Under the pieces are notes generated by a model. It was given only the letters and a program-made list of their open reading frames with translations. It did no database searches and was not told where the DNA came from. Below are positions 1 through 64,000 of a DNA stretch of 64,000 bases, one piece after another. Source of the DNA: Veillonella sp. Lineage in GTDB: Bacteria; Bacillota; Negativicutes; Veillonellales; Veillonellaceae. The stretch's first letter is position 1. The number at the start of each line of letters is the position of its first letter. The stretch is from NCBI GenBank assembly GCA_032480995.1, contig JAWETS010000010.1, positions 25,966-89,965 of the forward strand, in the 5' to 3' direction. A program made the position numbers and the translations under genes.

Positions 1-764
1 TGCGCCACAGGCAGGTTATTATTAGCAATGATGGATTGTGCTTGTTGTTGTACCATGGAGTCTCGTTTCTCAGCTAATTCCTTCTGTAGGGATGCAGCGT
101 ATTGATTGAGCTCTTCCTGCCCTTTTTGTTGCATTGGAGCAAGCTCAGCCTGTACCTTTGCTTTAATTGAATCTACATCGAAATCCGATGGTTTTCTCTT
201 AGCTAATAAGTCCTTTAATCTTTCTTCTTTTTTAGCTTTTTCAGCCATAGCCGCTGCTCTTTGTGCATCATCTATATATACACGTGCATCATAGGCATAT
301 AAGTCTAGTTGAAGGTTTACGATTTCCAGATCATATTCATTAGTACTAACCTTTAACTCAGCTAAATACTTTTGAGTCAATTCATTGCGTTTTGCATTTA
401 ATTGCTGATTTAGTTCATTCTCTTTTGTTGCAATACGAGTTTGCAATTCGACCGTAAGAGCATCTGACAAGGTTGAATCCAGTGCAAGCGTTTTCAACTG
501 TTTATCTTGTGTCTCTGACTTGGCATTTAAGGCTTGTTGTTCAAGTTCATATTGACGTTGTAAAAGTTCCAGTTCATTTTTGGCTTGTTTATAATCCTCA
601 TAGGATGGATTAAACTCTAGTACATCATCAATGCGTACAACACCTATTGACATACCATCAGGACCCTGTTGGCGATTTGTTACAAAACCATAGGCCCAAA
701 CCATAGCACTTATTGCAGCAACGAGAAATATGACTAGTCCTATATATCGTTGTTTCCCGTTCAT
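1..764 (-). CDS. OmpH/Skp-like periplasmic chaperone, long coiled-coil paralog (3' end runs off the window)
   Basis: Absent from the ORF track because no stop lies inside the window. Manual reverse translation from the ATG at 764-762 gives MNGKQRYIGLVIFLVAAISAMVWAYG (anchor or signal peptide). This is followed by ...MSIGVVRIDDVLEFNPSYEDYKQAKNELE... and more than 200 aa of Q/E/K/L-rich helical sequence typical of Skp tentacles. It lies downstream of a second skp and bamA. Confidence 0.6.
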   Translation of the reverse strand, partial: MNGKQRYIGLVIFLVAAISAMVWAYGFVTNRQQGPDGMSIGVVRIDDVLEFNPSYEDYKQAKNELELLQRQYELEQQALNAKSETQDKQLKTLALDSTLSDALTVELQTRIATKENELNQQLNAKRNELTQKYLAELKVSTNEYDLEIVNLQLDLYAYDARVYIDDAQRAAAMAEKAKKEERLKDLLAKRKPSDFDVDSIKAKVQAELAPMQQKGQEELNQYAASLQKELAEKRDSMVQQQAQSIIANNNLPVA

Positions 765-793
765 TGTCGTTCTCCCTTACATAGAACTACAGT

Positions 794-1282
794 TTATTTT
801 TTTGCATCAGTAGCTAGTTTTTTCAATACTTGATCTGTAATGTCAACACCGCCATATAGTACAGTATCTTTAGTCATAACAACGCTAAGACCCTTAGCAT
901 CACCAACTGCTTTTGCAGCCTCCATAGCTTTATCTTGAACGGATTTAGCAATTTCTTGATCTTTTTTTGCTAGGTTTTGACGCGCTTCTTCAGCGATTTT
1001 TTGTTTAGTAGCATCATCTTGTGCTGCATCAATTTTAGCTTGCGTTTCTTGTTGTAATTGGCTTTGATAGCTCATATATTCTTGAGCTGCAGAGATATAA
1101 ATTGGATTATCTTGAGACAACATACGAGATGTATCAATAACCCCAATAGTACTAGTCCCACTATTACTACTAGGCGAAGCCATTTGCGTATAAGCTAACG
1201 CACCAATACCAACAATAAAAATTGCAGCAATGACGATGGAAAAAATCTTTACATTCGCCTTGTTGTTCATCATTCGCATCAT
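794..1282 (-). CDS. skp: OmpH/Skp family periplasmic chaperone
   Basis: 162 aa with an N-terminal hydrophobic anchor or signal peptide (IFSIVIAAIFIVGIGALA). Contains TIGVIDTSRML plus a Q/E/K/A-rich helical core and a ...GLSVVMTKDTVLYGG... end, which is the Skp pattern. Immediately downstream of bamA. The exact start among MMRMM is uncertain. Confidence 0.75.
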   Translation of the reverse strand: MMRMMNNKANVKIFSIVIAAIFIVGIGALAYTQMASPSSNSGTSTIGVIDTSRMLSQDNPIYISAAQEYMSYQSQLQQETQAKIDAAQDDATKQKIAEEARQNLAKKDQEIAKSVQDKAMEAAKAVGDAKGLSVVMTKDTVLYGGVDITDQVLKKLATDAKK

Positions 1283-1340
1283 AATAGAGTGCCCTCATTT
1301 CTTTAAATCACTGCATCAAAGGATGCCATATAGAGATATT

Positions 1341-1372
1341 GGTGAAAGCCTCTTTAAAAAGAGGCCTTCACC
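1341..1372 (-). terminator. hairpin between bamA and skp (13-bp stem, one mismatch), no clear U-tract
   Basis: ggtgaaagcctct (1341-1353) / agaggccttcacc (1360-1372). It lies 17 nt downstream of the bamA stop. The lack of a U-run makes a terminator role uncertain; it could be an attenuator or a processing site. Confidence 0.3.
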
Positions 1373-1388
1373 ATATACATTTACTATA

Positions 1389-3554
1389 TTAGAATTGTGT
1401 ACCGAAGCTGAAGTGGAATTTATTTTTGTGTTTACCCACGCCATAGTCAAGTTTAACTGGACCAATTGGAGTCGTAATACGAACACCAGCACCAACGCCA
1501 TAGTTAAAGGTTTTCTTGCTATTATACCATGTAACATTTGGTGCATCCCATGCATCACCGATATCAGTAAACAATACGCCACTAACCTTTTTAACGATTG
1601 GGAAACGGAATTCCAATGTAGCATTGTACATATACTTGCCACGGAATTGATCATCTTCATAACCACGTAAGGAATCAGCACCACCCAATGTGAACAATTG
1701 GCTATAAGGAGCATCACCTTGAATAAAGCCACCACGTGCACGGAATGCCAATACATTCTTAGCACCAAGTTTTTTATACATGCGTGCTTCAGCTGTGAAT
1801 TTATAGAAGTCGAAGTCACCGCCTAAACCATGACCAGCCCATTGTGTAGTATAGGAAATACGACGACCACGAGTTGGTTCATAGATATTATCGCGAGAAT
1901 CGTATACTTTTTGCCATGTTACAGAGTTAATGCGACCGAAGTTATTTTTTACATAGTTGTCAGATGCGAAGTTATAGGAACCATTATCCCAGTTTGTACC
2001 TTTACCCGCATTTTTATCATAACGGAAACCAGAGCTATCATCATCCCATTTATAAGAATCTTTACGGGATTCTAATGTCAAGTAATCACGAGTATATTCC
2101 CCAGTTTGACGACCGAAGGAAATATTGAAACCACGAGATTTCTTATTGTATTCTGCTACTTCATTACCATCTTCATTGTAATCTGTGTATTCATCTTCGC
2201 GGTTGAAGAAGGAGAAGCCAAGGGATGTACCTTTGCTATCGATCCAAGGTTTCAAGTAGGAGATTTGGTAGTTCTTATATTTTTTCTTACCACCGATTTC
2301 CCAGTGAACTTTAAATTTATCGCCAGTACCACGGAAGTTATCTTCACCGAATTCAACAATACCCATCAACCCATCAGATTTAGAGTAACCAGCACCTAAT
2401 GTGATGGTACCAGTCTTATGTTCCAATACATCGATTTCAATAATTACATTATTTGGATCTTGTTCACCTGGCAACATACGAACGTTTACGTCATCAAAGA
2501 AACCTAAGTTATATACGCGTTCTACAGAACGACGTACCAAGAATTTATTAAAAGGTTTTCCTTTCTTTTGAACAAATTCACGAGTAATAACTTTATTGCG
2601 GGTTTTCTTGTTACCTGCTGGAATGATATCTTCTACGATACCTTCAACAATGTGTATATGAAGTACGCCTTGGTCATCTACACGGACACCATCAACATGT
2701 GCTAACATATAGCCATCGCGAGCATATGCAGCATTAATGCCTTGAACTTTTTGCCCTACGGATACAGAGTTAAGAACTTGACCTGGTTGAATGTCCATGA
2801 ACTTAGTCAATACTTCGGAGGAATATACAGTATTACCTTCAAAGGAAACGCCAGTAGTAACTGGATTTACTGTTACGGCAAAGTCCAATTTTACGCCTTC
2901 AGGCACGGAAGTGAATACAGGATTTACTTCGGAGAAGTAACCAGTATTACCAAGATTAGTTACATCTTTAAATACGCCATCAACAGATACGGCATCGCCA
3001 ACTTTTTCAGTTAAAATTGGCAACAAATTTGCTTGCTGTTCAGCTGTAACGCCAGATATAGATAAACCGGTAATCAATTTACCTACGTAAGGATTAACAG
3101 ATTCTGCACTAGCAGATGTAACATATTGTGCTTCTACTGTTGTAACAGCTTGAGTTTGGCCATTTTCAGCAGCCTTATCAAGATCAGTACCACCAGTAGT
3201 TTTAGATACCATTTTTACTTGTTTATCATCAGTTTTTAAAGCAGCATTATTGACTGTAACAGTTCCATCAGAACCTTTTACTACAGTGCCGTCACTAGAT
3301 ATAGTCGTATCACCACGAGCAGCTAAGATAGCTGCATCAGTTTCATCTTGTATAGTTGTAGTAGTTGCATCAGCATTATAAACAGCTTGTGTAGTAGCTG
3401 CATCATTTGTTGTAGCAGCATTAGTCGTCGTTGTGCTATTTAAATCTGGAGTATAGCCAGCTTGTACCTCAGCAGCAAATACACTGCCTGTCCCCATGAC
3501 AGCGGTCAACACGGACGCTGCAAGCATACTTTTATAAGCTTTTGGTTTAAACAT
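1389..3554 (-). CDS. bamA: outer membrane protein assembly factor BamA (Omp85 family)
   Basis: 721 aa with a signal peptide (SVLTAVMGTGSVFAAE). A Thr/Ala/Asp-rich low-complexity segment is followed by POTRA-like repeats (...GLSISGVTAEQQANLLPIL...; ...VSFEGNTVYSSEVL...; ...NKVITREFVQKKGKPFN...). The C-terminal beta-barrel ends in ...FHFSFGTQF, an OMP beta-signal with terminal Phe. Confidence 0.9.
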   Translation of the reverse strand: MFKPKAYKSMLAASVLTAVMGTGSVFAAEVQAGYTPDLNSTTTTNAATTNDAATTQAVYNADATTTTIQDETDAAILAARGDTTISSDGTVVKGSDGTVTVNNAALKTDDKQVKMVSKTTGGTDLDKAAENGQTQAVTTVEAQYVTSASAESVNPYVGKLITGLSISGVTAEQQANLLPILTEKVGDAVSVDGVFKDVTNLGNTGYFSEVNPVFTSVPEGVKLDFAVTVNPVTTGVSFEGNTVYSSEVLTKFMDIQPGQVLNSVSVGQKVQGINAAYARDGYMLAHVDGVRVDDQGVLHIHIVEGIVEDIIPAGNKKTRNKVITREFVQKKGKPFNKFLVRRSVERVYNLGFFDDVNVRMLPGEQDPNNVIIEIDVLEHKTGTITLGAGYSKSDGLMGIVEFGEDNFRGTGDKFKVHWEIGGKKKYKNYQISYLKPWIDSKGTSLGFSFFNREDEYTDYNEDGNEVAEYNKKSRGFNISFGRQTGEYTRDYLTLESRKDSYKWDDDSSGFRYDKNAGKGTNWDNGSYNFASDNYVKNNFGRINSVTWQKVYDSRDNIYEPTRGRRISYTTQWAGHGLGGDFDFYKFTAEARMYKKLGAKNVLAFRARGGFIQGDAPYSQLFTLGGADSLRGYEDDQFRGKYMYNATLEFRFPIVKKVSGVLFTDIGDAWDAPNVTWYNSKKTFNYGVGAGVRITTPIGPVKLDYGVGKHKNKFHFSFGTQF

Positions 3555-3681
3555 AAATTCCTCCTAGAACTCATCCCCATAAAGAGTTTACATCTTATTT
3601 ATAAAGACTAATAAATCTTTATCATTATAGCATAAATTGCTTGGAATGAGTACTATATTAAACAAATTTTATGAAATTAAT

Positions 3682-3726
3682 ATGACTAGAATGTGCATAC
3701 CTAAGGGGTTTACACATTCTAGTCAT
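3682..3726 (-). terminator. 14-bp perfect hairpin just downstream of tamB
   Basis: atgactagaatgtg (3682-3695) pairs with cacattctagtcat (3713-3726) around a 17-nt loop. It starts 5 nt after the tamB stop. The following minus-strand sequence is only moderately U-rich (AUUAAUUUCAU). Confidence 0.4.
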
Positions 3727-3730
3727 ACTC

Positions 3731-6700
3731 TTAAAAGCTACGTGTCCAACGACCACCTATATAATTGTTCCCTTTTGATGTATGCCATCCCGTGAACTTA
3801 AGGTTTCGTTTAACAGAATATTCTATACCATATTTATTTTGTTTATTATTAATACCTTGAGAATAAGTCAACATGACTCTCGGTAATACATATTTACCGA
3901 TTTCAATATTATAATTACTTGCCGTATCCCTATTGGTTGGCTCATCGGGATCAATTGACCCTGTTGTAATATTGATGCGGTCTAACCCAAGTGTATTTTG
4001 TAATGCATCTTGTACATAGCCAAAAGCAAACATTTGAAGCCCTGCTGTAGCCACAGCATTCACATCTTCATTTGTCAAAGTACTACTATTTGAATCTGCA
4101 CCGCGGCCGAAGGTCAACATGGAAATGATTTGCTTTCTAGACAATGTAGGATTAGAGGACAATGATAAGTCCATATGATCCACTGTCCCTTTTACGCCAA
4201 GCATAATAGTGTAATTACTTACATTTGTTTCAGCCTCTAATTGTAAGTTTGGTAAATAAGAGCCACCTACGAAATGGGCATTCCCTTTTGTAATATTAAA
4301 TACATGGCTCAAATACTTAAACGTGCCATTTCTAACATCGAATTGACCACTAGCAGTTGGATTTTGTAAGGATCCACCAAAATGAACATCGCCACTGATA
4401 AACATGTTGTATAAGGTGCGATCATATAAACGTACACCTTTACCCGCATGAACAGTAACATCCACCCCCATATCTTTGGTACTTTCACTAGATTGTAAGG
4501 AAAGAGGAATTTTGAATTGAATCTTTTCAAGATTTAAAGTACCAATAAGGGTCGGCAATCCATCTCGGTCAGCAATATAAAGTTCACCATTCAACGGTCC
4601 TCTTACATATTCACTGCGAACCTCTAAATCTTCTAGCTGAACTGCCGCCTTGTAATTAGTAAGAGTATGTCCGGACCAATTTACTTTAGCAGCCAAACCA
4701 GCTGAGCCTTTGCCCATATTAATACGGGATTGGAAATCACCTTGTTGACCAGAGAAAATTAAGTCACCATCAATACCAGTAATTTGATTTTCTACACTTG
4801 CCAATTTCATCGTACCATTACGTACCGATACAGTTCCATATGCTTCAGGCTGATCAATAGTGCCTGTAATGTGAACCGTGCCTTTTAACGGACCTGTTGC
4901 CTCCTTAACACTAGTTGTAAGAAGAGGAATAACAGCCATATCTGCTTCGTTAAAATCAATAGTTACATCCATAGATTTGCTATCATTTGCTGGAATATAC
5001 CCAGACGTAAAGATTGCCGCTAATGGAATCTTACCATAGACACTTAGCTTATACCCACTTTTGGCACCTTGAATTCGTTGAATCTGAATAACTTGATCTT
5101 GCATTGTAGCCAATACAAAACCTTCATCAATACCAACACCATTAAAGGACCCCGACTCTACAGCACCGGATAATTCTACTTTAGGATTCTTAGTTTCCCC
5201 AGTGATATTTACAACGCCAGTCACCCAACCAGTAGCTTGAATATCCTTACCCATAAGTGGCAAGAACGGTACTATATCAACATCCTTTAATGCAACCTGT
5301 AAGTCCGCTTGACCATCAAGATCCATCGTACCGCCTATTGCAATGAGACCTTCATCAACAGGCAGTTTCAAAGTTGTAACTTTGAATTTACGATTAGCAA
5401 GACTTGCATCGATAGTTGCATCACCAACAATCTTTTCATCAATACTTACATCATTAATCTTGCCTGTTACATTAACGCTTGGATTGTAGCGTGTACCTCC
5501 GATTTCAACAGAACCATTTAATTTGCCATCAATGTGTTCATTGGACCGGTCTAGCAAGGTTAGCAAATTCTTTACGCTACCATTAGTAACATCTAATACA
5601 CCAAATAGTTGTCTACTATCATCAAACTTCATACCACCTTTAGCAGTGTAGCGACCACCATCGGCTTCAGCAAAGGTGAAATCTTGCACATTTACAACCG
5701 ATTTATCTGCATAAACACGACCATGAATATCGTTCAATAATTCCCCATTAACTGATAAGGCATCGGATGAAATATAGCCATTGAATTGAGGGTTATCCAC
5801 AGATCCAGTAATTTGTCCTCGACCAGATAGCAAACCATCAACTTTGTAATCCGTATTAATGAGCAATCTGCCCATATCAATTTTTTTGCCTTCAAAATCA
5901 ATATTAATTGCTTCTTTAGATACTGTACCGCCACCTGTGATAGTTGCACCATAACCTTCAATATCAAATCTATAAAGCTCTAATGTATCATTCTGATAGT
6001 TATATTTTGCAAACGCATTGGTCACGAGTTTGCCATAAGCAGAACCATCCCACAAATGAGCACGACCTTCTATAATCGGATTTGCAGCCGTCCCTGTAAT
6101 ATGATTGTCTGTTTCAAACCAACCTGTAATAGGAACATCTGTAACAGTACGAATCACATTTTCAATACGAGCAGCCCGAGCCTTGGCATTTAGATCTAAC
6201 ACATCTGTATTAAGATTATACCAACCATTAACATCATAGCCCCCATCGCCATCACCAATATGTCCATTGGTGATAGTGAGAATATGGTTATCTAGCTTAA
6301 TATCTCCATGGATATTATTGAATCGAGCCCCTTTATAATGTACCTCTTGCCCCCATACAGTGCCCATTACATTTGGATTATCCAATGTACCTTGTATCGC
6401 AAAAGAGGTATTCAAGGTGCCATCAACATCTTGACCAATAATAGGACTTAGTGCGGTCAATGGCAATGCATTACCGGAAATAGTGGCATCTATATTACCA
6501 TTTTGGATATAGCCATATCCGCTTAGCGCCCCATCTCCTATAGTGCCTACAACGGTCATATTTGTACTATTATCAGCATGCGTAAAGTTAGCTTTTGCAG
6601 TATCAACTACAACACCGCGAATGCCTATTTGGCGACCTTCAACAGAGCCTACAACATCTGTAACTTGATTATTTTTTCCTAAGATACGCATCTCACCATC

Positions 6701-8020
6701 GATATTACCTGTAACCGGTGAGATCATATCTTTTGTGAAAGTGCCTAAAGGTAAATTTTGAATCTTTATAGTAGCATCAAAATCCCCTGTATCAACCACA
6801 TATTGGCCCTTAACCTTTGCACTACCTTCGCCTACTGATAGGCGCACATCATCCGTACGAACTAAACCGTTATCATATACAATATCACCTTGTAAACGAT
6901 CAATATAGTAACCATTATAAGAAATACCATCACTAGCAATCGTTGCATCTACACGAGGAGCTACTGTCGTACCACCAATATGTGCACGCCCACCTACAAT
7001 ACCAGAAACACCGACGTCTGTTATCGCCTCTAAATCTACTTTATCGGCCACAACATTAAGATTTAAATACTCTTCATCTTTGCCTAGTGTAACTAAGCCA
7101 TTGATCTTTGTTACTTGATCATTTACCCTCCAAGAACTACGACTAATAACGATTTGATCATTATTAAGCATAATGCGACCCGTGCCATCGGTAATATTAT
7201 AAATTGTATTACCCCGTTTATAAGTGCCTGTTAAACCTTTAAAGCCTACATTACCACTCATAATGTATTTGCCATCTTCACTTTTAAGATTTAAATGTAA
7301 ATCTTGTAACTTACCACTCGTTACAGATAGATCCTTACGAAGTGGAACAAAACTCATAATACCAGCAGTATCAATTTCATCAGCTTGTACAAAGAGATCA
7401 AAATTAGATACATTGTTCATATCAATTTTGCCATTCAAGGTAATTGCGGAACCATCTACATCAGCAGTAAAGGCACCTTTAGACATGCCACTCATATCAA
7501 GCGCCATAGTCCCATCAAGATTTTCTACATTCCTCTTTATTCCATCTTTAGTACGTAGCGCTACGCGACCATCATTAACAGTCACAGCGCCATCAAAAGT
7601 ACCCGACTTATTTGGATCGGATGGTTTTACTAATTTAGTTATACTCCACGACCCATCAGCTAGTTGCCATATATGAAAATCTGGCGCCTCGACGATTACA
7701 CTAGAAATAGCCGTAGCCCCTGATGTGTTGCCACCAATAATCTTCGGTAAAGAAGATAATTTAACTCCTACAGCTACCTCTTGAGCAGTTCCAACTAAAT
7801 GTCCATCTCTATCTTTGATAATCACATCTGTTAGAACAACATCACCATTCCAATTAATTCGGAGAGAATCATAGTCTATAGAACCGTTTATGACATTATT
7901 TACTTGTTCTTTAACCATAGGTGCAATGTAAGTTTGAGCCATAGGATTAATGCTGGCACCAACAATACCAGACAAACCTAAAATCGCTGCACCGATAAGG
8001 AGCCACTTTTTACGGGTCAT
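3731..8020 (-). CDS. tamB: translocation and assembly module protein TamB (AsmA-like, DUF490 C-terminus)
   Basis: About 1430 aa with a single N-terminal TM helix (KKWLLIGAAILGLSGIVGA). A very long repetitive beta-rich body has recurring G-x-I/V-x-L motifs. The C-terminal region ...LSLSSNPTLSRKQIISMLTFGRG...IEIGKYVLPRVMLTYSQG...RWTRSF is typical of TamB/DUF490. Start set at the ATG at 8020, with GGGAG 7 nt upstream; the track start at 8038 is a GTG. Confidence 0.85.
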   Translation of the reverse strand: MTRKKWLLIGAAILGLSGIVGASINPMAQTYIAPMVKEQVNNVINGSIDYDSLRINWNGDVVLTDVIIKDRDGHLVGTAQEVAVGVKLSSLPKIIGGNTSGATAISSVIVEAPDFHIWQLADGSWSITKLVKPSDPNKSGTFDGAVTVNDGRVALRTKDGIKRNVENLDGTMALDMSGMSKGAFTADVDGSAITLNGKIDMNNVSNFDLFVQADEIDTAGIMSFVPLRKDLSVTSGKLQDLHLNLKSEDGKYIMSGNVGFKGLTGTYKRGNTIYNITDGTGRIMLNNDQIVISRSSWRVNDQVTKINGLVTLGKDEEYLNLNVVADKVDLEAITDVGVSGIVGGRAHIGGTTVAPRVDATIASDGISYNGYYIDRLQGDIVYDNGLVRTDDVRLSVGEGSAKVKGQYVVDTGDFDATIKIQNLPLGTFTKDMISPVTGNIDGEMRILGKNNQVTDVVGSVEGRQIGIRGVVVDTAKANFTHADNSTNMTVVGTIGDGALSGYGYIQNGNIDATISGNALPLTALSPIIGQDVDGTLNTSFAIQGTLDNPNVMGTVWGQEVHYKGARFNNIHGDIKLDNHILTITNGHIGDGDGGYDVNGWYNLNTDVLDLNAKARAARIENVIRTVTDVPITGWFETDNHITGTAANPIIEGRAHLWDGSAYGKLVTNAFAKYNYQNDTLELYRFDIEGYGATITGGGTVSKEAINIDFEGKKIDMGRLLINTDYKVDGLLSGRGQITGSVDNPQFNGYISSDALSVNGELLNDIHGRVYADKSVVNVQDFTFAEADGGRYTAKGGMKFDDSRQLFGVLDVTNGSVKNLLTLLDRSNEHIDGKLNGSVEIGGTRYNPSVNVTGKINDVSIDEKIVGDATIDASLANRKFKVTTLKLPVDEGLIAIGGTMDLDGQADLQVALKDVDIVPFLPLMGKDIQATGWVTGVVNITGETKNPKVELSGAVESGSFNGVGIDEGFVLATMQDQVIQIQRIQGAKSGYKLSVYGKIPLAAIFTSGYIPANDSKSMDVTIDFNEADMAVIPLLTTSVKEATGPLKGTVHITGTIDQPEAYGTVSVRNGTMKLASVENQITGIDGDLIFSGQQGDFQSRINMGKGSAGLAAKVNWSGHTLTNYKAAVQLEDLEVRSEYVRGPLNGELYIADRDGLPTLIGTLNLEKIQFKIPLSLQSSESTKDMGVDVTVHAGKGVRLYDRTLYNMFISGDVHFGGSLQNPTASGQFDVRNGTFKYLSHVFNITKGNAHFVGGSYLPNLQLEAETNVSNYTIMLGVKGTVDHMDLSLSSNPTLSRKQIISMLTFGRGADSNSSTLTNEDVNAVATAGLQMFAFGYVQDALQNTLGLDRINITTGSIDPDEPTNRDTASNYNIEIGKYVLPRVMLTYSQGINNKQNKYGIEYSVKRNLKFTGWHTSKGNNYIGGRWTRSF

Positions 8021-8160
8021 AATGATACTCCCATACACATTATGAATAATATAAATATATATACTAATCTTACCACAGACACAGTAATAACTATAGTATT
8101 TTCAGAGTGAATTTTATAAAACCTATCAAGAACACTCATTGTCTATAATGTCCATTACAA

Positions 8161-8189
8161 GAAAAAAGACGACCGAAGTCGTCTTTTTA
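8161..8189 (-). terminator. rho-independent terminator after tolC
   Basis: Minus strand reads AGACGAC-UUCG-GUCGUCU followed by UUUUUUC. It lies 10 nt downstream of the tolC stop. Confidence 0.7.
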
Positions 8190-8198
8190 AAGATCATA

Positions 8199-9659
8199 TT
8201 ATTGATTGCCGCCTAGTTTTGACAATTGTTCAACAGCACCACTATTAGCGATAACTTCAGCACCTTGACCTACAGGTGTAGACAATGGAACGCCTGTTAA
8301 TTGTTCAAGAGCCGCAATGCTAATATTGTAATTGTAAAGAGCTTCTACATAGTTATTACGAGCTGTTGTCAACTTAGTTTCTGCATCAAGTACATCAAGG
8401 TTCGTACCAACACCTGCACGGTAACGAAGCGTAGCAATACGGAAACTTTCTTGACCTTGTGCGACTGCAGTTTGTGTACTTTGGATTGTTTGTTCAGCAG
8501 CTCGTAAATTCAAGTATGCTTTTTGTACAGCTAACAATACAGCATCAACAGTGGCCAAGTTAGCTTCTTTTGCTTGTTCAAGTTGTGCATTTGCTTTTTT
8601 AATAGCATTTTGTGTTGCACCACCATCCCATAAGTTCCAAGTAGCACTAGCACCAACACTCCAGGACTTTGTACTTGTACCAAAGTAACCATCTGGATCA
8701 CCATAGCCACGACCAGCTTTTACAGCAACCGTAGGCAAATAACCCGCCTTAGCAGATTTTACAGCTTCTTCCGCAGATTTTACATCAAGAGCTGATTTAA
8801 CAAGAGCGGAACGATGAAGCATAGCATATGCTTTCGCTTGCTCCAAGGTTACATTATATGGTTTATATTGTAAATCATGCTCTGCTGTAGTAATAGCTGT
8901 TTGTGCAGGGTATGCAATAACTTGATTTAAGTTCGCCTCTGCTAAATTTGCAGCATTTTGCGCTTTTACAAGAGATGTTTGAGAATCATCAAGATTTGTT
9001 TTAGCTGCCAATACATCGGAGCTCGCCACTAAACCAACATTATACTGTGCCTCTACATTAGTTACATGACCTTGATAATCTTTAACAGCTTGTTGTGCTA
9101 CATCTACCATATTACGGCTCATAATCAATGTATAATAACCGTTAAGAGCATCATATTTTGCTTGTTGTAAAGCCTCTTCATAGCTAGCACCAGTACCTTC
9201 ACGAGTATAACGTGCAGAATCAATGCTTGCATCGAGTTGTGGATTGAATACAGGCGCACTAATGGAGAAGTTATGACTACCAGATTTGCCACTACCTGTG
9301 TCACCGCCCGTTTTTTGAGCACTCCAACCATAACTAACACTTGGATTCTTACCAGCTGCTACTTGGCTTACTGCAGATTTAGCAGCTTCATAACCCCATT
9401 TAGTTTGCTTAGCTGTACGATTATTAGCTAATGCTAAATCAACCGTACGGGCTTCGTTTAAAGCTAATGTACGTTCATAGGTTTTACTGTCTAAAACAGA
9501 TTTTTCTGCTAATTGCTTTTGTGTTAATTGAATAGCTTCTTTTTGATATTTGCTTAATTGGTCTCCGTTGTTAACGGATGTAGTTACTACATCAGCCGCG
9601 AATGCACCAGTAGTAACTAAAGAAAGCATTACACCTAAGGAAAGAACCTTTTTATTCAT
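8199..9659 (-). CDS. tolC: TolC-family outer membrane channel (outer membrane efflux protein)
   Basis: Signal peptide MNKKVLSLGVMLSLVTTGAFAA. Two OEP-type repeats with long Q/A/N/L-rich helices are present (...AQQAVKDYQGHVTNVEAQYNVGLVASSDVLAAKTNLDDSQTSL... and ...RIATLRYRAGVGTNLDVLDAETKLTTARNNYVEALYNYNISIAALE...). Start set at the ATG at 9659, with GGAGG 8 nt upstream. Confidence 0.85.
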   Translation of the reverse strand: MNKKVLSLGVMLSLVTTGAFAADVVTTSVNNGDQLSKYQKEAIQLTQKQLAEKSVLDSKTYERTLALNEARTVDLALANNRTAKQTKWGYEAAKSAVSQVAAGKNPSVSYGWSAQKTGGDTGSGKSGSHNFSISAPVFNPQLDASIDSARYTREGTGASYEEALQQAKYDALNGYYTLIMSRNMVDVAQQAVKDYQGHVTNVEAQYNVGLVASSDVLAAKTNLDDSQTSLVKAQNAANLAEANLNQVIAYPAQTAITTAEHDLQYKPYNVTLEQAKAYAMLHRSALVKSALDVKSAEEAVKSAKAGYLPTVAVKAGRGYGDPDGYFGTSTKSWSVGASATWNLWDGGATQNAIKKANAQLEQAKEANLATVDAVLLAVQKAYLNLRAAEQTIQSTQTAVAQGQESFRIATLRYRAGVGTNLDVLDAETKLTTARNNYVEALYNYNISIAALEQLTGVPLSTPVGQGAEVIANSGAVEQLSKLGGNQ

Positions 9660-9701
9660 AATATGTACCTCCATACTCATATAGAGTAAATGTGTTAGTC
9701 A

Positions 9702-10961
9702 TTAGAATACTTGTTTAATACCGAAATAGGTACCTCCATTCGTAGAACTGAACGGTCTGGTCATTTGAATAACGCCATAGGTATCTTTATGCAAACGTAT
9801 ATCACTACGAATACGATATTTACGATGATTAAGGTCATATAGCGCGGCTGATAAGGACACAGGACCACGGAAGTTATAATCCACCCCAAGACCCAATTCA
9901 CTTTCAAAAATACCACCACGCACTAACCATTTAGAACTAATAAATCGACCTGCATTCAGATCAAAAGTAGTATCATCACCCATATTAGAAAGGCCAATTT
10001 CAGCCATTCCTTTATTGTTAAAGGCACGTACTCTACCATTGACACGGAATTCATTATCCGTTGTGTTATACAACAAATCTACAGATGGTTCAATCTTGGT
10101 AGATGACTTTTTTTCAGTCATACCAACCTCTACACTATTTCCATTTACATCCGTTTGGTACGCCTTTCCGCCCATCAGTTTATTGATGCGAGCTGAAATC
10201 TGTGCCGTATTATGTAAAGTCTCCTTAATATTTTCTTGTGCTTTAGGATCTGTTACAGTTGATTCCATGGTACGAGCCATATTATCTACACGATCAGTAG
10301 TTTGTTTTAAATTAGTTAAAATAGCACGCATATCATTGCCTGCATTACCATCAGCATTAAACTGTTGTGCTGCTTGATTTAGCTGAGCCGTTACATCCGC
10401 CATATTTTGTGTAATAGCTACCGCATTATCAGCCATCACAGCTGTAGATTGCAAAGAATATTTAAGTGCACTTTGAGTTGCAGGATCACCAATAATACTA
10501 TTAATAGACTGTAGCATCTTCTCAGTACCATCCATTAATTTTTGTGCACTCTGCATGGCCTTATCCACAGCATCAACGCCTTCACCTTTAACGGAGTCAC
10601 CATCTTGTAAATATACTTTAGACTGTCCTGGTGAAATTTGAATAAATTTATCACCTAAAAAACCATCTGACCCCAAGGAAAAGATTGAGTCACTTGGAAT
10701 CTGCGTTTTTTCATCAAGTTTCATCTTAACCACAACGCCACGCGGTGTAATTTCAATATCAGAAACAGTCCCGATGGCCACGCCGGAAAATTTAACCTGA
10801 TTCCCATTTTTTAGGCCATTTACTTGAGTGAAATCACCTGTAATTGTCATTTGCGGTTTAGCCCAAATATCGATACGGCCTACAAATAGTATGCCTGCAA
10901 TAAATAGAACTATACCTATTATTGTAAAAGCCCCTACCTTGGCCTCCGTCGTCCACTTCAT
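9702..10961 (-). CDS. mlaD: MlaD-like MCE-domain protein with a long helical region and a C-terminal beta-strand-rich extension
   Basis: 419 aa with an N-terminal TM helix (AFTIIGIVLFIAGILFVG). The MCE domain reads ...TGDFTQVNGLKNGNQVKFSGVAIGTVSDIEITPRGVVVKMKLD.... It is followed by about 140 aa of Q/A/N/T-rich helix. The last ~130 aa consist of alternating hydrophobic/polar strands ending YFGIKQVF. The ATG overlaps the mlaF stop (TAATG). Confidence 0.8.
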   Translation of the reverse strand: MKWTTEAKVGAFTIIGIVLFIAGILFVGRIDIWAKPQMTITGDFTQVNGLKNGNQVKFSGVAIGTVSDIEITPRGVVVKMKLDEKTQIPSDSIFSLGSDGFLGDKFIQISPGQSKVYLQDGDSVKGEGVDAVDKAMQSAQKLMDGTEKMLQSINSIIGDPATQSALKYSLQSTAVMADNAVAITQNMADVTAQLNQAAQQFNADGNAGNDMRAILTNLKQTTDRVDNMARTMESTVTDPKAQENIKETLHNTAQISARINKLMGGKAYQTDVNGNSVEVGMTEKKSSTKIEPSVDLLYNTTDNEFRVNGRVRAFNNKGMAEIGLSNMGDDTTFDLNAGRFISSKWLVRGGIFESELGLGVDYNFRGPVSLSAALYDLNHRKYRIRSDIRLHKDTYGVIQMTRPFSSTNGGTYFGIKQVF

Positions 10962-11719
10962 TATATATCTCCCATCGCAGATTCGTTAATCGGCTCTGCT
11001 TCACCATGAATAAATTGTTGTACCTTCTTATTTGTAGAATTCTTAAATTCTATTGTATCAGAAATTTCTACAAAATGCCCCTGATCGAGTAAAGCTATGC
11101 GGTCAGCAACATAAAATGCTGACTGCATATCATGTGTTACCACGATAGAAGTACAACCAAGCCGATTCTGCATCCCCTTAATTAGCATACTAATCGTACC
11201 TGATGTAATAGGATCTAACCCTGATGAAGGTTCATCATAAAGAATTAAACTCGGATCTAGTGCTATAGCACGAGCTAAGCTAACCCGCTTTTTCATACCA
11301 CCAGATAACTCATTAGGCATATAGGACTCATATCCCTTTAAACCAACCCAATCAAGTCTTTCTGCCACAATGCGTTTGATTTCGTCATCCTTTAACTTCG
11401 TATGTTGACGCAAACCAAAAGCTACGTTCTCACCTACCGACATAGAATCAAACAAAGCTGAATATTGGAATACCATCCCCATTTTTCTTCGTACCGTATT
11501 AAATTCATCTTCAGATAATGTAGTTATATCTGTGCCATCTACGATAATCTGCCCTGATGTAGGACGTTGTAAACCTATTAATAAGCGAAGTAATGTACTT
11601 TTACCACTACCACTGCCGCCTAATATAACTAACGTCTCCCCATCATTAATAGTGAGATTAACAGAGTCTAAAATCACACGTGACTCGTAGGCAACTACAA
11701 CATTACGTAGTTCAATCAT
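10961..11719 (-). CDS. mlaF: MlaF-like ABC transporter ATP-binding protein
   Basis: Walker A GGSGSGKST, signature LSGGMKKRV and Walker B LILYDEPSSGLD. Lies between mlaE and mlaD. Confidence 0.9.
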   Translation of the reverse strand: MIELRNVVVAYESRVILDSVNLTINDGETLVILGGSGSGKSTLLRLLIGLQRPTSGQIIVDGTDITTLSEDEFNTVRRKMGMVFQYSALFDSMSVGENVAFGLRQHTKLKDDEIKRIVAERLDWVGLKGYESYMPNELSGGMKKRVSLARAIALDPSLILYDEPSSGLDPITSGTISMLIKGMQNRLGCTSIVVTHDMQSAFYVADRIALLDQGHFVEISDTIEFKNSTNKKVQQFIHGEAEPINESAMGDI

Positions 11720-11740
11720 AAATCCCTCTAAAAATATCCA

Positions 11741-12502
11741 CTAAAATAACAATGTAGATAAAAAGTAATTTAATACAAATACTAGAATAATACTAGTTAC
11801 TACAGAACTAGTAGTGGAAAAACCAACAGCTTCTGCGCCCATTTTAGTTTCCATGCCCTTATAAGCACCTACCAATGCAATGACAGCACCAAACACACTA
11901 GACTTTATAAGTCCTAAGGTGAAATCTGAAATGGTAGAAAACATTTGAATAGAGTCTAAATATGTACTAGGCGCCAAACCCTTGATAACAGTGGCTACAA
12001 AGTAACCACCGGCAATACCGATAACAACACCATAAAATGCCAAAATTGGCACCATAATCATACACGCTACTACACGTGGTACCACGAGGTAACCAACAGG
12101 ATCAACAGCCATAACACGTAGGGCATCAATTTGTTCTGTTACCTTCATTGTACCAATTTCAGCCGTGATAGCTGCGCCAACACGGCCGGCTAATACTACA
12201 CCAACTAAGATAGGACCCAATTCACGGCCCATAGCTACAGCCATAAGGCCACCTACTGTACTTTGAGCACCATAGGTAATTAGTACATCTGTAATCTGTA
12301 AGGTCATAACGGCACCAGCAAAGAGTAGAGTTAAGCTAATAATAGGCAAGGAGTCTACCCCTAAGTGAGCCATCTGTTGAAATACATGCCACAGATTAAT
12401 CATTTTTAATTGTTTTATTGTTTGCCACACTAATAATGTAGCACTACCCATCTGCGATAAGCCGTTTATGACGACTCGACCTATCGATTCTAGCCAACTC
12501 AA
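11741..12502 (-). CDS. mlaE: MlaE-like ABC transporter permease
   Basis: 253 aa polytopic membrane protein with the MlaE/YrbE family pattern (...GVDSLPIISLT...GRELGPILVGVVLAGRVGAAITAEIGTMKVTEQIDALRVMAVDP...). Confidence 0.9.
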   Translation of the reverse strand: MSWLESIGRVVINGLSQMGSATLLVWQTIKQLKMINLWHVFQQMAHLGVDSLPIISLTLLFAGAVMTLQITDVLITYGAQSTVGGLMAVAMGRELGPILVGVVLAGRVGAAITAEIGTMKVTEQIDALRVMAVDPVGYLVVPRVVACMIMVPILAFYGVVIGIAGGYFVATVIKGLAPSTYLDSIQMFSTISDFTLGLIKSSVFGAVIALVGAYKGMETKMGAEAVGFSTTSSVVTSIILVFVLNYFLSTLLF

Positions 12503-12532
12503 CAGTCTATCCCTTTCCCTTACAGTTTCAAC

Positions 12533-14515
12533 TTATTCAGCTATATTTGTTCCACCAGCATTAGCCTCATCTTTTTTATTGGTTTCTTTCGACTCTTTTT
12601 TTGAATCCTTTTTAGACTCAGCTTTATCCGTTTTATCTTTTTTAGATTGATCTTCCAATTCTAACTTGCGTTCCATCTTAATCTGATGTTTCGCTTCTTT
12701 GACACGTTTTGCTAATTCTTTATCCCGATCAGCAGGCTTCATTACATGAATCGTAAATTGACCATCACCTTGCACAATGTACTCAGTATCAACAGCAGTC
12801 TTTTCAGGTTTCTTTTCATCATCCTTACTAGAACTCAAATCTTCTTGACCAGTTTTTTTCTTTACATCCCCTGGCATAGGTTTTGATTCCACATCTTTAA
12901 GCTTAGCCTTTTTAACAGATTGAGAGCCATCTTCATCAACTAAGCTGATACCATCTTCCAAAAATTCTACAACGATTTGATTATTTGTATCTGTCTTTTG
13001 AATTTCATCATAAAGCTCATCAAAATCTTTATGAACTTTCAAACGGCGTAAAATTTCATCTGTTAAATTATATTTCTGTTTTTCCAATACGTATGGCAAT
13101 GGAATCTCGCCACCGCCACGCACCTCTAAGGTATACTTACCAATAGCTTGATCTTCAGGTACCTTAAAGAAAATTTGTTTAATAACCTTTTCACCGCGGA
13201 ACGGCTCTAATGTTACATCTACTACGATAGTATCCCCAGGAGAAACTACAGTAGACGAAGCAGAAGCATCGATAAGCTTTGCTGTTTTCTTATCTTGCGT
13301 TACGTTTGTTTCAACCGAAATATCCGAAATTTCATAGTTGATGAATCGATTGTTCATAAGAATATCAATGACATTATAAAATTCATCAACTGCTTTTTCA
13401 CTAATGGAATCAGAGCTGTAGAACATATTTGTCCGCGTTAATGGCTTATGTTCTTTCCCTTTTGGCGTAATAGTATAAGAAATTGTAGCCGTACCAGAGC
13501 CACTGCGATCCAATGTTTTATTCAACATATTGTATAAGGCTGTAGCTGCTAAAGTTGGTGTCATTTCACCATCTTCAATAACCTTGACGGAACTAGTTCT
13601 ATCACGGCCCATATCAATATCCTTTAAATGGAATCGCAATGGAATACCTGGCGAAATCACGCCTGATACACCTGCAATACCGGCACCTCTATCTTCGGTA
13701 ACAGAACCAATCTCTTTACCCATAGAGCCAAGCTTAAAGGCAGCATTATAGCTTTTTACAACGGTAAAGATACTTGCATTGTGCATAAAATAGTTAGAAG
13801 AACCATGTTTTAAGAATGGATGACCAAAGGCAACAACCTTTTCACCATCTACATGAGTAACAGTACCAATAGCGCCCAATTTAAGGTCACCATCAACTAG
13901 CAAAGCCGCTACCGAGCCACCAGCTTCTAAAGGTTTTGCAATTTCATCACCACTAGCACTTGCGGTGTCATATGTTTCATATTTATATTGTGGTAACTTC
14001 GATTTAAAGTATTCCATTGATGCCGCATCGAAGCCATACGCCATAAGTGGAGTACCTAAAGGAATCAATTGTGTATCATCCCAAGGTTTAGATAAGTTTT
14101 TCTCATATGGTATATTCCATAGTTTGACCATATCCTCAATAGGAGTAATCATACCTATCGTACCATCCGCAAACCCCCAGCCATAAGCAACAGCCCCAAC
14201 GAGTTTACCATTTATATATACAGGGCTACCACTCATACCATGCGCAATGCCACCAGTTTGATCCATAACGGGTCCGGAAAACTTGGCTAAAATAAGATGG
14301 CCAGATGGTCCCTTATCCTTCATGACACCCAGTACCTTTACATCAAAAGTGGAAATAGTATCCCCTACGATTACAGTTTTTGCAATACCTTCCATACCTG
14401 TTGTTACATCATTGACAGGCATAAAATCAATAGCCTGTGCAGTTGTAAGTGAAGTACAGAAGAAAAGCGCCAGTATCGCTTTTCTATACCGACGCCAAGA
14501 ATGAGAAAACTTCAT
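12533..14515 (-). CDS. secreted peptidase S55 (SpoIVB-like) domain protein with a large C-terminal region and a charged tail
   Basis: Signal peptide (ILALFFCTSLTTAQA). The N-terminal serine-protease core contains GGIAHGMSGSPVYINGKLVGAVAYGW, which matches the S55 active-site Ser context GMSGSP. About 400 aa of unassigned sequence follows. The C-terminus is K/E/D/S-rich (...SKKDKTDKAESKKDSKKESKETNKKDE...). Confidence 0.6.
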   Translation of the reverse strand: MKFSHSWRRYRKAILALFFCTSLTTAQAIDFMPVNDVTTGMEGIAKTVIVGDTISTFDVKVLGVMKDKGPSGHLILAKFSGPVMDQTGGIAHGMSGSPVYINGKLVGAVAYGWGFADGTIGMITPIEDMVKLWNIPYEKNLSKPWDDTQLIPLGTPLMAYGFDAASMEYFKSKLPQYKYETYDTASASGDEIAKPLEAGGSVAALLVDGDLKLGAIGTVTHVDGEKVVAFGHPFLKHGSSNYFMHNASIFTVVKSYNAAFKLGSMGKEIGSVTEDRGAGIAGVSGVISPGIPLRFHLKDIDMGRDRTSSVKVIEDGEMTPTLAATALYNMLNKTLDRSGSGTATISYTITPKGKEHKPLTRTNMFYSSDSISEKAVDEFYNVIDILMNNRFINYEISDISVETNVTQDKKTAKLIDASASSTVVSPGDTIVVDVTLEPFRGEKVIKQIFFKVPEDQAIGKYTLEVRGGGEIPLPYVLEKQKYNLTDEILRRLKVHKDFDELYDEIQKTDTNNQIVVEFLEDGISLVDEDGSQSVKKAKLKDVESKPMPGDVKKKTGQEDLSSSKDDEKKPEKTAVDTEYIVQGDGQFTIHVMKPADRDKELAKRVKEAKHQIKMERKLELEDQSKKDKTDKAESKKDSKKESKETNKKDEANAGGTNIAE

Positions 14516-14527
14516 TCCTTCTCTCCT

Positions 14528-14812
14528 TTATTTACTTTCTACAGTGACAACGATTTGATCACGAGAAACGTCTGAACCCACTGTAACATTAACCGCCGTT
14601 ACAGTACCAGTTACAGTAGATTTAGCAGCAGCCATAGGACCAGCCAATGTCTCTACAGTCACCAATGTTTGGCCTTCTGTTACAGAAGTACCAACAGAAA
14701 CTGTAGAAGCAACTTTACCTGTTAATACACTTTGGTATGATACAGGGGCCGCCATTACAGAGCTAACACTTAAAATGCCTAATGCAGCTAAAGCTAACAC
14801 TACTCTTTTCAT
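14528..14812 (-). CDS. small secreted protein with a biotinyl/lipoyl-like hybrid-barrel signature
   Basis: 94 aa with signal peptide MKRVVLALAALGILSVSSVMAAP. The mature part LTGKVASTVSVGTSVTEGQTLVTVETLAGPMAAAKSTVTGTVTAVNVTVGSDVSRDQIVVTV follows the G-x-V...V..G..V..Gq.L...E......i.a...G.V..i.v..Gd.V pattern of lipoyl/biotinyl domains. The canonical E-A-M-K-M hairpin is replaced by ETLAGPMAAAK. RBS AAAGGAGGG lies upstream. Confidence 0.45.
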   Translation of the reverse strand: MKRVVLALAALGILSVSSVMAAPVSYQSVLTGKVASTVSVGTSVTEGQTLVTVETLAGPMAAAKSTVTGTVTAVNVTVGSDVSRDQIVVTVESK

Positions 14813-14850
14813 AACGATCCCTCCTTTTACAAAATTAGTTATGTATTTAT

Positions 14851-14879
14851 AGTATACTAAATTATTAGTAATATTTCAA
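14851..14879 (-). promoter_or_regulatory. candidate sigma-70 promoter for the lipoyl-like / S55 / mlaEFD / tolC operon
   Basis: Minus strand has TTGAAA (14879-14874), a 17-nt spacer, then TATACT (14856-14851). It lies about 40 nt upstream of the ATG at 14812. Confidence 0.4.
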
Positions 14880-14900
14880 ACAAATTTGTATGCAACGAAT

Positions 14901-16241
14901 CTATTTTATGATTACTATATCCTCATAACTCATAGGTGCAGAAGATTTGTGTACATAATCATCATTGATAACTATATCAATGCTACCTTGATTTGATAAT
15001 TCAGCGCCATCAACAACACCTAATTTAGACAATAACTGAGCTCCTTCTTTTTGAGTCACACCTACAGATTGAAGTTCGGATTTATCAACTGTTAGCACAA
15101 CTAAATCATGTTCCTTTGTGGTTCCAATGAAACTACGACCTTTGTTATTAGATTCATCAGCTCCTACATAGCGACCGCCTTTCATCACCATAGTGCCCAC
15201 TTCTAAACTAGCTCCACCGGTAGTACTAACTTGAGCAAGTTCTTCTCTATTTTGAATCGTAATAGGTGTTCCAACTTTTAATTTACGTAAAGCACTTCCA
15301 GATTCGCCATGACCAGACAATACGTATTGGTTTTCCCCAATTTTAGAATTTCCCTTTTGTTTACTAATAACCTTGCCATTAGCTACAGTCACTTCATAAC
15401 CATATTCATTGGTCTTTGTAGAAGGACCATAAGTTGACGTATAAAGGGTCAAGGCATTCTCTTTACGAACCGTATCAACGGAGGTGATTACAAAACTCTC
15501 ATTCTTTGTTTTAGCTTGAAGTAAAGGTTTTTTCTCTTCTATAAAATATCCTCTATTAGGCGTATATCGTAACGTACCACGATTAGAAATACGCTCTAAA
15601 TCAATGGCTCCATCACTCGCCACTGAGTAAGGTCGTTCAAAACTGCCCCCTTTTACCTTTGCTCCAATGATAGCTGTATGAGCTTGAGTAACAGAAGATA
15701 ATGGTTTACCTTCTGGAACATGCGCCACCACCATAGGTGAATCATTATCTACGGTCAATGCAAAGGCTTGAATTTTCCCTTCAGCTACGGTGTTATTAAT
15801 TTTGCTATACGTTACAGATTTATTTACATCTTTTGTAGTCTGTTGCGCATAGCCAGAAAATAAATCCACTACTATACGCGAAGGCTTTTCTAATGCAAAC
15901 TCATGATGTTGTACATCCTTATTCGCTGTTAATGTTACTCGTAAGGCCCCATTAACCTGTTGTAAGCCAATGCCTTTAAGAACTCCCGTTTTTTTATCAT
16001 TTTGTGATATGGGGCCAGTTAAACCATTTGTAGTACCCCCTAAGTTCAATGTAAGAGCATGTGTTTCTTCATTATAGGATTGAGTCCAAGATACAGGCAT
16101 TTCAGATACATCTAAAACAATTCGGCTTGTACCTTCATGATTAGATACGCGCACCCCTGTTAAATTACCGGCCTCAGCATGAGGAACGGTACTACCCAGT
16201 AGACCTAAAACAGCAAAAGTCATATACAGATATCGTTTCAT
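14901..16241 (-). CDS. secreted AMIN-domain protein with a C-terminal region resembling the phosphodiester glycosidase (DUF2233) fold
   Basis: Signal peptide (MTFAVLGLLGSTVPHAEA). The AMIN-like N-terminus reads NLTGVRVSNHEGTSRIVLDVSEMP...ALRVTLTA...EKPSRIVVDLF. The C-terminus ...GRSFIGTTKEHDLVVLTVDKSELQSVGVTQKEGAQLLSKLGVVDGAELSNQGSIDIV... resembles the DUF2233 end, with the usual NLDGGGS motif degenerate. The second domain call is tentative. Confidence 0.5.
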   Translation of the reverse strand: MKRYLYMTFAVLGLLGSTVPHAEAGNLTGVRVSNHEGTSRIVLDVSEMPVSWTQSYNEETHALTLNLGGTTNGLTGPISQNDKKTGVLKGIGLQQVNGALRVTLTANKDVQHHEFALEKPSRIVVDLFSGYAQQTTKDVNKSVTYSKINNTVAEGKIQAFALTVDNDSPMVVAHVPEGKPLSSVTQAHTAIIGAKVKGGSFERPYSVASDGAIDLERISNRGTLRYTPNRGYFIEEKKPLLQAKTKNESFVITSVDTVRKENALTLYTSTYGPSTKTNEYGYEVTVANGKVISKQKGNSKIGENQYVLSGHGESGSALRKLKVGTPITIQNREELAQVSTTGGASLEVGTMVMKGGRYVGADESNNKGRSFIGTTKEHDLVVLTVDKSELQSVGVTQKEGAQLLSKLGVVDGAELSNQGSIDIVINDDYVHKSSAPMSYEDIVIIK

Positions 16242-16344
16242 CTTTAATTCCTCTATAGCTACAAACCATAATAATGGCCTTATATCATTACATCAATTTT
16301 ACGCAATATACTTTTACTATAGTATACAGCATAAAGATGAAAAA

Positions 16345-16426
16345 TTCAAAAAATAAACGAAAAACGAGGTTACAGTCTAAAGATACTCCATACATAAAAT
16401 AGAATAACTGTAGACCATAACCTCGT
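16345..16426 (-). terminator. rho-independent terminator after mreB
   Basis: 15-bp stem (16364-16378 with 16412-16426, two G-U pairs) and a 33-nt loop. On the minus strand it is followed by UUUUCGUUUAUUUUUUG. Confidence 0.5.
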
Positions 16427-16468
16427 CAATTTAAGCTTACTTCATCATGGTATATTATTATAACTATA

Positions 16469-17494
16469 TTATTGTAACTCATCTAATGTATCACGAAGCT
16501 GTGACATTTCATCTAAAGCCTTTGCAACACCTTTAATTACTGCATATCTTGGAGATTCTACAAGGTATGCCGCGATTCCAATAGACCGTGTAATAACACG
16601 GTCTAATCCATCGATGAGCGCGCCACCACCAGTAAGAATGATACCATGATCATTGATAGCGGCCACAAGTTCTGGTGGAGTTTTCTCTAGAATGGACTTA
16701 ACGCCTTCCAAAACATTCATCACTTGTGCTTCTAGAGCACGTTGAATCTCTAAAGAATTCACCGCAACCATCTTTGGTAATCCAGAACTTGCATCTCGTC
16801 CTCGTACCTCAATCGTACGCTCCTTTGCACGACGATCCACAGTCCCTACAGAAATTTTAATTTTCTCTGCCGTTAGCGGACCAATAACGAGGCGCTTCTT
16901 ACGGCGGATATAACGGATAATAGATTCGTTAAAAGAATCTCCACCGATGCGAAGTGATTCACTTACAACCACACCCGTATCACAAAGAACGGCAATATCC
17001 GTAGTGCCACCGCCAACATCGACAACCATCGCCCCTACGTGCTTAGCATCATTGAGACCAGTCCCCATAGCAGCAGCCAATGGCTCTTCAATAAGGACCG
17101 TCTTTTTTGCACCGGTTCTGAGTAAGGCCTCTAAAATGGCGCGTTTCTCTACAGGTGTAATGCCTGATGGCACACATACGATAATACGCGTCTTCATCAA
17201 TCTAGAGGCAGGTACAACGGAGCGAATAAAGTACTTCAACATGAACTCTGTCATATCATAATCTGCAATAACGCCCGCTTGAACTGGACGGATGACGGAA
17301 ATCCCTTTTGGAGTACGACCTACCATAGAACGTGCAGCCTCACCTAAAGCAAGAATATCACCGGTTTTATCATCCCGTGCAATATACGCAGGTTCATCTA
17401 ATACCAAGCCTTTACCCTTTGCAAAAATGAGGATATTTGCAGTCCCTAAATCAATTCCCAAATCGAAGTTTAAAGATCGATTTAAACGACTCAT
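16469..17494 (-). CDS. mreB: rod shape-determining actin homolog MreB/Mbl
   Basis: MSRLNRSLNFDLGIDLGTANILIFAKGKG...IRPVQAGVIADYDMTEFMLKYF...VVDVGGGTTDIAVL...ILTGGGALIDGLD are canonical MreB motifs. Start placed at the ATG at 17494, with GGAG 5 nt upstream. The same frame stays open for another 123 codons up to a GTG at 17863 (see findings). Confidence 0.85.
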   Translation of the reverse strand: MSRLNRSLNFDLGIDLGTANILIFAKGKGLVLDEPAYIARDDKTGDILALGEAARSMVGRTPKGISVIRPVQAGVIADYDMTEFMLKYFIRSVVPASRLMKTRIIVCVPSGITPVEKRAILEALLRTGAKKTVLIEEPLAAAMGTGLNDAKHVGAMVVDVGGGTTDIAVLCDTGVVVSESLRIGGDSFNESIIRYIRRKKRLVIGPLTAEKIKISVGTVDRRAKERTIEVRGRDASSGLPKMVAVNSLEIQRALEAQVMNVLEGVKSILEKTPPELVAAINDHGIILTGGGALIDGLDRVITRSIGIAAYLVESPRYAVIKGVAKALDEMSQLRDTLDELQ

Positions 17495-17834
17495 AAAATC
17501 TCCGACTTGCTCAGGTCGAACTAAACGTTTTAATGTCATGGCTGGCGTTGTTTTAGCAATCGCTACAGTCTCACGACTACGTCGTTCAGCACGGCGCATT
17601 TTTGTAACTTTAATCATGGTCTCGCGCATATTGGAGGCTAAATGATTAGCTTGCTTTGCCACGCCATTTGAAAGCTTAGTGGACTTACGTTTTGTCCTTC
17701 TCAATGGTTTGCGTGTAGTACTCGCTTTCGAATTCTCAACCTTTGCAGCACCTAAGTTCTGTTGCTCGTTGTATAAAGCCGGCCCTTTAGAGCGCCGGCT
17801 TCTTTTCTTTTTATTTTGTTTTGGCTGTGTACTC

Positions 17835-19100
17835 TTATTCGTCAACCCGAACAATATCAGCACCTAACCTTTGCAATTTACCTACAAAATCATCATAACC
17901 TCGGTCAATATGATGTAAACGACCGACTTCTGTTCTACCTTCCGCAGTCAATGCAGCGCATACCAGCGCCGCTCCAGCACGCAGGTCAGTAGCATTCACT
18001 ATAGCCCCGTGTAAGCTTGGCATACCTTCGACAATAGCTTGACGATTATCGATGTCAATATGCGCCCCCATTTTACGAAGTTCAGCAACATGCATAAAAC
18101 GATTTTCAAATACAGTTTCTGTTACTGTACTAGTGCCTTCCGCAATCGTAGTAAGAGCCATGAATTGAGCTTGCATATCTGTTGGGAATCCAGGGTATGG
18201 CAAGGTTTTAATATCGACAGCTTTAATGCCTTTACCACTACTGATAACGCGGATGCCGTCGATTTCTTCCTCTACTGTTACACCAGCTTCCTTTAATTTA
18301 GCCACTACTGGTTTTAGATGTTCTGGCAATGCATTTTCTACGAATACATCACCACCTGCCATAGCAGCAGCAATTAAATATGTACCAGCTTCAATGCGGT
18401 CAGGAATAACTGTATGAATAGCACCGTGTAATTGAGGTACACCTTCAATACGGATCACATTTGTACCAGCTCCGCGAATATTAGCACCCATAGCATTTAA
18501 GAATGTAGCTAAATCAACAATTTCAGGCTCTTCTGCAGCATTTTCGATAATGGTTTTACCTTCCGCCATAGAAGCAGCCATAATTACATTCTCTGTAGCC
18601 CCCACACTTGGGAAATCCAAATAAATTTGAGTCCCTTTAAGTCCTTCCGGAGCATGAGCATATACATAATCTTCAGTAATTTCAATTTTTGCACCTAATG
18701 CTTCAAATGCTTTTAAATGAAGATCAATGGGACGTGCACCGATAGCACATCCACCAGGCATTGAGATTTTAGCCTCCCCTTTACGAGCCAAAAGTGGACC
18801 CATGACAAGGAAGGATGCACGCATTTTACGCACAAGTTCATAAGGAGCTTCCGTAGCAGTCAATGTAGAAGCATCGAAAACAATTTCACCATCTGCATTA
18901 TTACGAGTGATTTTAACCCCCAAAGACTCGATAACTTGGCAAATCGTGCCTACATCTTCTAAATTTGGAATTTCAAGCAATTTACTAGGCGTTGATGCTA
19001 GCAAAGTACCGGCAATAATAGGGAGTACTGCATTTTTGGCACTACTAACACGTACACGTCCTTCCAATCGATTGCCACCTTGAATGATTAACTTTTCCAA
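17835..19100 (-). CDS. murA: UDP-N-acetylglucosamine 1-carboxyvinyltransferase
   Basis: 421 aa. [31 protein letters not shown]... with active-site loop [14 protein letters not shown]. Confidence 0.95.
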
Positions 19101-19181
19101 CAGAATTCCTCCTACACTTTATATCGTTCATCTTGTATAAGCTACAAGACCTTGTATTTATAACGTCATATACTAAATGTT

Positions 19182-19211
19182 ATTATACTATTTTTCGATA
19201 TATCTCATCAA
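19182..19211 (-). promoter_or_regulatory. candidate promoter for murA
   Basis: Minus strand has TTGATG (19211-19206), an 18-nt spacer, then TATAAT (19187-19182). Confidence 0.35.
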
Positions 19212-19232
19212 GAGAATGAGAGAAAATACAAA

Positions 19233-19295
19233 GAAAAAAAAGCCCTGAATATATCTCAAAAATTTGTGCCCAATTTTTGAGTATATTTCAGGGCT
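19233..19295 (-). terminator. rho-independent terminator after glpX (long interrupted stem)
   Basis: agccctgaa...tcaaaaatt (19241-19264) pairs with aatttttga...ttcagggct (19272-19295) around an internal loop. On the minus strand it is followed by a run of eight U (A-run 19234-19240). Confidence 0.75.
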
Positions 19296-19301
19296 TTATT
19301 C

Positions 19302-20264
19302 TTATTTAGCTTTTAATGTTTTAAGTTTATGATCCATATGCACTGTATCAAGGAAACGAACCGTACCAGTTTTAGACCGCATCACAATAGTATGAGTACG
19401 CGCACCACCTGGGAAATATTGAATTGGATTTAATAAGTTACCACGTGTAATAGCAGTAGCCGCAAAGATAACATCATCAGTACGAACTAAATCATTTAAT
19501 GTGAGCACTTGGTTTACATCGGCAATGCCCATTTCATGGCAACGACGAATTTCTTCTTCCGTTTCTGGTTTTAAGCGAGCTTGCATATCGCCGCCTACAC
19601 ATTTTAAGGCTGCAGCCGCTAATACACCTTCAGGTGCACCACCAGTACCTACAACCATGTGCACCCCAGAACCTTCGATACAACATTCCATAGCTGGATT
19701 AACATCACCATCAGAAATGAGCATAATACGAGCCCCTACTTCACGAGCCTCTTTCATCAAGCCTTGATGACGCTCACGTTCAAGCATAACTAACGTGATT
19801 TCATCTACATTACGTTCCATTTTAGCCGCTACATTTTTGATATTTTCGGTCAAAGATTTCGTAATATCGATAGCACCTGCACCTCGAGGACCAACACAAA
19901 GTTTCTCCATGTACATATCCGGTGCATGTAACAAGCCACCTTTTTCTGCAATCGCCATAACTGCAATAGCACCATTTTGACCTTTAGCAATCAAGTTTGT
20001 CCCTTCAATAGGATCAACGGCGATATCTACTTCTGGTCCGCCAGCACCTACGTGTTCTCCGATATAAAGCATAGGAGCTTCATCAATTTCGCCTTCTCCG
20101 ATAACCACAGTACCAGAAATGCGAACAGAATCAAACGCTTGACGCATAGCATCTACAGCAAGACCATCGGCTGCATCCTTTTGCCCACGGCCAAGCAAAC
20201 GACCGCTACGCAAAGCTGCGGCTTCAACGACACGAGCAAATTCCAAAGATAATGTACGATCCAT
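19302..20264 (-). CDS. glpX: class II fructose-1,6-bisphosphatase
   Basis: 320 aa. MDRTLSLEFARVVEAAALRSGRLLGRGQKDAADGLAVDAMR...DIAVDPIEGTN...GTGGAPEGVLAAAALKC is the GlpX family signature. Confidence 0.9.
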   Translation of the reverse strand: MDRTLSLEFARVVEAAALRSGRLLGRGQKDAADGLAVDAMRQAFDSVRISGTVVIGEGEIDEAPMLYIGEHVGAGGPEVDIAVDPIEGTNLIAKGQNGAIAVMAIAEKGGLLHAPDMYMEKLCVGPRGAGAIDITKSLTENIKNVAAKMERNVDEITLVMLERERHQGLMKEAREVGARIMLISDGDVNPAMECCIEGSGVHMVVGTGGAPEGVLAAAALKCVGGDMQARLKPETEEEIRRCHEMGIADVNQVLTLNDLVRTDDVIFAATAITRGNLLNPIQYFPGGARTHTIVMRSKTGTVRFLDTVHMDHKLKTLKAK

Positions 20265-20323
20265 AATGGGCCTCCTTATAAGTCCTCTATGTATTGATAT
20301 GACTCTTACCTAGAGTCTCTAAC

Positions 20324-20968
20324 TTATTGATTAGCTTGTTTCCAATCTTCCATAAATTTTGCAAGTCCTGCATCAGTCAACGGATGTTTCATAGCTTGCA
20401 TGAGTACTTTAAATGGAACAGTTGCAATATGAGCACCTGCTTTAGCACATTGAATAATATGCAGCGGAGTTCTCACACTTGCAGCAATAATTTCAGTTTC
20501 AATTTCATGAATAGCGAAAATATCTGCAATATCTTGAATCAATGTAAGACCATCCATGCTGATATCATCAATACGACCCACAAATGGACTCACATAACTT
20601 GCACCTGCACGAGCAGCTAATAAGGCTTGGTTTGCAGAAAAAATCAAAGTCACATTCGTTTTAATGCCTTCTTTGCTCAAAATAGCAACGGCTTTAAGAC
20701 CTTCTGGAGTCATAGGAACTTTAATAACCACATTAGAGCCTAATTTCACAAGGTCATGTGCTTCCGCCACCATGCCTTCAGCATCAGAGGAAATAACCTC
20801 TGCGCTAACAGGTCCATCAACAAGGTTTGCAATTTCAGAAATAACTTGTTTCAAATCGCGTTTAGCTTTCACGATAAGCGATGGGTTTGTAGTTACGCCA
20901 TCAATAAAACCAAAATCATAGGCCTCTTTAATCTCATCAAATTCTGCTGTATCAATAAAGAATCTCAT
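20324..20968 (-). CDS. tal: short-type transaldolase / fructose-6-phosphate aldolase
   Basis: 214 aa. [32 protein letters not shown]...[13 protein letters not shown]...NVTLIFS...SPFVGRIDD is the TalC/Fsa family pattern, with the Schiff-base Lys in VIKVP. Confidence 0.85.
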
Positions 20969-20981
20969 AAAATGCCCCCTC

Positions 20982-22262
20982 TTATTTAGCCGGTGAAATC
21001 ACTTCAACGCCACCCATGTATGGCACGAGAACTTTTGGAATTACAACGGACCCATCGGCTTGTTGATAGTTTTCCAAGATAGCAGCTACTGTACGCCCTA
21101 CTGCAAGGCCAGATCCATTTAATGTATGAACGAATTCCGGTTTACCCTTAGGTCCACGACGGAATTTAATATTAGCACGACGAGCTTGGAAATCAGTCAT
21201 ATTAGAGCAAGAGGAAATTTCTCTATACTTGCCTTGTGCAGGCATCCACACCTCTACATCATAGGTTTTAGCAGAACCAAAGCCCATATCACCTGTGCAC
21301 AGAGTGATAACACGGAACGGTAATTCTAATAAGCGCAATACTTCTTCTGCATTATCTGTTAATGTTTCTAATTCTTTGAAAGAATCTTCTGGTTTAGCTA
21401 ATTTAACCATTTCAACTTTGTTAAATTGATGTTGTCGAATAAGGCCACGAGTATCACGCCCCGCGGAACCCGCTTCAGCACGGAAACATGCGGTGAATGC
21501 AGTATAGTATTTAGGCAATTCCTCTTCGCTCAAAATTTCACCACCGTGATAATTAGTCAATGTAACCTCAGCAGTTGGAATCAAGAAATATTCCGTTCCC
21601 TCTACATGGTACATATCTTCAGCAAATTTAGGCAATTGCCCAGTGCCCGTCAAAGTTTCACGCGTTACCATATATGGAGTCATCATTTCAGTATAGCCAT
21701 GTTTATCTACATGAAGATCCACCATGAAGTTGATAAGAGCGCGTTCCAAACGAGCCCCTAACCCCTTATACACAGTAAAGCGAGCTCCACTCATTTTGCC
21801 TGCACGATTGAAATCAAGGATATCGAGGCTTTCACCTAAATCCCAATGAGCCTGTACATCAAAATTAAATTGACGTGGTTCGCCCCATTTGCGTTGCTCC
21901 ACATTTTCATCTTCATCGGCCCCTACAGGAACAGATGCATCACACATATTTGGCAACATCAATGCCGCATCGCGCAATTTTGTTTCCACTTCGCGAATAC
22001 GGTTATCAAACTCAGCAATCTCATCGCCTACTTTTTTCATTTCTGCGATTTTTTCATCAGCATTTTCTTTGTTGCGTTTTAATTTGCTAATTTCTTCTGT
22101 TACAGAATTGCGAAGCGCTTTTAATTCTTCTACTCGACCGATCAATTGACGACGTTCATCATAAGCGGATACAAAGGTTTTCAGATCGCCTTTTGTATGA
22201 CGATTATCTAAATTTTGTTGCACTAAATCAATATTTTCACGGACAAATTTTAAATCTAACAT
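20982..22262 (-). CDS. serS: seryl-tRNA synthetase
   Basis: [21 protein letters not shown]... with an N-terminal coiled coil and class II motifs (...[21 protein letters not shown]...[18 protein letters not shown]). Start at the ATG at 22262, with GAGG 8 nt upstream; the track start is a TTG. Confidence 0.95.
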
Positions 22263-22387
22263 ACTATAAACCTCATTTTCCAACTATGTTACGCACAATA
22301 TATTCAATACGTTTAAGTATACCATATATTGGTGTATTTATCATTAAATTATGTGCTATATACTAGACTTCTCACCAATATTTTATA

Positions 22388-23341
22388 TTATTCATCCTCT
22401 TCTTCATCTAGCAAATAATCTTTTGCCATCCATTTACGCGTGCCTGTAAAAGAAATGGTCACCCATTTTTCCGTTGGGTTACCGCCGATTTCTTGGTCAA
22501 TTTCATTGCGAATAGCATCAATTTCAGCAATGGTTTGATATGGAAAACTTTTAGGAACTAAAATATCAATTTCAATGATTCGAGTATTGCCATATACTTG
22601 CACGCTCGTCACATAATCTTTAAAATTATACTTTTCCATAAATCGATCCATAATTTCTTGCACTTCATTATGCAATGAAGTTGGTGCCCATCCTAATATT
22701 TGTTTCATGGATGGCACAATGATACGAAATGCAGAGGGTATCATCTGTACCGCTAAAATAATTAATACAATAGGGTCAATATAAGTAGCCCATCTAGCAT
22801 ATTCAGTACTTTCTAGCATAGTAGCTACAACGAAACTAATCAAGATAGCCGCTTCTAACAAAGCATCGACATACCAGCTTACATTATCAAATTTAATCAA
22901 GTTAGACTGCAAACTTTTATTAATACGACGTACATAAAGATAGTAAGCAGTATCCGCAACAGTAAAGAATATAGCATAGAAAATAGCTGGCCCGAAGTCT
23001 ACGTGACGTCCACCAGACAAAAGATCTGTAATCCCACTAGATAAGGCATAAATTACTATGAGAAGAATAAAAAAGCCCTCCACGGCGAGCACCAGAGGTT
23101 CAAATTGCCAAAAACCGAATTGGAATCGCTTACTCGTTTCTCTAGCAACTAACTTAGCTGTCATAAGCATCATAATCTTAATAACAACATCAACGAAGGA
23201 GAATACCCCATCTAACAACACTGCACTAGATCCCGTTACAATCCCCATCACAGTGCCGCTCACCGCAACTAGCGCCATCAAAGCAACAGATTGCATTAAT
23301 AGCTTTTGTTCAATAGAGCGTCTTGCTCCTAATATATCCAT
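22388..23341 (-). CDS. cation diffusion facilitator (CDF) family transporter
   Basis: Six predicted TM helices with SSAVLLDGVFSFVDV and ...YVDALLEAAIL... motifs. A C-terminal cytoplasmic alpha/beta domain follows. Start set at the ATG at 23341; the GTG at 23353 is also possible. Confidence 0.7.
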   Translation of the reverse strand: MDILGARRSIEQKLLMQSVALMALVAVSGTVMGIVTGSSAVLLDGVFSFVDVVIKIMMLMTAKLVARETSKRFQFGFWQFEPLVLAVEGFFILLIVIYALSSGITDLLSGGRHVDFGPAIFYAIFFTVADTAYYLYVRRINKSLQSNLIKFDNVSWYVDALLEAAILISFVVATMLESTEYARWATYIDPIVLIILAVQMIPSAFRIIVPSMKQILGWAPTSLHNEVQEIMDRFMEKYNFKDYVTSVQVYGNTRIIEIDILVPKSFPYQTIAEIDAIRNEIDQEIGGNPTEKWVTISFTGTRKWMAKDYLLDEEEDE

Positions 23342-23507
23342 TAAGCCCCCCACTTTCTTAATTTGTACATTTTTTTATTATACACCAAGTGAATTGATGA
23401 GCAAAATCGCCCTGTTCAGTAATATAAACAGAAAAGCTATAAAACCTACTATAAATCATAATCCAAAGTTTATCTAACACCTCGGTCAGGTTCTAAAAGA
23501 AGCACCG

Positions 23508-23547
23508 AAAAGCAGCTAGTTTGAAGGGTATACAAACTAGCTGCTTT
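23508..23547 (-). terminator. terminator after guanine deaminase
   Basis: 15-bp perfect stem aaagcagctagtttg / caaactagctgcttt. On the minus strand it is followed by UUCGGUGCUUCUUUU. Confidence 0.55.
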
Positions 23548-23583
23548 AAATATATCAGTATTTTTTTCTGTAAGATATAAACT

Positions 23584-24864
23584 TTACCCTTTTGGACTCG
23601 GAACTACGCGACCAGCTACATAGCGTTCAATAATATGACGATCATCCCCTACATATAGCCAGCGCTCTAAACGCTCTTCCAAAGAACGTTCATTTGGGTC
23701 AAATAAGGACGTATCATCGATAATAAGGGCATCTAACTCATAGCCTTTTTCAAAGCTTCCAACGTGGCCAAAAAATTGTCCACCACCCTTGGTAGCCATA
23801 TAGAAGGCTTCACTCAAGGTAAGAGGTGCATAGTTTGGGTCTACTTCAGCCCATTTCATTTTCGATAGACCAATAGCTTCAGTAAGGACCTTTGCCATCG
23901 ATACAATATGTCCACCAGAAATATCGGAGCCTAAACCAATTGGTATATTCCGCTCAATCAGCTTACGAATCGGTGCAATTCCGCTAGAAAGATTTACATT
24001 CGAATATGGACAATGAGATACCATGGTCTGCGTTTCAGCCATGCGATCCATTTCTACGTCACTCAAATGAATGCAATGGGCCATTACAGTTGGCACGGTA
24101 CCCATCAAATGATGTTCATAGTACACATCTGTATAGTTTGACGACTCAGGATGTAATGATGCGACCCAATCAATTTCGCCGTGATTTTCCGACAAATGAG
24201 ATTGAACAGGAACATCGTATTCTTTCGCTAATTTAGCAAGTCCTGTCATGAGTTCACTCGTACAAGATGGTACAAAGCGCGGTGTAATAATAGGTTTAAC
24301 TAAAGGTCCAAATTGAGCTGATGTATCTAACCATACTTTAGTATCAGCTAATGATTGATTCGTTTCTTCAATCAAAAATTCCGGACTATTACGGTCCATG
24401 TTTACCTTACCCACATAAGCTGACAATCCTGCTTTTTGTAAAAGCTCCATCAACACCAATGTGCTGTCTTTATGGATTGTGCCAAACAAAATACTTCTCG
24501 TCGTACCATTGCGCCATAAATCGTGAACAAAGGCACCATATACTAGACGAGCATAGTCAGGATCAATAAATTTTGCCTCTTCAGGAAATGTATAAGTTTC
24601 AAGCCATGGTAACAGTTCCTTATCCATACCAAGTCCACGATTACAATATTGTGGTGCATGCGCATGGGTATCCACAAAACCAGGAATAATGAGATTATCA
24701 CCGTAATCAACAACATCATACTCTGTATAAACTGTAGGAATACTTTCACCACAATGAACAACCACCCCATCTACAGCAATAACATAACCCTGTTGAATAG
24801 ATACAAGTGCTGATGGATTCGGTGTATATAATATATTTCCTTTTAAAATAATCGTTGAATTCAT
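23584..24864 (-). CDS. guaD: guanine deaminase (amidohydrolase superfamily)
   Basis: 426 aa. PGFVDTHAHAPQY metal-binding motif, ...HLSEN..., ...AHCIHLS..., ...LGSDISGG.... These match guanine deaminase rather than a generic amidohydrolase. The gene is co-oriented with a purine permease behind a purine riboswitch. Confidence 0.8.
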   Translation of the reverse strand: MNSTIILKGNILYTPNPSALVSIQQGYVIAVDGVVVHCGESIPTVYTEYDVVDYGDNLIIPGFVDTHAHAPQYCNRGLGMDKELLPWLETYTFPEEAKFIDPDYARLVYGAFVHDLWRNGTTRSILFGTIHKDSTLVLMELLQKAGLSAYVGKVNMDRNSPEFLIEETNQSLADTKVWLDTSAQFGPLVKPIITPRFVPSCTSELMTGLAKLAKEYDVPVQSHLSENHGEIDWVASLHPESSNYTDVYYEHHLMGTVPTVMAHCIHLSDVEMDRMAETQTMVSHCPYSNVNLSSGIAPIRKLIERNIPIGLGSDISGGHIVSMAKVLTEAIGLSKMKWAEVDPNYAPLTLSEAFYMATKGGGQFFGHVGSFEKGYELDALIIDDTSLFDPNERSLEERLERWLYVGDDRHIIERYVAGRVVPSPKG

Positions 24865-24964
24865 ATAACCTCCTCGCGTGATTAGAGCCCTAAAGTACTG
24901 CGCCCATATACTACGCTAGATTTTCGTTTAAAGACTATGCTATATGATTCATAGTATATGCTAT

Positions 24965-26308
24965 TTAAATAGCAAAGTGAATGATGAACGCCACAGTCAT
25001 GATGTACATAATAGGATGAATTTCATGATGACGACCTGTTGCCAATTTAATTAATGTATAAGAAATAAAACCAAAGGATAAACCTTGAGCAATACTAAAT
25101 GTTAATGGCATAAGAAGAATTGTTAAGAACGCAGGCAATGCTTCCGTGAAATCAGTAAAATCAATATGCGTTACCTCACTCATCATAAATACGCCAATAG
25201 TAATCAGTACAGGTGCAGTCGCTTGTACCGGTACCAATAAGAACAATGGTGCAAAGAATAAAGATACCAAGTATAAAAGGCCAGTTACTACTGCCGTAAG
25301 ACCTGTGCGACCACCATCAGCAACGGCTGCCGCACTTTCAATATAAGAAGTAACTGTAGAGGTACCTACAACGGCACCTGCTGCGGCACCAATAGACGTA
25401 CATAGCAAGGCACGATTCAAACCTTCAAATTTCCCTTCTTCATTTACTAAGTTTGCTTTTCTCGTTACACCAATCAATGTACCGATATTATCGAACATAT
25501 CCACAATAGTAATGGAGAAGATAATGGAGAAAAAGCCATACCCAATAGCACTCATTACATCAAGTTGACCAAATGTGTCTACTGGAAATGGTGGTACCAA
25601 GTTAAAGATATCCGAACTAGATATAGGAACCTTAGTCAAACCTAACACCATAGCCAAAATCGTAGTGAAGGCCATACCAATTAACAATCCACCCTTAACC
25701 TGCTTAGCTAATAAAATACTTGTAATAAACAAGCCTAACAATGTTAATAGTACTGCAGGATCTTTCATGTTCCCAAGGGTTACAAATGTAGCATTATCAG
25801 AAATAATTATATGAGCATTTTTAAAGCCAATGAAGGCAACGAATAAACCAATACCTACGCCAATAGAGGTTTTCAGCACTTGTGGAATACCATCTACTAT
25901 TTTATTAAGAACTTTAGTAACTGTTAAAATAACAAAAACTGTACCGGAAATAAAAACGGCACCTAATGCAGTTTGCCAACTAAGGCCCATAGCACCACAA
26001 ATGGTATACGAGAAAAATGCACTTAGGCCAAGTCCAGGTGCTACGATAACCGGAACATTAGCAACAAAACCTATTAGCATTGTCGCAAAGGCAGTTGTTA
26101 AAATTACAGCCGCTACAGCACTACCATGAGGCATTCCTGATACAGATAATAGATTGGGTATTACTGCCAGAATGTATACTGATGCAATAAACATTGTAAT
26201 ACCCGCAAAAATCTCAGTCTTTACTGATGTTCCATGTTTGGTTAACTTGAAAAACCGATCAAGACAACCATTGGCTTGATTACCTCTTTCATAATCCATT
26301 GAACTCAT
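24965..26308 (-). CDS. NCS2/AzgA-family purine (guanine/hypoxanthine/adenine) permease
   Basis: 447 aa. ...LDRFFKLTKHGTSVKTEIFAGITMFIASVYILAVIPNLLS... and a polytopic body typical of PbuG/AzgA-like permeases. RBS AGGAGG lies upstream. Confidence 0.85.
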   Translation of the reverse strand: MSSMDYERGNQANGCLDRFFKLTKHGTSVKTEIFAGITMFIASVYILAVIPNLLSVSGMPHGSAVAAVILTTAFATMLIGFVANVPVIVAPGLGLSAFFSYTICGAMGLSWQTALGAVFISGTVFVILTVTKVLNKIVDGIPQVLKTSIGVGIGLFVAFIGFKNAHIIISDNATFVTLGNMKDPAVLLTLLGLFITSILLAKQVKGGLLIGMAFTTILAMVLGLTKVPISSSDIFNLVPPFPVDTFGQLDVMSAIGYGFFSIIFSITIVDMFDNIGTLIGVTRKANLVNEEGKFEGLNRALLCTSIGAAAGAVVGTSTVTSYIESAAAVADGGRTGLTAVVTGLLYLVSLFFAPLFLLVPVQATAPVLITIGVFMMSEVTHIDFTDFTEALPAFLTILLMPLTFSIAQGLSFGFISYTLIKLATGRHHEIHPIMYIMTVAFIIHFAI

Positions 26309-26352
26309 CGCACTTACCTCCTAAACTTTTAGAAATATAAATTTAGTTAAAT

Positions 26353-26395
26353 AAAAAAACGGCTACAAGAGCATCATAAATAAGCTCTTGTAGCC
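26353..26395 (-). terminator. riboswitch expression platform: intrinsic terminator whose 5' arm contains the P1 3' strand
   Basis: Minus strand has GGCUACAAGAGC (26395-26384), an 11-nt loop, GCUCUUGUAGCC (26372-26361), then G-UUUUUUU. The 5' arm includes UACAAG, which is also the 3' strand of aptamer helix P1. Confidence 0.75.
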
Positions 26396-26450
26396 GTAAA
26401 TCTCGGTTCACGCTAGAGAGACTTGACCCATCCCGTCAAGGTTATACAAG
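26387..26450 (-). promoter_or_regulatory. purine riboswitch aptamer, guanine/hypoxanthine class (C at the specificity position)
   Basis: Minus strand reads CUUGUA-UAAC-CUUGAC-GGGAUGG-GUCAAG-UCUCUCUAG-CGUGAA-CCGAGA-UUUACG-GC-UACAAG. It aligns element by element with B. subtilis xpt (P1, J1/2 UAA, P2, L2 ending GG, J2/3 with U47/U49/C50/U51/A52, P3, L3 starting CC, J3/1 xC). The xpt G46-C53 pair is replaced by a compensatory C-G. Confidence 0.8.
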
Positions 26451-26580
26451 GTATGTAGTAGTTCTATACAGTTAATCTATATCATCACATTCAGATTCGA
26501 TAAAGCAAAGATAAATAAGAAAAACTTTATATGCATGAATTTATATCATATATATTATGTAAATACCACATCTCACACTT

Positions 26581-26609
26581 AGTATAAAATTATTTTTATA
26601 CACTGTCAA
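26581..26609 (-). promoter_or_regulatory. near-consensus sigma-70 promoter upstream of the riboswitch
   Basis: Minus strand has TTGACA (26609-26604), a 17-nt spacer, then TATACT (26586-26581). The predicted start lies about 125 nt upstream of aptamer P1. Confidence 0.5.
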
Positions 26610-26850
26610 TAACAATTGATGAATAATCATAAACTATTTTTTTATCCTAGAAATTATTTTCTATAGACTTTATATCGTTAATTTTGTTATATACTTATAG
26701 ACTGGTACAGGAGCTCAACATATTAACCACTCCATTAATCCATCGTATAAAATTACATATAGCATTCATGTTTCAATACATATTTAAAGGCAGTATCGTA
26801 GTAACAGGTTTAAAATGATTTTTATATGATACTAACTATTTCATAAATAT

Positions 26851-26882
26851 ATAAAAAGCTCCCTACTCAAAGAATAGGGAGC
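26851..26882 (-). terminator. rho-independent terminator after lysS
   Basis: Minus strand has GCUCCCUA-loop-UAGGGAGC followed by UUUUUAUAUAUUU. It lies 18 nt downstream of the lysS stop. Confidence 0.7.
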
Positions 26883-26899
26883 CTTAATAGTGTCGATTA

Positions 26900-28417
26900 T
26901 TATTCTGCTTCTTCAGCTTCAAAATGCTTAGGAGCTTCTGGTTTCATCAACGGGAACAATAATACATCTCGAATAGATGCAGAGTCTGTTAAGAACATAA
27001 CAAGACGGTCGATACCAACACCAAGACCAGCTGTTGGAGGCAAGCCGTACTCAAGAGCAGTAACGAAATCCTCATCCATACGATGAGCTTCATCGTCACC
27101 CGCTTCACGTTCTTTCAATTGATCCAAGAAACGTTGTTTTTGGTCGATTGGATCATTTAACTCGGAGAAGCCATTTGCCAATTCACGACCATAGATGAAA
27201 GCTTCAAAACGTTCTGTAGCCAATGGATTTTCACGACTTGCTTTAGCAAGTGGAGAAATCTCTTTAGGGTGACCATATACGATAGTTGGCTGAATCAAGT
27301 TTTCTTCTACATAATCTTCAAAGCAAAGATTTAAGATTTTACCAATACCATCATTTTCTGTGTATTCTACATTTAAGCGATCAGCAATAGCACGAGCTTC
27401 TTCTATAGTTGTGACTGCATCAAAATCTTCACCAGTGTATTTTTTTACACCTTCAGCCATTGTGATACGATTCCAAGGAGGAGTCAAATTAATTTCTGTA
27501 CCTTGGTATGTAATTTCTTGTGTACCAAGTACTTCTTGAGCACAGTAGGACACAAGATTTTCTGTTAAGCGAATCGCATCCTCTACATCTCCATAGGCTT
27601 GGTATGATTCGATAGTAGTAAATTCTGGATTATGACGATTATCGATACCTTCGTTACGGAAGCAACGGTTCATTTCGAACACGCGGTCCATACCACCAAC
27701 GATTAAACGTTTGAGATACAATTCTGGTGCAATACGCATGTAAATATCGATATCAAGCGCATTATGGTGAGTGATAAATGGACGTGCAGCAGCTCCACCA
27801 GGGATAGCATGCATCATCGGTGTTTCCACTTCCATGAAGCCATCACGCATCATGTATTCGCGAATCTTAGCAACGATTTGAGAGCGTTTTACAAATGTAT
27901 CACGCACTTCAGGATTTACAATCAAATCAACATAACGTTGACGGTAACGAAGTTCTGTATCCTTTAATCCATGCCATTTTTCTGGTAGTGGACGTAAAGA
28001 CTTAGATAACAATGTTAATTTGTTAACTTTAATGGTAACTTCACCGGTATGCGTTTTAAATACGTGACCTTCTATGCCGATGATATCACCGATATCAAGC
28101 ATTTTAACGTATTTATAAGCCTCTTCGCCCAATACATCTTTACGGAAGTATACTTGAATATCACCAGATTTATCACGAATATTCGCAAATGCCGTTTTAC
28201 CATGGGAACGGATTGTCATCAAACGACCTGCAATAACTACAGGCTGGCCATCATATTTCAAGAAGAAGTCTTCTTTAATATCTTTTGCGTAATCTTTTAC
28301 GACAAAACGTTGTCCAAATGGGTAAATACCATCAGCTTCATATTCGGCTAATTTATCGCGGCGAATTTGCATTTGCTCATTCAGCTCTTCTTGTATATTT
28401 TTAATTTCTTCACTCAT
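26900..28417 (-). CDS. lysS: lysyl-tRNA synthetase, class II
   Basis: 505 aa with an OB-fold N-domain (...[23 protein letters not shown]...). Class II motifs ...FRNEGID..HNPEFT... and ...[14 protein letters not shown]... are present. Confidence 0.95.
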
Positions 28418-28446
28418 GTTATCGCCTCTTTGTCGGTAATTGTAAA

Positions 28447-28920
28447 TTATTGGATTGCTAACACTTTGAATGTTACAGGACCATCTGGTGTGGAAACCTC
28501 TACTTCATCGCCCTTACGTTTACCCAAAATAGCTTTACCTACAGGAGATTCATTAGAGATACGATTGTTAAATGGATCCGCTTCAGAGGAACCAACGATA
28601 ACATATTCCAATTCATCGTTGTACATAGTGTCAAGTACAGTAACTTTACTACCTACAGATACAACGTCACCTTTTACAGATTCATCGATGATCTTCGCAG
28701 TGTTAATCTTATTCTCTAACTCTACAATATGACCTTCAATAAAAGCTTGTTCATTTTTTGCATCATCATATTCAGAGTTTTCACTGATATCGCCATATTC
28801 AATAGCAGTTTTAATACGTTCTGATACTTCAATACGGCGTACAGATTTATAGTACGCTAATTCTTCTTCTAACTTCTTTAAACCTTCGGCGGTGAGTAAT
28901 GTTTCTTTTACGTCTGCCAT
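28447..28920 (-). CDS. greA: transcription elongation factor GreA
   Basis: 157 aa. ...[17 protein letters not shown]...[17 protein letters not shown]... and a C-terminal FKBP-like domain ...[22 protein letters not shown].... It lies 29 nt upstream of lysS, so the two are probably cotranscribed. Confidence 0.95.
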
Positions 28921-29043
28921 GGGTACCCCACTCTTTCTACATATAAATAATAAGAAAAAGTGTCATAATAAGATGACACCTTATCTCTTGTTTCTAAATT
29001 ATCTCAATCATTATATAAAAATACTATTTATTTGTCAATCTGA

Positions 29044-30030
29044 CTACCCTTCGAACAGTATTTTGCGATATGATTCTAGCTCATTGTGAAAGCTCGTTAC
29101 AGTATGAATTGTATTCACTCGATTGCGCCAATATGCAGATTCCGGAAGTCCCTTCATATACCAGCCCGCATGAGTGCGTATCTCCTTAACGGCCATACTT
29201 TCACCCTTGTATTGGCATAACAAGTCAAAATGCTTTAATAACATATCTAGACGCTCTATATCGGTCGGTGCAGGTAACACTTCACCAGTAGCTAGATAGT
29301 GGTGAATGCGATCAAAGATCCAAGGGTTCCCTTGTGCCCCACGACCTATCATTACAGCGTCACAGCCTGTTTCATCAAGCATTTGCTTAGCATCTTCAGG
29401 CTCCACAATATCACCATTGCCAAGTACAGGTACAGATACCGCTTCTTTCACAGCCTTAATATAAGACCAGTCCGCATGTCCACTATACATTTGCTCCTTT
29501 GTACGACCATGTACAGCAATAGCAGCCACACCTGTAGACTCAATGCGCTTTGCAAAATCCACGACATTGATAGAGTCACTATCCCAACCAATACGCATTT
29601 TTACAGTAACCGGTACATCAACAGCCTCAACAGCGGCTTCTGCAACACGAGCCGCTAGATCAGGATTTTTCATAAGTGCCGAACCATCGCCAGAGGTAAC
29701 TACCTTTTTTACAGGACAGCCCATGTTTATATCTACAATATCGGCACCCGCATCGGCCACAACCTTAGCCCCCAAAGCGATTGCTTCTGGATTAGAGCCA
29801 AAAATTTGCATGGATACAGGACGTTCTGCCTCTTCAATGCGCAATAATTCATGAGTACGTTCATTCTTATATTTAATGCCCATAGCACTGACCATTTCGG
29901 TACATACCAAGGCTGCACCATGTTTTTTAGCCAGTAGTCGATACGCAATATCGCTAACCCCTGCCATAGGCGCTAATATGGCTTGACCATCAATTTTGAC
30001 AGCCCCAATTTGCCACTGTTTATTATTCAT
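29044..30030 (-). CDS. dusB: tRNA-dihydrouridine synthase B
   Basis: 328 aa. ...ILAPMAGVSDIAYRLL...IDINMGCPVKKV...VTVKMRIGWD...AVHGRT... is the Dus family signature. Confidence 0.9.
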   Translation of the reverse strand: MNNKQWQIGAVKIDGQAILAPMAGVSDIAYRLLAKKHGAALVCTEMVSAMGIKYKNERTHELLRIEEAERPVSMQIFGSNPEAIALGAKVVADAGADIVDINMGCPVKKVVTSGDGSALMKNPDLAARVAEAAVEAVDVPVTVKMRIGWDSDSINVVDFAKRIESTGVAAIAVHGRTKEQMYSGHADWSYIKAVKEAVSVPVLGNGDIVEPEDAKQMLDETGCDAVMIGRGAQGNPWIFDRIHHYLATGEVLPAPTDIERLDMLLKHFDLLCQYKGESMAVKEIRTHAGWYMKGLPESAYWRNRVNTIHTVTSFHNELESYRKILFEG

Positions 30031-30050
30031 ATAATTCTATTTCCCTTAAT

Positions 30051-30076
30051 AAAAAAGGTACAGCATAAGCTGTACC
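30051..30076 (-). terminator. rho-independent terminator after coaX
   Basis: Minus strand has GGUACAGC-UUAU-GCUGUACC followed by UUUUUUAUU. Confidence 0.7.
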
Positions 30077-30124
30077 CGAATGTACACTACTTCGTTACAT
30101 ATACGTAACTATATTATAGTAGCA

Positions 30125-30892
30125 TTATTTATTTCTTTCGTAAATAAGGCGTAAGCCTTCTAATGTAAGCATAGGTTCTACATGGTCAATGCAGTCTGTA
30201 GCACTGCTAATAAGCTGTGCCAAACCACCTGTAGCCACTACAGTTACATGATTTCCCATTTCCGCTTTCATACGAGACACGAGGCCTTCTACTTGACCTA
30301 CATAACCGTAGAACATACCAGATTGCATAGAAGACACCGTATTTCGGCAAATGACTTGCCCTGGGTCTCTCACATCGATACGAGGTAATTTGGCCGCCCG
30401 TTGGAATAAAGCCTCTGCAGAAATTGTTACCCCTGGAGTAATAACCCCGCCCATATAATCGCCATTACCTTGTACCGCACAATAAGTTGTAGCCGTACCA
30501 AAATCGATGATAATTAAATCGCCCTTATAAAGCTCATGTGCTGCTACAGCATTTACAATACGGTCAGCCCCTACTTCACGAGGATTATCATACTTAATAG
30601 CGATGCCAGTTTTAGTACCTGGACCTACAATAAGAGGATTTACATTAAAGTAGCGCAAACACACGCGCTCTAATGTAGGCATTAATGGTGGTACAACCGA
30701 GGAAATAATGATAGCATTAATATCTTTTACATCAACCTTACGGTCGTGAAAGAATAAGTTCATCATCAGCATGCCATATTCATCGGTGGTACGGACCCGA
30801 TCTGTGGAAATACGCCAGTGACCCACAAGTTCTGTCTTGTCGTATACACCGAGAACAATATTGGTGTTTCCCACATCAATTACTAATAACAT
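30125..30892 (-). CDS. coaX: type III pantothenate kinase
   Basis: 255 aa. [18 protein letters not shown]...[10 protein letters not shown]...VATGGLA... is the CoaX/Baf family pattern. Confidence 0.9.
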
Positions 30893-30901
30893 TAATGCCT
30901 C

Positions 30902-31876
30902 CTATTTACGCGGACGAATTGATACGTCCCCTGCCACAATACGTTTAATTGTCCCATCTGAGATTCTTACTAATAAATTACCATCTTCATCAATATCTGT
31001 AGCCACCCCTTCATAGGTATTGCCAGGAGCACGCACTTCAATTTCTTCACCGAGAGTAACAGATAATTGCCGCCATTCATTAAGGGTTTCGTCAAAGCCA
31101 CTATCGAGCACTTCATAATATTGATGTTCTAATTCTTCTAATAAAAGTCTAAATGCTTCTGTGCGCTCAATATCAATATCTTCCATCGCAAGGGATGTAG
31201 CAATTAATTTTAACTCTTCTGGTAGTTCTTCTTGTTTTGTTTTTACGTTGACCCCAATGCCCATTACAATATGAGAAATTTCTTCCATAGAACCAGACAT
31301 TTCTGTCAAAATACCTACTAGCTTACGACCATTCACAAGAATATCATTAGGCCACTTTATCCCCGCATCAGTGAGCCCCATCTTATGAAAGGCCTTTGTT
31401 AAAGCCACTGCAGCCATCAAAGTACACTTTGGAGCCTCTACAGGTGGAAAATCAGGGCGTAAAATCAAGCTAAACCACAAGCCTTTGCCAAATGGAGAAT
31501 ACCAACCGCGAGATAAACGCCCACGACCAGCAGCCTGTTCCTCAGTAACCACAACCGTACCTTCTTCTGCACCTTGTTGAGCTAAACGACGAGCTTCTAA
31601 GTTCGTAGACTCCGTGGTATCCATATAAACATATCGTTTACCAAATACATCTGTTTTTAAGATTTGTTTCATTGCCAAGGGGCTCAACAAATCAGGTTCT
31701 TCCAATAATCGATACCCTCTCTTGGTATAAGATTCAATTTTGTAGCCTTTTTGACGTAACGCCTTGATATGTTTCCAAATAGCTGTGCGCGAAACATGGC
31801 AGGCTTCGGACATATCTTGTCCCGATACGAAACTACCTTGGTTTTGTCTCAAGAATTCTAGCACTTCATCACGCAT
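30902..31876 (-). CDS. birA: bifunctional biotin-[acetyl-CoA-carboxylase] ligase / transcriptional repressor BirA (with N-terminal HTH)
   Basis: 324 aa. N-terminal winged HTH (...VSGQDMSEACHVSRTAIWKHIKALRQKGYKIES...). The ligase core has GRGRLSRGWYSP and KWPNDILVNGRKLVGILTE. Confidence 0.9.
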   Translation of the reverse strand: MRDEVLEFLRQNQGSFVSGQDMSEACHVSRTAIWKHIKALRQKGYKIESYTKRGYRLLEEPDLLSPLAMKQILKTDVFGKRYVYMDTTESTNLEARRLAQQGAEEGTVVVTEEQAAGRGRLSRGWYSPFGKGLWFSLILRPDFPPVEAPKCTLMAAVALTKAFHKMGLTDAGIKWPNDILVNGRKLVGILTEMSGSMEEISHIVMGIGVNVKTKQEELPEELKLIATSLAMEDIDIERTEAFRLLLEELEHQYYEVLDSGFDETLNEWRQLSVTLGEEIEVRAPGNTYEGVATDIDEDGNLLVRISDGTIKRIVAGDVSIRPRK

Positions 31877-31894
31877 AGTTTAGAGCCCCTTTCT

Positions 31895-31914
31895 TTGTCA
31901 ACCTAGGTTTACAA
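31895..31914. promoter_or_regulatory. 20-bp near-perfect palindrome TTGTCAACC-TA-GGTTTACAA; candidate operator at the birA transcription start
   Basis: 9 of 10 positions are self-complementary. The half-sites resemble the TTGTAAACC / GGTTTACAA half-sites of E. coli bioO. It begins 5 nt downstream of the predicted birA -10 box. Confidence 0.35.
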
Positions 31915-31918
31915 TTCG

Positions 31919-31947
31919 ATTGTACAAGTGTACCTTGTAAAATGCAA
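31919..31947 (-). promoter_or_regulatory. candidate sigma-70 promoter for birA-coaX
   Basis: Minus strand has TTGCAT (31947-31942), a 17-nt spacer, then TACAAT (31924-31919). Confidence 0.5.
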
Positions 31948-31967
31948 GGATTATTTAAAATAATTAA

Positions 31968-31976
31968 TGTTATAAT
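31968..31976 (+). promoter_or_regulatory. extended -10 element (TGTTATAAT) for the plus-strand ThrE-like gene
   Basis: TGnTATAAT lies 72 nt upstream of the ATG at 32048. No good -35 is present, which is acceptable for extended -10 promoters. Confidence 0.35.
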
Positions 31977-32047
31977 GTATATAGTATAAAGGTATACATA
32001 AAAAAATAGATAACAATAATGCTATCTATTATCCTTCGGAGAGATAT

Positions 32048-33391
32048 ATGAAACAGTTTACATTAGAAGAGAAAAATCAAGTTTTAGAGAACCCTTTTAT
32101 CCATATTCATCGAAAACTGGATGTACTACTCAACATAGGGAAGTTACTAATGGAATGTGGGGCAAATACAAATCGAATCATTGAGGAAATGCTAAAAGCC
32201 GCAACATTTATGGGAATTCCTCATGATTACTTAAATATCCATATTTCATATACCACTATTATGGTCAATCTATTACACAAAGAACGATCCATAACGGTCT
32301 TCAGAAAAACACCGGTTCATATTCCGAATATGGCTATGATCAATGCCGTATCAAAGCTCACATGGCGCGCCTTTGAGCGACATTACTCACTAACGACCTA
32401 TGAACGACTAATTGCCAAACTGGATACAACTATACCGACGTATCCAAACTGGATAAAAGGACTAGCTTGTGCACTAGGATCGGCAGGTCTTGCATACCTT
32501 TACAGTGGCGATATTATCGCATTCATTGTTACTATCATATGTTCTAGTATTGGTTATTTTACGCGCACCCTATCATGTAGATTAGGGCTTAATGAATATG
32601 TAGGAATCGCATTAGGCGGATTTGCTGCCATGATATCGGCTTATGCTTTTTATAGTCATGTAAATAATGAATCCTTACTATATGTACTCGTTTGCTGCAC
32701 CTTGTTCATGATTCCTGGGGTACCATTGATCAATTGTGTCATCGATATCATTAATAATCATATTTTATCGGGCATGACACGAGCCATTAGAACGCTACTC
32801 ATCGTGGGTAGCATGACTTTAGGTATGGCCATGGCACTCTATTTTAGCCCTGCACCGGCATTTAATTTCGTTGATATTAAACCTCATGTTATTTCCATAG
32901 AGCAAGTTATCGGTTCTTTTACAGCTGCAGCCGCTTTTGCGGTTCTTTTTAATGCTCCTGTCAGACTATTAGTATCCATTGGTATTGGTGGGGTACTATG
33001 TGTATGTATTCGCAATATACTATCCGTAGAATTAGGATTTTCTACACCAGGTGCTACCTTTATTGGTGCTGCCATAATGAGTATTATTTTTGTAAAAGTT
33101 TCTACTTGGCTAAAAACATCTAGCACTATCATTATTGTACCATCTGCCATTGCATTAATGCCCGGTATACTGTACTACCGATTTCTCTTCGACATGTTAC
33201 ACATCAATGCATTAAATGATGCTAGTCTAATCCTTATGATACAAAATGGTGTAACTGGCACATTTACAACTATAGCTATAGCAATCGGTGTAGCTATACC
33301 AAATGTTTTGGCACAAAAATATTTGCAAAAACTAAAAGAACAACGCATGACAGAACTTCTTGCCACACGTCATATAAACGATGGACAGTAA
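32048..33391 (+). CDS. ThrE-family (threonine/serine exporter-like) membrane protein, fused two-domain form
   Basis: 447 aa. The soluble-like N-terminus with ...LLMECGANTNRIIEEM... is characteristic of the ThrE/DUF1212 part. About 10 TM helices follow, with a second ThrE_2-like half. Confidence 0.6.
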   Translation: MKQFTLEEKNQVLENPFIHIHRKLDVLLNIGKLLMECGANTNRIIEEMLKAATFMGIPHDYLNIHISYTTIMVNLLHKERSITVFRKTPVHIPNMAMINAVSKLTWRAFERHYSLTTYERLIAKLDTTIPTYPNWIKGLACALGSAGLAYLYSGDIIAFIVTIICSSIGYFTRTLSCRLGLNEYVGIALGGFAAMISAYAFYSHVNNESLLYVLVCCTLFMIPGVPLINCVIDIINNHILSGMTRAIRTLLIVGSMTLGMAMALYFSPAPAFNFVDIKPHVISIEQVIGSFTAAAAFAVLFNAPVRLLVSIGIGGVLCVCIRNILSVELGFSTPGATFIGAAIMSIIFVKVSTWLKTSSTIIIVPSAIALMPGILYYRFLFDMLHINALNDASLILMIQNGVTGTFTTIAIAIGVAIPNVLAQKYLQKLKEQRMTELLATRHINDGQ

Positions 33392-33427
33392 AAAAGAGCT
33401 AGCCTTCTAAAAAGGCTAGCTCTTTTT
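33391..33427. terminator. bidirectional terminator between the convergent ThrE-like gene and ftsH
   Basis: AAAAAGAGCTAGCC-ttctaaaa-GGCTAGCTCTTTTT. The stem is flanked by an A-run and a T-run. Confidence 0.75.
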
Positions 33428-33444
33428 CATTTGGACAAAATCCA

Positions 33445-35373
33445 TTATTTAATTTCATTAGATGATGCTTCACTAGGATCTGCTACAGTACTAGTTATTT
33501 CTTTAGCATCAACACTCTCTGGTACTACGCTACCTTCTACTTCAGAAGCTACTTTAGGCTCCTCAGCTTCAGGTTCTTTTGTTGTACCATATTTGTAAAG
33601 ATTATCTACCGCTTTCGCATCGATTGTTTCCTCTTCTAACAAAGCATTTGCCATGTCATGTAAGAATTTTTCATTATCGCTAAGAAGTTTTGTTACATCT
33701 TTATAAGCTTCTTCTACGATACGATGAATTTCAGAGTCGATTTTCGCAGCGATTTCTTCACTATAGTTGCGCTCATGGCCTAGGTTTTTTCCTAAGAAGA
33801 TTTGTTCTTGTTGTTCACCAAACACGATAGGACCAAGCTCATCGCTCATCCCCCAACGCGTTACCATAGCGCGAGCAGTATTAGTTACACTTTGAAGGTC
33901 CCCAGAAGCGCCTGTACTGATTTCATCTAAAATCAAGGCTTCTGCAATTCGACCACCAAGAGCAACTCGAATATCTGCTAATAATTGAGATTTTGTTTTG
34001 TAGTTTTGTTCCTCAGTAGGAAGCATCATAGTGTAGCCACCAGCTGCACCACGAGGAATAATTGTTACCTTATGAACAGGATCTGCATGAGGCAATAGAT
34101 GTGCCACGATAGCATGACCAGATTCATGGTATGCTGTCAATTTACGATCCTTATCGCTCACAATATGACTGCGGCGTTCAGGTCCCATACTAACTTTTTC
34201 ACTGGCTTCTTCAACTTCAGCCATAGTAATTACTTTTTTGTTAAGACGAGCCGCCAAAAGAGCTGCTTCATTTAACAAATTGCTCAAGTCTGCACCAGTA
34301 AAGCCTGGAGTTTTCTTCGCAATTATTTTCAAGTCTACATCATCAGCCAAAGGCTTATTACGAGCATGAACTTTCAAAATTGCTTCACGGCCGCGTAGGT
34401 CTGGACGACCTACAATAACTTGACGGTCAAAACGACCTGGACGTAAAAGTGCAGGATCTAGAATATCTGGGCGGTTTGTTGCAGCGATAGTAATAATACC
34501 TTCGTTGGCACCAAAGCCATCCATTTCAACGAGCAATTGGTTTAATGTTTGTTCACGTTCATCGTGACCACCACCAAGGCCGGCACCACGTTGGCGACCA
34601 ACCGCATCAATTTCGTCTATAAAGATGATACATGGGGCGTTCTTTTTCGCTTGTGTGAAAAGATCACGCACACGAGAAGCACCAACACCAACGAACATCT
34701 CTACAAAGTCAGAACCAGAAATCGTAAAGAATGGTACCCCTGCTTCACCAGCAACAGCTTTAGCAAGTAATGTTTTGCCTGTACCTGGAGGTCCTGCCAA
34801 TAATACACCTTTCGGAATTTTAGCACCGATAGTTGTAAATTTGCCTGGATCCTTTAAGAACTCTACTACTTCTTCTAATTCTTGTTTTGCTTCTTCAGCG
34901 CCAGCTACATCTTTGAAGCTAACCTTTACATTGCCTTCACCCATCAATTTAGCACGGCTTTTACCAAAGTTCATCACTCGGCCACCGCCACCTTGCGTTT
35001 GTTGCATGATGAAGAAGAATAATACTACCAAGATGATAATCGGAATAGCAGAACCTAACAAGCTCATCCACCAAGCAGGTTGCTCAGGTGGAGCTGCAGT
35101 AATTTCTACACCATTATCTTGTAAAGTTTTGATTAATGTTTCATCAGTTGGCGCATAAGAATTGAATTCTGTTCCATTTTTTAGTTTACCTTTAATACCA
35201 TGATCATTGGTAATCGTTACGGACTCAACCTTTTTCTGTTGTACTTGTTGAATAAATCCTGTATAACTGAGTTCAGATTTATTCGCACTTTGACCAGAGA
35301 AAGCGTCAATGGCGATAACGAAAGCGGCAATGATAAGTAAATAAAGGACGATATTTTTAGTAAATCGACCCAA
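33445..35373 (-). CDS. ftsH: ATP-dependent zinc metalloprotease FtsH
   Basis: 642 aa with two TM helices. Motifs are Walker [18 protein letters not shown] region and zinc motif HESGHA. The start is a TTG at 35373, with AAAGGGG 7 nt upstream; there is no nearby in-frame ATG. Confidence 0.95.
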
Positions 35374-35447
35374 AATATTACCCCTTTCAATAATAGTTTA
35401 GTGGCATAAACGAATTGAGTACATCTCGTTGAGAGATGCACTCATAT

Positions 35448-35456
35448 ATTATATCA
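35448..35456 (-). promoter_or_regulatory. extended -10 element (TGATATAAT) upstream of ftsH
   Basis: Minus-strand TGnTATAAT lies in the 88-nt hpt-ftsH gap. It is followed by a 10/11-bp hairpin (35417-35443) in the leader. Confidence 0.3.
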
Positions 35457-35461
35457 TATTT

Positions 35462-36007
35462 TTAATCTTGATACATTTCTTCCTTTAAAATACCTATATA
35501 AGGTAAGTGACGATATTTTTCTGCATAGTCTAAACCATAGCCGATAACAAAGTAGTCAGGGATGACAAAGCCCACATAGTCTACTTCTACATCCATTTTA
35601 CGGCGTTCAGGCTTATTCAACAACGCTGCAAGGCGTACACTCTTAGCTCCACGAGCATGTAAATTTTCTAGCAAGTAATGTAATGTTGTACCCGTATCTA
35701 CAATATCTTCTACAACGAGTACATGCTTTCCTTCTACAGAGCGATCCAAATCTTTTAAAATTCGAACTACACCTGTACTAGTTGTACCACTGCCATAGCT
35801 AGAGCAAGAAATAAAATCGAAGCTTACATCCACATTCTCATCGATAGAGCGAGCTAAATCTGTAAAGAAAACGATAGCACCTTTCAATACACCTACGAGA
35901 ACTACGGATTCCCCTTTATAGTCAGCACTGATTTGACGACCTAATTCAGCCACACGAGCCTTTAATTGTTCCTCTGTATATAAAATATCTTTTGCATCTT
36001 GATGCAT
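35462..36007 (-). CDS. hpt: hypoxanthine-guanine phosphoribosyltransferase
   Basis: 181 aa. PRPP-binding motif VLVVEDIVDTGTTL, and ...VGVLKGA..F..DL.... Confidence 0.9.
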   Translation of the reverse strand: MHQDAKDILYTEEQLKARVAELGRQISADYKGESVVLVGVLKGAIVFFTDLARSIDENVDVSFDFISCSSYGSGTTSTGVVRILKDLDRSVEGKHVLVVEDIVDTGTTLHYLLENLHARGAKSVRLAALLNKPERRKMDVEVDYVGFVIPDYFVIGYGLDYAEKYRHLPYIGILKEEMYQD

Positions 36008-36030
36008 CTATATGACCTCCGCAATTCATA

Positions 36031-37029
36031 TTAATGTTTGCAATATACTTTTATTGTATCACATTGAGCACTTACTTTTATACTTTTTATATTGAAAGTT
36101 TTCTTTTCCCCAGTGTTAACAATGTCGAGTAATTGCTCTTGATGAGCAGTGGTAAGCTTGATTTCAGGATCAAAGATGCTCACCAGTCTTTGCCACAATC
36201 GACGTTGGATAGCCAACGGCTTCTTACGTAACCCCCTACGAGATATAAACGCGCCCTCATCAGAGATAGTTACTAACTCATCAAACGCCATATCCGTTAA
36301 ATTAGAAATAAAAGAAATGTCTTCGCGTACAGAAGCCCCTAGCCTTACTATGGCATCGCTAACGATAGGATTAATGGCTTTTAACTCAGGTATAATGCGA
36401 TGACGAATTCTATTTCTTTGATATCGTACATCCTCATTTGTACTATCTATACAGTAAGAAATATCTTTCTCTTTTAAATATAGAAGTAATTCTTCTTTTG
36501 TGACATCTAACAGAGGTCTTACTACTGGAACAGTATAATCATTACTAACAACGGCCATGCCTGTCAAACCATTAAGTCCAGTCCCTCTAATAAGATGTGC
36601 TAAAATTGATTCTGCTTGGTCATCTTTATGATGAGCTACTGCAATATAGTCATACCCCTCAGACTGTGCTATACCGGTTAGCCATTGATACCGAACTTGG
36701 CGGCCTATAGTTTCCTCTGATAGCTTTTGAGCTTGACTCAATTTAGGCACGTCAAAGACAGCCGTATAAAATGGCAGTCCTAGTACGTCCGCTTGATTTC
36801 GTAACCATAGGACCTCATCCTTACTTTCAGGACGAATACAATGATCTACGATAGCAACTCCAAGCTCATATACTGTATGGCGATGTGTAGCAATATCTTG
36901 CAATAAATGCAATAAAGCCATCGAATCAGGACCACCAGAACAAGCTACCAAGATACGACAATTCTCAGGAAATATATCATGTAATTTTAAAGTGTGATTA
37001 ACGGTTCGAATGAGTGCTTTCACATTCAC
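36031..37029 (-). CDS. tilS: tRNA(Ile)-lysidine synthetase
   Basis: PP-loop ACSGGPDSMALLHLL. Start uncertain. The GTG at 37029 has GGAGG 9 nt upstream, and the ATG at 37050 is the longest ORF. Either choice overlaps the 3' end of the upstream ppx-like gene. Confidence 0.85.
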   Translation of the reverse strand: MNVKALIRTVNHTLKLHDIFPENCRILVACSGGPDSMALLHLLQDIATHRHTVYELGVAIVDHCIRPESKDEVLWLRNQADVLGLPFYTAVFDVPKLSQAQKLSEETIGRQVRYQWLTGIAQSEGYDYIAVAHHKDDQAESILAHLIRGTGLNGLTGMAVVSNDYTVPVVRPLLDVTKEELLLYLKEKDISYCIDSTNEDVRYQRNRIRHRIIPELKAINPIVSDAIVRLGASVREDISFISNLTDMAFDELVTISDEGAFISRRGLRKKPLAIQRRLWQRLVSIFDPEIKLTTAHQEQLLDIVNTGEKKTFNIKSIKVSAQCDTIKVYCKH

Positions 37030-37894
37030 GGGCCATCGCCTCCATACCATCTTGGTCGCTCACAAATATATGAGGGACCTCATAGGAATCCATAAAGGAC
37101 GTTAAAATCTCTGCCCCAGCAACAATAATGTCGGCACGCCCAGCGGGTAAACCTTTTACTTGTAGTCTCTCATCACGACTCATATACCGCAATTTCATAA
37201 TAATGCCTTCCACCGTTTCACGGCTCAATTTATGACCTTGTACCTTTGTGCCATCATAATGGTCTAAACCTAAATCAATAGCAGCCAAGGTTGTTAGGGT
37301 TCCTCCAATACCGATAAATTCACCAAATTCACCTTCAATCATCATCGGATCCCAAAGAAAACGAGTTTCCTCCCACACTCGTTGAGGCCCTTCGTCAGAT
37401 ATAGATTGAAGGCGTACCGCTCCCACAGGATAAGAACGGCTCCAGTACACTCTATCCTTGTTACCTAATGCAAGTTCTGTACTACCTCCACCAATATCAA
37501 TGGTCGTATAATGACGTCCATCCTCTAATTGATTTCCTAAAGCGCCATAAAAGCCATACATGGCCTCTTCAGCACCAGATAAAATTCGCCACTCCATAGG
37601 ACAGTATGTATTAATACGTTCCATAAATGCAAGTCCATTAGACGCTTCACGAACAGCGCTCGTCGCAAAACCAAAGCAATATTCAGCACCATATTGGTTT
37701 GCTATTTTTTGTATATCTGTAAAAGCTTGATAAGATGCTTCCATGGATTCAGCTCGCAAGGTACCATCTGTATTTCGTTGACCTAAACGGGTAGTCCACA
37801 ACTGCTTAGGCTCATAACGCCACTCATTATTCTCATAGGTAGCCAATAATAAACGCACCGAATTAGAGCCAATATCGATAATTGCTAACTTCAT
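36998..37894 (-). CDS. Ppx/GppA family phosphatase (exopolyphosphatase-like)
   Basis: 298 aa. MKLAIIDIGSNSVRLLL...TSAVREASNG...IDIGGGSTEL... is the ASKHA-fold Ppx/GppA N-terminal pattern. It is a short form lacking the HD domain. Confidence 0.8.
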   Translation of the reverse strand: MKLAIIDIGSNSVRLLLATYENNEWRYEPKQLWTTRLGQRNTDGTLRAESMEASYQAFTDIQKIANQYGAEYCFGFATSAVREASNGLAFMERINTYCPMEWRILSGAEEAMYGFYGALGNQLEDGRHYTTIDIGGGSTELALGNKDRVYWSRSYPVGAVRLQSISDEGPQRVWEETRFLWDPMMIEGEFGEFIGIGGTLTTLAAIDLGLDHYDGTKVQGHKLSRETVEGIIMKLRYMSRDERLQVKGLPAGRADIIVAGAEILTSFMDSYEVPHIFVSDQDGMEAMARECESTHSNR

Positions 37895-37990
37895 AATTGC
37901 TCCTTACATATAAATGATTTTCCCTAATACTATTATAGCGTTAATACTCTATACATAAGTAAAGAGATGGCTAGATGCCATCTCTCACTA

Positions 37991-38392
37991 TTAATCTCGA
38001 CGACCACCTCGGCCTCCGCGTTTTCCTTCGGTATTACGTTTTAAATCGTGTAATCGTTCATTGCTATCGCGCAAAAATGATTTCATCTTCGCTTCGAAAG
38101 ACTCTATGCTTTGTTTCGATTGAACACGATGAGGACGTTTTTCTTCGTCCATCCCCTCTTTAGGTTGTGTTTGACGAATGGAAAGTCCTATTTTATTACC
38201 ATCAATAGATAAAACCTTAACCTTTACCGGATCCTCAACTTTTAAAAGGGTATTAATATCTTCGATATATCCATGAGCTACTTCAGAGATATGAACTAAC
38301 CCTGTTTGCTTTTCTCCTAAATCAACAAATACGCCGAATTTTGTAATACCTGATACGGTACCATCAATAATGTTACCAACTTCGATTGCCAT
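37991..38392 (-). CDS. S1 RNA-binding domain protein (YabR-like)
   Basis: 133 aa. The S1 fold reads VGNIIDGTVSGITKFGVFVDLGEKQTGLVHISEVAHGYIEDI...VKVKVLSID. The C-terminal tail is basic and RGG-like. Confidence 0.8.
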   Translation of the reverse strand: MAIEVGNIIDGTVSGITKFGVFVDLGEKQTGLVHISEVAHGYIEDINTLLKVEDPVKVKVLSIDGNKIGLSIRQTQPKEGMDEEKRPHRVQSKQSIESFEAKMKSFLRDSNERLHDLKRNTEGKRGGRGGRRD

Positions 38393-38461
38393 GCAACCTC
38401 CTAATTAATGCGGAAACCTTAAACTACAAACTGATGCAAAGAAAAAATAATAGAATACACT

Positions 38462-38794
38462 CTATTTTACATATGGTACTTCACCAGGCTTTACCAATCC
38501 TAACTCCTCACGAGCAACCCCTTCTATGGTCTTTGGATCTTGTAACCTAGCCTTTTCCTGTTCTAACTCTTCATTTCGCTGCTGTAACTCTTGCAATTGT
38601 TGCTCTATATGTTGTTTTTCTTGATATACAGCCACCAAGCGATAAGCCTGCCCTAACAGTAACAGCACCATAATCCCTATGCCAATCCGCTTGATCCACA
38701 TGAGGATAATACGCTGATCCTGTGCTTTGCGATTAGGACGAACCCGTTTGCGTGGCCTTTTTGGGCGTTGTACATCCATAGTGTCCTGAGTCAT
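38462..38794 (-). CDS. septum formation initiator (FtsB/DivIC family)
   Basis: Basic N-terminus, one TM helix (IGIGIMVLLLLGQAY) and a leucine-zipper-like coiled coil (QLQELQQRNEELEQEKARL), followed by ...EGVAREELGLVKPGE.... Start at the ATG at 38794; the track start is a TTG. Confidence 0.7.
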   Translation of the reverse strand: MTQDTMDVQRPKRPRKRVRPNRKAQDQRIILMWIKRIGIGIMVLLLLGQAYRLVAVYQEKQHIEQQLQELQQRNEELEQEKARLQDPKTIEGVAREELGLVKPGEVPYVK

Positions 38795-38971
38795 AATGTC
38801 CCCCAAATATTCATCATCTGTATACTGTCATTTTTAGATTATACCACATAACAGAGCTTGGGACTAAAGAAAATTACAGATATTTCTCATTAAGAACGAT
38901 AACATAAATCCGTATAAATTTAAAACTCCATATGCAATGTAAACTTTCTATATACAAAAGTAAATATCCAC

Positions 38972-39919
38972 TTACATAGTCTCAGCCTTTGCAACATGTT
39001 CACGAATGACAGCACAAGAAGCTTTAAATAAGGCTAGCTCTTCATTGGTTAGTTGCAGTTCAAAAACATCTTCGATGCCATCTTTACCAATAACAGCAGG
39101 AGTAGATGCAAATATTCCTTCTTCTCCATATTGTCCATTTAAATAACAGGAGCAAGGCAATACCTTCTTTTCATCATGGAATACGGCGCGAATCAATTCT
39201 GTGGTAGCACTCGCAATACCAAACTCCGTAGAACCTTTACCAGCTAGTACATGATAGCCACCAATTTTAACATCATCTAGTACTTTTGTATGGTCAAGTT
39301 TAGGAAATCTATGAGGTAGCTCTCGATATAATTCTAAAAGTGGTTTACCTTGTACACAGACATGGGACCACGGCACCATGGCACTACCTCCATGTTCACC
39401 TAAACAGTAGGCCGTAATAGAGCGATTACTAATAGTAAAGATATGAGCTAATTCTTTTTGCAATCTAGCTGAATCTAGAGCGGTTCCCGTTGAAATAATA
39501 CGCTTAGGATTCCACTCAAGATGTTTACATAAATAGGTAGCTACCACATCAGCAGGATTAGAAATTGAAATGATGAAACCTTGAAAAGAAGACTGCTTAA
39601 TACGTGGAATAACGTCTTTTAGTACAGCCACTGTTTCACCAAGGCTCTCAAGGCGATCCTGATACAAATTCGGCAAAGGCCCCGCACTAAAAACGAGGAT
39701 ATCACAATCTCCACATTCTTCAATAGGGCCTGAGGTAGCAGTTACTTGATGTGGAATATAGCTAACGGCATCATTAATATCCATAGCTTGCGCCTGAGCT
39801 TTTTTCTCGTCAATATCCATCAAATATAATTCATCAACCTCACCTTGCAAGGCTAAAGAAAATGCCACATGAGAGCCTACATGGCCAGTGCCAATAATAC
39901 CTACCTTACGTAACTTCAT
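38972..39919 (-). CDS. L-2-hydroxyacid (lactate/malate) dehydrogenase family protein
   Basis: MKLRKVGIIGTGHVGSHVAF (Rossmann fold), ...GTALDSARL... (Asp168/Arg171 equivalents) and ...LGEHGGSAMVPWS (catalytic His). The substrate loop SAGPLPNLYQDRLES diverges from the canonical AGxxQKPGETRLDL. Start at the ATG at 39919, with GGAGG 5 nt upstream. Confidence 0.8.
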   Translation of the reverse strand: MKLRKVGIIGTGHVGSHVAFSLALQGEVDELYLMDIDEKKAQAQAMDINDAVSYIPHQVTATSGPIEECGDCDILVFSAGPLPNLYQDRLESLGETVAVLKDVIPRIKQSSFQGFIISISNPADVVATYLCKHLEWNPKRIISTGTALDSARLQKELAHIFTISNRSITAYCLGEHGGSAMVPWSHVCVQGKPLLELYRELPHRFPKLDHTKVLDDVKIGGYHVLAGKGSTEFGIASATTELIRAVFHDEKKVLPCSCYLNGQYGEEGIFASTPAVIGKDGIEDVFELQLTNEELALFKASCAVIREHVAKAETM

Positions 39920-40013
39920 AAGAGCCTCCATACCTTAGCATAAAACGATAGCATATCCTCAAATGCCAATTATTTAAATCACGTATATCTGTATATGATT
40001 TATCTTAATAGAA

Positions 40014-40829
40014 TCATAACTCATTTAAATTCATCTCATCCAAATTGAGTGGGAACAAATCTTTTCCTTCCATCGCTTGAGGAGATTTTTCTAAATATTG
40101 TTTACGCATGGACCATAAAATATCCAAATCTGTAGGATCCAATTTTGATAATGCATATATCATAGTAAAGTCAGAACCATAGTGCCCACGTAAGCTATCA
40201 GGTACACCCTTAGAGCCTTCACCACTAATGCGGTTATTAAAGAACCCTTGGATACGACGATTATCTAAATCTATAATAATAAAACCTGATCCATCATACA
40301 CATATAATGTATGATTAACACGTTTTAATGCACGTACTGTATTCGTAATAAAATACTGGTCCTTCAAATCAATGAGGGACGACTCATAACCAGAATGGTA
40401 AAAGTCACCATAATAATGGGCCCCTCCATCAGTAGACTCCAACAAGCCTTTAAATTCTTTTTGCTCTTCAGCACTGAAATCGGATAAAGATTTTAGCTTT
40501 GTTATATTCCGTAAACCTCGTTGGTAATCATCCGATTTAGTTGGCTCTATATGTTGCCCCCTAAAGGTTATTGGCATTAAACGAAGTGCATTATCAGATA
40601 AATTATAAATCCCTAGTCCTTCATAACCTAAGAAATACACTTGTGATCCACTAGTCTTCATAGCTAATATTCGTTTTGAAATAATGGCATCACTAGAATT
40701 AACCAGTGTATGCGCTTCTGGATCAATACGTACTGTTTTACTATCATAATTTGCTCCTACAGCAAGCCAGTAAGATATCCCCATTATAATAAGTGCCAGT
40801 ACAAATAATCCAATACGTTTTATATTCAT
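40014..40829 (-). CDS. hypothetical membrane-anchored protein
   Basis: 271 aa ORF with one N-terminal TM helix (IGLFVLALIIMGISYWLAV). No motif was recognised. Coding is supported only by ORF length and co-orientation. Confidence 0.5.
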   Translation of the reverse strand: MNIKRIGLFVLALIIMGISYWLAVGANYDSKTVRIDPEAHTLVNSSDAIISKRILAMKTSGSQVYFLGYEGLGIYNLSDNALRLMPITFRGQHIEPTKSDDYQRGLRNITKLKSLSDFSAEEQKEFKGLLESTDGGAHYYGDFYHSGYESSLIDLKDQYFITNTVRALKRVNHTLYVYDGSGFIIIDLDNRRIQGFFNNRISGEGSKGVPDSLRGHYGSDFTMIYALSKLDPTDLDILWSMRKQYLEKSPQAMEGKDLFPLNLDEMNLNEL

Positions 40830-40930
40830 CTACGCTCTCCACGACTTTCCAATCATAAAACGTAAAAGCATGCGTACAATATGTATCGTGTTTACAGTGT
40901 ATCTAACATTAGATTATATACGATTCTAGC

Positions 40931-41404
40931 TTATGCACCCAATTGAGCTAATCGGTCAGCAATCTTAATCCCTTTATATGTGAATGTTGGTAATAGCTGA
41001 GATAGCGGTTCTAGTACAAAATTACGATTCCAAAAATGAGGATGCGGTATCACAAGACTTTCATCACACAAAGAAATCATCTTCCCCTCTATATCGTACA
41101 CTAAAATAATATCCAAATCTAATGTGCGAGGGCCCCAATGAATCAATCGTTTTCGTCCAGCCTCCTGCTCTAATTGCTGAATAAGGCTGAGCATTTGATG
41201 TGGATCTAGAGTGCTTTCACAAGACCATACGCCATTAACAAAAGTGTCTTGTTCCGTATATCCCCACGGCTCAGTTTCAATCAGAGGAGAAGTGACTAGC
41301 CTGGAAATTGCCTCATGATGTAGTAAGGATTGAAAAGCAGAACTGATGTAGCCTCTCTTATCCCCCATATTCGAGCCTACACTGATGTAATAGGTATACA
41401 TCAA
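40931..41404 (-). CDS. folK: 2-amino-4-hydroxy-6-hydroxymethyldihydropteridine pyrophosphokinase
   Basis: 157 aa. ...YISVGSNMGDK...ETEPWGY...GPRTLDLDIIL...PHP... are HPPK motifs. It overlaps folB by 4 nt. Confidence 0.9.
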   Translation of the reverse strand: MMYTYYISVGSNMGDKRGYISSAFQSLLHHEAISRLVTSPLIETEPWGYTEQDTFVNGVWSCESTLDPHQMLSLIQQLEQEAGRKRLIHWGPRTLDLDIILVYDIEGKMISLCDESLVIPHPHFWNRNFVLEPLSQLLPTFTYKGIKIADRLAQLGA

Positions 41405-41763
41405 ATTTGTCCTCTTGTAGTGATAACCTCAACATAATCCAAAATGCCTGAAATCGGTACAGATGGTTTACGCACCGTTACAGAGAGACCTACAATACCT
41501 TGATAATGTTGGTACAAGGAATCGGCGATAAGCGCCCCTAATCGTTCTAAAAGATTGTACTTTTCACCAGTCATAATTGATTCTACAATTTCATATACCT
41601 CTACATAATTGATTGAGTCCTCTAATTGATCACTTTGACCGGCCTTTGTAAGATCAGTTATTATTTCTACATCTACAAAAAATCGTTGCCCTTGTTCTTG
41701 CTCAGATGCCAAATTTCCGTGGTATCCGTAGAATGCCATATTTTTTAAAACGATTCTATCCAT
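41401..41763 (-). CDS. folB: dihydroneopterin aldolase
   Basis: 120 aa. ...FYGYHGNLASEQEQGQRFFVDVE...SINYVEVYE... is the FolB pattern. Confidence 0.9.
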   Translation of the reverse strand: MDRIVLKNMAFYGYHGNLASEQEQGQRFFVDVEIITDLTKAGQSDQLEDSINYVEVYEIVESIMTGEKYNLLERLGALIADSLYQHYQGIVGLSVTVRKPSVPISGILDYVEVITTRGQI

Positions 41764-42596
41764 TATTCACCTCGTAACAAGCCGTCTGCTACAGCTAAGG
41801 CGCGTTTGTGCATTTTCACATTGTGAACACGCACCATATCAACGCCTTGGAATACACCTGTAATACAAGCAGCTACCGTACCTTCATCGCGATCTTCTGG
41901 AGGCAATCCGCCTAACATAGATCCGATGAAACGCTTGCGGCTTGGAGCAAGTAAAACAGGATATTCATAAGCCGTTAACTCACCCAAGCGTTGCATAACT
42001 TCAATATTTTGTTCTTCAGTTTTACCAAAGCCAATACCTGGGTCAAGCCAGATTTGTTGTGGCGTTACCCCCTCTTTCAACGCTTTATCGATAGCACAGA
42101 AGAAGAATGCTTTCATATCTTCAATGATATCACCATAATTTGTATCATTACTATTATGCATGATGATAACAGGTACCTTATATTTAGCCACTACTGCGGC
42201 CATGTCAGGGTCATAATGTAAGCCCCATACATCATTTAGAATATGTGCCCCTTTTGAGAAGGCATATTCTGCGGTTTTAGCATGATATGTATCGATAGAC
42301 ACAGGAACTGTAGAGGCCTGTAAGACAGGCTCTATTAATAGAGATAAGCGTTCTATTTCCTCGTCTGCGGTCAAAGGTGTAGAACCAGGGCGTGTAGATT
42401 CAACGCCTAAATCGATAATATCTGCACCATCTTCAATCATTTGTTTTACATGAGCAATAGCTGTTTCTGGTGTATTAAAATTCCCCCCATCAGAGAAGGA
42501 GTCAGGTGTACCATTCAGTATACCCATGATAAGGGTACGATTACACAAAGATAAGCTTTTGCCATCATTCCATGTATAATTTCTACGTTTAAACAT
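41763..42596 (-). CDS. folP: dihydropteroate synthase
   Basis: 277 aa. ...IMGILNGTPDSFSDGG...GADIIDLGVESTRPG...NDVWG...DPGIGFGK... are present. Confidence 0.9.
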   Translation of the reverse strand: MFKRRNYTWNDGKSLSLCNRTLIMGILNGTPDSFSDGGNFNTPETAIAHVKQMIEDGADIIDLGVESTRPGSTPLTADEEIERLSLLIEPVLQASTVPVSIDTYHAKTAEYAFSKGAHILNDVWGLHYDPDMAAVVAKYKVPVIIMHNSNDTNYGDIIEDMKAFFFCAIDKALKEGVTPQQIWLDPGIGFGKTEEQNIEVMQRLGELTAYEYPVLLAPSRKRFIGSMLGGLPPEDRDEGTVAACITGVFQGVDMVRVHNVKMHKRALAVADGLLRGE

Positions 42597-43158
42597 TTAC
42601 CTGTCCTCCGCCTAACATTGCCAACGCTTCATCTCTTAATGTGCCCTTTTCGGCTAATACGCCTCGGCTTTCTAATGTAATAACCTTTGAATCTTGCTGC
42701 ATGGTCCCTTTGATGAGCATACACAACTGAGTCGATGTAATGCGTACAAATACGCCATGAGCAAATAAATCATTCATAATCGCATCAGCTAATTCAGATG
42801 CTAACCGCTCTTGTAATTGCGGTCTACGGCTGAGGATATTCACGATATCTTGAAACTTACTAAGTCCTGCCACACATCCATCCTTAGGTTGGTACACGAT
42901 ATCTACGGTACCAAAAAAAGGCAATAAATGATGCTCACACATGGAGTAAAACGGAATCCCTGTAACTGCTACGAGACCTTTATAGTCTGTACTAAAAGTC
43001 TCTCCCCATGCAGCTTTCGTGTCTAATCCTACACCGCTGAATAATTCACTATATAATTCTGTTACACGACTTGGTGTCTTCTCTAATTCTGGTGCCTCTG
43101 TATCAACAGATAAAGCCTCTAAGAATTGCTTTATCCCGTCCTTTGCACGTTGATTCAT
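42589..43158 (-). CDS. folE: GTP cyclohydrolase I
   Basis: ...FYSMCEHHLLPFFG... zinc/active-site motif. Start at the ATG at 43158, with GGAGG upstream, 9 nt after the ABC-F stop. The track start at 43188 would overlap the ABC-F gene. Confidence 0.9.
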   Translation of the reverse strand: MNQRAKDGIKQFLEALSVDTEAPELEKTPSRVTELYSELFSGVGLDTKAAWGETFSTDYKGLVAVTGIPFYSMCEHHLLPFFGTVDIVYQPKDGCVAGLSKFQDIVNILSRRPQLQERLASELADAIMNDLFAHGVFVRITSTQLCMLIKGTMQQDSKVITLESRGVLAEKGTLRDEALAMLGGGQVNV

Positions 43159-43166
43159 CGGTCCTC

Positions 43167-44723
43167 CTAAACGATCTTTGTCGTCCAATCCTCAATATTC
43201 CAAATATCCGTAACCCAACCTTGATAAAATTCGGGCTCATGACTAACCAGTACAATCGTACCTTTAAAATCACGCAATGCTCGGCTCAGTTCTTCCTTCG
43301 CATATATGTCTAAATGGTTGGTCGGTTCGTCTAGCACCAACACATTGTACTTATTCTGCATGAGCTTACATAGGCGAACCTTTGCATTCTCACCACCAGA
43401 TAATACGCGCATTTGAGACGTAATATGTTCATTAGTAAGGCCACAACGAGCTAATGCTGCACGCACCTCTGCATTGGTCATAGCAGGATATTCATTCCAA
43501 ATATAGTCTAACGCTGTTTCAGAATTAGATGGCGTATCCTCTTGGGCAAAATAACCTACTTGTAAGAACTCACCTTTTACCAACTCACCACTAACAGGCT
43601 TCAATAAACCTAAAATAGTTTTTAACAACGTAGTTTTACCTAGACCATTGACACCGCGAATAGCAATCTTTTTATTTCTTTCAATTTGAAAGTCTACTGG
43701 TCTAGTTAATGGTTCATCATAACCTAATTGCAATCCGAAAGCCTCTACGATAAAGCGACTTGGTGTACGGCCTTCTTTAAAACCAAAGCTAGGTTTAATA
43801 TACTCTTTTGGTTTTTCCAAGATTTCCATCTTCTCTAAGCGTTTAGCTCGAGAGTTCGCCATACCGCGCGTTGCAACGCGAGCTTTGTTACGTTGAATAA
43901 AGTCTTCCATACGCTCAATCTCTTGCTGTTGACGTTCATACGCCTTAGCAGCTTGCGCTTTTTTCACCTCGTAAGCAGCTTGGAACTGATGATAATCACC
44001 AGTATAACGCGTAAGCACCGCTTGTTCGATATGGTAAATAACATTAACTACGGAATTTAAAAACTCCATATCATGAGAAATCAAGATGAATGCATTTTCG
44101 TAATTTTGCAAATAGTTTTGCAACCATTGAATATGCTCTACATCAAGATAGTTTGTAGGTTCATCCAACAATAGAATAGTCGGTTTCTCTAGTAGAAGCT
44201 TTGTGAGCAAAACCTTTGTACGTTGACCACCACTGAGTTCTGTTACATCTCGGTCCAAACCGATATCCACAAGGCCCAAGCCTGCAGCCGTACGCTCAAT
44301 AACCGCATCAATTTCATAGAACCCACGTTGCTCTAGAATCTCTTGCCACTCCCCAACTTGCTCGAGAAGCTTATTCATTTCATCTTCGGATACATCGCCC
44401 ATACAATTGTACGCATTATTAATGTTTTGCTCCATCACGAATAAATCGTCAAAAGCGCTCTGTAACACATCGCGGATGGTCATGCCCTTTTCAAGAACAG
44501 CATGTTGATCCAAATAACCAACCGTTACCTGATTGGACCATTCAATTTTGCCTTCATCAGGCGGCAATTTACCTGTAATGATATTAAGAAATGTAGATTT
44601 ACCTTCACCATTAGCACCAATGAGGCCTACATGTTCACCTTTTAACAAACGGAATGATGCATCATCTAAAATTTGTCGCGCTCCAAAACCATGGGTTACA
44701 TTTGAAACGGTTAACACACTCAT
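43167..44723 (-). CDS. ABC-F family ATPase (two NBDs, no TMD)
   Basis: Two Walker A motifs (GANGEGKST, GVNGLGKTT) and two signatures (LSGGQRTKV, LSGGENAKV). A charged inter-domain linker (...AQAAKAYERQQQEIERMEDFIQRN...) is present. Start at the ATG at 44723, with GGTGGAG upstream. Confidence 0.85.
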   Translation of the reverse strand: MSVLTVSNVTHGFGARQILDDASFRLLKGEHVGLIGANGEGKSTFLNIITGKLPPDEGKIEWSNQVTVGYLDQHAVLEKGMTIRDVLQSAFDDLFVMEQNINNAYNCMGDVSEDEMNKLLEQVGEWQEILEQRGFYEIDAVIERTAAGLGLVDIGLDRDVTELSGGQRTKVLLTKLLLEKPTILLLDEPTNYLDVEHIQWLQNYLQNYENAFILISHDMEFLNSVVNVIYHIEQAVLTRYTGDYHQFQAAYEVKKAQAAKAYERQQQEIERMEDFIQRNKARVATRGMANSRAKRLEKMEILEKPKEYIKPSFGFKEGRTPSRFIVEAFGLQLGYDEPLTRPVDFQIERNKKIAIRGVNGLGKTTLLKTILGLLKPVSGELVKGEFLQVGYFAQEDTPSNSETALDYIWNEYPAMTNAEVRAALARCGLTNEHITSQMRVLSGGENAKVRLCKLMQNKYNVLVLDEPTNHLDIYAKEELSRALRDFKGTIVLVSHEPEFYQGWVTDIWNIEDWTTKIV

Positions 44724-44740
44724 ATCTATCTCCACCGGAA

Positions 44741-44767
44741 TAAAAGCCGTCTTGTTGAAGACGGCTT
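44741..44767 (-). terminator. terminator after the M20 amidohydrolase gene
   Basis: Minus strand has AGCCGUCUU-CAAC-AAGACGGCU followed by UUUAUUCC. Confidence 0.65.
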
Positions 44768-44813
44768 ATTTCATACTTACTTAAATATTATATCTATTGT
44801 ACCTTTTTGACCT

Positions 44814-45974
44814 CTATATGTCAAAACTTAGGTAATCACGTAGCAAGGCATATCGCAAGGCTACAACAGCCATAATTTTAGCTCCTTTAATAGCTTGTGC
44901 CAATCCATAGTCAGAACCTGCTGCACAAGTGAATTCTGGCGTATGCGCTTCTAATCCCAAACCAATTTGCAACGTAGGCTGCGCCGTAGGCACTTCATAG
45001 GACACATTACCTACATCAGTACTACCATCAGCCTCATCATCAGGCAATATACGAGGTGTTTCACCAAACTCAGTCATCACATCCTTAAAGAGATCTAATA
45101 ATCTTTTATCTTGACGCATATCCTTAAAGAGTGGCTCATAATGATGCATTTCAACTTGAGCACCATAGGATGCTGCAATCTCTTGAGCAGCCGCTTTGAT
45201 AGCCGGCAAAATAATACCTTCTAAATCATCCACTGTACTACCACGAACAGTCATGCGAATCGTAGCCTTTGGTGTAACCACATTTGGCGCTGTACCTGCT
45301 TCGGTAAAAATGGCCCCCACAATAGCCCCTTTAGGAAAGGTTCTCTTTAACTCTTTTATTTTTTGATATAATTCTACCGCACAATCTAAGGCATTAATTC
45401 CTGAATCTGTTAAGGATGCAATATGACAGGAGCGCCCATGGAAGGTAACCTCTAGTGGGTGTGTCGCTAAGGATGTGCCCCCCACCTCATTTTCACCGCC
45501 AGGATGAATAATAAGCGCCGCCTCATAGCCCTTAAATAAACCAGCCTCTGCCATATATACCTTACCACCGATAGTTTCCTCTGCAGGGCAACCAAAGAAA
45601 GTCGTTCCCCAATCCTGTGGTGCACTTTGACTGAAAGCAACAGCAGCACCTAAGCTCATCATGGCAATAAGATTATGACCACAACCATGACCGAGCTCAG
45701 GTAAGGCATCATATTCTCCTAAGAATGCGATTTTATATTTAGCATTACCTCTATAGTCGGCTCTTAACGCGGTTTGTAACTCACGTATATCGGTGAGCCC
45801 TACTTGAGATATAAAATTCTGTTTTTCTAAGAATTGGTGAATTGCCTTTACTGCTTTATGCTCATTCAAGCCCAATTCTGGATTATCGTGTAAATATAAG
45901 GAAACAGCACGTAATTCCTGTGCCATACTATCTATGATGGCACAGGCACGAGCCTCTCGTTCTTGTAGTGTCAT
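44814..45974 (-). CDS. M20D-family amidohydrolase/peptidase
   Basis: 386 aa. ...LGHGCGHNLIAMMSLGAA... metal-binding motif, ...AEETIGGK...IIHPG.... It has the overall AbgB/HipO-like pattern and no signal peptide. Confidence 0.8.
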   Translation of the reverse strand: MTLQEREARACAIIDSMAQELRAVSLYLHDNPELGLNEHKAVKAIHQFLEKQNFISQVGLTDIRELQTALRADYRGNAKYKIAFLGEYDALPELGHGCGHNLIAMMSLGAAVAFSQSAPQDWGTTFFGCPAEETIGGKVYMAEAGLFKGYEAALIIHPGGENEVGGTSLATHPLEVTFHGRSCHIASLTDSGINALDCAVELYQKIKELKRTFPKGAIVGAIFTEAGTAPNVVTPKATIRMTVRGSTVDDLEGIILPAIKAAAQEIAASYGAQVEMHHYEPLFKDMRQDKRLLDLFKDVMTEFGETPRILPDDEADGSTDVGNVSYEVPTAQPTLQIGLGLEAHTPEFTCAAGSDYGLAQAIKGAKIMAVVALRYALLRDYLSFDI

Positions 45975-45986
45975 AACTCCCCTTAT

Positions 45987-46076
45987 TATTATCTAATATC
46001 TTTGTTATCTAATATCTTATTCCCTAATATTTTATTACCTAATATCTCGGTAACTACTATTTTTATCTAATATCTA
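45987..46076. repeat. five direct copies of a ~15-bp unit (A/G)TTATCTAATATCTT
   Basis: The core CTAATAT occurs at 45993, 46009, 46024, 46039 and 46067, giving spacings of 16, 15, 15 and 28 nt. Copies 1, 2 and 5 share TTATCTAATATCT exactly. The array lies between the ldcA stop and the M20 gene start. Confidence 0.75.
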
Positions 46077-46124
46077 TTTATCTGTTTGTCTGTTAACTAA
46101 AATCATTCACCTAAAAGCTCTTAT

Positions 46125-47063
46125 CTATTTCGTATAAGGATGAACGATGATGGTATTAGAAATATATCTAAAGCTAATCGTCGCTCCTAGCGGTAAGGTT
46201 TGATGTGGTGAACCATGTCCCGTTGGCACATAGCATACAAAAGGATCTGGTAATTCTGGTTTTCTATTTTCCTCCATGTAGCGCAATGCTTCATAACCTA
46301 AGTCATAATCACGTTCATCTTCATCTCCTTCACAATCTGTAAAGGTGCCAATCACTAAGCCTTTAATGCGGCTCAACAAACCACTGAGGCGAAATTGTTG
46401 TAACATACGATCCAGCTTATAAGGAGCCTCCCCTACATCTTCAATAAATAGTAAGGTATCCTCCCAAGATTCATCCTCTAAAAAATAAGGTGTTCCTGAC
46501 AGAACGGATAATATCGTCATATTACCACCACGCAAAATCCCTTCTCCTAGCTCGGTACCAATCGCACCTCTAGGAGGTTCTGGCAAAGGTTCTATGACTT
46601 TTAATTTACCTTCTAAAACATTAAATAATGCATCAATATCTGCCTTACGCTCTGCTTTAAAATCTACCCCCATAGGCCCATGATACGAAATAAGGCGACT
46701 GTATCGATTGATAGCCATATGGAGCGCCGTACAATCACTGTATCCAATAAAAGCCTTACGATACTTACGAATCGCTTTATAATCCAGTCGTTCTAAATAG
46801 CGCATCGTTCCATAACCACCCCGTAAAGCGAGCACCGCATCACAAGGAGCTGTAGTCATCATGTATTGAAATTCTACGGCTTGCTCCTCAGGCGTGCCTC
46901 CATATAGCCCCTTTCTCCTTGCACTTTCACCTACAAGCACCTTATAGCCTTTAGCCTTACAAATTTGTTCTATTCTATGTAAATCTTCATCGCTAGCACT
47001 AGCAGGTGCCATAATACCTATGGTCATCCCCGGTGCCAAACGTTTTGGTTCAATCCAGTCCAT
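46125..47063 (-). CDS. ldcA: LD-carboxypeptidase (peptidase S66, LdcA/MccF family)
   Basis: 312 aa. ...GMTIGIMAPASA...ALRGGYGTMRYL...FIGYSDCTALH (nucleophile Ser)...PTGHGSPH.... No signal peptide. Confidence 0.8.
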   Translation of the reverse strand: MDWIEPKRLAPGMTIGIMAPASASDEDLHRIEQICKAKGYKVLVGESARRKGLYGGTPEEQAVEFQYMMTTAPCDAVLALRGGYGTMRYLERLDYKAIRKYRKAFIGYSDCTALHMAINRYSRLISYHGPMGVDFKAERKADIDALFNVLEGKLKVIEPLPEPPRGAIGTELGEGILRGGNMTILSVLSGTPYFLEDESWEDTLLFIEDVGEAPYKLDRMLQQFRLSGLLSRIKGLVIGTFTDCEGDEDERDYDLGYEALRYMEENRKPELPDPFVCYVPTGHGSPHQTLPLGATISFRYISNTIIVHPYTK

Positions 47064-47091
47064 ATATCCTCAGAAAATACCTGTTAACTTA

Positions 47092-47155
47092 TAATATATT
47101 AATAATCCCATGCAATAAAAGACTAATATATTAATATTCCCATACAACAAAAGAC
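47092..47155. repeat. head-to-tail tandem duplication of a 32-bp unit (29/32 identical)
   Basis: 47092-47123 reads taatatattaataatcccatgcaataaaagac and 47124-47155 reads taatatattaatattcccatacaacaaaagac. The repeat lies between the terminator of the peptide-binding-protein gene and the ldcA start. Confidence 0.85.
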
Positions 47156-47175
47156 GTACACAAGGTGTACGTCTT
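47143..47175 (-). terminator. terminator after the peptide-binding protein gene
   Basis: Minus strand has AAGACGUACAC-loop-GUGUACGUCUU followed by UUGUUGUAU. The stem's downstream arm overlaps the end of repeat copy 2. Confidence 0.6.
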
Positions 47176-47184
47176 AAGTGTATC

Positions 47185-48786
47185 TTATTTGTATGCTTTT
47201 TTAAAGTCAACAAGTCCCAATGTGGTCCAGAAATAATTTTGAATTGTTCCGTTTGTCACATATGGTTGTGTTGTAAAGTACAACGGCATAACAAGAGATT
47301 CATCAAAAATCATCTTTTCTGCTTCATGCATCAACGCATCACGAGCCGCCCCATTTGGAGTTGTACGAATACGTGCAATCAACTCATTATACTCATCACT
47401 ATGATACTGACCATCGTTATCTTCAGCAGAGAATACCTCTAAAAAGTTTTGTGGATCGCTATAATCGGCAACCCAAGAAGCGCGAGCTACTTGGTACTTG
47501 CCAGCTTCACGGTCTGCCAAGAATACCTTTGTCTCTTGATTTTGTAAGCGTACATCTGCGCCAAATGCATTTATCCATGCATCTTGAATCGCTTCTGCAA
47601 TAGCTTTATGTAATTCACTTGTATTATACAAAATCGTAATTTGCGGCAATGGACGATTCTTGCCATAGCCAGCCTTTTTCAGGATTTCCTTGGCTTGCTC
47701 TACATCTTCGTATACGAGATAGCTACCAGCTTCACGGAAGTCTTCACGACCATTGCTTTCAAGCATACCATATGGTACGAACGCATAAGCTGGTTCTTTA
47801 CCGCCTCTAACAATATTATTAACAATATTAGCACGGTTGATAACCATAGAAAAGGCTTTACGCACATCTGGATCTGTGAAAGGTTCTGCTTTAACATTGA
47901 ATACGTAATAATAGTTACCAAGCATAGGTCCAATATGTAATAGGCCGGCTTCTTCTAGACGTTTTTGATCCGCTACAGGAGGTTCAACCGTCATATCAGC
48001 TTCGCCACCTTCAACTAAGGTAAGGCGTGTACTTTGAGACTCACTAATAGGCCAATTCATTTTCTCGGTCTTCACAGATTCTGCATCCCAATAGTTTGGA
48101 TTCTTAATGAAATCCATTTCCCCATTATGCTTCCAAGAAAGTAAACGATATGGACCATTAGATACTATTGTTTCCGCATTAGCCGCCCAGTTTTCGTGAG
48201 CTTCTACTGCTTTTTTACTCACTGGATAATAGCTATGAGACGCTAATAATTTCAAGAAATAAGCCGTTGGATTTTCTAAGGTAACTACCAATGTATCCTC
48301 ATCAATAGCTTTAACCCCAACATCTTCAGCTGCAGCTTTCCCCGTATTAAAAGCTTCACCATTTTCCAATACATATAACATATATGCATTATCCGCATGG
48401 ACTTCAGGGTCTAATACGCGCTTCCAAGCGTATTCAAAGTCATAAGCCGTCAAAGGCTCTCCATTGGACCATTTTAAATTAGGTCGTAAATGGAAGGTAT
48501 ACTCACGACCATCATCGGAGATGTCCCAATTTTTAGCAAGTGCTGCTTCAGGTTCACTTTCATCATTCAAACGAACTAGACCATCGAATAATTGAAGTTG
48601 AACCGTAGCCTCCGGAGAGGTAGTAGACTTTGCGGGATCCAATGTGGATGGTTCCTGCTCAATAACATAGCGGATTGTGTGTTCATCGATTGGTTGAACA
48701 CCACGAGGGTACCCAAATACGAATAAGAGTACGCTCACCCCTAGAGCGAGGACCATGAGTTTTAACAAGTTTCGTTTATCCATCAT
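47185..48786 (-). CDS. ABC transporter peptide-binding protein (family 5, OppA/DppA/MppA-like)
   Basis: 533 aa with an N-terminal anchor or signal peptide (LLKLMVLALGVSVLLFVFG). ...LDPAKSTT...LFDGLVRL...WSNGEPLTAYDF... is the family-5 SBP pattern. Confidence 0.85.
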   Translation of the reverse strand: MMDKRNLLKLMVLALGVSVLLFVFGYPRGVQPIDEHTIRYVIEQEPSTLDPAKSTTSPEATVQLQLFDGLVRLNDESEPEAALAKNWDISDDGREYTFHLRPNLKWSNGEPLTAYDFEYAWKRVLDPEVHADNAYMLYVLENGEAFNTGKAAAEDVGVKAIDEDTLVVTLENPTAYFLKLLASHSYYPVSKKAVEAHENWAANAETIVSNGPYRLLSWKHNGEMDFIKNPNYWDAESVKTEKMNWPISESQSTRLTLVEGGEADMTVEPPVADQKRLEEAGLLHIGPMLGNYYYVFNVKAEPFTDPDVRKAFSMVINRANIVNNIVRGGKEPAYAFVPYGMLESNGREDFREAGSYLVYEDVEQAKEILKKAGYGKNRPLPQITILYNTSELHKAIAEAIQDAWINAFGADVRLQNQETKVFLADREAGKYQVARASWVADYSDPQNFLEVFSAEDNDGQYHSDEYNELIARIRTTPNGAARDALMHEAEKMIFDESLVMPLYFTTQPYVTNGTIQNYFWTTLGLVDFKKAYK

Positions 48787-49601
48787 GGCAATGCTTCCTC
48801 TACAAATTCTTTCATGATGCGCCCAACTTGAGCGCCTAACTCTTTACCTCGGTCATTATCGATATCGCTCATTAAAAGGATAAAACAAAAATGACCCCTA
48901 AATGTTTCTATTACACCCCCATCATGTTCTACACGATCAAGGGATCCTGTTTTATGGTGAAAGCGTATGCCTTCTCCCCAGTAAAATGGTAAGATATCAC
49001 GGAATTGTTGGCGACCTAAGATATTCCACATTTCTCTGCCATAAGCATCTCTATCACGACATTCAAAAATGTGTTTATACAAACGAGCTAACGACATAGC
49101 TGTAATGTGATTATCACGACCTTCAGCTAGGGCGTTAAAGTCCATCATCATGCGATTAAGCTCCATCTCATCCACACCAAGCTTTTCTGCACGAGCATTG
49201 ATATTTTCCATGCCGAGCACTGTGATGAGTAGATTTGTTGCGATATTATCACTAAGAACCATCATAAGACGGCATAACTCAAGATATGTAAAACTATGTT
49301 TACCAACTAACTCTTGTAGTGCGCCGCCACCTTCAACGCGTGGAGTTCTAGATAAAGGAACTGTATCATTAATGTCCAATTGCTCCGTACGAGCTAAATG
49401 AAAGACATATTCCATGATAAGTACCTTAATTAAACTCGCACTAGAATGTACAGTATTTTCACCTCTAGCTGCGATGAGTGTTGGTTCCTCTTCATCATCG
49501 AATTGTAGCACCGCATAAGATATATTCCCTGCTGGTGCCAATTCTTTAATGACTTTATCTAGTTGATGTTCCAAGGACTTGCCAACAATTAGTTTTTCCA
49601 T
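48783..49601 (-). CDS. class A beta-lactamase-fold serine hydrolase, no signal peptide
   Basis: 272 aa. SLIK (S-x-x-K), LSDN (S-D-N), EMELN (E-x-E-L-N omega-loop pattern) and HHKTGS (K-T-G) are all present in the canonical order. The N-terminus MEKLIVGKSLEHQLDKVIKEL is hydrophilic. It overlaps the downstream SBP gene by 4 nt. Confidence 0.7.
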   Translation of the reverse strand: MEKLIVGKSLEHQLDKVIKELAPAGNISYAVLQFDDEEEPTLIAARGENTVHSSASLIKVLIMEYVFHLARTEQLDINDTVPLSRTPRVEGGGALQELVGKHSFTYLELCRLMMVLSDNIATNLLITVLGMENINARAEKLGVDEMELNRMMMDFNALAEGRDNHITAMSLARLYKHIFECRDRDAYGREMWNILGRQQFRDILPFYWGEGIRFHHKTGSLDRVEHDGGVIETFRGHFCFILLMSDIDNDRGKELGAQVGRIMKEFVEEALP

Positions 49602-49613
49602 ACTATTCTCCCA

Positions 49614-50561
49614 TTATATGTGCCAGCATGCGATGCGGCGATCTGCCCAATCTCGAAGTGGCGGACGTTCTGTAAAACAACGACCTTCCGCTTCTGGACA
49701 TCGACCACTAAACAGACACCCTTTTGGTGGGTCTAATGGATTTGGTGGATCCCCTTTAAGCGGTGCCCCAATTGGTGCATGTGGCATAACTGGACCATTT
49801 AAGGCCGTCAATGCACGGGTATACGGATGCTGAGGGAATTCATATAAGTCCAATGCAGGACCTTCTTCCATGACGGCACCTAAATACATAACAACCATGC
49901 GATGACTAATGTAGCGCACCATATTTAAATCATGAGAAATAAAGAGGTACGAAATACCATGTTGTTCTTGTAACCGTTCTAGTAATGTCATAATTTGCAC
50001 TTGGATAGATACATCTAACGCAGAAATCGGCTCATCACAGATGATACATTGAGGCTCCATAATAAGAGCCCGTGCAATGCCGATACGTTGACGTTGCCCA
50101 CCAGATAGTTCATGAGCATAACGCTCACCAAATGACATATTTAAGCCAACTTGGTCAAGCACCTCTTTTACACGAATCACGCGATCTCGAGGTGTATACT
50201 TTGGATCCAGTTCTAAAGGCTCCTCTAAAATCGCATTAACCGTAAGCCGCGGATTAAGGGATGCATAAGGATTTTGAAATACCATTTGCATCACCGGGTG
50301 AACAGACTCTCTATCCACATAAGGGTTGATATGTCGACCATTCATATAAATAGAACCAGATGTAGCTTGATATAAACCCATCAAAGTGTAACCAAATGTA
50401 GATTTACCACATCCAGATTCACCTACGATACCTAGGGTTTCCCCTGGTGATTGATATAGACTCACGCCTTGTACGGCATGTACCGTTTGTTTTGGCTTAA
50501 ATAAGCCGCCTGACAGGGTGAACTCTTTAACGAGATTGTCAGTCTCCCATACGTAACTCAT
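49614..50561 (-). CDS. oppF: oligopeptide/dipeptide ABC transporter ATP-binding protein
   Basis: Walker A GESGCGKST, signature LSGGQRQRI and a C-terminal Cys-rich oligopeptide-transporter extension. Confidence 0.9.
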   Translation of the reverse strand: MSYVWETDNLVKEFTLSGGLFKPKQTVHAVQGVSLYQSPGETLGIVGESGCGKSTFGYTLMGLYQATSGSIYMNGRHINPYVDRESVHPVMQMVFQNPYASLNPRLTVNAILEEPLELDPKYTPRDRVIRVKEVLDQVGLNMSFGERYAHELSGGQRQRIGIARALIMEPQCIICDEPISALDVSIQVQIMTLLERLQEQHGISYLFISHDLNMVRYISHRMVVMYLGAVMEEGPALDLYEFPQHPYTRALTALNGPVMPHAPIGAPLKGDPPNPLDPPKGCLFSGRCPEAEGRCFTERPPLRDWADRRIACWHI

Positions 50562-51541
50562 TAAAGTCCCTCCAACTTAGCTAACCAACATGTAAACTGG
50601 TGACCTTCACCAACATTTGTAACCATCGGAACCCGACTACCGCAGATTCGCATAGCCCATTTACAACGAGGATTAAATGCGCATCCACGAGGTAAATCAA
50701 ATAGATCAGGTGGTTGACCTTCAACAGCCTTCAATTCGCCGTGCCATTTACCTTGAGGCAATGCAAGCAACAGCCCCAAAGTATATGGATGACGAGGCTC
50801 GCTAAAGATACCATCTACTGTAGCAGACTCAACACATTTACCTGCGTACATAACCATAACCCGATCACAAATTTGAGCAATAACACGTAGGTTATGAGAG
50901 ATAAAGATAATCCCTATGCCAGCCTCTACGGCTAATGTTTGCATAAGGCGCAAAATTTGTGCCTCTGTAGTAATATCAAGAGCTGTTGTGGGCTCATCAC
51001 AAATCAAAATCTTAGGACGACCGGCCACTGCCATGGCAATACATACGCGTTGACGCATACCGCCACTCAACTCATGAGGATATTGAGATAACCGGCGTTC
51101 CGGTGTAGACAGACCCATCTTCTTCAATAAATCGATGGCAATGGCCCTTTCATCGTAATCTTCACCATACGCATTTGTACGATGAATAACCTCATACATT
51201 TGCTCTCCAATGGTCATGATAGGATTCAAGGAGGTCATAGGATCTTGGAACACCATGGCAACCGTCGTACCACGAAGTTCATTCCAATCATCTTCAGTAA
51301 ATCCTAAACAATCATGACCATCAATCATGAATGTATCCGCTTTAATTTTAGTTTTACCATATGGCAATAAGCCCATTAAAGAGTTAACTAAAACGGATTT
51401 ACCACACCCAGATTCCCCGACTATACCTAAAATCTCACCAGGGTATAAAGAAATATCTTGATTGCGAATAACTCGCAACGGACCTTGGAAGGTATTGATG
51501 GTAATAGATACATTACGTACATCAACAATAGCATTATTCAT
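50561..51541 (-). CDS. oppD: oligopeptide/dipeptide ABC transporter ATP-binding protein
   Basis: Walker A GESGCGKSV, signature LSGGMRQRV and a C-terminal extension ...RHPYTLGLL...CAFNPRC.... Confidence 0.9.
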   Translation of the reverse strand: MNNAIVDVRNVSITINTFQGPLRVIRNQDISLYPGEILGIVGESGCGKSVLVNSLMGLLPYGKTKIKADTFMIDGHDCLGFTEDDWNELRGTTVAMVFQDPMTSLNPIMTIGEQMYEVIHRTNAYGEDYDERAIAIDLLKKMGLSTPERRLSQYPHELSGGMRQRVCIAMAVAGRPKILICDEPTTALDITTEAQILRLMQTLAVEAGIGIIFISHNLRVIAQICDRVMVMYAGKCVESATVDGIFSEPRHPYTLGLLLALPQGKWHGELKAVEGQPPDLFDLPRGCAFNPRCKWAMRICGSRVPMVTNVGEGHQFTCWLAKLEGL

Positions 51542-52440
51542 TATCTATCTCCTTCCTTAGGGTCTAATACATTGCGTAAACCGTCGCCAAAAAATGCGAA
51601 ACCAAGCATGGTAATACTAATAGCAACAGCTGGGAAAATCAATTGGAACGGATAAGAGCGCATGCTACTAATACCTTCAGAAGCTAGTACGCCCCAGCTC
51701 GCCATAGGTGCATTTACACCTAAACCGATAAAACTAAGAAATGCTTCTGTAAAAATAGCCTCAGGAATGGCCAATGTTAAAGTAATAATGATCGGCCCTA
51801 CACAGTTTGGTAAAATATGACGCAATAAAATTCGATGCTTAGGAATACCCATAGCTTCTGCTGCAATGATGTATTCTTCGTTTTTAACTTTCAAAATTTG
51901 GCTGCGTACGATACGGGCCATATTAAGCCAATACGCAATCCCCAACGCTACAAAAATAGAGATTAGCCCAGGCCCAAGTACAACCATCAATAAGATTACG
52001 TATAGTAAAAGTGGAATACCGTACAAAACATCTACGATCCCCATCATGATACGGTCTACCTTGCCACCTATATAACCCGCAATACCGCCATAAGCAACGC
52101 CAATCACAAGATTAATAAAAGCTGCTACAAAACCAATGGTTAAGGAAATACGAGCGCCGTACATAACACGCGTATAGATATCACGGCCCAATGTATCCGT
52201 ACCAAACCAATGGCTAAAGCTTGGACTTTGGTTCGCATCAATTAAGGATTGGTCCGCATAGGTATAAGGTGAAATAAGTGGACCTAGAATAGCAAGTACC
52301 ATCATCACAATAATGATGGTTGCACCAACTACAGCTAAACGATTTACCTTAAATCGTTCCCATTTACTAGGACGTTTTATAAAGCTAGTAATCTCTTCTT
52401 GAGGGGCTCGTTCAATAGGTAAAAAGTCTTCCTTATTCAT
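51541..52440 (-). CDS. oppC: oligopeptide ABC transporter permease
   Basis: 299 aa. N-terminal OppC-type extension, ...GTDTLGRDI... and an EAA-like loop ...EEYIIAAEAMGIPKHRILLRHILPN.... Confidence 0.9.
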   Translation of the reverse strand: MNKEDFLPIERAPQEEITSFIKRPSKWERFKVNRLAVVGATIIIVMMVLAILGPLISPYTYADQSLIDANQSPSFSHWFGTDTLGRDIYTRVMYGARISLTIGFVAAFINLVIGVAYGGIAGYIGGKVDRIMMGIVDVLYGIPLLLYVILLMVVLGPGLISIFVALGIAYWLNMARIVRSQILKVKNEEYIIAAEAMGIPKHRILLRHILPNCVGPIIITLTLAIPEAIFTEAFLSFIGLGVNAPMASWGVLASEGISSMRSYPFQLIFPAVAISITMLGFAFFGDGLRNVLDPKEGDR

Positions 52441-53371
52441 CTGTCCCCTCCTCCGTTGTAACTCGTGGATCGATTAATGGATAAATCATGTCCACCAAAA
52501 TATTAAGAAATACTACAAGTGCACTATAGAAAATCGTAATACCAAGAATAACCGTATAGTCTCGGTTATAAATAGATGTTACAAAATACTGACCTAAACC
52601 AGGAATCGCAAAAATTGTTTCTACGATAAAGCTGCCTGTTAACAAACTAGCTGCCAATGGACCTAAGTACGTAATAACTGGCAAAATTGCATTGCCAAGG
52701 GCATGACGTGTCAAAATGGTCCAAGAACCTAGACCTTTTGCGCGAGCTGTACGAATGTATTCTTGTTGATAAACGTCAAGTAAACCACTGCGCGTTAAGC
52801 GAGCAATAAATGCCATCGGTTGCGCTGCTAATGTCAACACAGGTAACACCATGTAAGAGGGGCCACGCCATAAGGCTACCGGGAACCATCCCAATTCAAA
52901 GCCTACTATGTACACAAGAACAGCACCGATAATAAATGTTGGTACCGAAATCCCTATTGTAGATAATACAGTTACCGCATAATCTACAATGCTATTAGGT
53001 CTCATGGCACTAATCGCACCAGCTGTAATACCACCAACTATAGCTACCACTAAAGATAATAAGCCAAGCTGTGCGGAAATTGGGAATGCATCACCAATTA
53101 TATCGTTTACACTACGGCCTTCATATTTAAATGATGGGCCCAAGTCACCTGTAATGACGCCACCTAAATAATCTCCATACTGTTTCCATACAGGATCATC
53201 GAGATGATATTTAGCCTCGATACTTGCTTTCACCTGAGGCGGTAATTTCTTTTCTGTTGTAAAAGGCCCACCAGGTATCGCATGCATTAATGCAAATGTT
53301 ACGGTAATGATGACCCATAAGATTATGATTGCGCCACCTAGGCGTCGAAATACATACCTCGTCATTGTCAC
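52433..53371 (-). CDS. oppB: oligopeptide ABC transporter permease
   Basis: 312 aa. ...RYVFRRLGGAIIILWVIITVTFALMH.IPGGP... and an EAA loop ...QEYIRTARAKGLGSWTILTRHALGN.... Confidence 0.9.
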   Translation of the reverse strand: MTMTRYVFRRLGGAIIILWVIITVTFALMHAIPGGPFTTEKKLPPQVKASIEAKYHLDDPVWKQYGDYLGGVITGDLGPSFKYEGRSVNDIIGDAFPISAQLGLLSLVVAIVGGITAGAISAMRPNSIVDYAVTVLSTIGISVPTFIIGAVLVYIVGFELGWFPVALWRGPSYMVLPVLTLAAQPMAFIARLTRSGLLDVYQQEYIRTARAKGLGSWTILTRHALGNAILPVITYLGPLAASLLTGSFIVETIFAIPGLGQYFVTSIYNRDYTVILGITIFYSALVVFLNILVDMIYPLIDPRVTTEEGTDE

Positions 53372-53500
53372 TTTCCTCCATAAAAAGTTTATTCGTTTTA
53401 TTATACTACATTATGAAGTTAATTTCATGATTAACATCATTACATTTACAGAAAGCTTTACATAACGTACAATAAAATATATATTTATTTGGAGGTATCT

Positions 53501-54334
53501 ATGACAACAGTACCTAGAGTTTTAACAATTCAAGACATGAGCTCCATCGGACGTTGTGCCCTTACCGTTATGATTCCTATCATCAGTGCTATGCGCTGCC
53601 AGGCGGTTCCTTTAGCAACAGCGGTACTAAGCAATCACTTAGAGTATCCACACTATGAATTCGTAGATTTATCTGCTCATATGAGAGACTTTATGAACTG
53701 TTGGGATAAAAACGAAATTGACTTTCACGCTATCGTAAGTGGTTTCTTGGCATCGCCAGAACAAATTCACCTCGTCGAAGAAGCTATCAATCGATTTGCC
53801 TCTAATGACCAGATGGTTATCGTCGATCCTGCAATGGCCGACGATGGTCGCCTCTATTCCATTTATACTCCTGATATGGTTGTAGCTATGCGCCAACTTG
53901 TATCTAAGGCTCACATCGTTAAACCAAACTATACTGAGGCTTGCTTCTTATTAGATATTCCATTCTCGACAGACCCTATTAGTGAGGATGAATTGCGCAA
54001 ACGGTGCAAACAATTACATCACATGGGGCCTGAAATGGTTATCATGACCAGTGTTCCATCGGAAACGCATGCGGTCATTGCCGTCTATAATGGTCCTACA
54101 GACCTTTTAAAAACATACTCTATTCCTCTAGTACCTGTAAAAGCTACAGGCACAGGAGATATTTTTACTGCTGTATTATCAGGTGCAGTAATGAGAGGAT
54201 ATTCACCTTATGATGCGGCAGAACTGGCAATGAATTTTACTACCAAAGCGATTCAAGCTACGTTAGATACAGTAAAGTCAATGAAACATGGTGTTGCATT
54301 TGAGCTCATCTTGCCAGAATTAACTCAACTATAA
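53501..54334 (+). CDS. pdxK: pyridoxal/pyridoxamine kinase
   Basis: ...VLTIQDMSSIGRCALTVMIPIISAM..QAVPL.TAVLSNH...VDPAMADDGRLY...GTGDIFTAVL... is the ribokinase-fold PdxK/PdxY pattern. Start at the ATG at 53501, with GGAGG at 53491-53495; the track start is a TTG. Confidence 0.8.
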   Translation: MTTVPRVLTIQDMSSIGRCALTVMIPIISAMRCQAVPLATAVLSNHLEYPHYEFVDLSAHMRDFMNCWDKNEIDFHAIVSGFLASPEQIHLVEEAINRFASNDQMVIVDPAMADDGRLYSIYTPDMVVAMRQLVSKAHIVKPNYTEACFLLDIPFSTDPISEDELRKRCKQLHHMGPEMVIMTSVPSETHAVIAVYNGPTDLLKTYSIPLVPVKATGTGDIFTAVLSGAVMRGYSPYDAAELAMNFTTKAIQATLDTVKSMKHGVAFELILPELTQL

Positions 54335-54355
54335 GCTAAAAATAAAGGGGAACTT

Positions 54356-54940
54356 ATGGATTTACTTTATGTTGTATTACGAACATTGCTCATATGTACC
54401 ATTGGTTTGCTCATTGCATTCCAAGGACGTCGCATGGGTTTATCGATTTTTAACTTAACGGGACGGTTAAATCGACTACAATTTATCATATGCTTCATCG
54501 CTTTAATGATTTTATTTCATATTGTCCACTACATCGATAACATATTCTTAGATTTTGTTGTATCACTACCAGCATATTGGTTGACTAGGGTCATTATTTG
54601 GCTCTTATTGGCAACCCTCTTTCCTTTATCTTGTGTCTTATTTGGCCGTCGTATTCACGATATCGGCTTCAATGCATGGGCAGGAATTCTTTGGTCGGTA
54701 ATTATGATCTTCATTAATACTTACTCAGCTGTCTCTCCATTCAATTACATGCTAGAGCTTTTTATATGGCTCATCGGCTTCCTATTCTGGGTATTACCAG
54801 GACAACCTGAGCCTAACCAATACGGTAATCCTCCATTTATGCCTGTAAATCAGCCAACATATGAATCCGTACAAACTCCTGTATCAAGCAAAAAACAAGA
54901 AAACCGCAAGCCAGCTCGAAAACGTCGTAAAAAACGATAA
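54356..54940 (+). CDS. DUF805-family inner membrane protein
   Basis: 194 aa. ...LTGRLNRLQF... motif, four TM helices, ...GRRIHDIG... and a basic C-terminal tail. Confidence 0.7.
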   Translation: MDLLYVVLRTLLICTIGLLIAFQGRRMGLSIFNLTGRLNRLQFIICFIALMILFHIVHYIDNIFLDFVVSLPAYWLTRVIIWLLLATLFPLSCVLFGRRIHDIGFNAWAGILWSVIMIFINTYSAVSPFNYMLELFIWLIGFLFWVLPGQPEPNQYGNPPFMPVNQPTYESVQTPVSSKKQENRKPARKRRKKR

Positions 54941-54962
54941 CCAAAATTAATAACTTGTAATC

Positions 54963-55047
54963 AAAAAAAACGTATCTCTCATTGATATGTACCCATTTTA
55001 TTGGATATCCAGTAAAGGTGGGACATATCACATAGAGATACGTTTTT
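54963..55047. terminator. unusually long imperfect hairpin flanked by an A-run and a T-run (bidirectional terminator or structured RNA)
   Basis: aaaaacgtatctct-cat-tgatatgt-a-ccca (54966-54995) pairs with tggg-acatatca-cat-agagatacgttttt (55019-55046). That is 14 + 8 + 4 bp, interrupted by a 3x3 internal loop and a bulge. The apical region holds the palindrome TGGATATCCA. Confidence 0.6.
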
Positions 55048-55069
55048 ATATTTTATATTTCTTACAACA

Positions 55070-56239
55070 TTAATTCATTAGTAACATCAACTCAATCAAT
55101 GTACACCCGATATAGGCAATAATAAACTTAACCTTTTGTTTACGCGCTCTATCATCATCTGCAATTTTAAGACGATTTGCAAGGAATCGTTTATCTCGAA
55201 TTTGCAACAAGAGGTGTTTAATTCGCTCCTGGCTTTCATTTGCTGTATCCTCATCACAATCAGATGTCAATGTAGCTTGTTGCATGAAGATACGACGATG
55301 TAGTTTACGCATTTGGATTTTGATATTGTTATGTACAAACGCACTTTGCCACTGTTTGCGAGAATCAAAATACATATACAGATATCGCGGAATATTCATA
55401 ACTAAGAAGGAAATGATAAAAATCCCTAAGGAAATCAAAAAGTACGTAGAAAATGAGAATTCCAGTGTTTCCGTCGGCAAGTAATGATGCAAGATAACAA
55501 ATGTAATCCATACACCAATCGGCAACAAAAGAACAGCCGCAATATCAATCGATCGAAGCCAGCTAGTGCGAGTTGGTACATCCGGTACTGTAAAAGTATC
55601 TACAGGATCATGGAACGCATAGTAATCTAACTGCAACACAGATTGACTGGTACGCGGGTTTCCCAACAAAACAGGTCCATTGCTACCAATATGGCGCTCA
55701 GGCATAGGTATGAATTTCTTCACTTGCGTATTAGGTAATAAGTCAAACTGAATAATCCCTTTCTTCTCAAAGCGTACAGTAGATCCTTTTTCTCCCAATG
55801 CAATAGGGTTAAAGAATATACCAAAGAGACTGAGACACCAGTTCCCCAACAAGTGTAAAATGGAGTTCAAAATAAACCCACCTGTATCTATATTATTTGT
55901 ATCAAGTCGAATTGCAAAAGATGATGAATAATCATCAAACCATAAATCCTCTAAGGTGAATTCCACATTAATCACATTCCCCCATTTTGTAATAATGGAT
56001 AGGAATATTTGATTGTTTGGTTCAAATTCAAATGTTATAGCATAAAAGAACCAATGATTGCGAAGAGCGGCACGCAACATGCGATTAACCATATCTTCTT
56101 CTATATATAGCAAACGATGGTCAAACAAATCTTGTTCTAAAGGCGCTTTCTCTAATACAGGTGCCTTATCCACCACCGCATCACGATCAGATAATGCTTC
56201 ATCCACCAAAGCTCGTAATTTGGTGAAGATTTTAGTCAT
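55070..56239 (-). CDS. hypothetical membrane protein
   Basis: 389 aa ORF. It has a ~230-aa N-terminal soluble part, two central TM helices (IAAVLLLPIGVWITFVILHHYL; YFLISLGIFIISFLVMNI), a basic helical region and a C-terminal hydrophobic helix. No motif was recognised. Confidence 0.5.
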   Translation of the reverse strand: MTKIFTKLRALVDEALSDRDAVVDKAPVLEKAPLEQDLFDHRLLYIEEDMVNRMLRAALRNHWFFYAITFEFEPNNQIFLSIITKWGNVINVEFTLEDLWFDDYSSSFAIRLDTNNIDTGGFILNSILHLLGNWCLSLFGIFFNPIALGEKGSTVRFEKKGIIQFDLLPNTQVKKFIPMPERHIGSNGPVLLGNPRTSQSVLQLDYYAFHDPVDTFTVPDVPTRTSWLRSIDIAAVLLLPIGVWITFVILHHYLPTETLEFSFSTYFLISLGIFIISFLVMNIPRYLYMYFDSRKQWQSAFVHNNIKIQMRKLHRRIFMQQATLTSDCDEDTANESQERIKHLLLQIRDKRFLANRLKIADDDRARKQKVKFIIAYIGCTLIELMLLMN

Positions 56240-56347
56240 AACCCCTCCAAGGGTGAAAAAATAGGTTTTAATATAAAAATTATACCATATGTTGCATGAT
56301 TTATCGATAAAAGTATACTACATATACTATTAAATATAAATATAACT

Positions 56348-56379
56348 AAAGCCCCTTTTTACATAGCAAAAGGGGCTTT
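56348..56379 (-). terminator. terminator after cydDC
   Basis: AAAGCCCCTTTT / AAAAGGGGCTTT stem. The minus strand continues UUUAGUUAUAUUU. Confidence 0.6.
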
Positions 56380-56524
56380 ATTACTGTAGTTTAATATTGT
56401 TCCTATTATAATTTAATATTCATAATAAGTCTTAAATATAGGTCTTAAATTGCAACATGAAATTAAAATATTATCCAATCTACAATCAAGCATTTATAAT
56501 AGATACTTTTATTGATATTTAGTT

Positions 56525-59500
56525 TTATTGAATACTTGCCATAGATAAATAACAGTATTCATAGAAACGCCCTCGAAGAACTATCAATTCTTCATACGTT
56601 CCATCTTCAACAATTTGACCTCTATCCATAAATATAATTCGATCCATTTGTTCTAAACCTTCCAATTGATGCGTAATATATAGACATGTCTTACCATCTA
56701 CATAATGCATCAAATCACGATGCAAGGCTTTTCGTGTTACTTGATCTAAACCCTCTAAAGGTTCATCTAATAAAATAATTTTAGGATTGCGTAAGAACAA
56801 TCTAGCTAATGCAATTCTTTGACGCTCGCCACCACTCAAACCTTGGCCTCCACTACCTACAATCGTATTCATCCCCTCTGGTAATTTTTCGACTACGGAA
56901 CGCAATGAGGCGCGATTAATGGCTTGCTCTAAGTCTTCTTTAGACGCCTCAGGTCTAGCAAGACGTATATTGTCTTTAAAGGATGCATTAAAAATATACG
57001 TATCTTGAGTTATAGTTCCCAATGCATTACGCCAAGTATCAATTGAAATATCTTTCAACTCCACTGCACCTATACGAATGGAACCACCATAATCATATAG
57101 TCGCTCAAGCATATTAAACAATGTCGTCTTACCAGATCCACTAGCACCAACGATAGCAATAGATTGTCCTTGTTGAATATGTAGTCTAAGATTCTCATAA
57201 ATATGTCGATATTCATCATAACCAAAGGATACATCTGTAAAAATAATATCATCATTAGGATTAAACGATTTTGGTGATATAGGATCTACAATAGATATAG
57301 GTTCATTACTAAGAGCCATGAGACGACTTGTAGCAACTTTACTTTCTGCACCATGATGAACTGCCGCGATCATAGGTTGTAACGCTTCAAACCAAGCCTG
57401 CGTACCAATGGCAGCCACCGCTACCATAACACTGGCCCAAGCACCTGTTAACGCATTAGAGGCCATAATAGCTACAATAACTACAGTTAACTGAACACCG
57501 CCTATGAATAGTGTATTACCCATATTCATGCCACGCTCAATAGTACCTTTTCGAGCATCTACATTACGCATCATATGCTGAATACGCTTATATACCATTT
57601 CTTCATTGCCATAACTAATCACATCTTCCAGGCTATCCATAGTATCACTTAAAAGCGCTTTATAATCACCTTGTTGGGGCCCAATTGCACGTAAAGATTG
57701 TTTATTATGTGCATAAACGACCAAAGGTAGTATTACACCTAATATGAAGGCCGACAAAAGAATTGGCGTAATCAAGCTATTGTCGATCGTAGAGGCTCCA
57801 TATGCAATCAATACAGTCAAAGTAACAGCTGCTACAGGTGGAATCAAAGTGCGCAAGTAGAAGAATTGTAATACCTCTATATCCCCCATGATGCGTCCCA
57901 ACATATCACCCGCCCCAAACCTTTTGAGTATAGCAGGTGCCAATGGTTCCAAATGAGCATAAAACCACAAGCGCAGGCCATAAAGACCTTGAAAGGCCAT
58001 GCGATGAGATGTATAGCGCTCAAAATAACGACATACAGCGCGACTAACACCAAAGAATCGAACCCCTACAATAGCAAGACTCAAATAAGTGAGCCCTGGT
58101 TGCAATGCGGCAGATGCCAATAGCCAAGAGGATACTGTTAAAAGCCCCACATTCATGAACACTGTTAAGAACGTAAATAGCAAGGCCAATACTAATGACC
58201 ACTTAGCGGGACTCAATACAGAAAACAACAACTTCCAACCTTGTATGCCCATATTAAAACCTTTTGCATTATCTTTAAGGTTCTCAGTATATTTAACAGA
58301 TTTATCAAAATACTCTGTGCCATTGATAGGTGTATCTATGCCCAATGTATTCTCTGAATCAAATTGCTTCCCAATATACAATGGTTCTTCAAGAGTTGCT
58401 GAAAATTGACCTAACCCAGATGTAACAAGTTCTTTAAAATACCCCTCTTCTTGAAGTAGGTCGTGATAAGAACCTTCTTGAATAATTAATCCATTTTTCA
58501 AGACATATAGTTTAGATGCCCAATGCATAGTTTGTAATCGATGCCCAATAATGATGACAATCTTATTTTCCATCAAACGCTGAATAGCCGTACTTATAAT
58601 AGCTTCTGTTTTTACGTCTAGATGTGCTGTCACTTCATCAAGAATCAATACCTGACCCTTCCGCAGGAATGCACGAGCTAAAGCAATACGCTGCCGCTCA
58701 CCACCACTAAGGCCTAAGCCACCTTCACCGATAACTGCATCAAGACCATCTTGTTGTCGATTAATAACATCTAATAACTGAACCTCTTTGCACGCATCGA
58801 GAATCTCTGCATCACTTACATCCATACCAAAGGATAAGACCTCTCGTAAGGTCCCTTTCATAATATGTGGATGTTGAGACACATAGGTAATTTGCTGACG
58901 CCACCAGTCGATATCTAAATCACATATATCAATGCCATCGATAGTAACTGTTCCTTTCGGAGCCTGTAAAAATCCACCAATAATATGGGCAATAGTAGAT
59001 TTGCCAGCTCCACTTTCACCAACGAGCATAATAGGTACATTACGCTCAGCCTCTAGTGTGATATGGTGTACCCCATTCTCACTATTTTCATAGGTAAAAG
59101 TTAAATCTTTAATTGCGATCTCTTGTATAGATTTCTCGAGTTTAGAATCACCACCTAATGGTAAGGACTGCGGACGATTCATAAATTCTTCGTATTTCAG
59201 AATAGATGTTTTACCTGCCATCCCCGTATGGAAAGCAGCCCCCAACTGTCTAAATGGGGTATAGAACTCCGGCGCTAACAACAAAATAAAGAAGGCTGAA
59301 AAGAATGTAATTTCACCATCTAATAAGGTTAGGCCTAAATATACCGCAATCAAAGCAGTACTTATAGTACTCACTAATTCAAGTACTAATGCAGATAAAA
59401 AGGCTACGCGCAACACTCGTAAAGTAGAATCTTTAAACTCTTGAGATAATCGGCCAATAACCTTAATTTGATCTTTTGCACGACCAAAGAGTTTTAGCGT

Positions 59501-60112
59501 AGTAATCCCTTGCAATACGTCTAAAAAATGCCCTGATAGGAAGCTCATACGCTCCCATTGTTCCTTATTTAATCGATCAGCTTGCTTCCCAATTAAGATC
59601 ATAAAAAATGGAATTAAAGGCACTGTAACGATCAAAATAACACCGATAATTGGTAAAGTATCTACAATGGCGATTCCCATAATAAGTGGAATCATAATAG
59701 CGTATAAAATCTGCGGAATGTAACGAGCCACATATGCATCAACTTGCTCTAAACCATCGGTAAGCATATGGATGACATCGCCATGACGTTCCTTATGTTG
59801 TACACCAAGCTTAAACATATGGGCCAAAGAGCGTTCTCTAAAGGATGCTTCTACAGCACTCCCCAAGTGATTTGCCACTGCCTCTTGAACGTAATGTGCC
59901 ACCAATCTCATAACAATAGCTACAAACAAATAAATGATGGTGTTCATTTCATCAGCTAGTGTATGTTCCAAAAATATAAGGTTATTTATTAAGGTTCCAA
60001 AGAACCAAGCTTGCCCAACAATTGACAGACTTTCTATTAAACAGGTTAAACCGAGTAATCCAAGCTGTCCTTTATGTTCTAGCAGCGCTTTAAATGCGGT
60101 ATGCTGTATCAT
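56525..60112 (-). CDS. cydDC: fused CydD/CydC-type ABC exporter (two TMD-NBD halves in one polypeptide)
   Basis: About 1195 aa. Half 1 has six TM helices, Walker A GESGAGKST and signature LSGGERQRIALARAF. Half 2 has six TM helices, Walker A GASGSGKTT and signature LSGGERQRIALARLF. It lies directly downstream of cydAB. Start at the ATG at 60112, with GAGGA upstream; the track extension to 60223 is doubtful. Confidence 0.85.
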   Translation of the reverse strand: MIQHTAFKALLEHKGQLGLLGLTCLIESLSIVGQAWFFGTLINNLIFLEHTLADEMNTIIYLFVAIVMRLVAHYVQEAVANHLGSAVEASFRERSLAHMFKLGVQHKERHGDVIHMLTDGLEQVDAYVARYIPQILYAIMIPLIMGIAIVDTLPIIGVILIVTVPLIPFFMILIGKQADRLNKEQWERMSFLSGHFLDVLQGITTLKLFGRAKDQIKVIGRLSQEFKDSTLRVLRVAFLSALVLELVSTISTALIAVYLGLTLLDGEITFFSAFFILLLAPEFYTPFRQLGAAFHTGMAGKTSILKYEEFMNRPQSLPLGGDSKLEKSIQEIAIKDLTFTYENSENGVHHITLEAERNVPIMLVGESGAGKSTIAHIIGGFLQAPKGTVTIDGIDICDLDIDWWRQQITYVSQHPHIMKGTLREVLSFGMDVSDAEILDACKEVQLLDVINRQQDGLDAVIGEGGLGLSGGERQRIALARAFLRKGQVLILDEVTAHLDVKTEAIISTAIQRLMENKIVIIIGHRLQTMHWASKLYVLKNGLIIQEGSYHDLLQEEGYFKELVTSGLGQFSATLEEPLYIGKQFDSENTLGIDTPINGTEYFDKSVKYTENLKDNAKGFNMGIQGWKLLFSVLSPAKWSLVLALLFTFLTVFMNVGLLTVSSWLLASAALQPGLTYLSLAIVGVRFFGVSRAVCRYFERYTSHRMAFQGLYGLRLWFYAHLEPLAPAILKRFGAGDMLGRIMGDIEVLQFFYLRTLIPPVAAVTLTVLIAYGASTIDNSLITPILLSAFILGVILPLVVYAHNKQSLRAIGPQQGDYKALLSDTMDSLEDVISYGNEEMVYKRIQHMMRNVDARKGTIERGMNMGNTLFIGGVQLTVVIVAIMASNALTGAWASVMVAVAAIGTQAWFEALQPMIAAVHHGAESKVATSRLMALSNEPISIVDPISPKSFNPNDDIIFTDVSFGYDEYRHIYENLRLHIQQGQSIAIVGASGSGKTTLFNMLERLYDYGGSIRIGAVELKDISIDTWRNALGTITQDTYIFNASFKDNIRLARPEASKEDLEQAINRASLRSVVEKLPEGMNTIVGSGGQGLSGGERQRIALARLFLRNPKIILLDEPLEGLDQVTRKALHRDLMHYVDGKTCLYITHQLEGLEQMDRIIFMDRGQIVEDGTYEELIVLRGRFYEYCYLSMASIQ

Positions 60113-60231
60113 ACTATCCTCTATGGTAAATCTACTTAAATATATAAAATCAAACAAATTTAAATCCCTATAAATAGGCCTAAAAAGTCCAAACGAATCT
60201 AAATTTATCAATATTATAATCATCTTACCAC

Positions 60232-60262
60232 AAAAAAGAGGCGTGCCGCTACGGCACGCCTC
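60232..60262 (-). terminator. strong GC-rich intrinsic terminator between cydB and cydDC
   Basis: Minus strand has GAGGCGUGCCG-UAG-CGGCACGCCUC followed by UUUUUUGUGG. Confidence 0.75.
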
Positions 60263-60311
60263 ACATTAAGATTTAATTTTTATAACTCACAAGAGGTATA
60301 AGGCTATTCTA

Positions 60312-61331
60312 TTAATAGTGTAAATCTTTTTCTGTTACACGATGACGGAATGTCCAATATACCCAAGATTGGTAAACCAATATGATTGGCACAAATACGA
60401 ATGCTACACAAGTCATCAAAGTCAACGTGTAAGTAGAGTTAGCTGCATTAGTAATAGTCAAGCTCCACTCAGGATTCAAAGAAGAAACCATAATGCGAGG
60501 GAACAAACCTGCAAAGTATGCAGCCGTTACAGAAATAACGGATAAAGAGCTAAATAAGAAGCCCAATTTTGTATTACGAGTACGTGCTGCGCCCCAAGAA
60601 ATGAGGAAGAACACGATAGTTAATGCAAAGCAAACTACAGCTAATACAGAATTAAACAAATCTGTATATAGGTAAGTTGCACCTACCAATGCTAATGCAC
60701 CGATAGCTGTAGGAACACCTACTACCAAGGATGCAGCACGAGCGCGTTCAGAAATAGCACCAGCGGTTTTAATAGAAGTAAATAGGCCACCATGGTATGT
60801 AAATACTAAAATGAACGCAATACCACAAAGTATGGTGTAAGGGCTTAATAAATCAAAGAATGTTCCAACATATGTCATACTTGCATCAATTGGAGTACCT
60901 TGAATCAAGTTACCTACTGTAACACCCCACAATAATGCAGGAATCAAGGAACCAAAGAAGATGCAGTAGTCGAATGTTTTACGCCATAACAAATTAGGGC
61001 TTTTAGAACGGAATTCAAAGGATACACCACGAATAATAAGAGCTGCAAGCATCAAGAATAGAGCTAAGTAGAATCCACTAAATAATGTAGCATACACATG
61101 AGGGAAGGATGCGAATAATGCACCTCCGGCAGTAATCATCCAGACCTCATTACCATCCCACACAGGACCTAAGGCATTGATCATTTGTCGACGTTCAACA
61201 TCAGTTTTACCAATGAATGGTAACAAAATACCAGTACCATAGTCAAAACCTTCTAATAAGAAGAAGCCAGCGAATAGTACAGTAATCAAGATAAACCATA
61301 CCACTTCAAGGTTATTAAAAATTAATTCCAT
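60312..61331 (-). CDS. cydB: cytochrome bd ubiquinol/menaquinol oxidase subunit II
   Basis: 339 aa polytopic protein. MELIFNNLEVVWFILITVLFAGFFLLEGFDYGTGIL...GPVWDGNEVW... is the CydB signature. It overlaps cydA by 10 nt. Confidence 0.9.
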   Translation of the reverse strand: MELIFNNLEVVWFILITVLFAGFFLLEGFDYGTGILLPFIGKTDVERRQMINALGPVWDGNEVWMITAGGALFASFPHVYATLFSGFYLALFLMLAALIIRGVSFEFRSKSPNLLWRKTFDYCIFFGSLIPALLWGVTVGNLIQGTPIDASMTYVGTFFDLLSPYTILCGIAFILVFTYHGGLFTSIKTAGAISERARAASLVVGVPTAIGALALVGATYLYTDLFNSVLAVVCFALTIVFFLISWGAARTRNTKLGFLFSSLSVISVTAAYFAGLFPRIMVSSLNPEWSLTITNAANSTYTLTLMTCVAFVFVPIILVYQSWVYWTFRHRVTEKDLHY

Positions 61332-62710
61332 AATCTCGCCTCCTCTTTTTCAACTACATCATGAGATGGGTTGCCATCCGGACCTTTTTTAATGTGTTCT
61401 ACAGCAAGATAAATAGCCGCGATAGCAGCCACGATATACACAAGTGTAAAGCCGATGATTGTAGTCATAATTTCTGGAGCCGTTACGGATTTAGACGCAC
61501 CATCTGCAGTCAATTGCAAACCATATACAAGCCATGGTTGACGACCTGCTTCCGCTACAAACCAACCAGTGGAGTGAGCGATAAATGGCAATGGCAACAT
61601 CCAGAACATAATTTTTAAGAATGTGCGGTTTTCAACAAGTTTATCTTTTGCATTTAGGATAAGACCTACAAAGGCAACAAGTAACATAAGAGAACCGGAT
61701 GCTACCATGACACGGAATGTCCAGAAGATTGCTGGAACATCTGGAATATAGTTGCCAGGGCCATATTGAGCCTCCGCTTTTGCTTGAAGGTCTTTGATAC
61801 CTTCTACCTTACCAGACGTAAAGGAGTTTTGAGTCAAGAAGGATAAACCACCAGGAATTTCAAGAGCATTTGTATTCTTTTGTGCCTTAGTATCAATGTT
61901 AGCTACTAAAGAGAATGGTGCTGGATCTTGTGTTTCCCACAACGCTTCCATAGCAGCCATTTTCATAGGTTGTACTTTTGTGATGTACTGACCTTGGTGA
62001 TGACCAGCTAATGCGCCTAAAGTACCGAATACTAGAGCGATAACCATGCCCCATTTAGCAGAGCGACGGTAGAACTCTGTCGCATTATTGCGTAATAAGT
62101 GCCATGCACTGACTGCCATAATAATTACGCCAGCTGTTAATAAACCATTCAATACAATATGGAAAAATTGTCCAGGTACATAGCCATTTTGAACGATGAT
62201 CAGGAAATTTTCCATCTCTGCACGGCCATTGCGTAATACAAAACCTACAGGATGTTGCATAAAAGAGTTGGCTACAAGAATCCAGAACGCAGATAGATTT
62301 GTACCTAATGCTACAAATGTAGCTACAAGGGCGTGAACACATTTATGTAAGCGATCCCAACCGAAAATCCAAACGCCCATGAATGTAGATTCCAAGAAAA
62401 ATGCCATTAATGCTTCAAGAGCCAATGGAGCGCCGAAAATGTCCCCCATAAAACGAGAATATTCTGCCCAGTTCATACCGAAATGGAATTCCTGAACAAT
62501 ACCAGTCACCACACCCATAGCAAAGTTAATTAGGAACAATTTGCCCCAGAACTTAGCCATTTTTTTGTATACTTCTTTACCAGTCGACACGTAGGTCCAC
62601 TCTAAAGCAGCAACAATCACTGTCATACCTAGTGTGAACGGCACAAATAACCAGTGATAGATAGATGTTAGCGCGAATTGCAATCGGGCTAAATCTACAG
62701 CTTCAAACAT
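61322..62710 (-). CDS. cydA: cytochrome bd oxidase subunit I
   Basis: 462 aa. ...LARLQFALTSIYHWLFVPFTLGM... (heme b558 His), ...GWFVAEAGRQPW... and a Q-loop region. RBS AAGGAGG lies upstream. Confidence 0.95.
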   Translation of the reverse strand: MFEAVDLARLQFALTSIYHWLFVPFTLGMTVIVAALEWTYVSTGKEVYKKMAKFWGKLFLINFAMGVVTGIVQEFHFGMNWAEYSRFMGDIFGAPLALEALMAFFLESTFMGVWIFGWDRLHKCVHALVATFVALGTNLSAFWILVANSFMQHPVGFVLRNGRAEMENFLIIVQNGYVPGQFFHIVLNGLLTAGVIIMAVSAWHLLRNNATEFYRRSAKWGMVIALVFGTLGALAGHHQGQYITKVQPMKMAAMEALWETQDPAPFSLVANIDTKAQKNTNALEIPGGLSFLTQNSFTSGKVEGIKDLQAKAEAQYGPGNYIPDVPAIFWTFRVMVASGSLMLLVAFVGLILNAKDKLVENRTFLKIMFWMLPLPFIAHSTGWFVAEAGRQPWLVYGLQLTADGASKSVTAPEIMTTIIGFTLVYIVAAIAAIYLAVEHIKKGPDGNPSHDVVEKEEARLWN

Positions 62711-62795
62711 GTGTTTTCCTCCTTAGAATAAAATACTAACATCACTTGACGAGCTTTTACAAAAAACCTTGCATCATTGCGACTATAAAAAAAGC

Positions 62796-63226
62796 TCAAG
62801 CCTCAGCGATAATCAACTGTTCTCGTTGGGCAAGATTCTTAAAATTAACCGCTTCCAACTGATTGACCAATTGATGCTGAATCACGCCCATTGCTTCATT
62901 TATAGCACAATGCCCCTTACAAGACTTAGAGCAAGAACCTACATCATATAAACAACGTTGTAAATACGCATCCCTTCTACGGCTCTAATTACATCAAGCA
63001 ACGAGATCTCTTGAGGGCTTCGATTCAGGGCAAACCCACCATCTACCCCTCTGAAAGATTTCATAATTCCTGCTGCAATGAGACTACGCATAATCTTGAG
63101 CAAAAAGCGTTCTGGAATCAACTCATGCTCAGCCAATACAGCACCAGTTATCTTCGATCCCGAAGGTAATAGCGCCATATGCAAGACCATGCGAAATGCA
63201 TAATCCGTGGCCTGATTTAACTTCAT
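62796..63226 (-). pseudogene. Rrf2-family (Fe-S type) transcriptional regulator interrupted by a -1 frameshift near 62962-62964
   Basis: Frame A reads MKLNQATDYAFRMVLHMALL...ISLLDVIRAVEGMRIYNVVYMM*, the N-terminal wHTH of Rrf2, with its stop at 62939. The -1 frame continues without a stop as ...LQRCLYDVGSCSKSCKGHCAINEAMGVIQHQLVNQLEAVNFKNLAQREQLIIAEA*, ending at 62796. This supplies the Cys cluster and dimerisation helix expected in Rrf2 proteins. Adding one T to the TTT run at 62962-62964 restores a 143-aa ORF. Confidence 0.7.
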
Positions 63227-63407
63227 AAAGTCTCCTTTCTCGTGCACTCGGACAAACGTATTACTAAATCTAGTATAAATGAAATAAAACAATACTGCAA
63301 TGGTATTGTTTTAAACAAGATAAATTAATTCACTTACTTCTCATGCTCATATTCTTTGGATCAATTACCTACTTTTATATCCATCAAATATTGATTGTCA
63401 TCATATA

Positions 63408-63437
63408 TAAAAAGACTGCTCTCAAAAGAACAGTCTC
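63408..63437 (-). terminator. terminator after moaB
   Basis: Minus strand has AGACUGUUC-UUUUGA-GAGCAGUCU (9 bp, one G-U) followed by UUUUAUAUAU. Confidence 0.55.
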
Positions 63438-63445
63438 CATATATA

Positions 63446-63940
63446 TTATTTTGTAATTTCTCGCACCAAATGGCCCATTTCAGGAATGATGAGTTTGCTC
63501 ATCGCTAAGGTGACGGCCCCAACAGAGCCAGGAATAGAAAACATCAAAGTGTTATTCTTAACACCAGCTTCTGCACGAGATGCCATTGCTTTTGTTCCAA
63601 TATCCTCCGTATAGGATAAATATCTAAAGATTTCACCAAAACCTGGAATATGCTTTTCATATAAGCTATTTACAGCCTCGATGGTAACATCTCTCATAGC
63701 AATACCAGTTCCCCCAGTAGATATAATGACATCAATAGACTCATCATTACACCATGGAGTCATAGCATTTATTATAGACTCACAATCATCAATTACAATT
63801 TTGCGATCTGCTACAATATGATTTGCTGCTTCCAAAAATTCTTGAACTTTGTTGCCTCCTTTATCAGTTTCTAATGTACGAGTATCAGATACAGTTAATA
63901 CTGCAACACGTAATGGTCTTGCTACAACTTCGTAAGACAT
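63446..63940 (-). CDS. moaB: molybdenum cofactor biosynthesis protein B (MoaB/MogA family)
   Basis: MSYEVVARPLRVAVLTVSDTRTLETDKGGN...VIISTGGTGIAMRDVT...PGSVGAV.... Start at the ATG at 63940, with GGAGG upstream; the track start at 63985 adds 15 unlikely residues. Confidence 0.85.
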   Translation of the reverse strand: MSYEVVARPLRVAVLTVSDTRTLETDKGGNKVQEFLEAANHIVADRKIVIDDCESIINAMTPWCNDESIDVIISTGGTGIAMRDVTIEAVNSLYEKHIPGFGEIFRYLSYTEDIGTKAMASRAEAGVKNNTLMFSIPGSVGAVTLAMSKLIIPEMGHLVREITK

Positions 63941-64000
63941 AATTCCTCCTAAAATAAAGGCATAATAGACGCTAATATCGGCCATCCATTGTCGCGTAAT

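Follow-up and report, generated by a model that had tools for sequence, protein, structure and literature searches.

The window, the whole stretch of 64,000 nucleotides (64 kb) that was analysed, is the outer membrane (OM) biogenesis cluster of Veillonella parvula, the core of which has already been published. The S55-like protein encoded here is 100% identical to that of V. parvula genomes, and the conserved OM biogenesis cluster of diderm Firmicutes has been described earlier (PMC5007114, PMC5491611, PMC10665443). On the minus strand the genes follow in the order murA, mreB-like, AMIN/NAGPA, lip94, S55-like, mlaE, mlaF, mlaD, tolC, tamB, bamA and skp (Table 1). The block under study consists of the six ORFs from lip94 to tolC, with gaps of 12, 30, 21, -1 and 21 nt; these coordinates agree with the close packing given in a preliminary description of this DNA. 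It should be noted that nothing can be concluded from the shared direction of the six genes, since the minus strand carries 50 of the 53 window ORFs. The AMIN+NAGPA, MreB-like and murA genes also precede S55 in Megasphaera, and most of the metagenome loci of classes A and B have them there too. On the other side, tamB (probable start, ATG at 8020) is the next gene after tolC in all 68 informative Veillonella loci.

Table 1. Features of the OM biogenesis cluster, in the order of the minus strand, followed by the transcription signals
Feature	Position	Strand	Length	Description
murA	17835-19100	-		Pfam
MreB-like	16469-17863	-		Basic N-terminal extension; Pfam
AMIN+NAGPA	14901-16241	-		Upstream neighbour of lip94; Pfam
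lip94	14528..14812	-	94 aa	Secreted single-hybrid-motif protein (biotinyl/lipoyl-like, BSH); Pfam Biotin_lipoyl
S55-like	12533..14515	-	660 aa	SpoIVB-like secreted multidomain protein; Vpar_0521 orthologue
mlaE	11741..12502	-	253 aa	ABC permease; Pfam MlaE, E 9e-77
mlaF	10961..11719	-	252 aa	ABC ATPase; Pfam ABC_tran
mlaD	9702..10961	-	419 aa	Long trans-envelope form; Pfam MlaD/MCE
tolC	8199..9680	-	493 aa	TolC-family OM factor; Vpar_0525 orthologue; Pfam OEP
tamB	3731..8038	-		Next cluster gene after tolC; Pfam TamB, E 9e-44
bamA	1389-3554	-		Downstream end of cluster; Pfam Omp85 with POTRA
skp/ompH	794-1282	-		Downstream end of cluster; Pfam OmpH
Putative promoter	14851..14879	-		Sigma-70-like, TTGAAA-17-TATACT; scan match 10/12; upstream of lip94
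Intrinsic terminator	8163..8188	-		After tolC; hairpin AAAAAGACGAC-TTCG-GTCGTCTTTTT and T-run

MlaE scores 247.9 bits with the NCBIfam MlaE-family subfamily model (cut-off 212.2), and its gene has a TTG start preceded by GGGAAAGGGA. The top NCBIfam match of mlaF is MlaF (E 3e-66, under the equivalog cut-off), and the mlaF stop and the mlaD start share 1 nt. MlaD is built of a TM helix, an MCE domain confined to residues 39-112 (Pfam), a helical needle of ~130-150 aa and a C-terminal OM beta-barrel; its periodicity is helical over aa 131-260 and of the beta type over aa 290-419. The C-terminal beta-signal Y-x-G-[IVL]-x-x-x-[FY], here ...YFGIKQVF, is conserved in all 20 homologues. At 419 aa the protein has the length of the MlaD characterised from V. 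parvula (PMC10665443), which spans the envelope via its own barrel (Grasekamp et al. 2023, PMC10665443); it was shown experimentally that the isolated barrel fractionates with the OM, and this long form is widespread in diderm Terrabacteria (PMC10665443).

As in the E. coli MlaFEDB-MlaC-MlaA system, permease MlaE, ATPase MlaF and MCE-domain MlaD constitute an inner-membrane lipid ABC transporter, but V. parvula lacks the STAS protein MlaB, the periplasmic MlaC and the lipoprotein MlaA, and its MlaD bridges the periplasm itself, unlike the E. coli protein of 183 aa. It had been stated previously that no MlaA/B/C gene exists in the 64 kb, and a Pfam scan of all 53 window ORFs of >=70 aa bore this out, with no match to MlaA, MlaC or STAS. 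Two of the 53 ORFs were without any Pfam family. It is known that mlaEFD-tolC-tamB is conserved in all Negativicutes with MlaA and MlaC absent (PMC10665443); MlaB is reported absent in Acetonema longum, and MlaABC from diderm Terrabacteria. The absence of MlaA and MlaC is explained by the OM anchor that MlaD itself carries. MlaEF is the inner-membrane ABC engine, and the hexameric MCE protein MlaD reaches the OM by its needle and is anchored there by its barrel, so that MlaA, MlaB and MlaC are unnecessary, for which experiments in this species have been published. PqiB, LetB and Mce1, which form needles or tunnels, also combine an MCE ring with a long periplasm-spanning helical needle; however, V. 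parvula MlaD has a single MCE domain, and at the OM it ends in a beta-barrel of the same chain instead of a separate lipoprotein such as PqiC. In species, genes, the order mlaEFD-tolC-tamB, MlaD architecture and lack of MlaA/B/C, the mla-tolC part does not differ from the system of Grasekamp et al. (Nat Commun, PMC10665443). That paper does not discuss lip94, the S55-like protein or the transcription signals, and with the mlaEFD-tolC core published the lip94 and S55-like pair is the only under-studied part of the cluster.

lip94 is orthologous to the gene that lies upstream of Vpar_0521. Its product scores 27.5 bits against Pfam Biotin_lipoyl (cut-off 22.1), and a profile search of the PDB found biotinyl domains (E about 1e-6) and MacA (8e-5). 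A Sec-type signal peptide ending VMA/AP is followed by a mature part of about 73 residues, in which the hairpin tip has no Lys. The lipoyl/barrel-sandwich-hybrid fold is common to lip94 and the AcrA/MacA/EmrA/HlyD adaptors, with weak profile matches to MacA and EmrA, but lip94 is the lipoyl-like domain alone, lacking the alpha-hairpin insertion, beta-barrel, membrane-proximal domain and membrane anchor. Membrane-fusion adaptors dock TolC via the alpha-hairpin. A role of lip94 as an adaptor-like piece docking TolC is not supported, as it is a bare hybrid motif without that hairpin. The ribosome-binding site of the S55-like gene sits in the 12-nt gap after lip94, the two genes are -4 to 20 nt apart in most loci, and lip94 is probably translationally coupled to the S55-like protein.

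The Pfam Peptidase_S55 match of this protein is partial, covering profile positions 108-209 of 210 at residues 27-129, the Ser-bearing barrel. In a Foldseek search with its AF2 model (pLDDT 86.8, pTM 0.81), the N-terminal ~113 residues alone matched SpoIVB (9lnf; rmsd 2.9, 33% identity) and HtrA-type proteases. The likeness to SpoIVB (family S55) is to its Ser378 barrel, including GMSG(S/A)P, within the N-terminal ~110 residues. In contrast to SpoIVB, the protein has no PDZ domain, places the conserved H232 after the Ser in sequence and not before, adds about 400 residues (beta-rich and alpha/beta domains and a Lys/Glu-rich C-terminal helix) and occurs in a non-sporulating organism; it scores 42 bits with the NCBIfam SpoIVB model, against a cut-off of 305. 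S95, H232 and D275-R276 are invariant across 60 diverse homologues. No protease barrel was recognisable by sequence in the His-bearing domain, and the structural likeness of the fragment aa 140-316 to chymotrypsin-fold proteases is weak.

The promoter in front of the block and the first convincing terminator only after tolC, both pointed out in the preliminary description, were found again. Matches of this kind are no commoner in the AT-rich region than chance would give, but the TTGAAA and TATACT hexamers keep their position, with a diverged spacer, in the 10 Veillonella species sampled. At the matching position in more distant species a -10 box (TATAAT/TATACT), in most cases TG-extended, is likewise conserved; the site is a putative promoter. 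The hairpin after tolC is strong (dG -13.8 kcal/mol, z -3.5) and recurs at the same place, its stem preserved by compensatory changes, in V. parvula, rogosae, atypica, tobetsuensis, caviae and others. It is absent in divergent species, where tolC and tamB are 2-58 nt apart. Terminator-like matches within the block are just short intragenic stems. Because of the short gaps, the one conserved promoter-like site and the one terminator, the six V. parvula genes are probably co-transcribed from the lip94 promoter to the post-tolC terminator. The transcript may begin further upstream, as no terminator was found between the AMIN/NAGPA gene and lip94, and read-through from that gene into lip94 is possible. 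It is rather unlikely, although it deserves some weight, that even V. parvula makes more than one transcript, with internal promoters in the S55 or mla coding regions driving mlaEFD-tolC independently and the tight spacing reflecting genome compaction only. Promoter-like hexamer pairs do occur inside the block (e.g. 13401-13373, 12531-12504, 10989-10960), and in related species terminators clearly part lip94-S55 from mlaEFD, as in divergent Veillonella, where the S55-mlaE junction holds strong terminators and tolC is fused to tamB. However, the number of such pairs in this AT-rich region (41) is what chance predicts (40.2), and the 30-nt S55-mlaE gap of V. parvula-like species contains no terminator hairpin, so transcription from the lip94 promoter should read through anyway.

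TolC contains two OEP repeats (E 2e-62), its top NCBIfam match is the TolC family, and its Vpar_0525 orthologue was detected in the V. parvula OM proteome (PMC5491611). The third ATG of tolC (9659) is preceded by a GGAGG ribosome-binding site, and therefore mlaD and tolC are probably 42 nt apart in reality. TolC is a canonical OM factor and most likely a co-regulated envelope component serving efflux pumps encoded elsewhere. This efflux role is a default assignment, and the strict adjacency to mlaD would also fit a dedicated functional link. Of the two interpretations offered in the preliminary description, a shared envelope-homeostasis gene set is correct and already in the literature, and TolC as the OM partner of Mla is not supported. 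Such a partnership, in which the hexameric MlaD needle would dock to or cooperate with the TolC trimer as an OM conduit or phospholipid extraction site, is improbable. tolC does follow mlaD in 19 of 19 informative metagenome loci outside Veillonella and in all but one of the 69 informative Veillonella loci, at gaps of -4 to 96 nt with several overlaps, and the published discussion describes the MlaD barrel as not wide enough to pass a phospholipid and leaves the OM step unresolved (PMC10665443). On the other hand, MlaD has its own OM barrel, so its needle tip is not free, the chain running on into that barrel; none of the block's genes encodes an alpha-hairpin adaptor; synteny of mla with tolC is lacking in Limnochordia (PMC10665443); and V. 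parvula encodes RND and ABC pumps elsewhere for TolC to serve (PMC5491611). An assembly of TolC, the lipoyl-like protein and Mla is likewise unsupported, as the block separates into two modules.

Judged from gene order, the block is made up of two evolutionarily separable modules, lip94-S55 and mlaEFD-tolC. Mapping of co-occurrence, which had been proposed earlier, showed that tolC stays with mlaD in Negativicutes-type loci and that S55, in some cases together with the lipoyl-like protein, also occurs without mla or tolC, before tamB/bamA. In nine loci S55 lies directly before tamB and/or bamA-skp with neither tolC there nor mla within 10 kb. In an uncultured Terrabacteria lineage, three loci carry a BSH protein, one or two copies of S55, TamB and BamA and no mla, and hhalign shows homology of their small BSH proteins to lip94 (probability 98-99%). 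The idea of lip94 and the S55-like protein as accessory Mla subunits standing in functionally for MlaA/B/C is the least credible of those considered: in V. parvula the two genes seem to be transcribed as one unit with mlaEFD (gaps 12 and 30 nt), and the six-gene order is kept in 68 of the 69 informative Veillonella loci and about 29 metagenome and contig loci, but the S55-mlaE junction is the loosest of the block (median gap about 110 nt outside Veillonella), carries terminator hairpins in five class A loci from outside Veillonella (two are from Megasphaera), and in V. magna is split by an insertion of at least 10 kb, with a WYL-regulator island after S55; Halanaerobiales lack mla altogether (PMC10665443); and many of the 6120 S55-like family representatives (50% clustering) are in unrelated contexts in high-GC soil bacteria. 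The lip94-S55 pair is thus to be grouped with TamB/BamA and not with Mla or TolC. Taken as a whole, the reading of the locus as the published V. parvula cluster, with six genes probably co-transcribed and the two modules in their proposed roles, is quite probable.

The lip94-S55 pair is most likely a protease, or a protease and its partner, in OM-protein or envelope biogenesis and not in lipid transport. The S55-like protein is SpoIVB-like, periplasmic and associated with the OM, and its Ser, His and Asp are conserved; the pair is anchored beside tamB/bamA across diderm Terrabacteria. An analogy, proposed only, is with DegP and BepA, which act in OMP quality control with BAM: a secreted protease-like protein is encoded beside bamA, tamB and skp. 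Its domain architecture is, however, unrelated to theirs, and the protease role here is a proposed one. Vpar_0521 is present in the V. parvula OM proteome and conserved in diderm Firmicutes, as was flagged in 2017 (PMC5491611), and the S55 protein F7NM31 of A. longum co-eluted with BamA, on the basis of 3 peptides (PMC13018214).

The coordinates of the six minus-strand genes, listed below, bear out the intergenic spacings of 12, 30, 21, -1 and 21 nt (5' to 3') that had been described for this block. The third ATG of tolC (9659) is the start with a proper GGAGG ribosome-binding site and gives an mlaD-tolC gap of 42 nt. For mlaE, which starts with TTG, the sequence ahead of the start codon is GGGAAAGGGA. 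Pfam matches identify the 3' neighbours of the block as tamB, bamA and skp, and the 5' neighbours as the genes for an AMIN+NAGPA protein, an MreB-like protein and murA.

Genes of the block, in order of transcription
Feature	Coordinates	Strand	Basis
lip94, 94 aa	14812-14528	minus	ORF; Pfam Biotin_lipoyl above gathering score
S55-like, 660 aa	14515-12533	minus	ORF; Pfam Peptidase_S55, second half of the profile only
mlaE	12502-11741	minus	ORF; Pfam MlaE (PF02405)
mlaF	11719-10961	minus	ORF; Pfam ABC_tran
mlaD	10961-9702	minus	ORF; Pfam MlaD/MCE (PF02470)
TolC-family gene	9680-8199	minus	ORF; two OEP repeats (PF02321)

The preliminary description had also placed a promoter in front of lip94, the gene of a small secreted lipoyl-like protein, and a terminator after tolC, and both predictions agree with what was found. 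The TTGAAA-17-TATACT site is present at 14879-14851. A lone match of this kind means little because the region contains 41 promoter-like matches versus 40 in shuffles; internal promoter-like matches, whose number is that expected from shuffling, were rejected as evidence of promoters. In 10 sampled Veillonella species, however, the site keeps its position ahead of the lip94 orthologue although its spacer has diverged, and in more distant species a TATAAT/TATACT -10 box, in most cases TG-extended, is conserved 5' of lip94. The putative terminator after tolC is a hairpin (8188-8163) with a T-run, for which folding gave -13.8 kcal/mol (z -3.5), and it recurs in V. parvula-like species with compensatory changes in the stem. 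No terminator was found in the interval between the AMIN/NAGPA gene and lip94, and the transcript may thus begin further upstream. Judged from these signals, the six genes probably share one transcript in V. parvula. The shared transcript would be a lineage-specific fusion of two modules, mlaEFD-tolC and lip94-S55, which in relatives are separately terminated or physically apart. The preliminary description of the block as a whole was confirmed, as was the annotation of all six genes.

The core of this block, mlaEFD-tolC without MlaA/B/C, is already known from the literature. It has been reported that in V. parvula mlaEFD is "directly followed by" tolC and tamB, and that this operon is kept in all Negativicutes without MlaA or MlaC (Grasekamp et al. 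2023, PMC10665443). MlaE is a permease of the MlaE family (E 9e-77, with the NCBIfam subfamily model above its cut-off). The adjoining gene encodes an ABC ATPase (ABC_tran E 4e-36) whose top NCBIfam match is MlaF (E 3e-66), under the equivalog cut-off. MlaD is a membrane-anchored MCE protein with an N-terminal TM helix and a domain match over residues 39-112 (E 4e-19). The proteobacterial Mla system has six components (MlaA-F), of which MlaB, MlaC and MlaA were not found in the window; when all 53 ORFs of 70 aa or more in the 64-kb window were compared with Pfam, none had an MlaA (PF04333), MlaC (PF05494) or STAS/MlaB domain, so that their absence, as noted earlier, was borne out (0/53). MlaA and MlaC have been reported absent genome-wide in V. 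parvula, and MlaABC from diderm Terrabacteria (PMC10665443); MlaB has been reported absent in A. longum (PMC13018214).

The published trans-envelope MlaD accounts for the lack of MlaA/B/C. The 419-aa protein consists of a TM helix, an MCE domain, a helical region of ~150 residues and, at its C-terminus, a 10-stranded beta-barrel recovered in the outer-membrane fraction, and a barrel reaching the outer membrane removes the need for MlaC and MlaA (PMC10665443). Our check of the MlaD sequence agrees with this architecture. Its periodicity is helical over aa 131-260 and beta over aa 290-419, and a terminal beta-signal Y-x-G-[IVL]-x-x-x-[FY] (here ...YFGIKQVF) is kept in 20 of 20 homologues. At the sequence level MlaD is of the long trans-envelope (Grasekamp) type, with a helical region followed by a C-terminal outer-membrane beta-barrel carrying an aromatic beta-signal. 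The flagged arrangement is a textbook case of the ancestral "bridge" form of Mla, and finding it again adds nothing.

It had been proposed that TolC, the lipoyl-like protein and Mla form one assembly, or else that the genes belong to a shared envelope-homeostasis regulon. This interpretation is borne out only in part. That the locus serves envelope biogenesis stands, and was already known; to a TolC-lipoyl-Mla machine our data give no support. The TolC-family protein has two OEP stretches (E 2e-62) and a signal peptide (N-terminal MNKKVLSLGVMLSLVTTGAFA), and Vpar_0525 (TolC) and Vpar_0526 (TamB) were both detected in the outer-membrane proteome (Poppleton et al. 2017, PMC5491611). A tripartite TolC-dependent pump comprises an outer-membrane factor, an adaptor and an inner-membrane transporter, but the block lacks such an adaptor, a periplasmic protein with alpha-hairpin, lipoyl, beta-barrel and membrane-proximal domains: among the 53 ORFs there was no HlyD/MFP match. 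The sole lipoyl-like protein among the window ORFs is ~73 residues long when mature, and its hairpin tip carries no insertion. TolC adaptors contact TolC through an inserted alpha-hairpin, whereas lip94 has none, and the idea that it is a mini-adaptor for TolC was rejected. It is most improbable that TolC is a dedicated partner of MlaD, even with tolC standing invariably right after mlaD in Negativicutes, an adjacency that the literature leaves unexplained.

The lip94 product has a Sec signal peptide (…SVMA|AP) ahead of its mature part, which is predicted to form a single hybrid motif. Among solved structures its profile matches the biotinyl domains of BCCP and pyruvate carboxylase (E about 1e-6) and, more weakly, MacA and EmrA. 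The single hybrid motif is common to lip94 and the biotinyl/lipoyl carrier domains, but the modifiable Lys at the beta-hairpin tip of the latter (MKM / DKA) was not found in lip94, where the tip reads TLAGPMAAAKS and the nearby Lys is Arg in most homologues (AARA). A role as lipoylated or biotinylated carrier was rejected because the target Lys is missing and the protein is secreted. A word-indexed protein search with lip94 gave 42 matches, only from close Veillonella relatives; distant homologues were recovered by jackhmmer on the fetched loci. In 77 of the 80 Veillonella loci S55 was found to be preceded by a lip94 gene.

Comparison of loci, annotated by phmmer and jackhmmer, showed where the block comes apart. 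A contig scan gave the 80 best genome loci, all from Veillonella/Veillonellaceae with no other taxa among these best 80. They are unsuited to testing deep synteny, for which two other sets were used instead: Megasphaera and other contigs reached via 50%-cluster representatives, and 80 diverse metagenome loci from a scan seeded with a distant S55 homologue. The six-gene order is kept in 68 of 69 informative Veillonella loci, and tamB follows tolC in 68/68. The exception is V. magna, with a WYL-regulator island of at least 10 kb directly after S55. In V. magna DSM 19857 (L061:11911-20000) it contains a WYL/WCX regulator, several genes of no family and zinc-ribbon proteins, displaces mlaEFD-tolC, and looks like a mobile or defence island.

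V. parvula-like species have S55-mlaE gaps of -4 to 68 nt, only one of them exceeding 36 nt; S55 is not followed by a terminator, whereas tolC is in most of these species. Divergent species (the V. seminalis/V. ratti group and others) have an S55-mlaE gap of 150-330 nt with strong terminators (dG -15 to -21), while tolC and tamB lie 2-58 nt apart with no terminator between them. This shift of the boundary within the genus is seen on comparing loci L060, L063, L066, L076 and L077 with L001, L016, L041, L046 and L048. Loci from outside Veillonella likewise have their loosest junction between S55 and mlaE: the gap has a median of about 110 nt, and Megasphaera and others have terminator hairpins in it. 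Their remaining junctions are tight, with gaps in most loci of -4 to 20 nt for lip94-S55, -4 to 24 nt for mlaE-mlaF-mlaD and -4 to 96 nt for mlaD-tolC.

At greater distance three classes of genomic context were distinguished for the S55 homologues. Class A (about 29 loci) has S55, mlaEFD, tolC and tamB, with tolC after mlaD in 19 of 19 informative loci and, by jackhmmer, a lip94 homologue upstream of S55 in roughly two thirds. In class B (9 loci, including one Limnochordia genome) tamB and/or bamA-skp come directly after S55, with neither mla nor tolC found within 10 kb. These contexts fit the published absence of mla from Halanaerobiales and the lack of synteny of Limnochordia mla with tolC or tamB (PMC10665443). 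Class C (about 45 loci from high-GC soil bacteria) has none of the block's neighbours, and Reg_prop beta-propeller and VWA genes instead. Three loci of one uncultured Terrabacteria lineage (L120, L167, L168) encode, in this order, a small barrel-sandwich hybrid (BSH) protein, S55 in one or two copies, TamB, a sigma factor and BamA, with no mla or tolC found at the locus. Their small BSH proteins are true lip94 homologues (hhalign probability 98-99%). From these contexts the conserved partnerships are lip94 with S55, S55 with tamB/bamA (as well as with the mreB-like and NAGPA genes 5' of it), and mlaEFD with tolC. Of the co-occurrence of the six genes across lineages, the mlaEFD-tolC adjacency and the lip94-S55 pairing thus hold up; lip94 or S55 with Mla or TolC is not a conserved partnership.

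In two of the uncultured loci (L120:7537-11740 and L167:8511-12635) a tandem pair of S55-like paralogues stands between the small lipoyl-like gene and tamB, after which come a sigma-70 family gene and bamA. The high-GC soil contigs are a different, recurring context for the S55-like family. In L133, L140, L141 and L153 the S55 homologue (about 10000-11750) is followed by the gene of a ~735-770-aa protein (about 11800-14100), a beta-propeller (Reg_prop/WD40-like) in the three scanned (L133, L140 and L153); in L133 and L153 a VWA-domain protein gene lies 5' of the homologue on the opposite strand.

The S55-like protein, which belongs to a family of 6120 representatives at 50% clustering, is 100% identical to the copy in V. 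parvula genomes. Its orthologue Vpar_0521 was singled out as conserved in diderm Firmicutes, with an outer-membrane-related function that is unknown (Poppleton et al. 2017, PMC5491611). The Peptidase_S55 match starts directly after the signal peptide. In the AF2 model (pLDDT 86.8, pTM 0.81) whole-model Foldseek matches to solved structures are limited to the first ~113 residues, namely SpoIVB 9lnf (rmsd 2.9, 33% identity) and HtrA-type proteases. The Ser-bearing barrel with its GMSG motif is present, and S95 aligns with SpoIVB Ser378. In SpoIVB the catalytic His236 precedes the Ser (PMC12502668), on a barrel N-terminal to the Ser barrel, and there is a PDZ domain, whereas in the S55-like protein Pfam found no PDZ domain and the invariant His comes after the Ser: S95, H232 and D275-R276 are invariant in 60 homologues. 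Orthology with SpoIVB was rejected on the missing PDZ domain and the score of 42 bits against the NCBIfam equivalog TIGR02860 (cut-off 305). By sequence, neither phmmer against the PDB nor Pfam (E as high as 10) gave aa 140-300 a match to a protease barrel. When aa 140-316 were modelled separately (pLDDT 90.4), the top Foldseek matches were mostly clan-PA proteases, though weak ones (E 0.14-1, rmsd 7-9 Å). These findings suggest a possible circularly permuted Ser/His/Asp protease domain of clan PA (chymotrypsin fold).

Elsewhere in the protein, aa 530-567 are a disordered, low-confidence stretch preceding the last beta-hairpin. The C-terminal part, aa 594-660 (window 12533-12720, minus strand), is a long helix rich in Lys and Glu (aa 594-636) that runs into a disordered tail; the length and sequence of this region, named DUF1090 / COG3064 in the 2017 paper (PMC5491611), vary greatly among species.

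The lip94-S55 pair is left unexplained by the literature. We tentatively propose, with more doubt than confidence, that throughout diderm Terrabacteria the two proteins form an ancient periplasmic module, which would cooperate with TamB/BamA in the biogenesis or quality control of the outer membrane. The S55-like protein might be a circularly permuted protease and lip94 its secreted BSH partner; their position upstream of mlaEFD-tolC in Negativicutes would be secondary, the mla-tolC block having been inserted between S55 and tamB. Two or more distant Terrabacteria lineages have the pair together with tamB and bamA, and an S55 member has been seen in an outer-membrane proteome and in a BamA pull-down. 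The A. longum S55 protein F7NM31 is one of only two proteins co-eluting with BamA, and the accessions F7NM27 (TolC), F7NM28 (MlaD) and F7NM31 point to gene adjacency by their consecutive numbering only (PMC13018214). If the proposal is true, the pair would be a previously undescribed accessory factor in lineages without BamBCDE and TamA. As every known accessory protein of BAM and TAM is missing from diderm Firmicutes, a conserved partner would be useful to know.

Other genes of the window also deserve mention. The secreted protein at 14901-16241 (minus) has AMIN and AMIN-like domains and a NAGPA (phosphodiester glycosidase) domain, and a NAGPA homologue directly adjoins S55 in many class A and class B loci. 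The longest ORF of the MreB-like gene (16469-17863, minus) has a Lys/Arg-rich N-terminal extension of ~130 residues and overlaps the murA 3' end by 29 nt; almost all loci of classes A and B have an MreB-like gene 5' of S55. The ORFs at 40014-40829 (271 aa) and 55070-56239 (389 aa), both minus, matched no family in Pfam, even with E relaxed to 0.01. An oligopeptide ABC transporter operon contains, between its solute-binding protein gene and its ATPase genes, a gene of the class A-type beta-lactamase family (Beta-lactamase2; 48783-49601, minus). Although the organism is a strict anaerobe, at 56525-60223 and 60312-62710 (both minus) a 1232-aa fused double ABC exporter, CydDC-like with two ABC_membrane plus ABC_tran halves, adjoins subunits I and II of a cytochrome bd oxidase.
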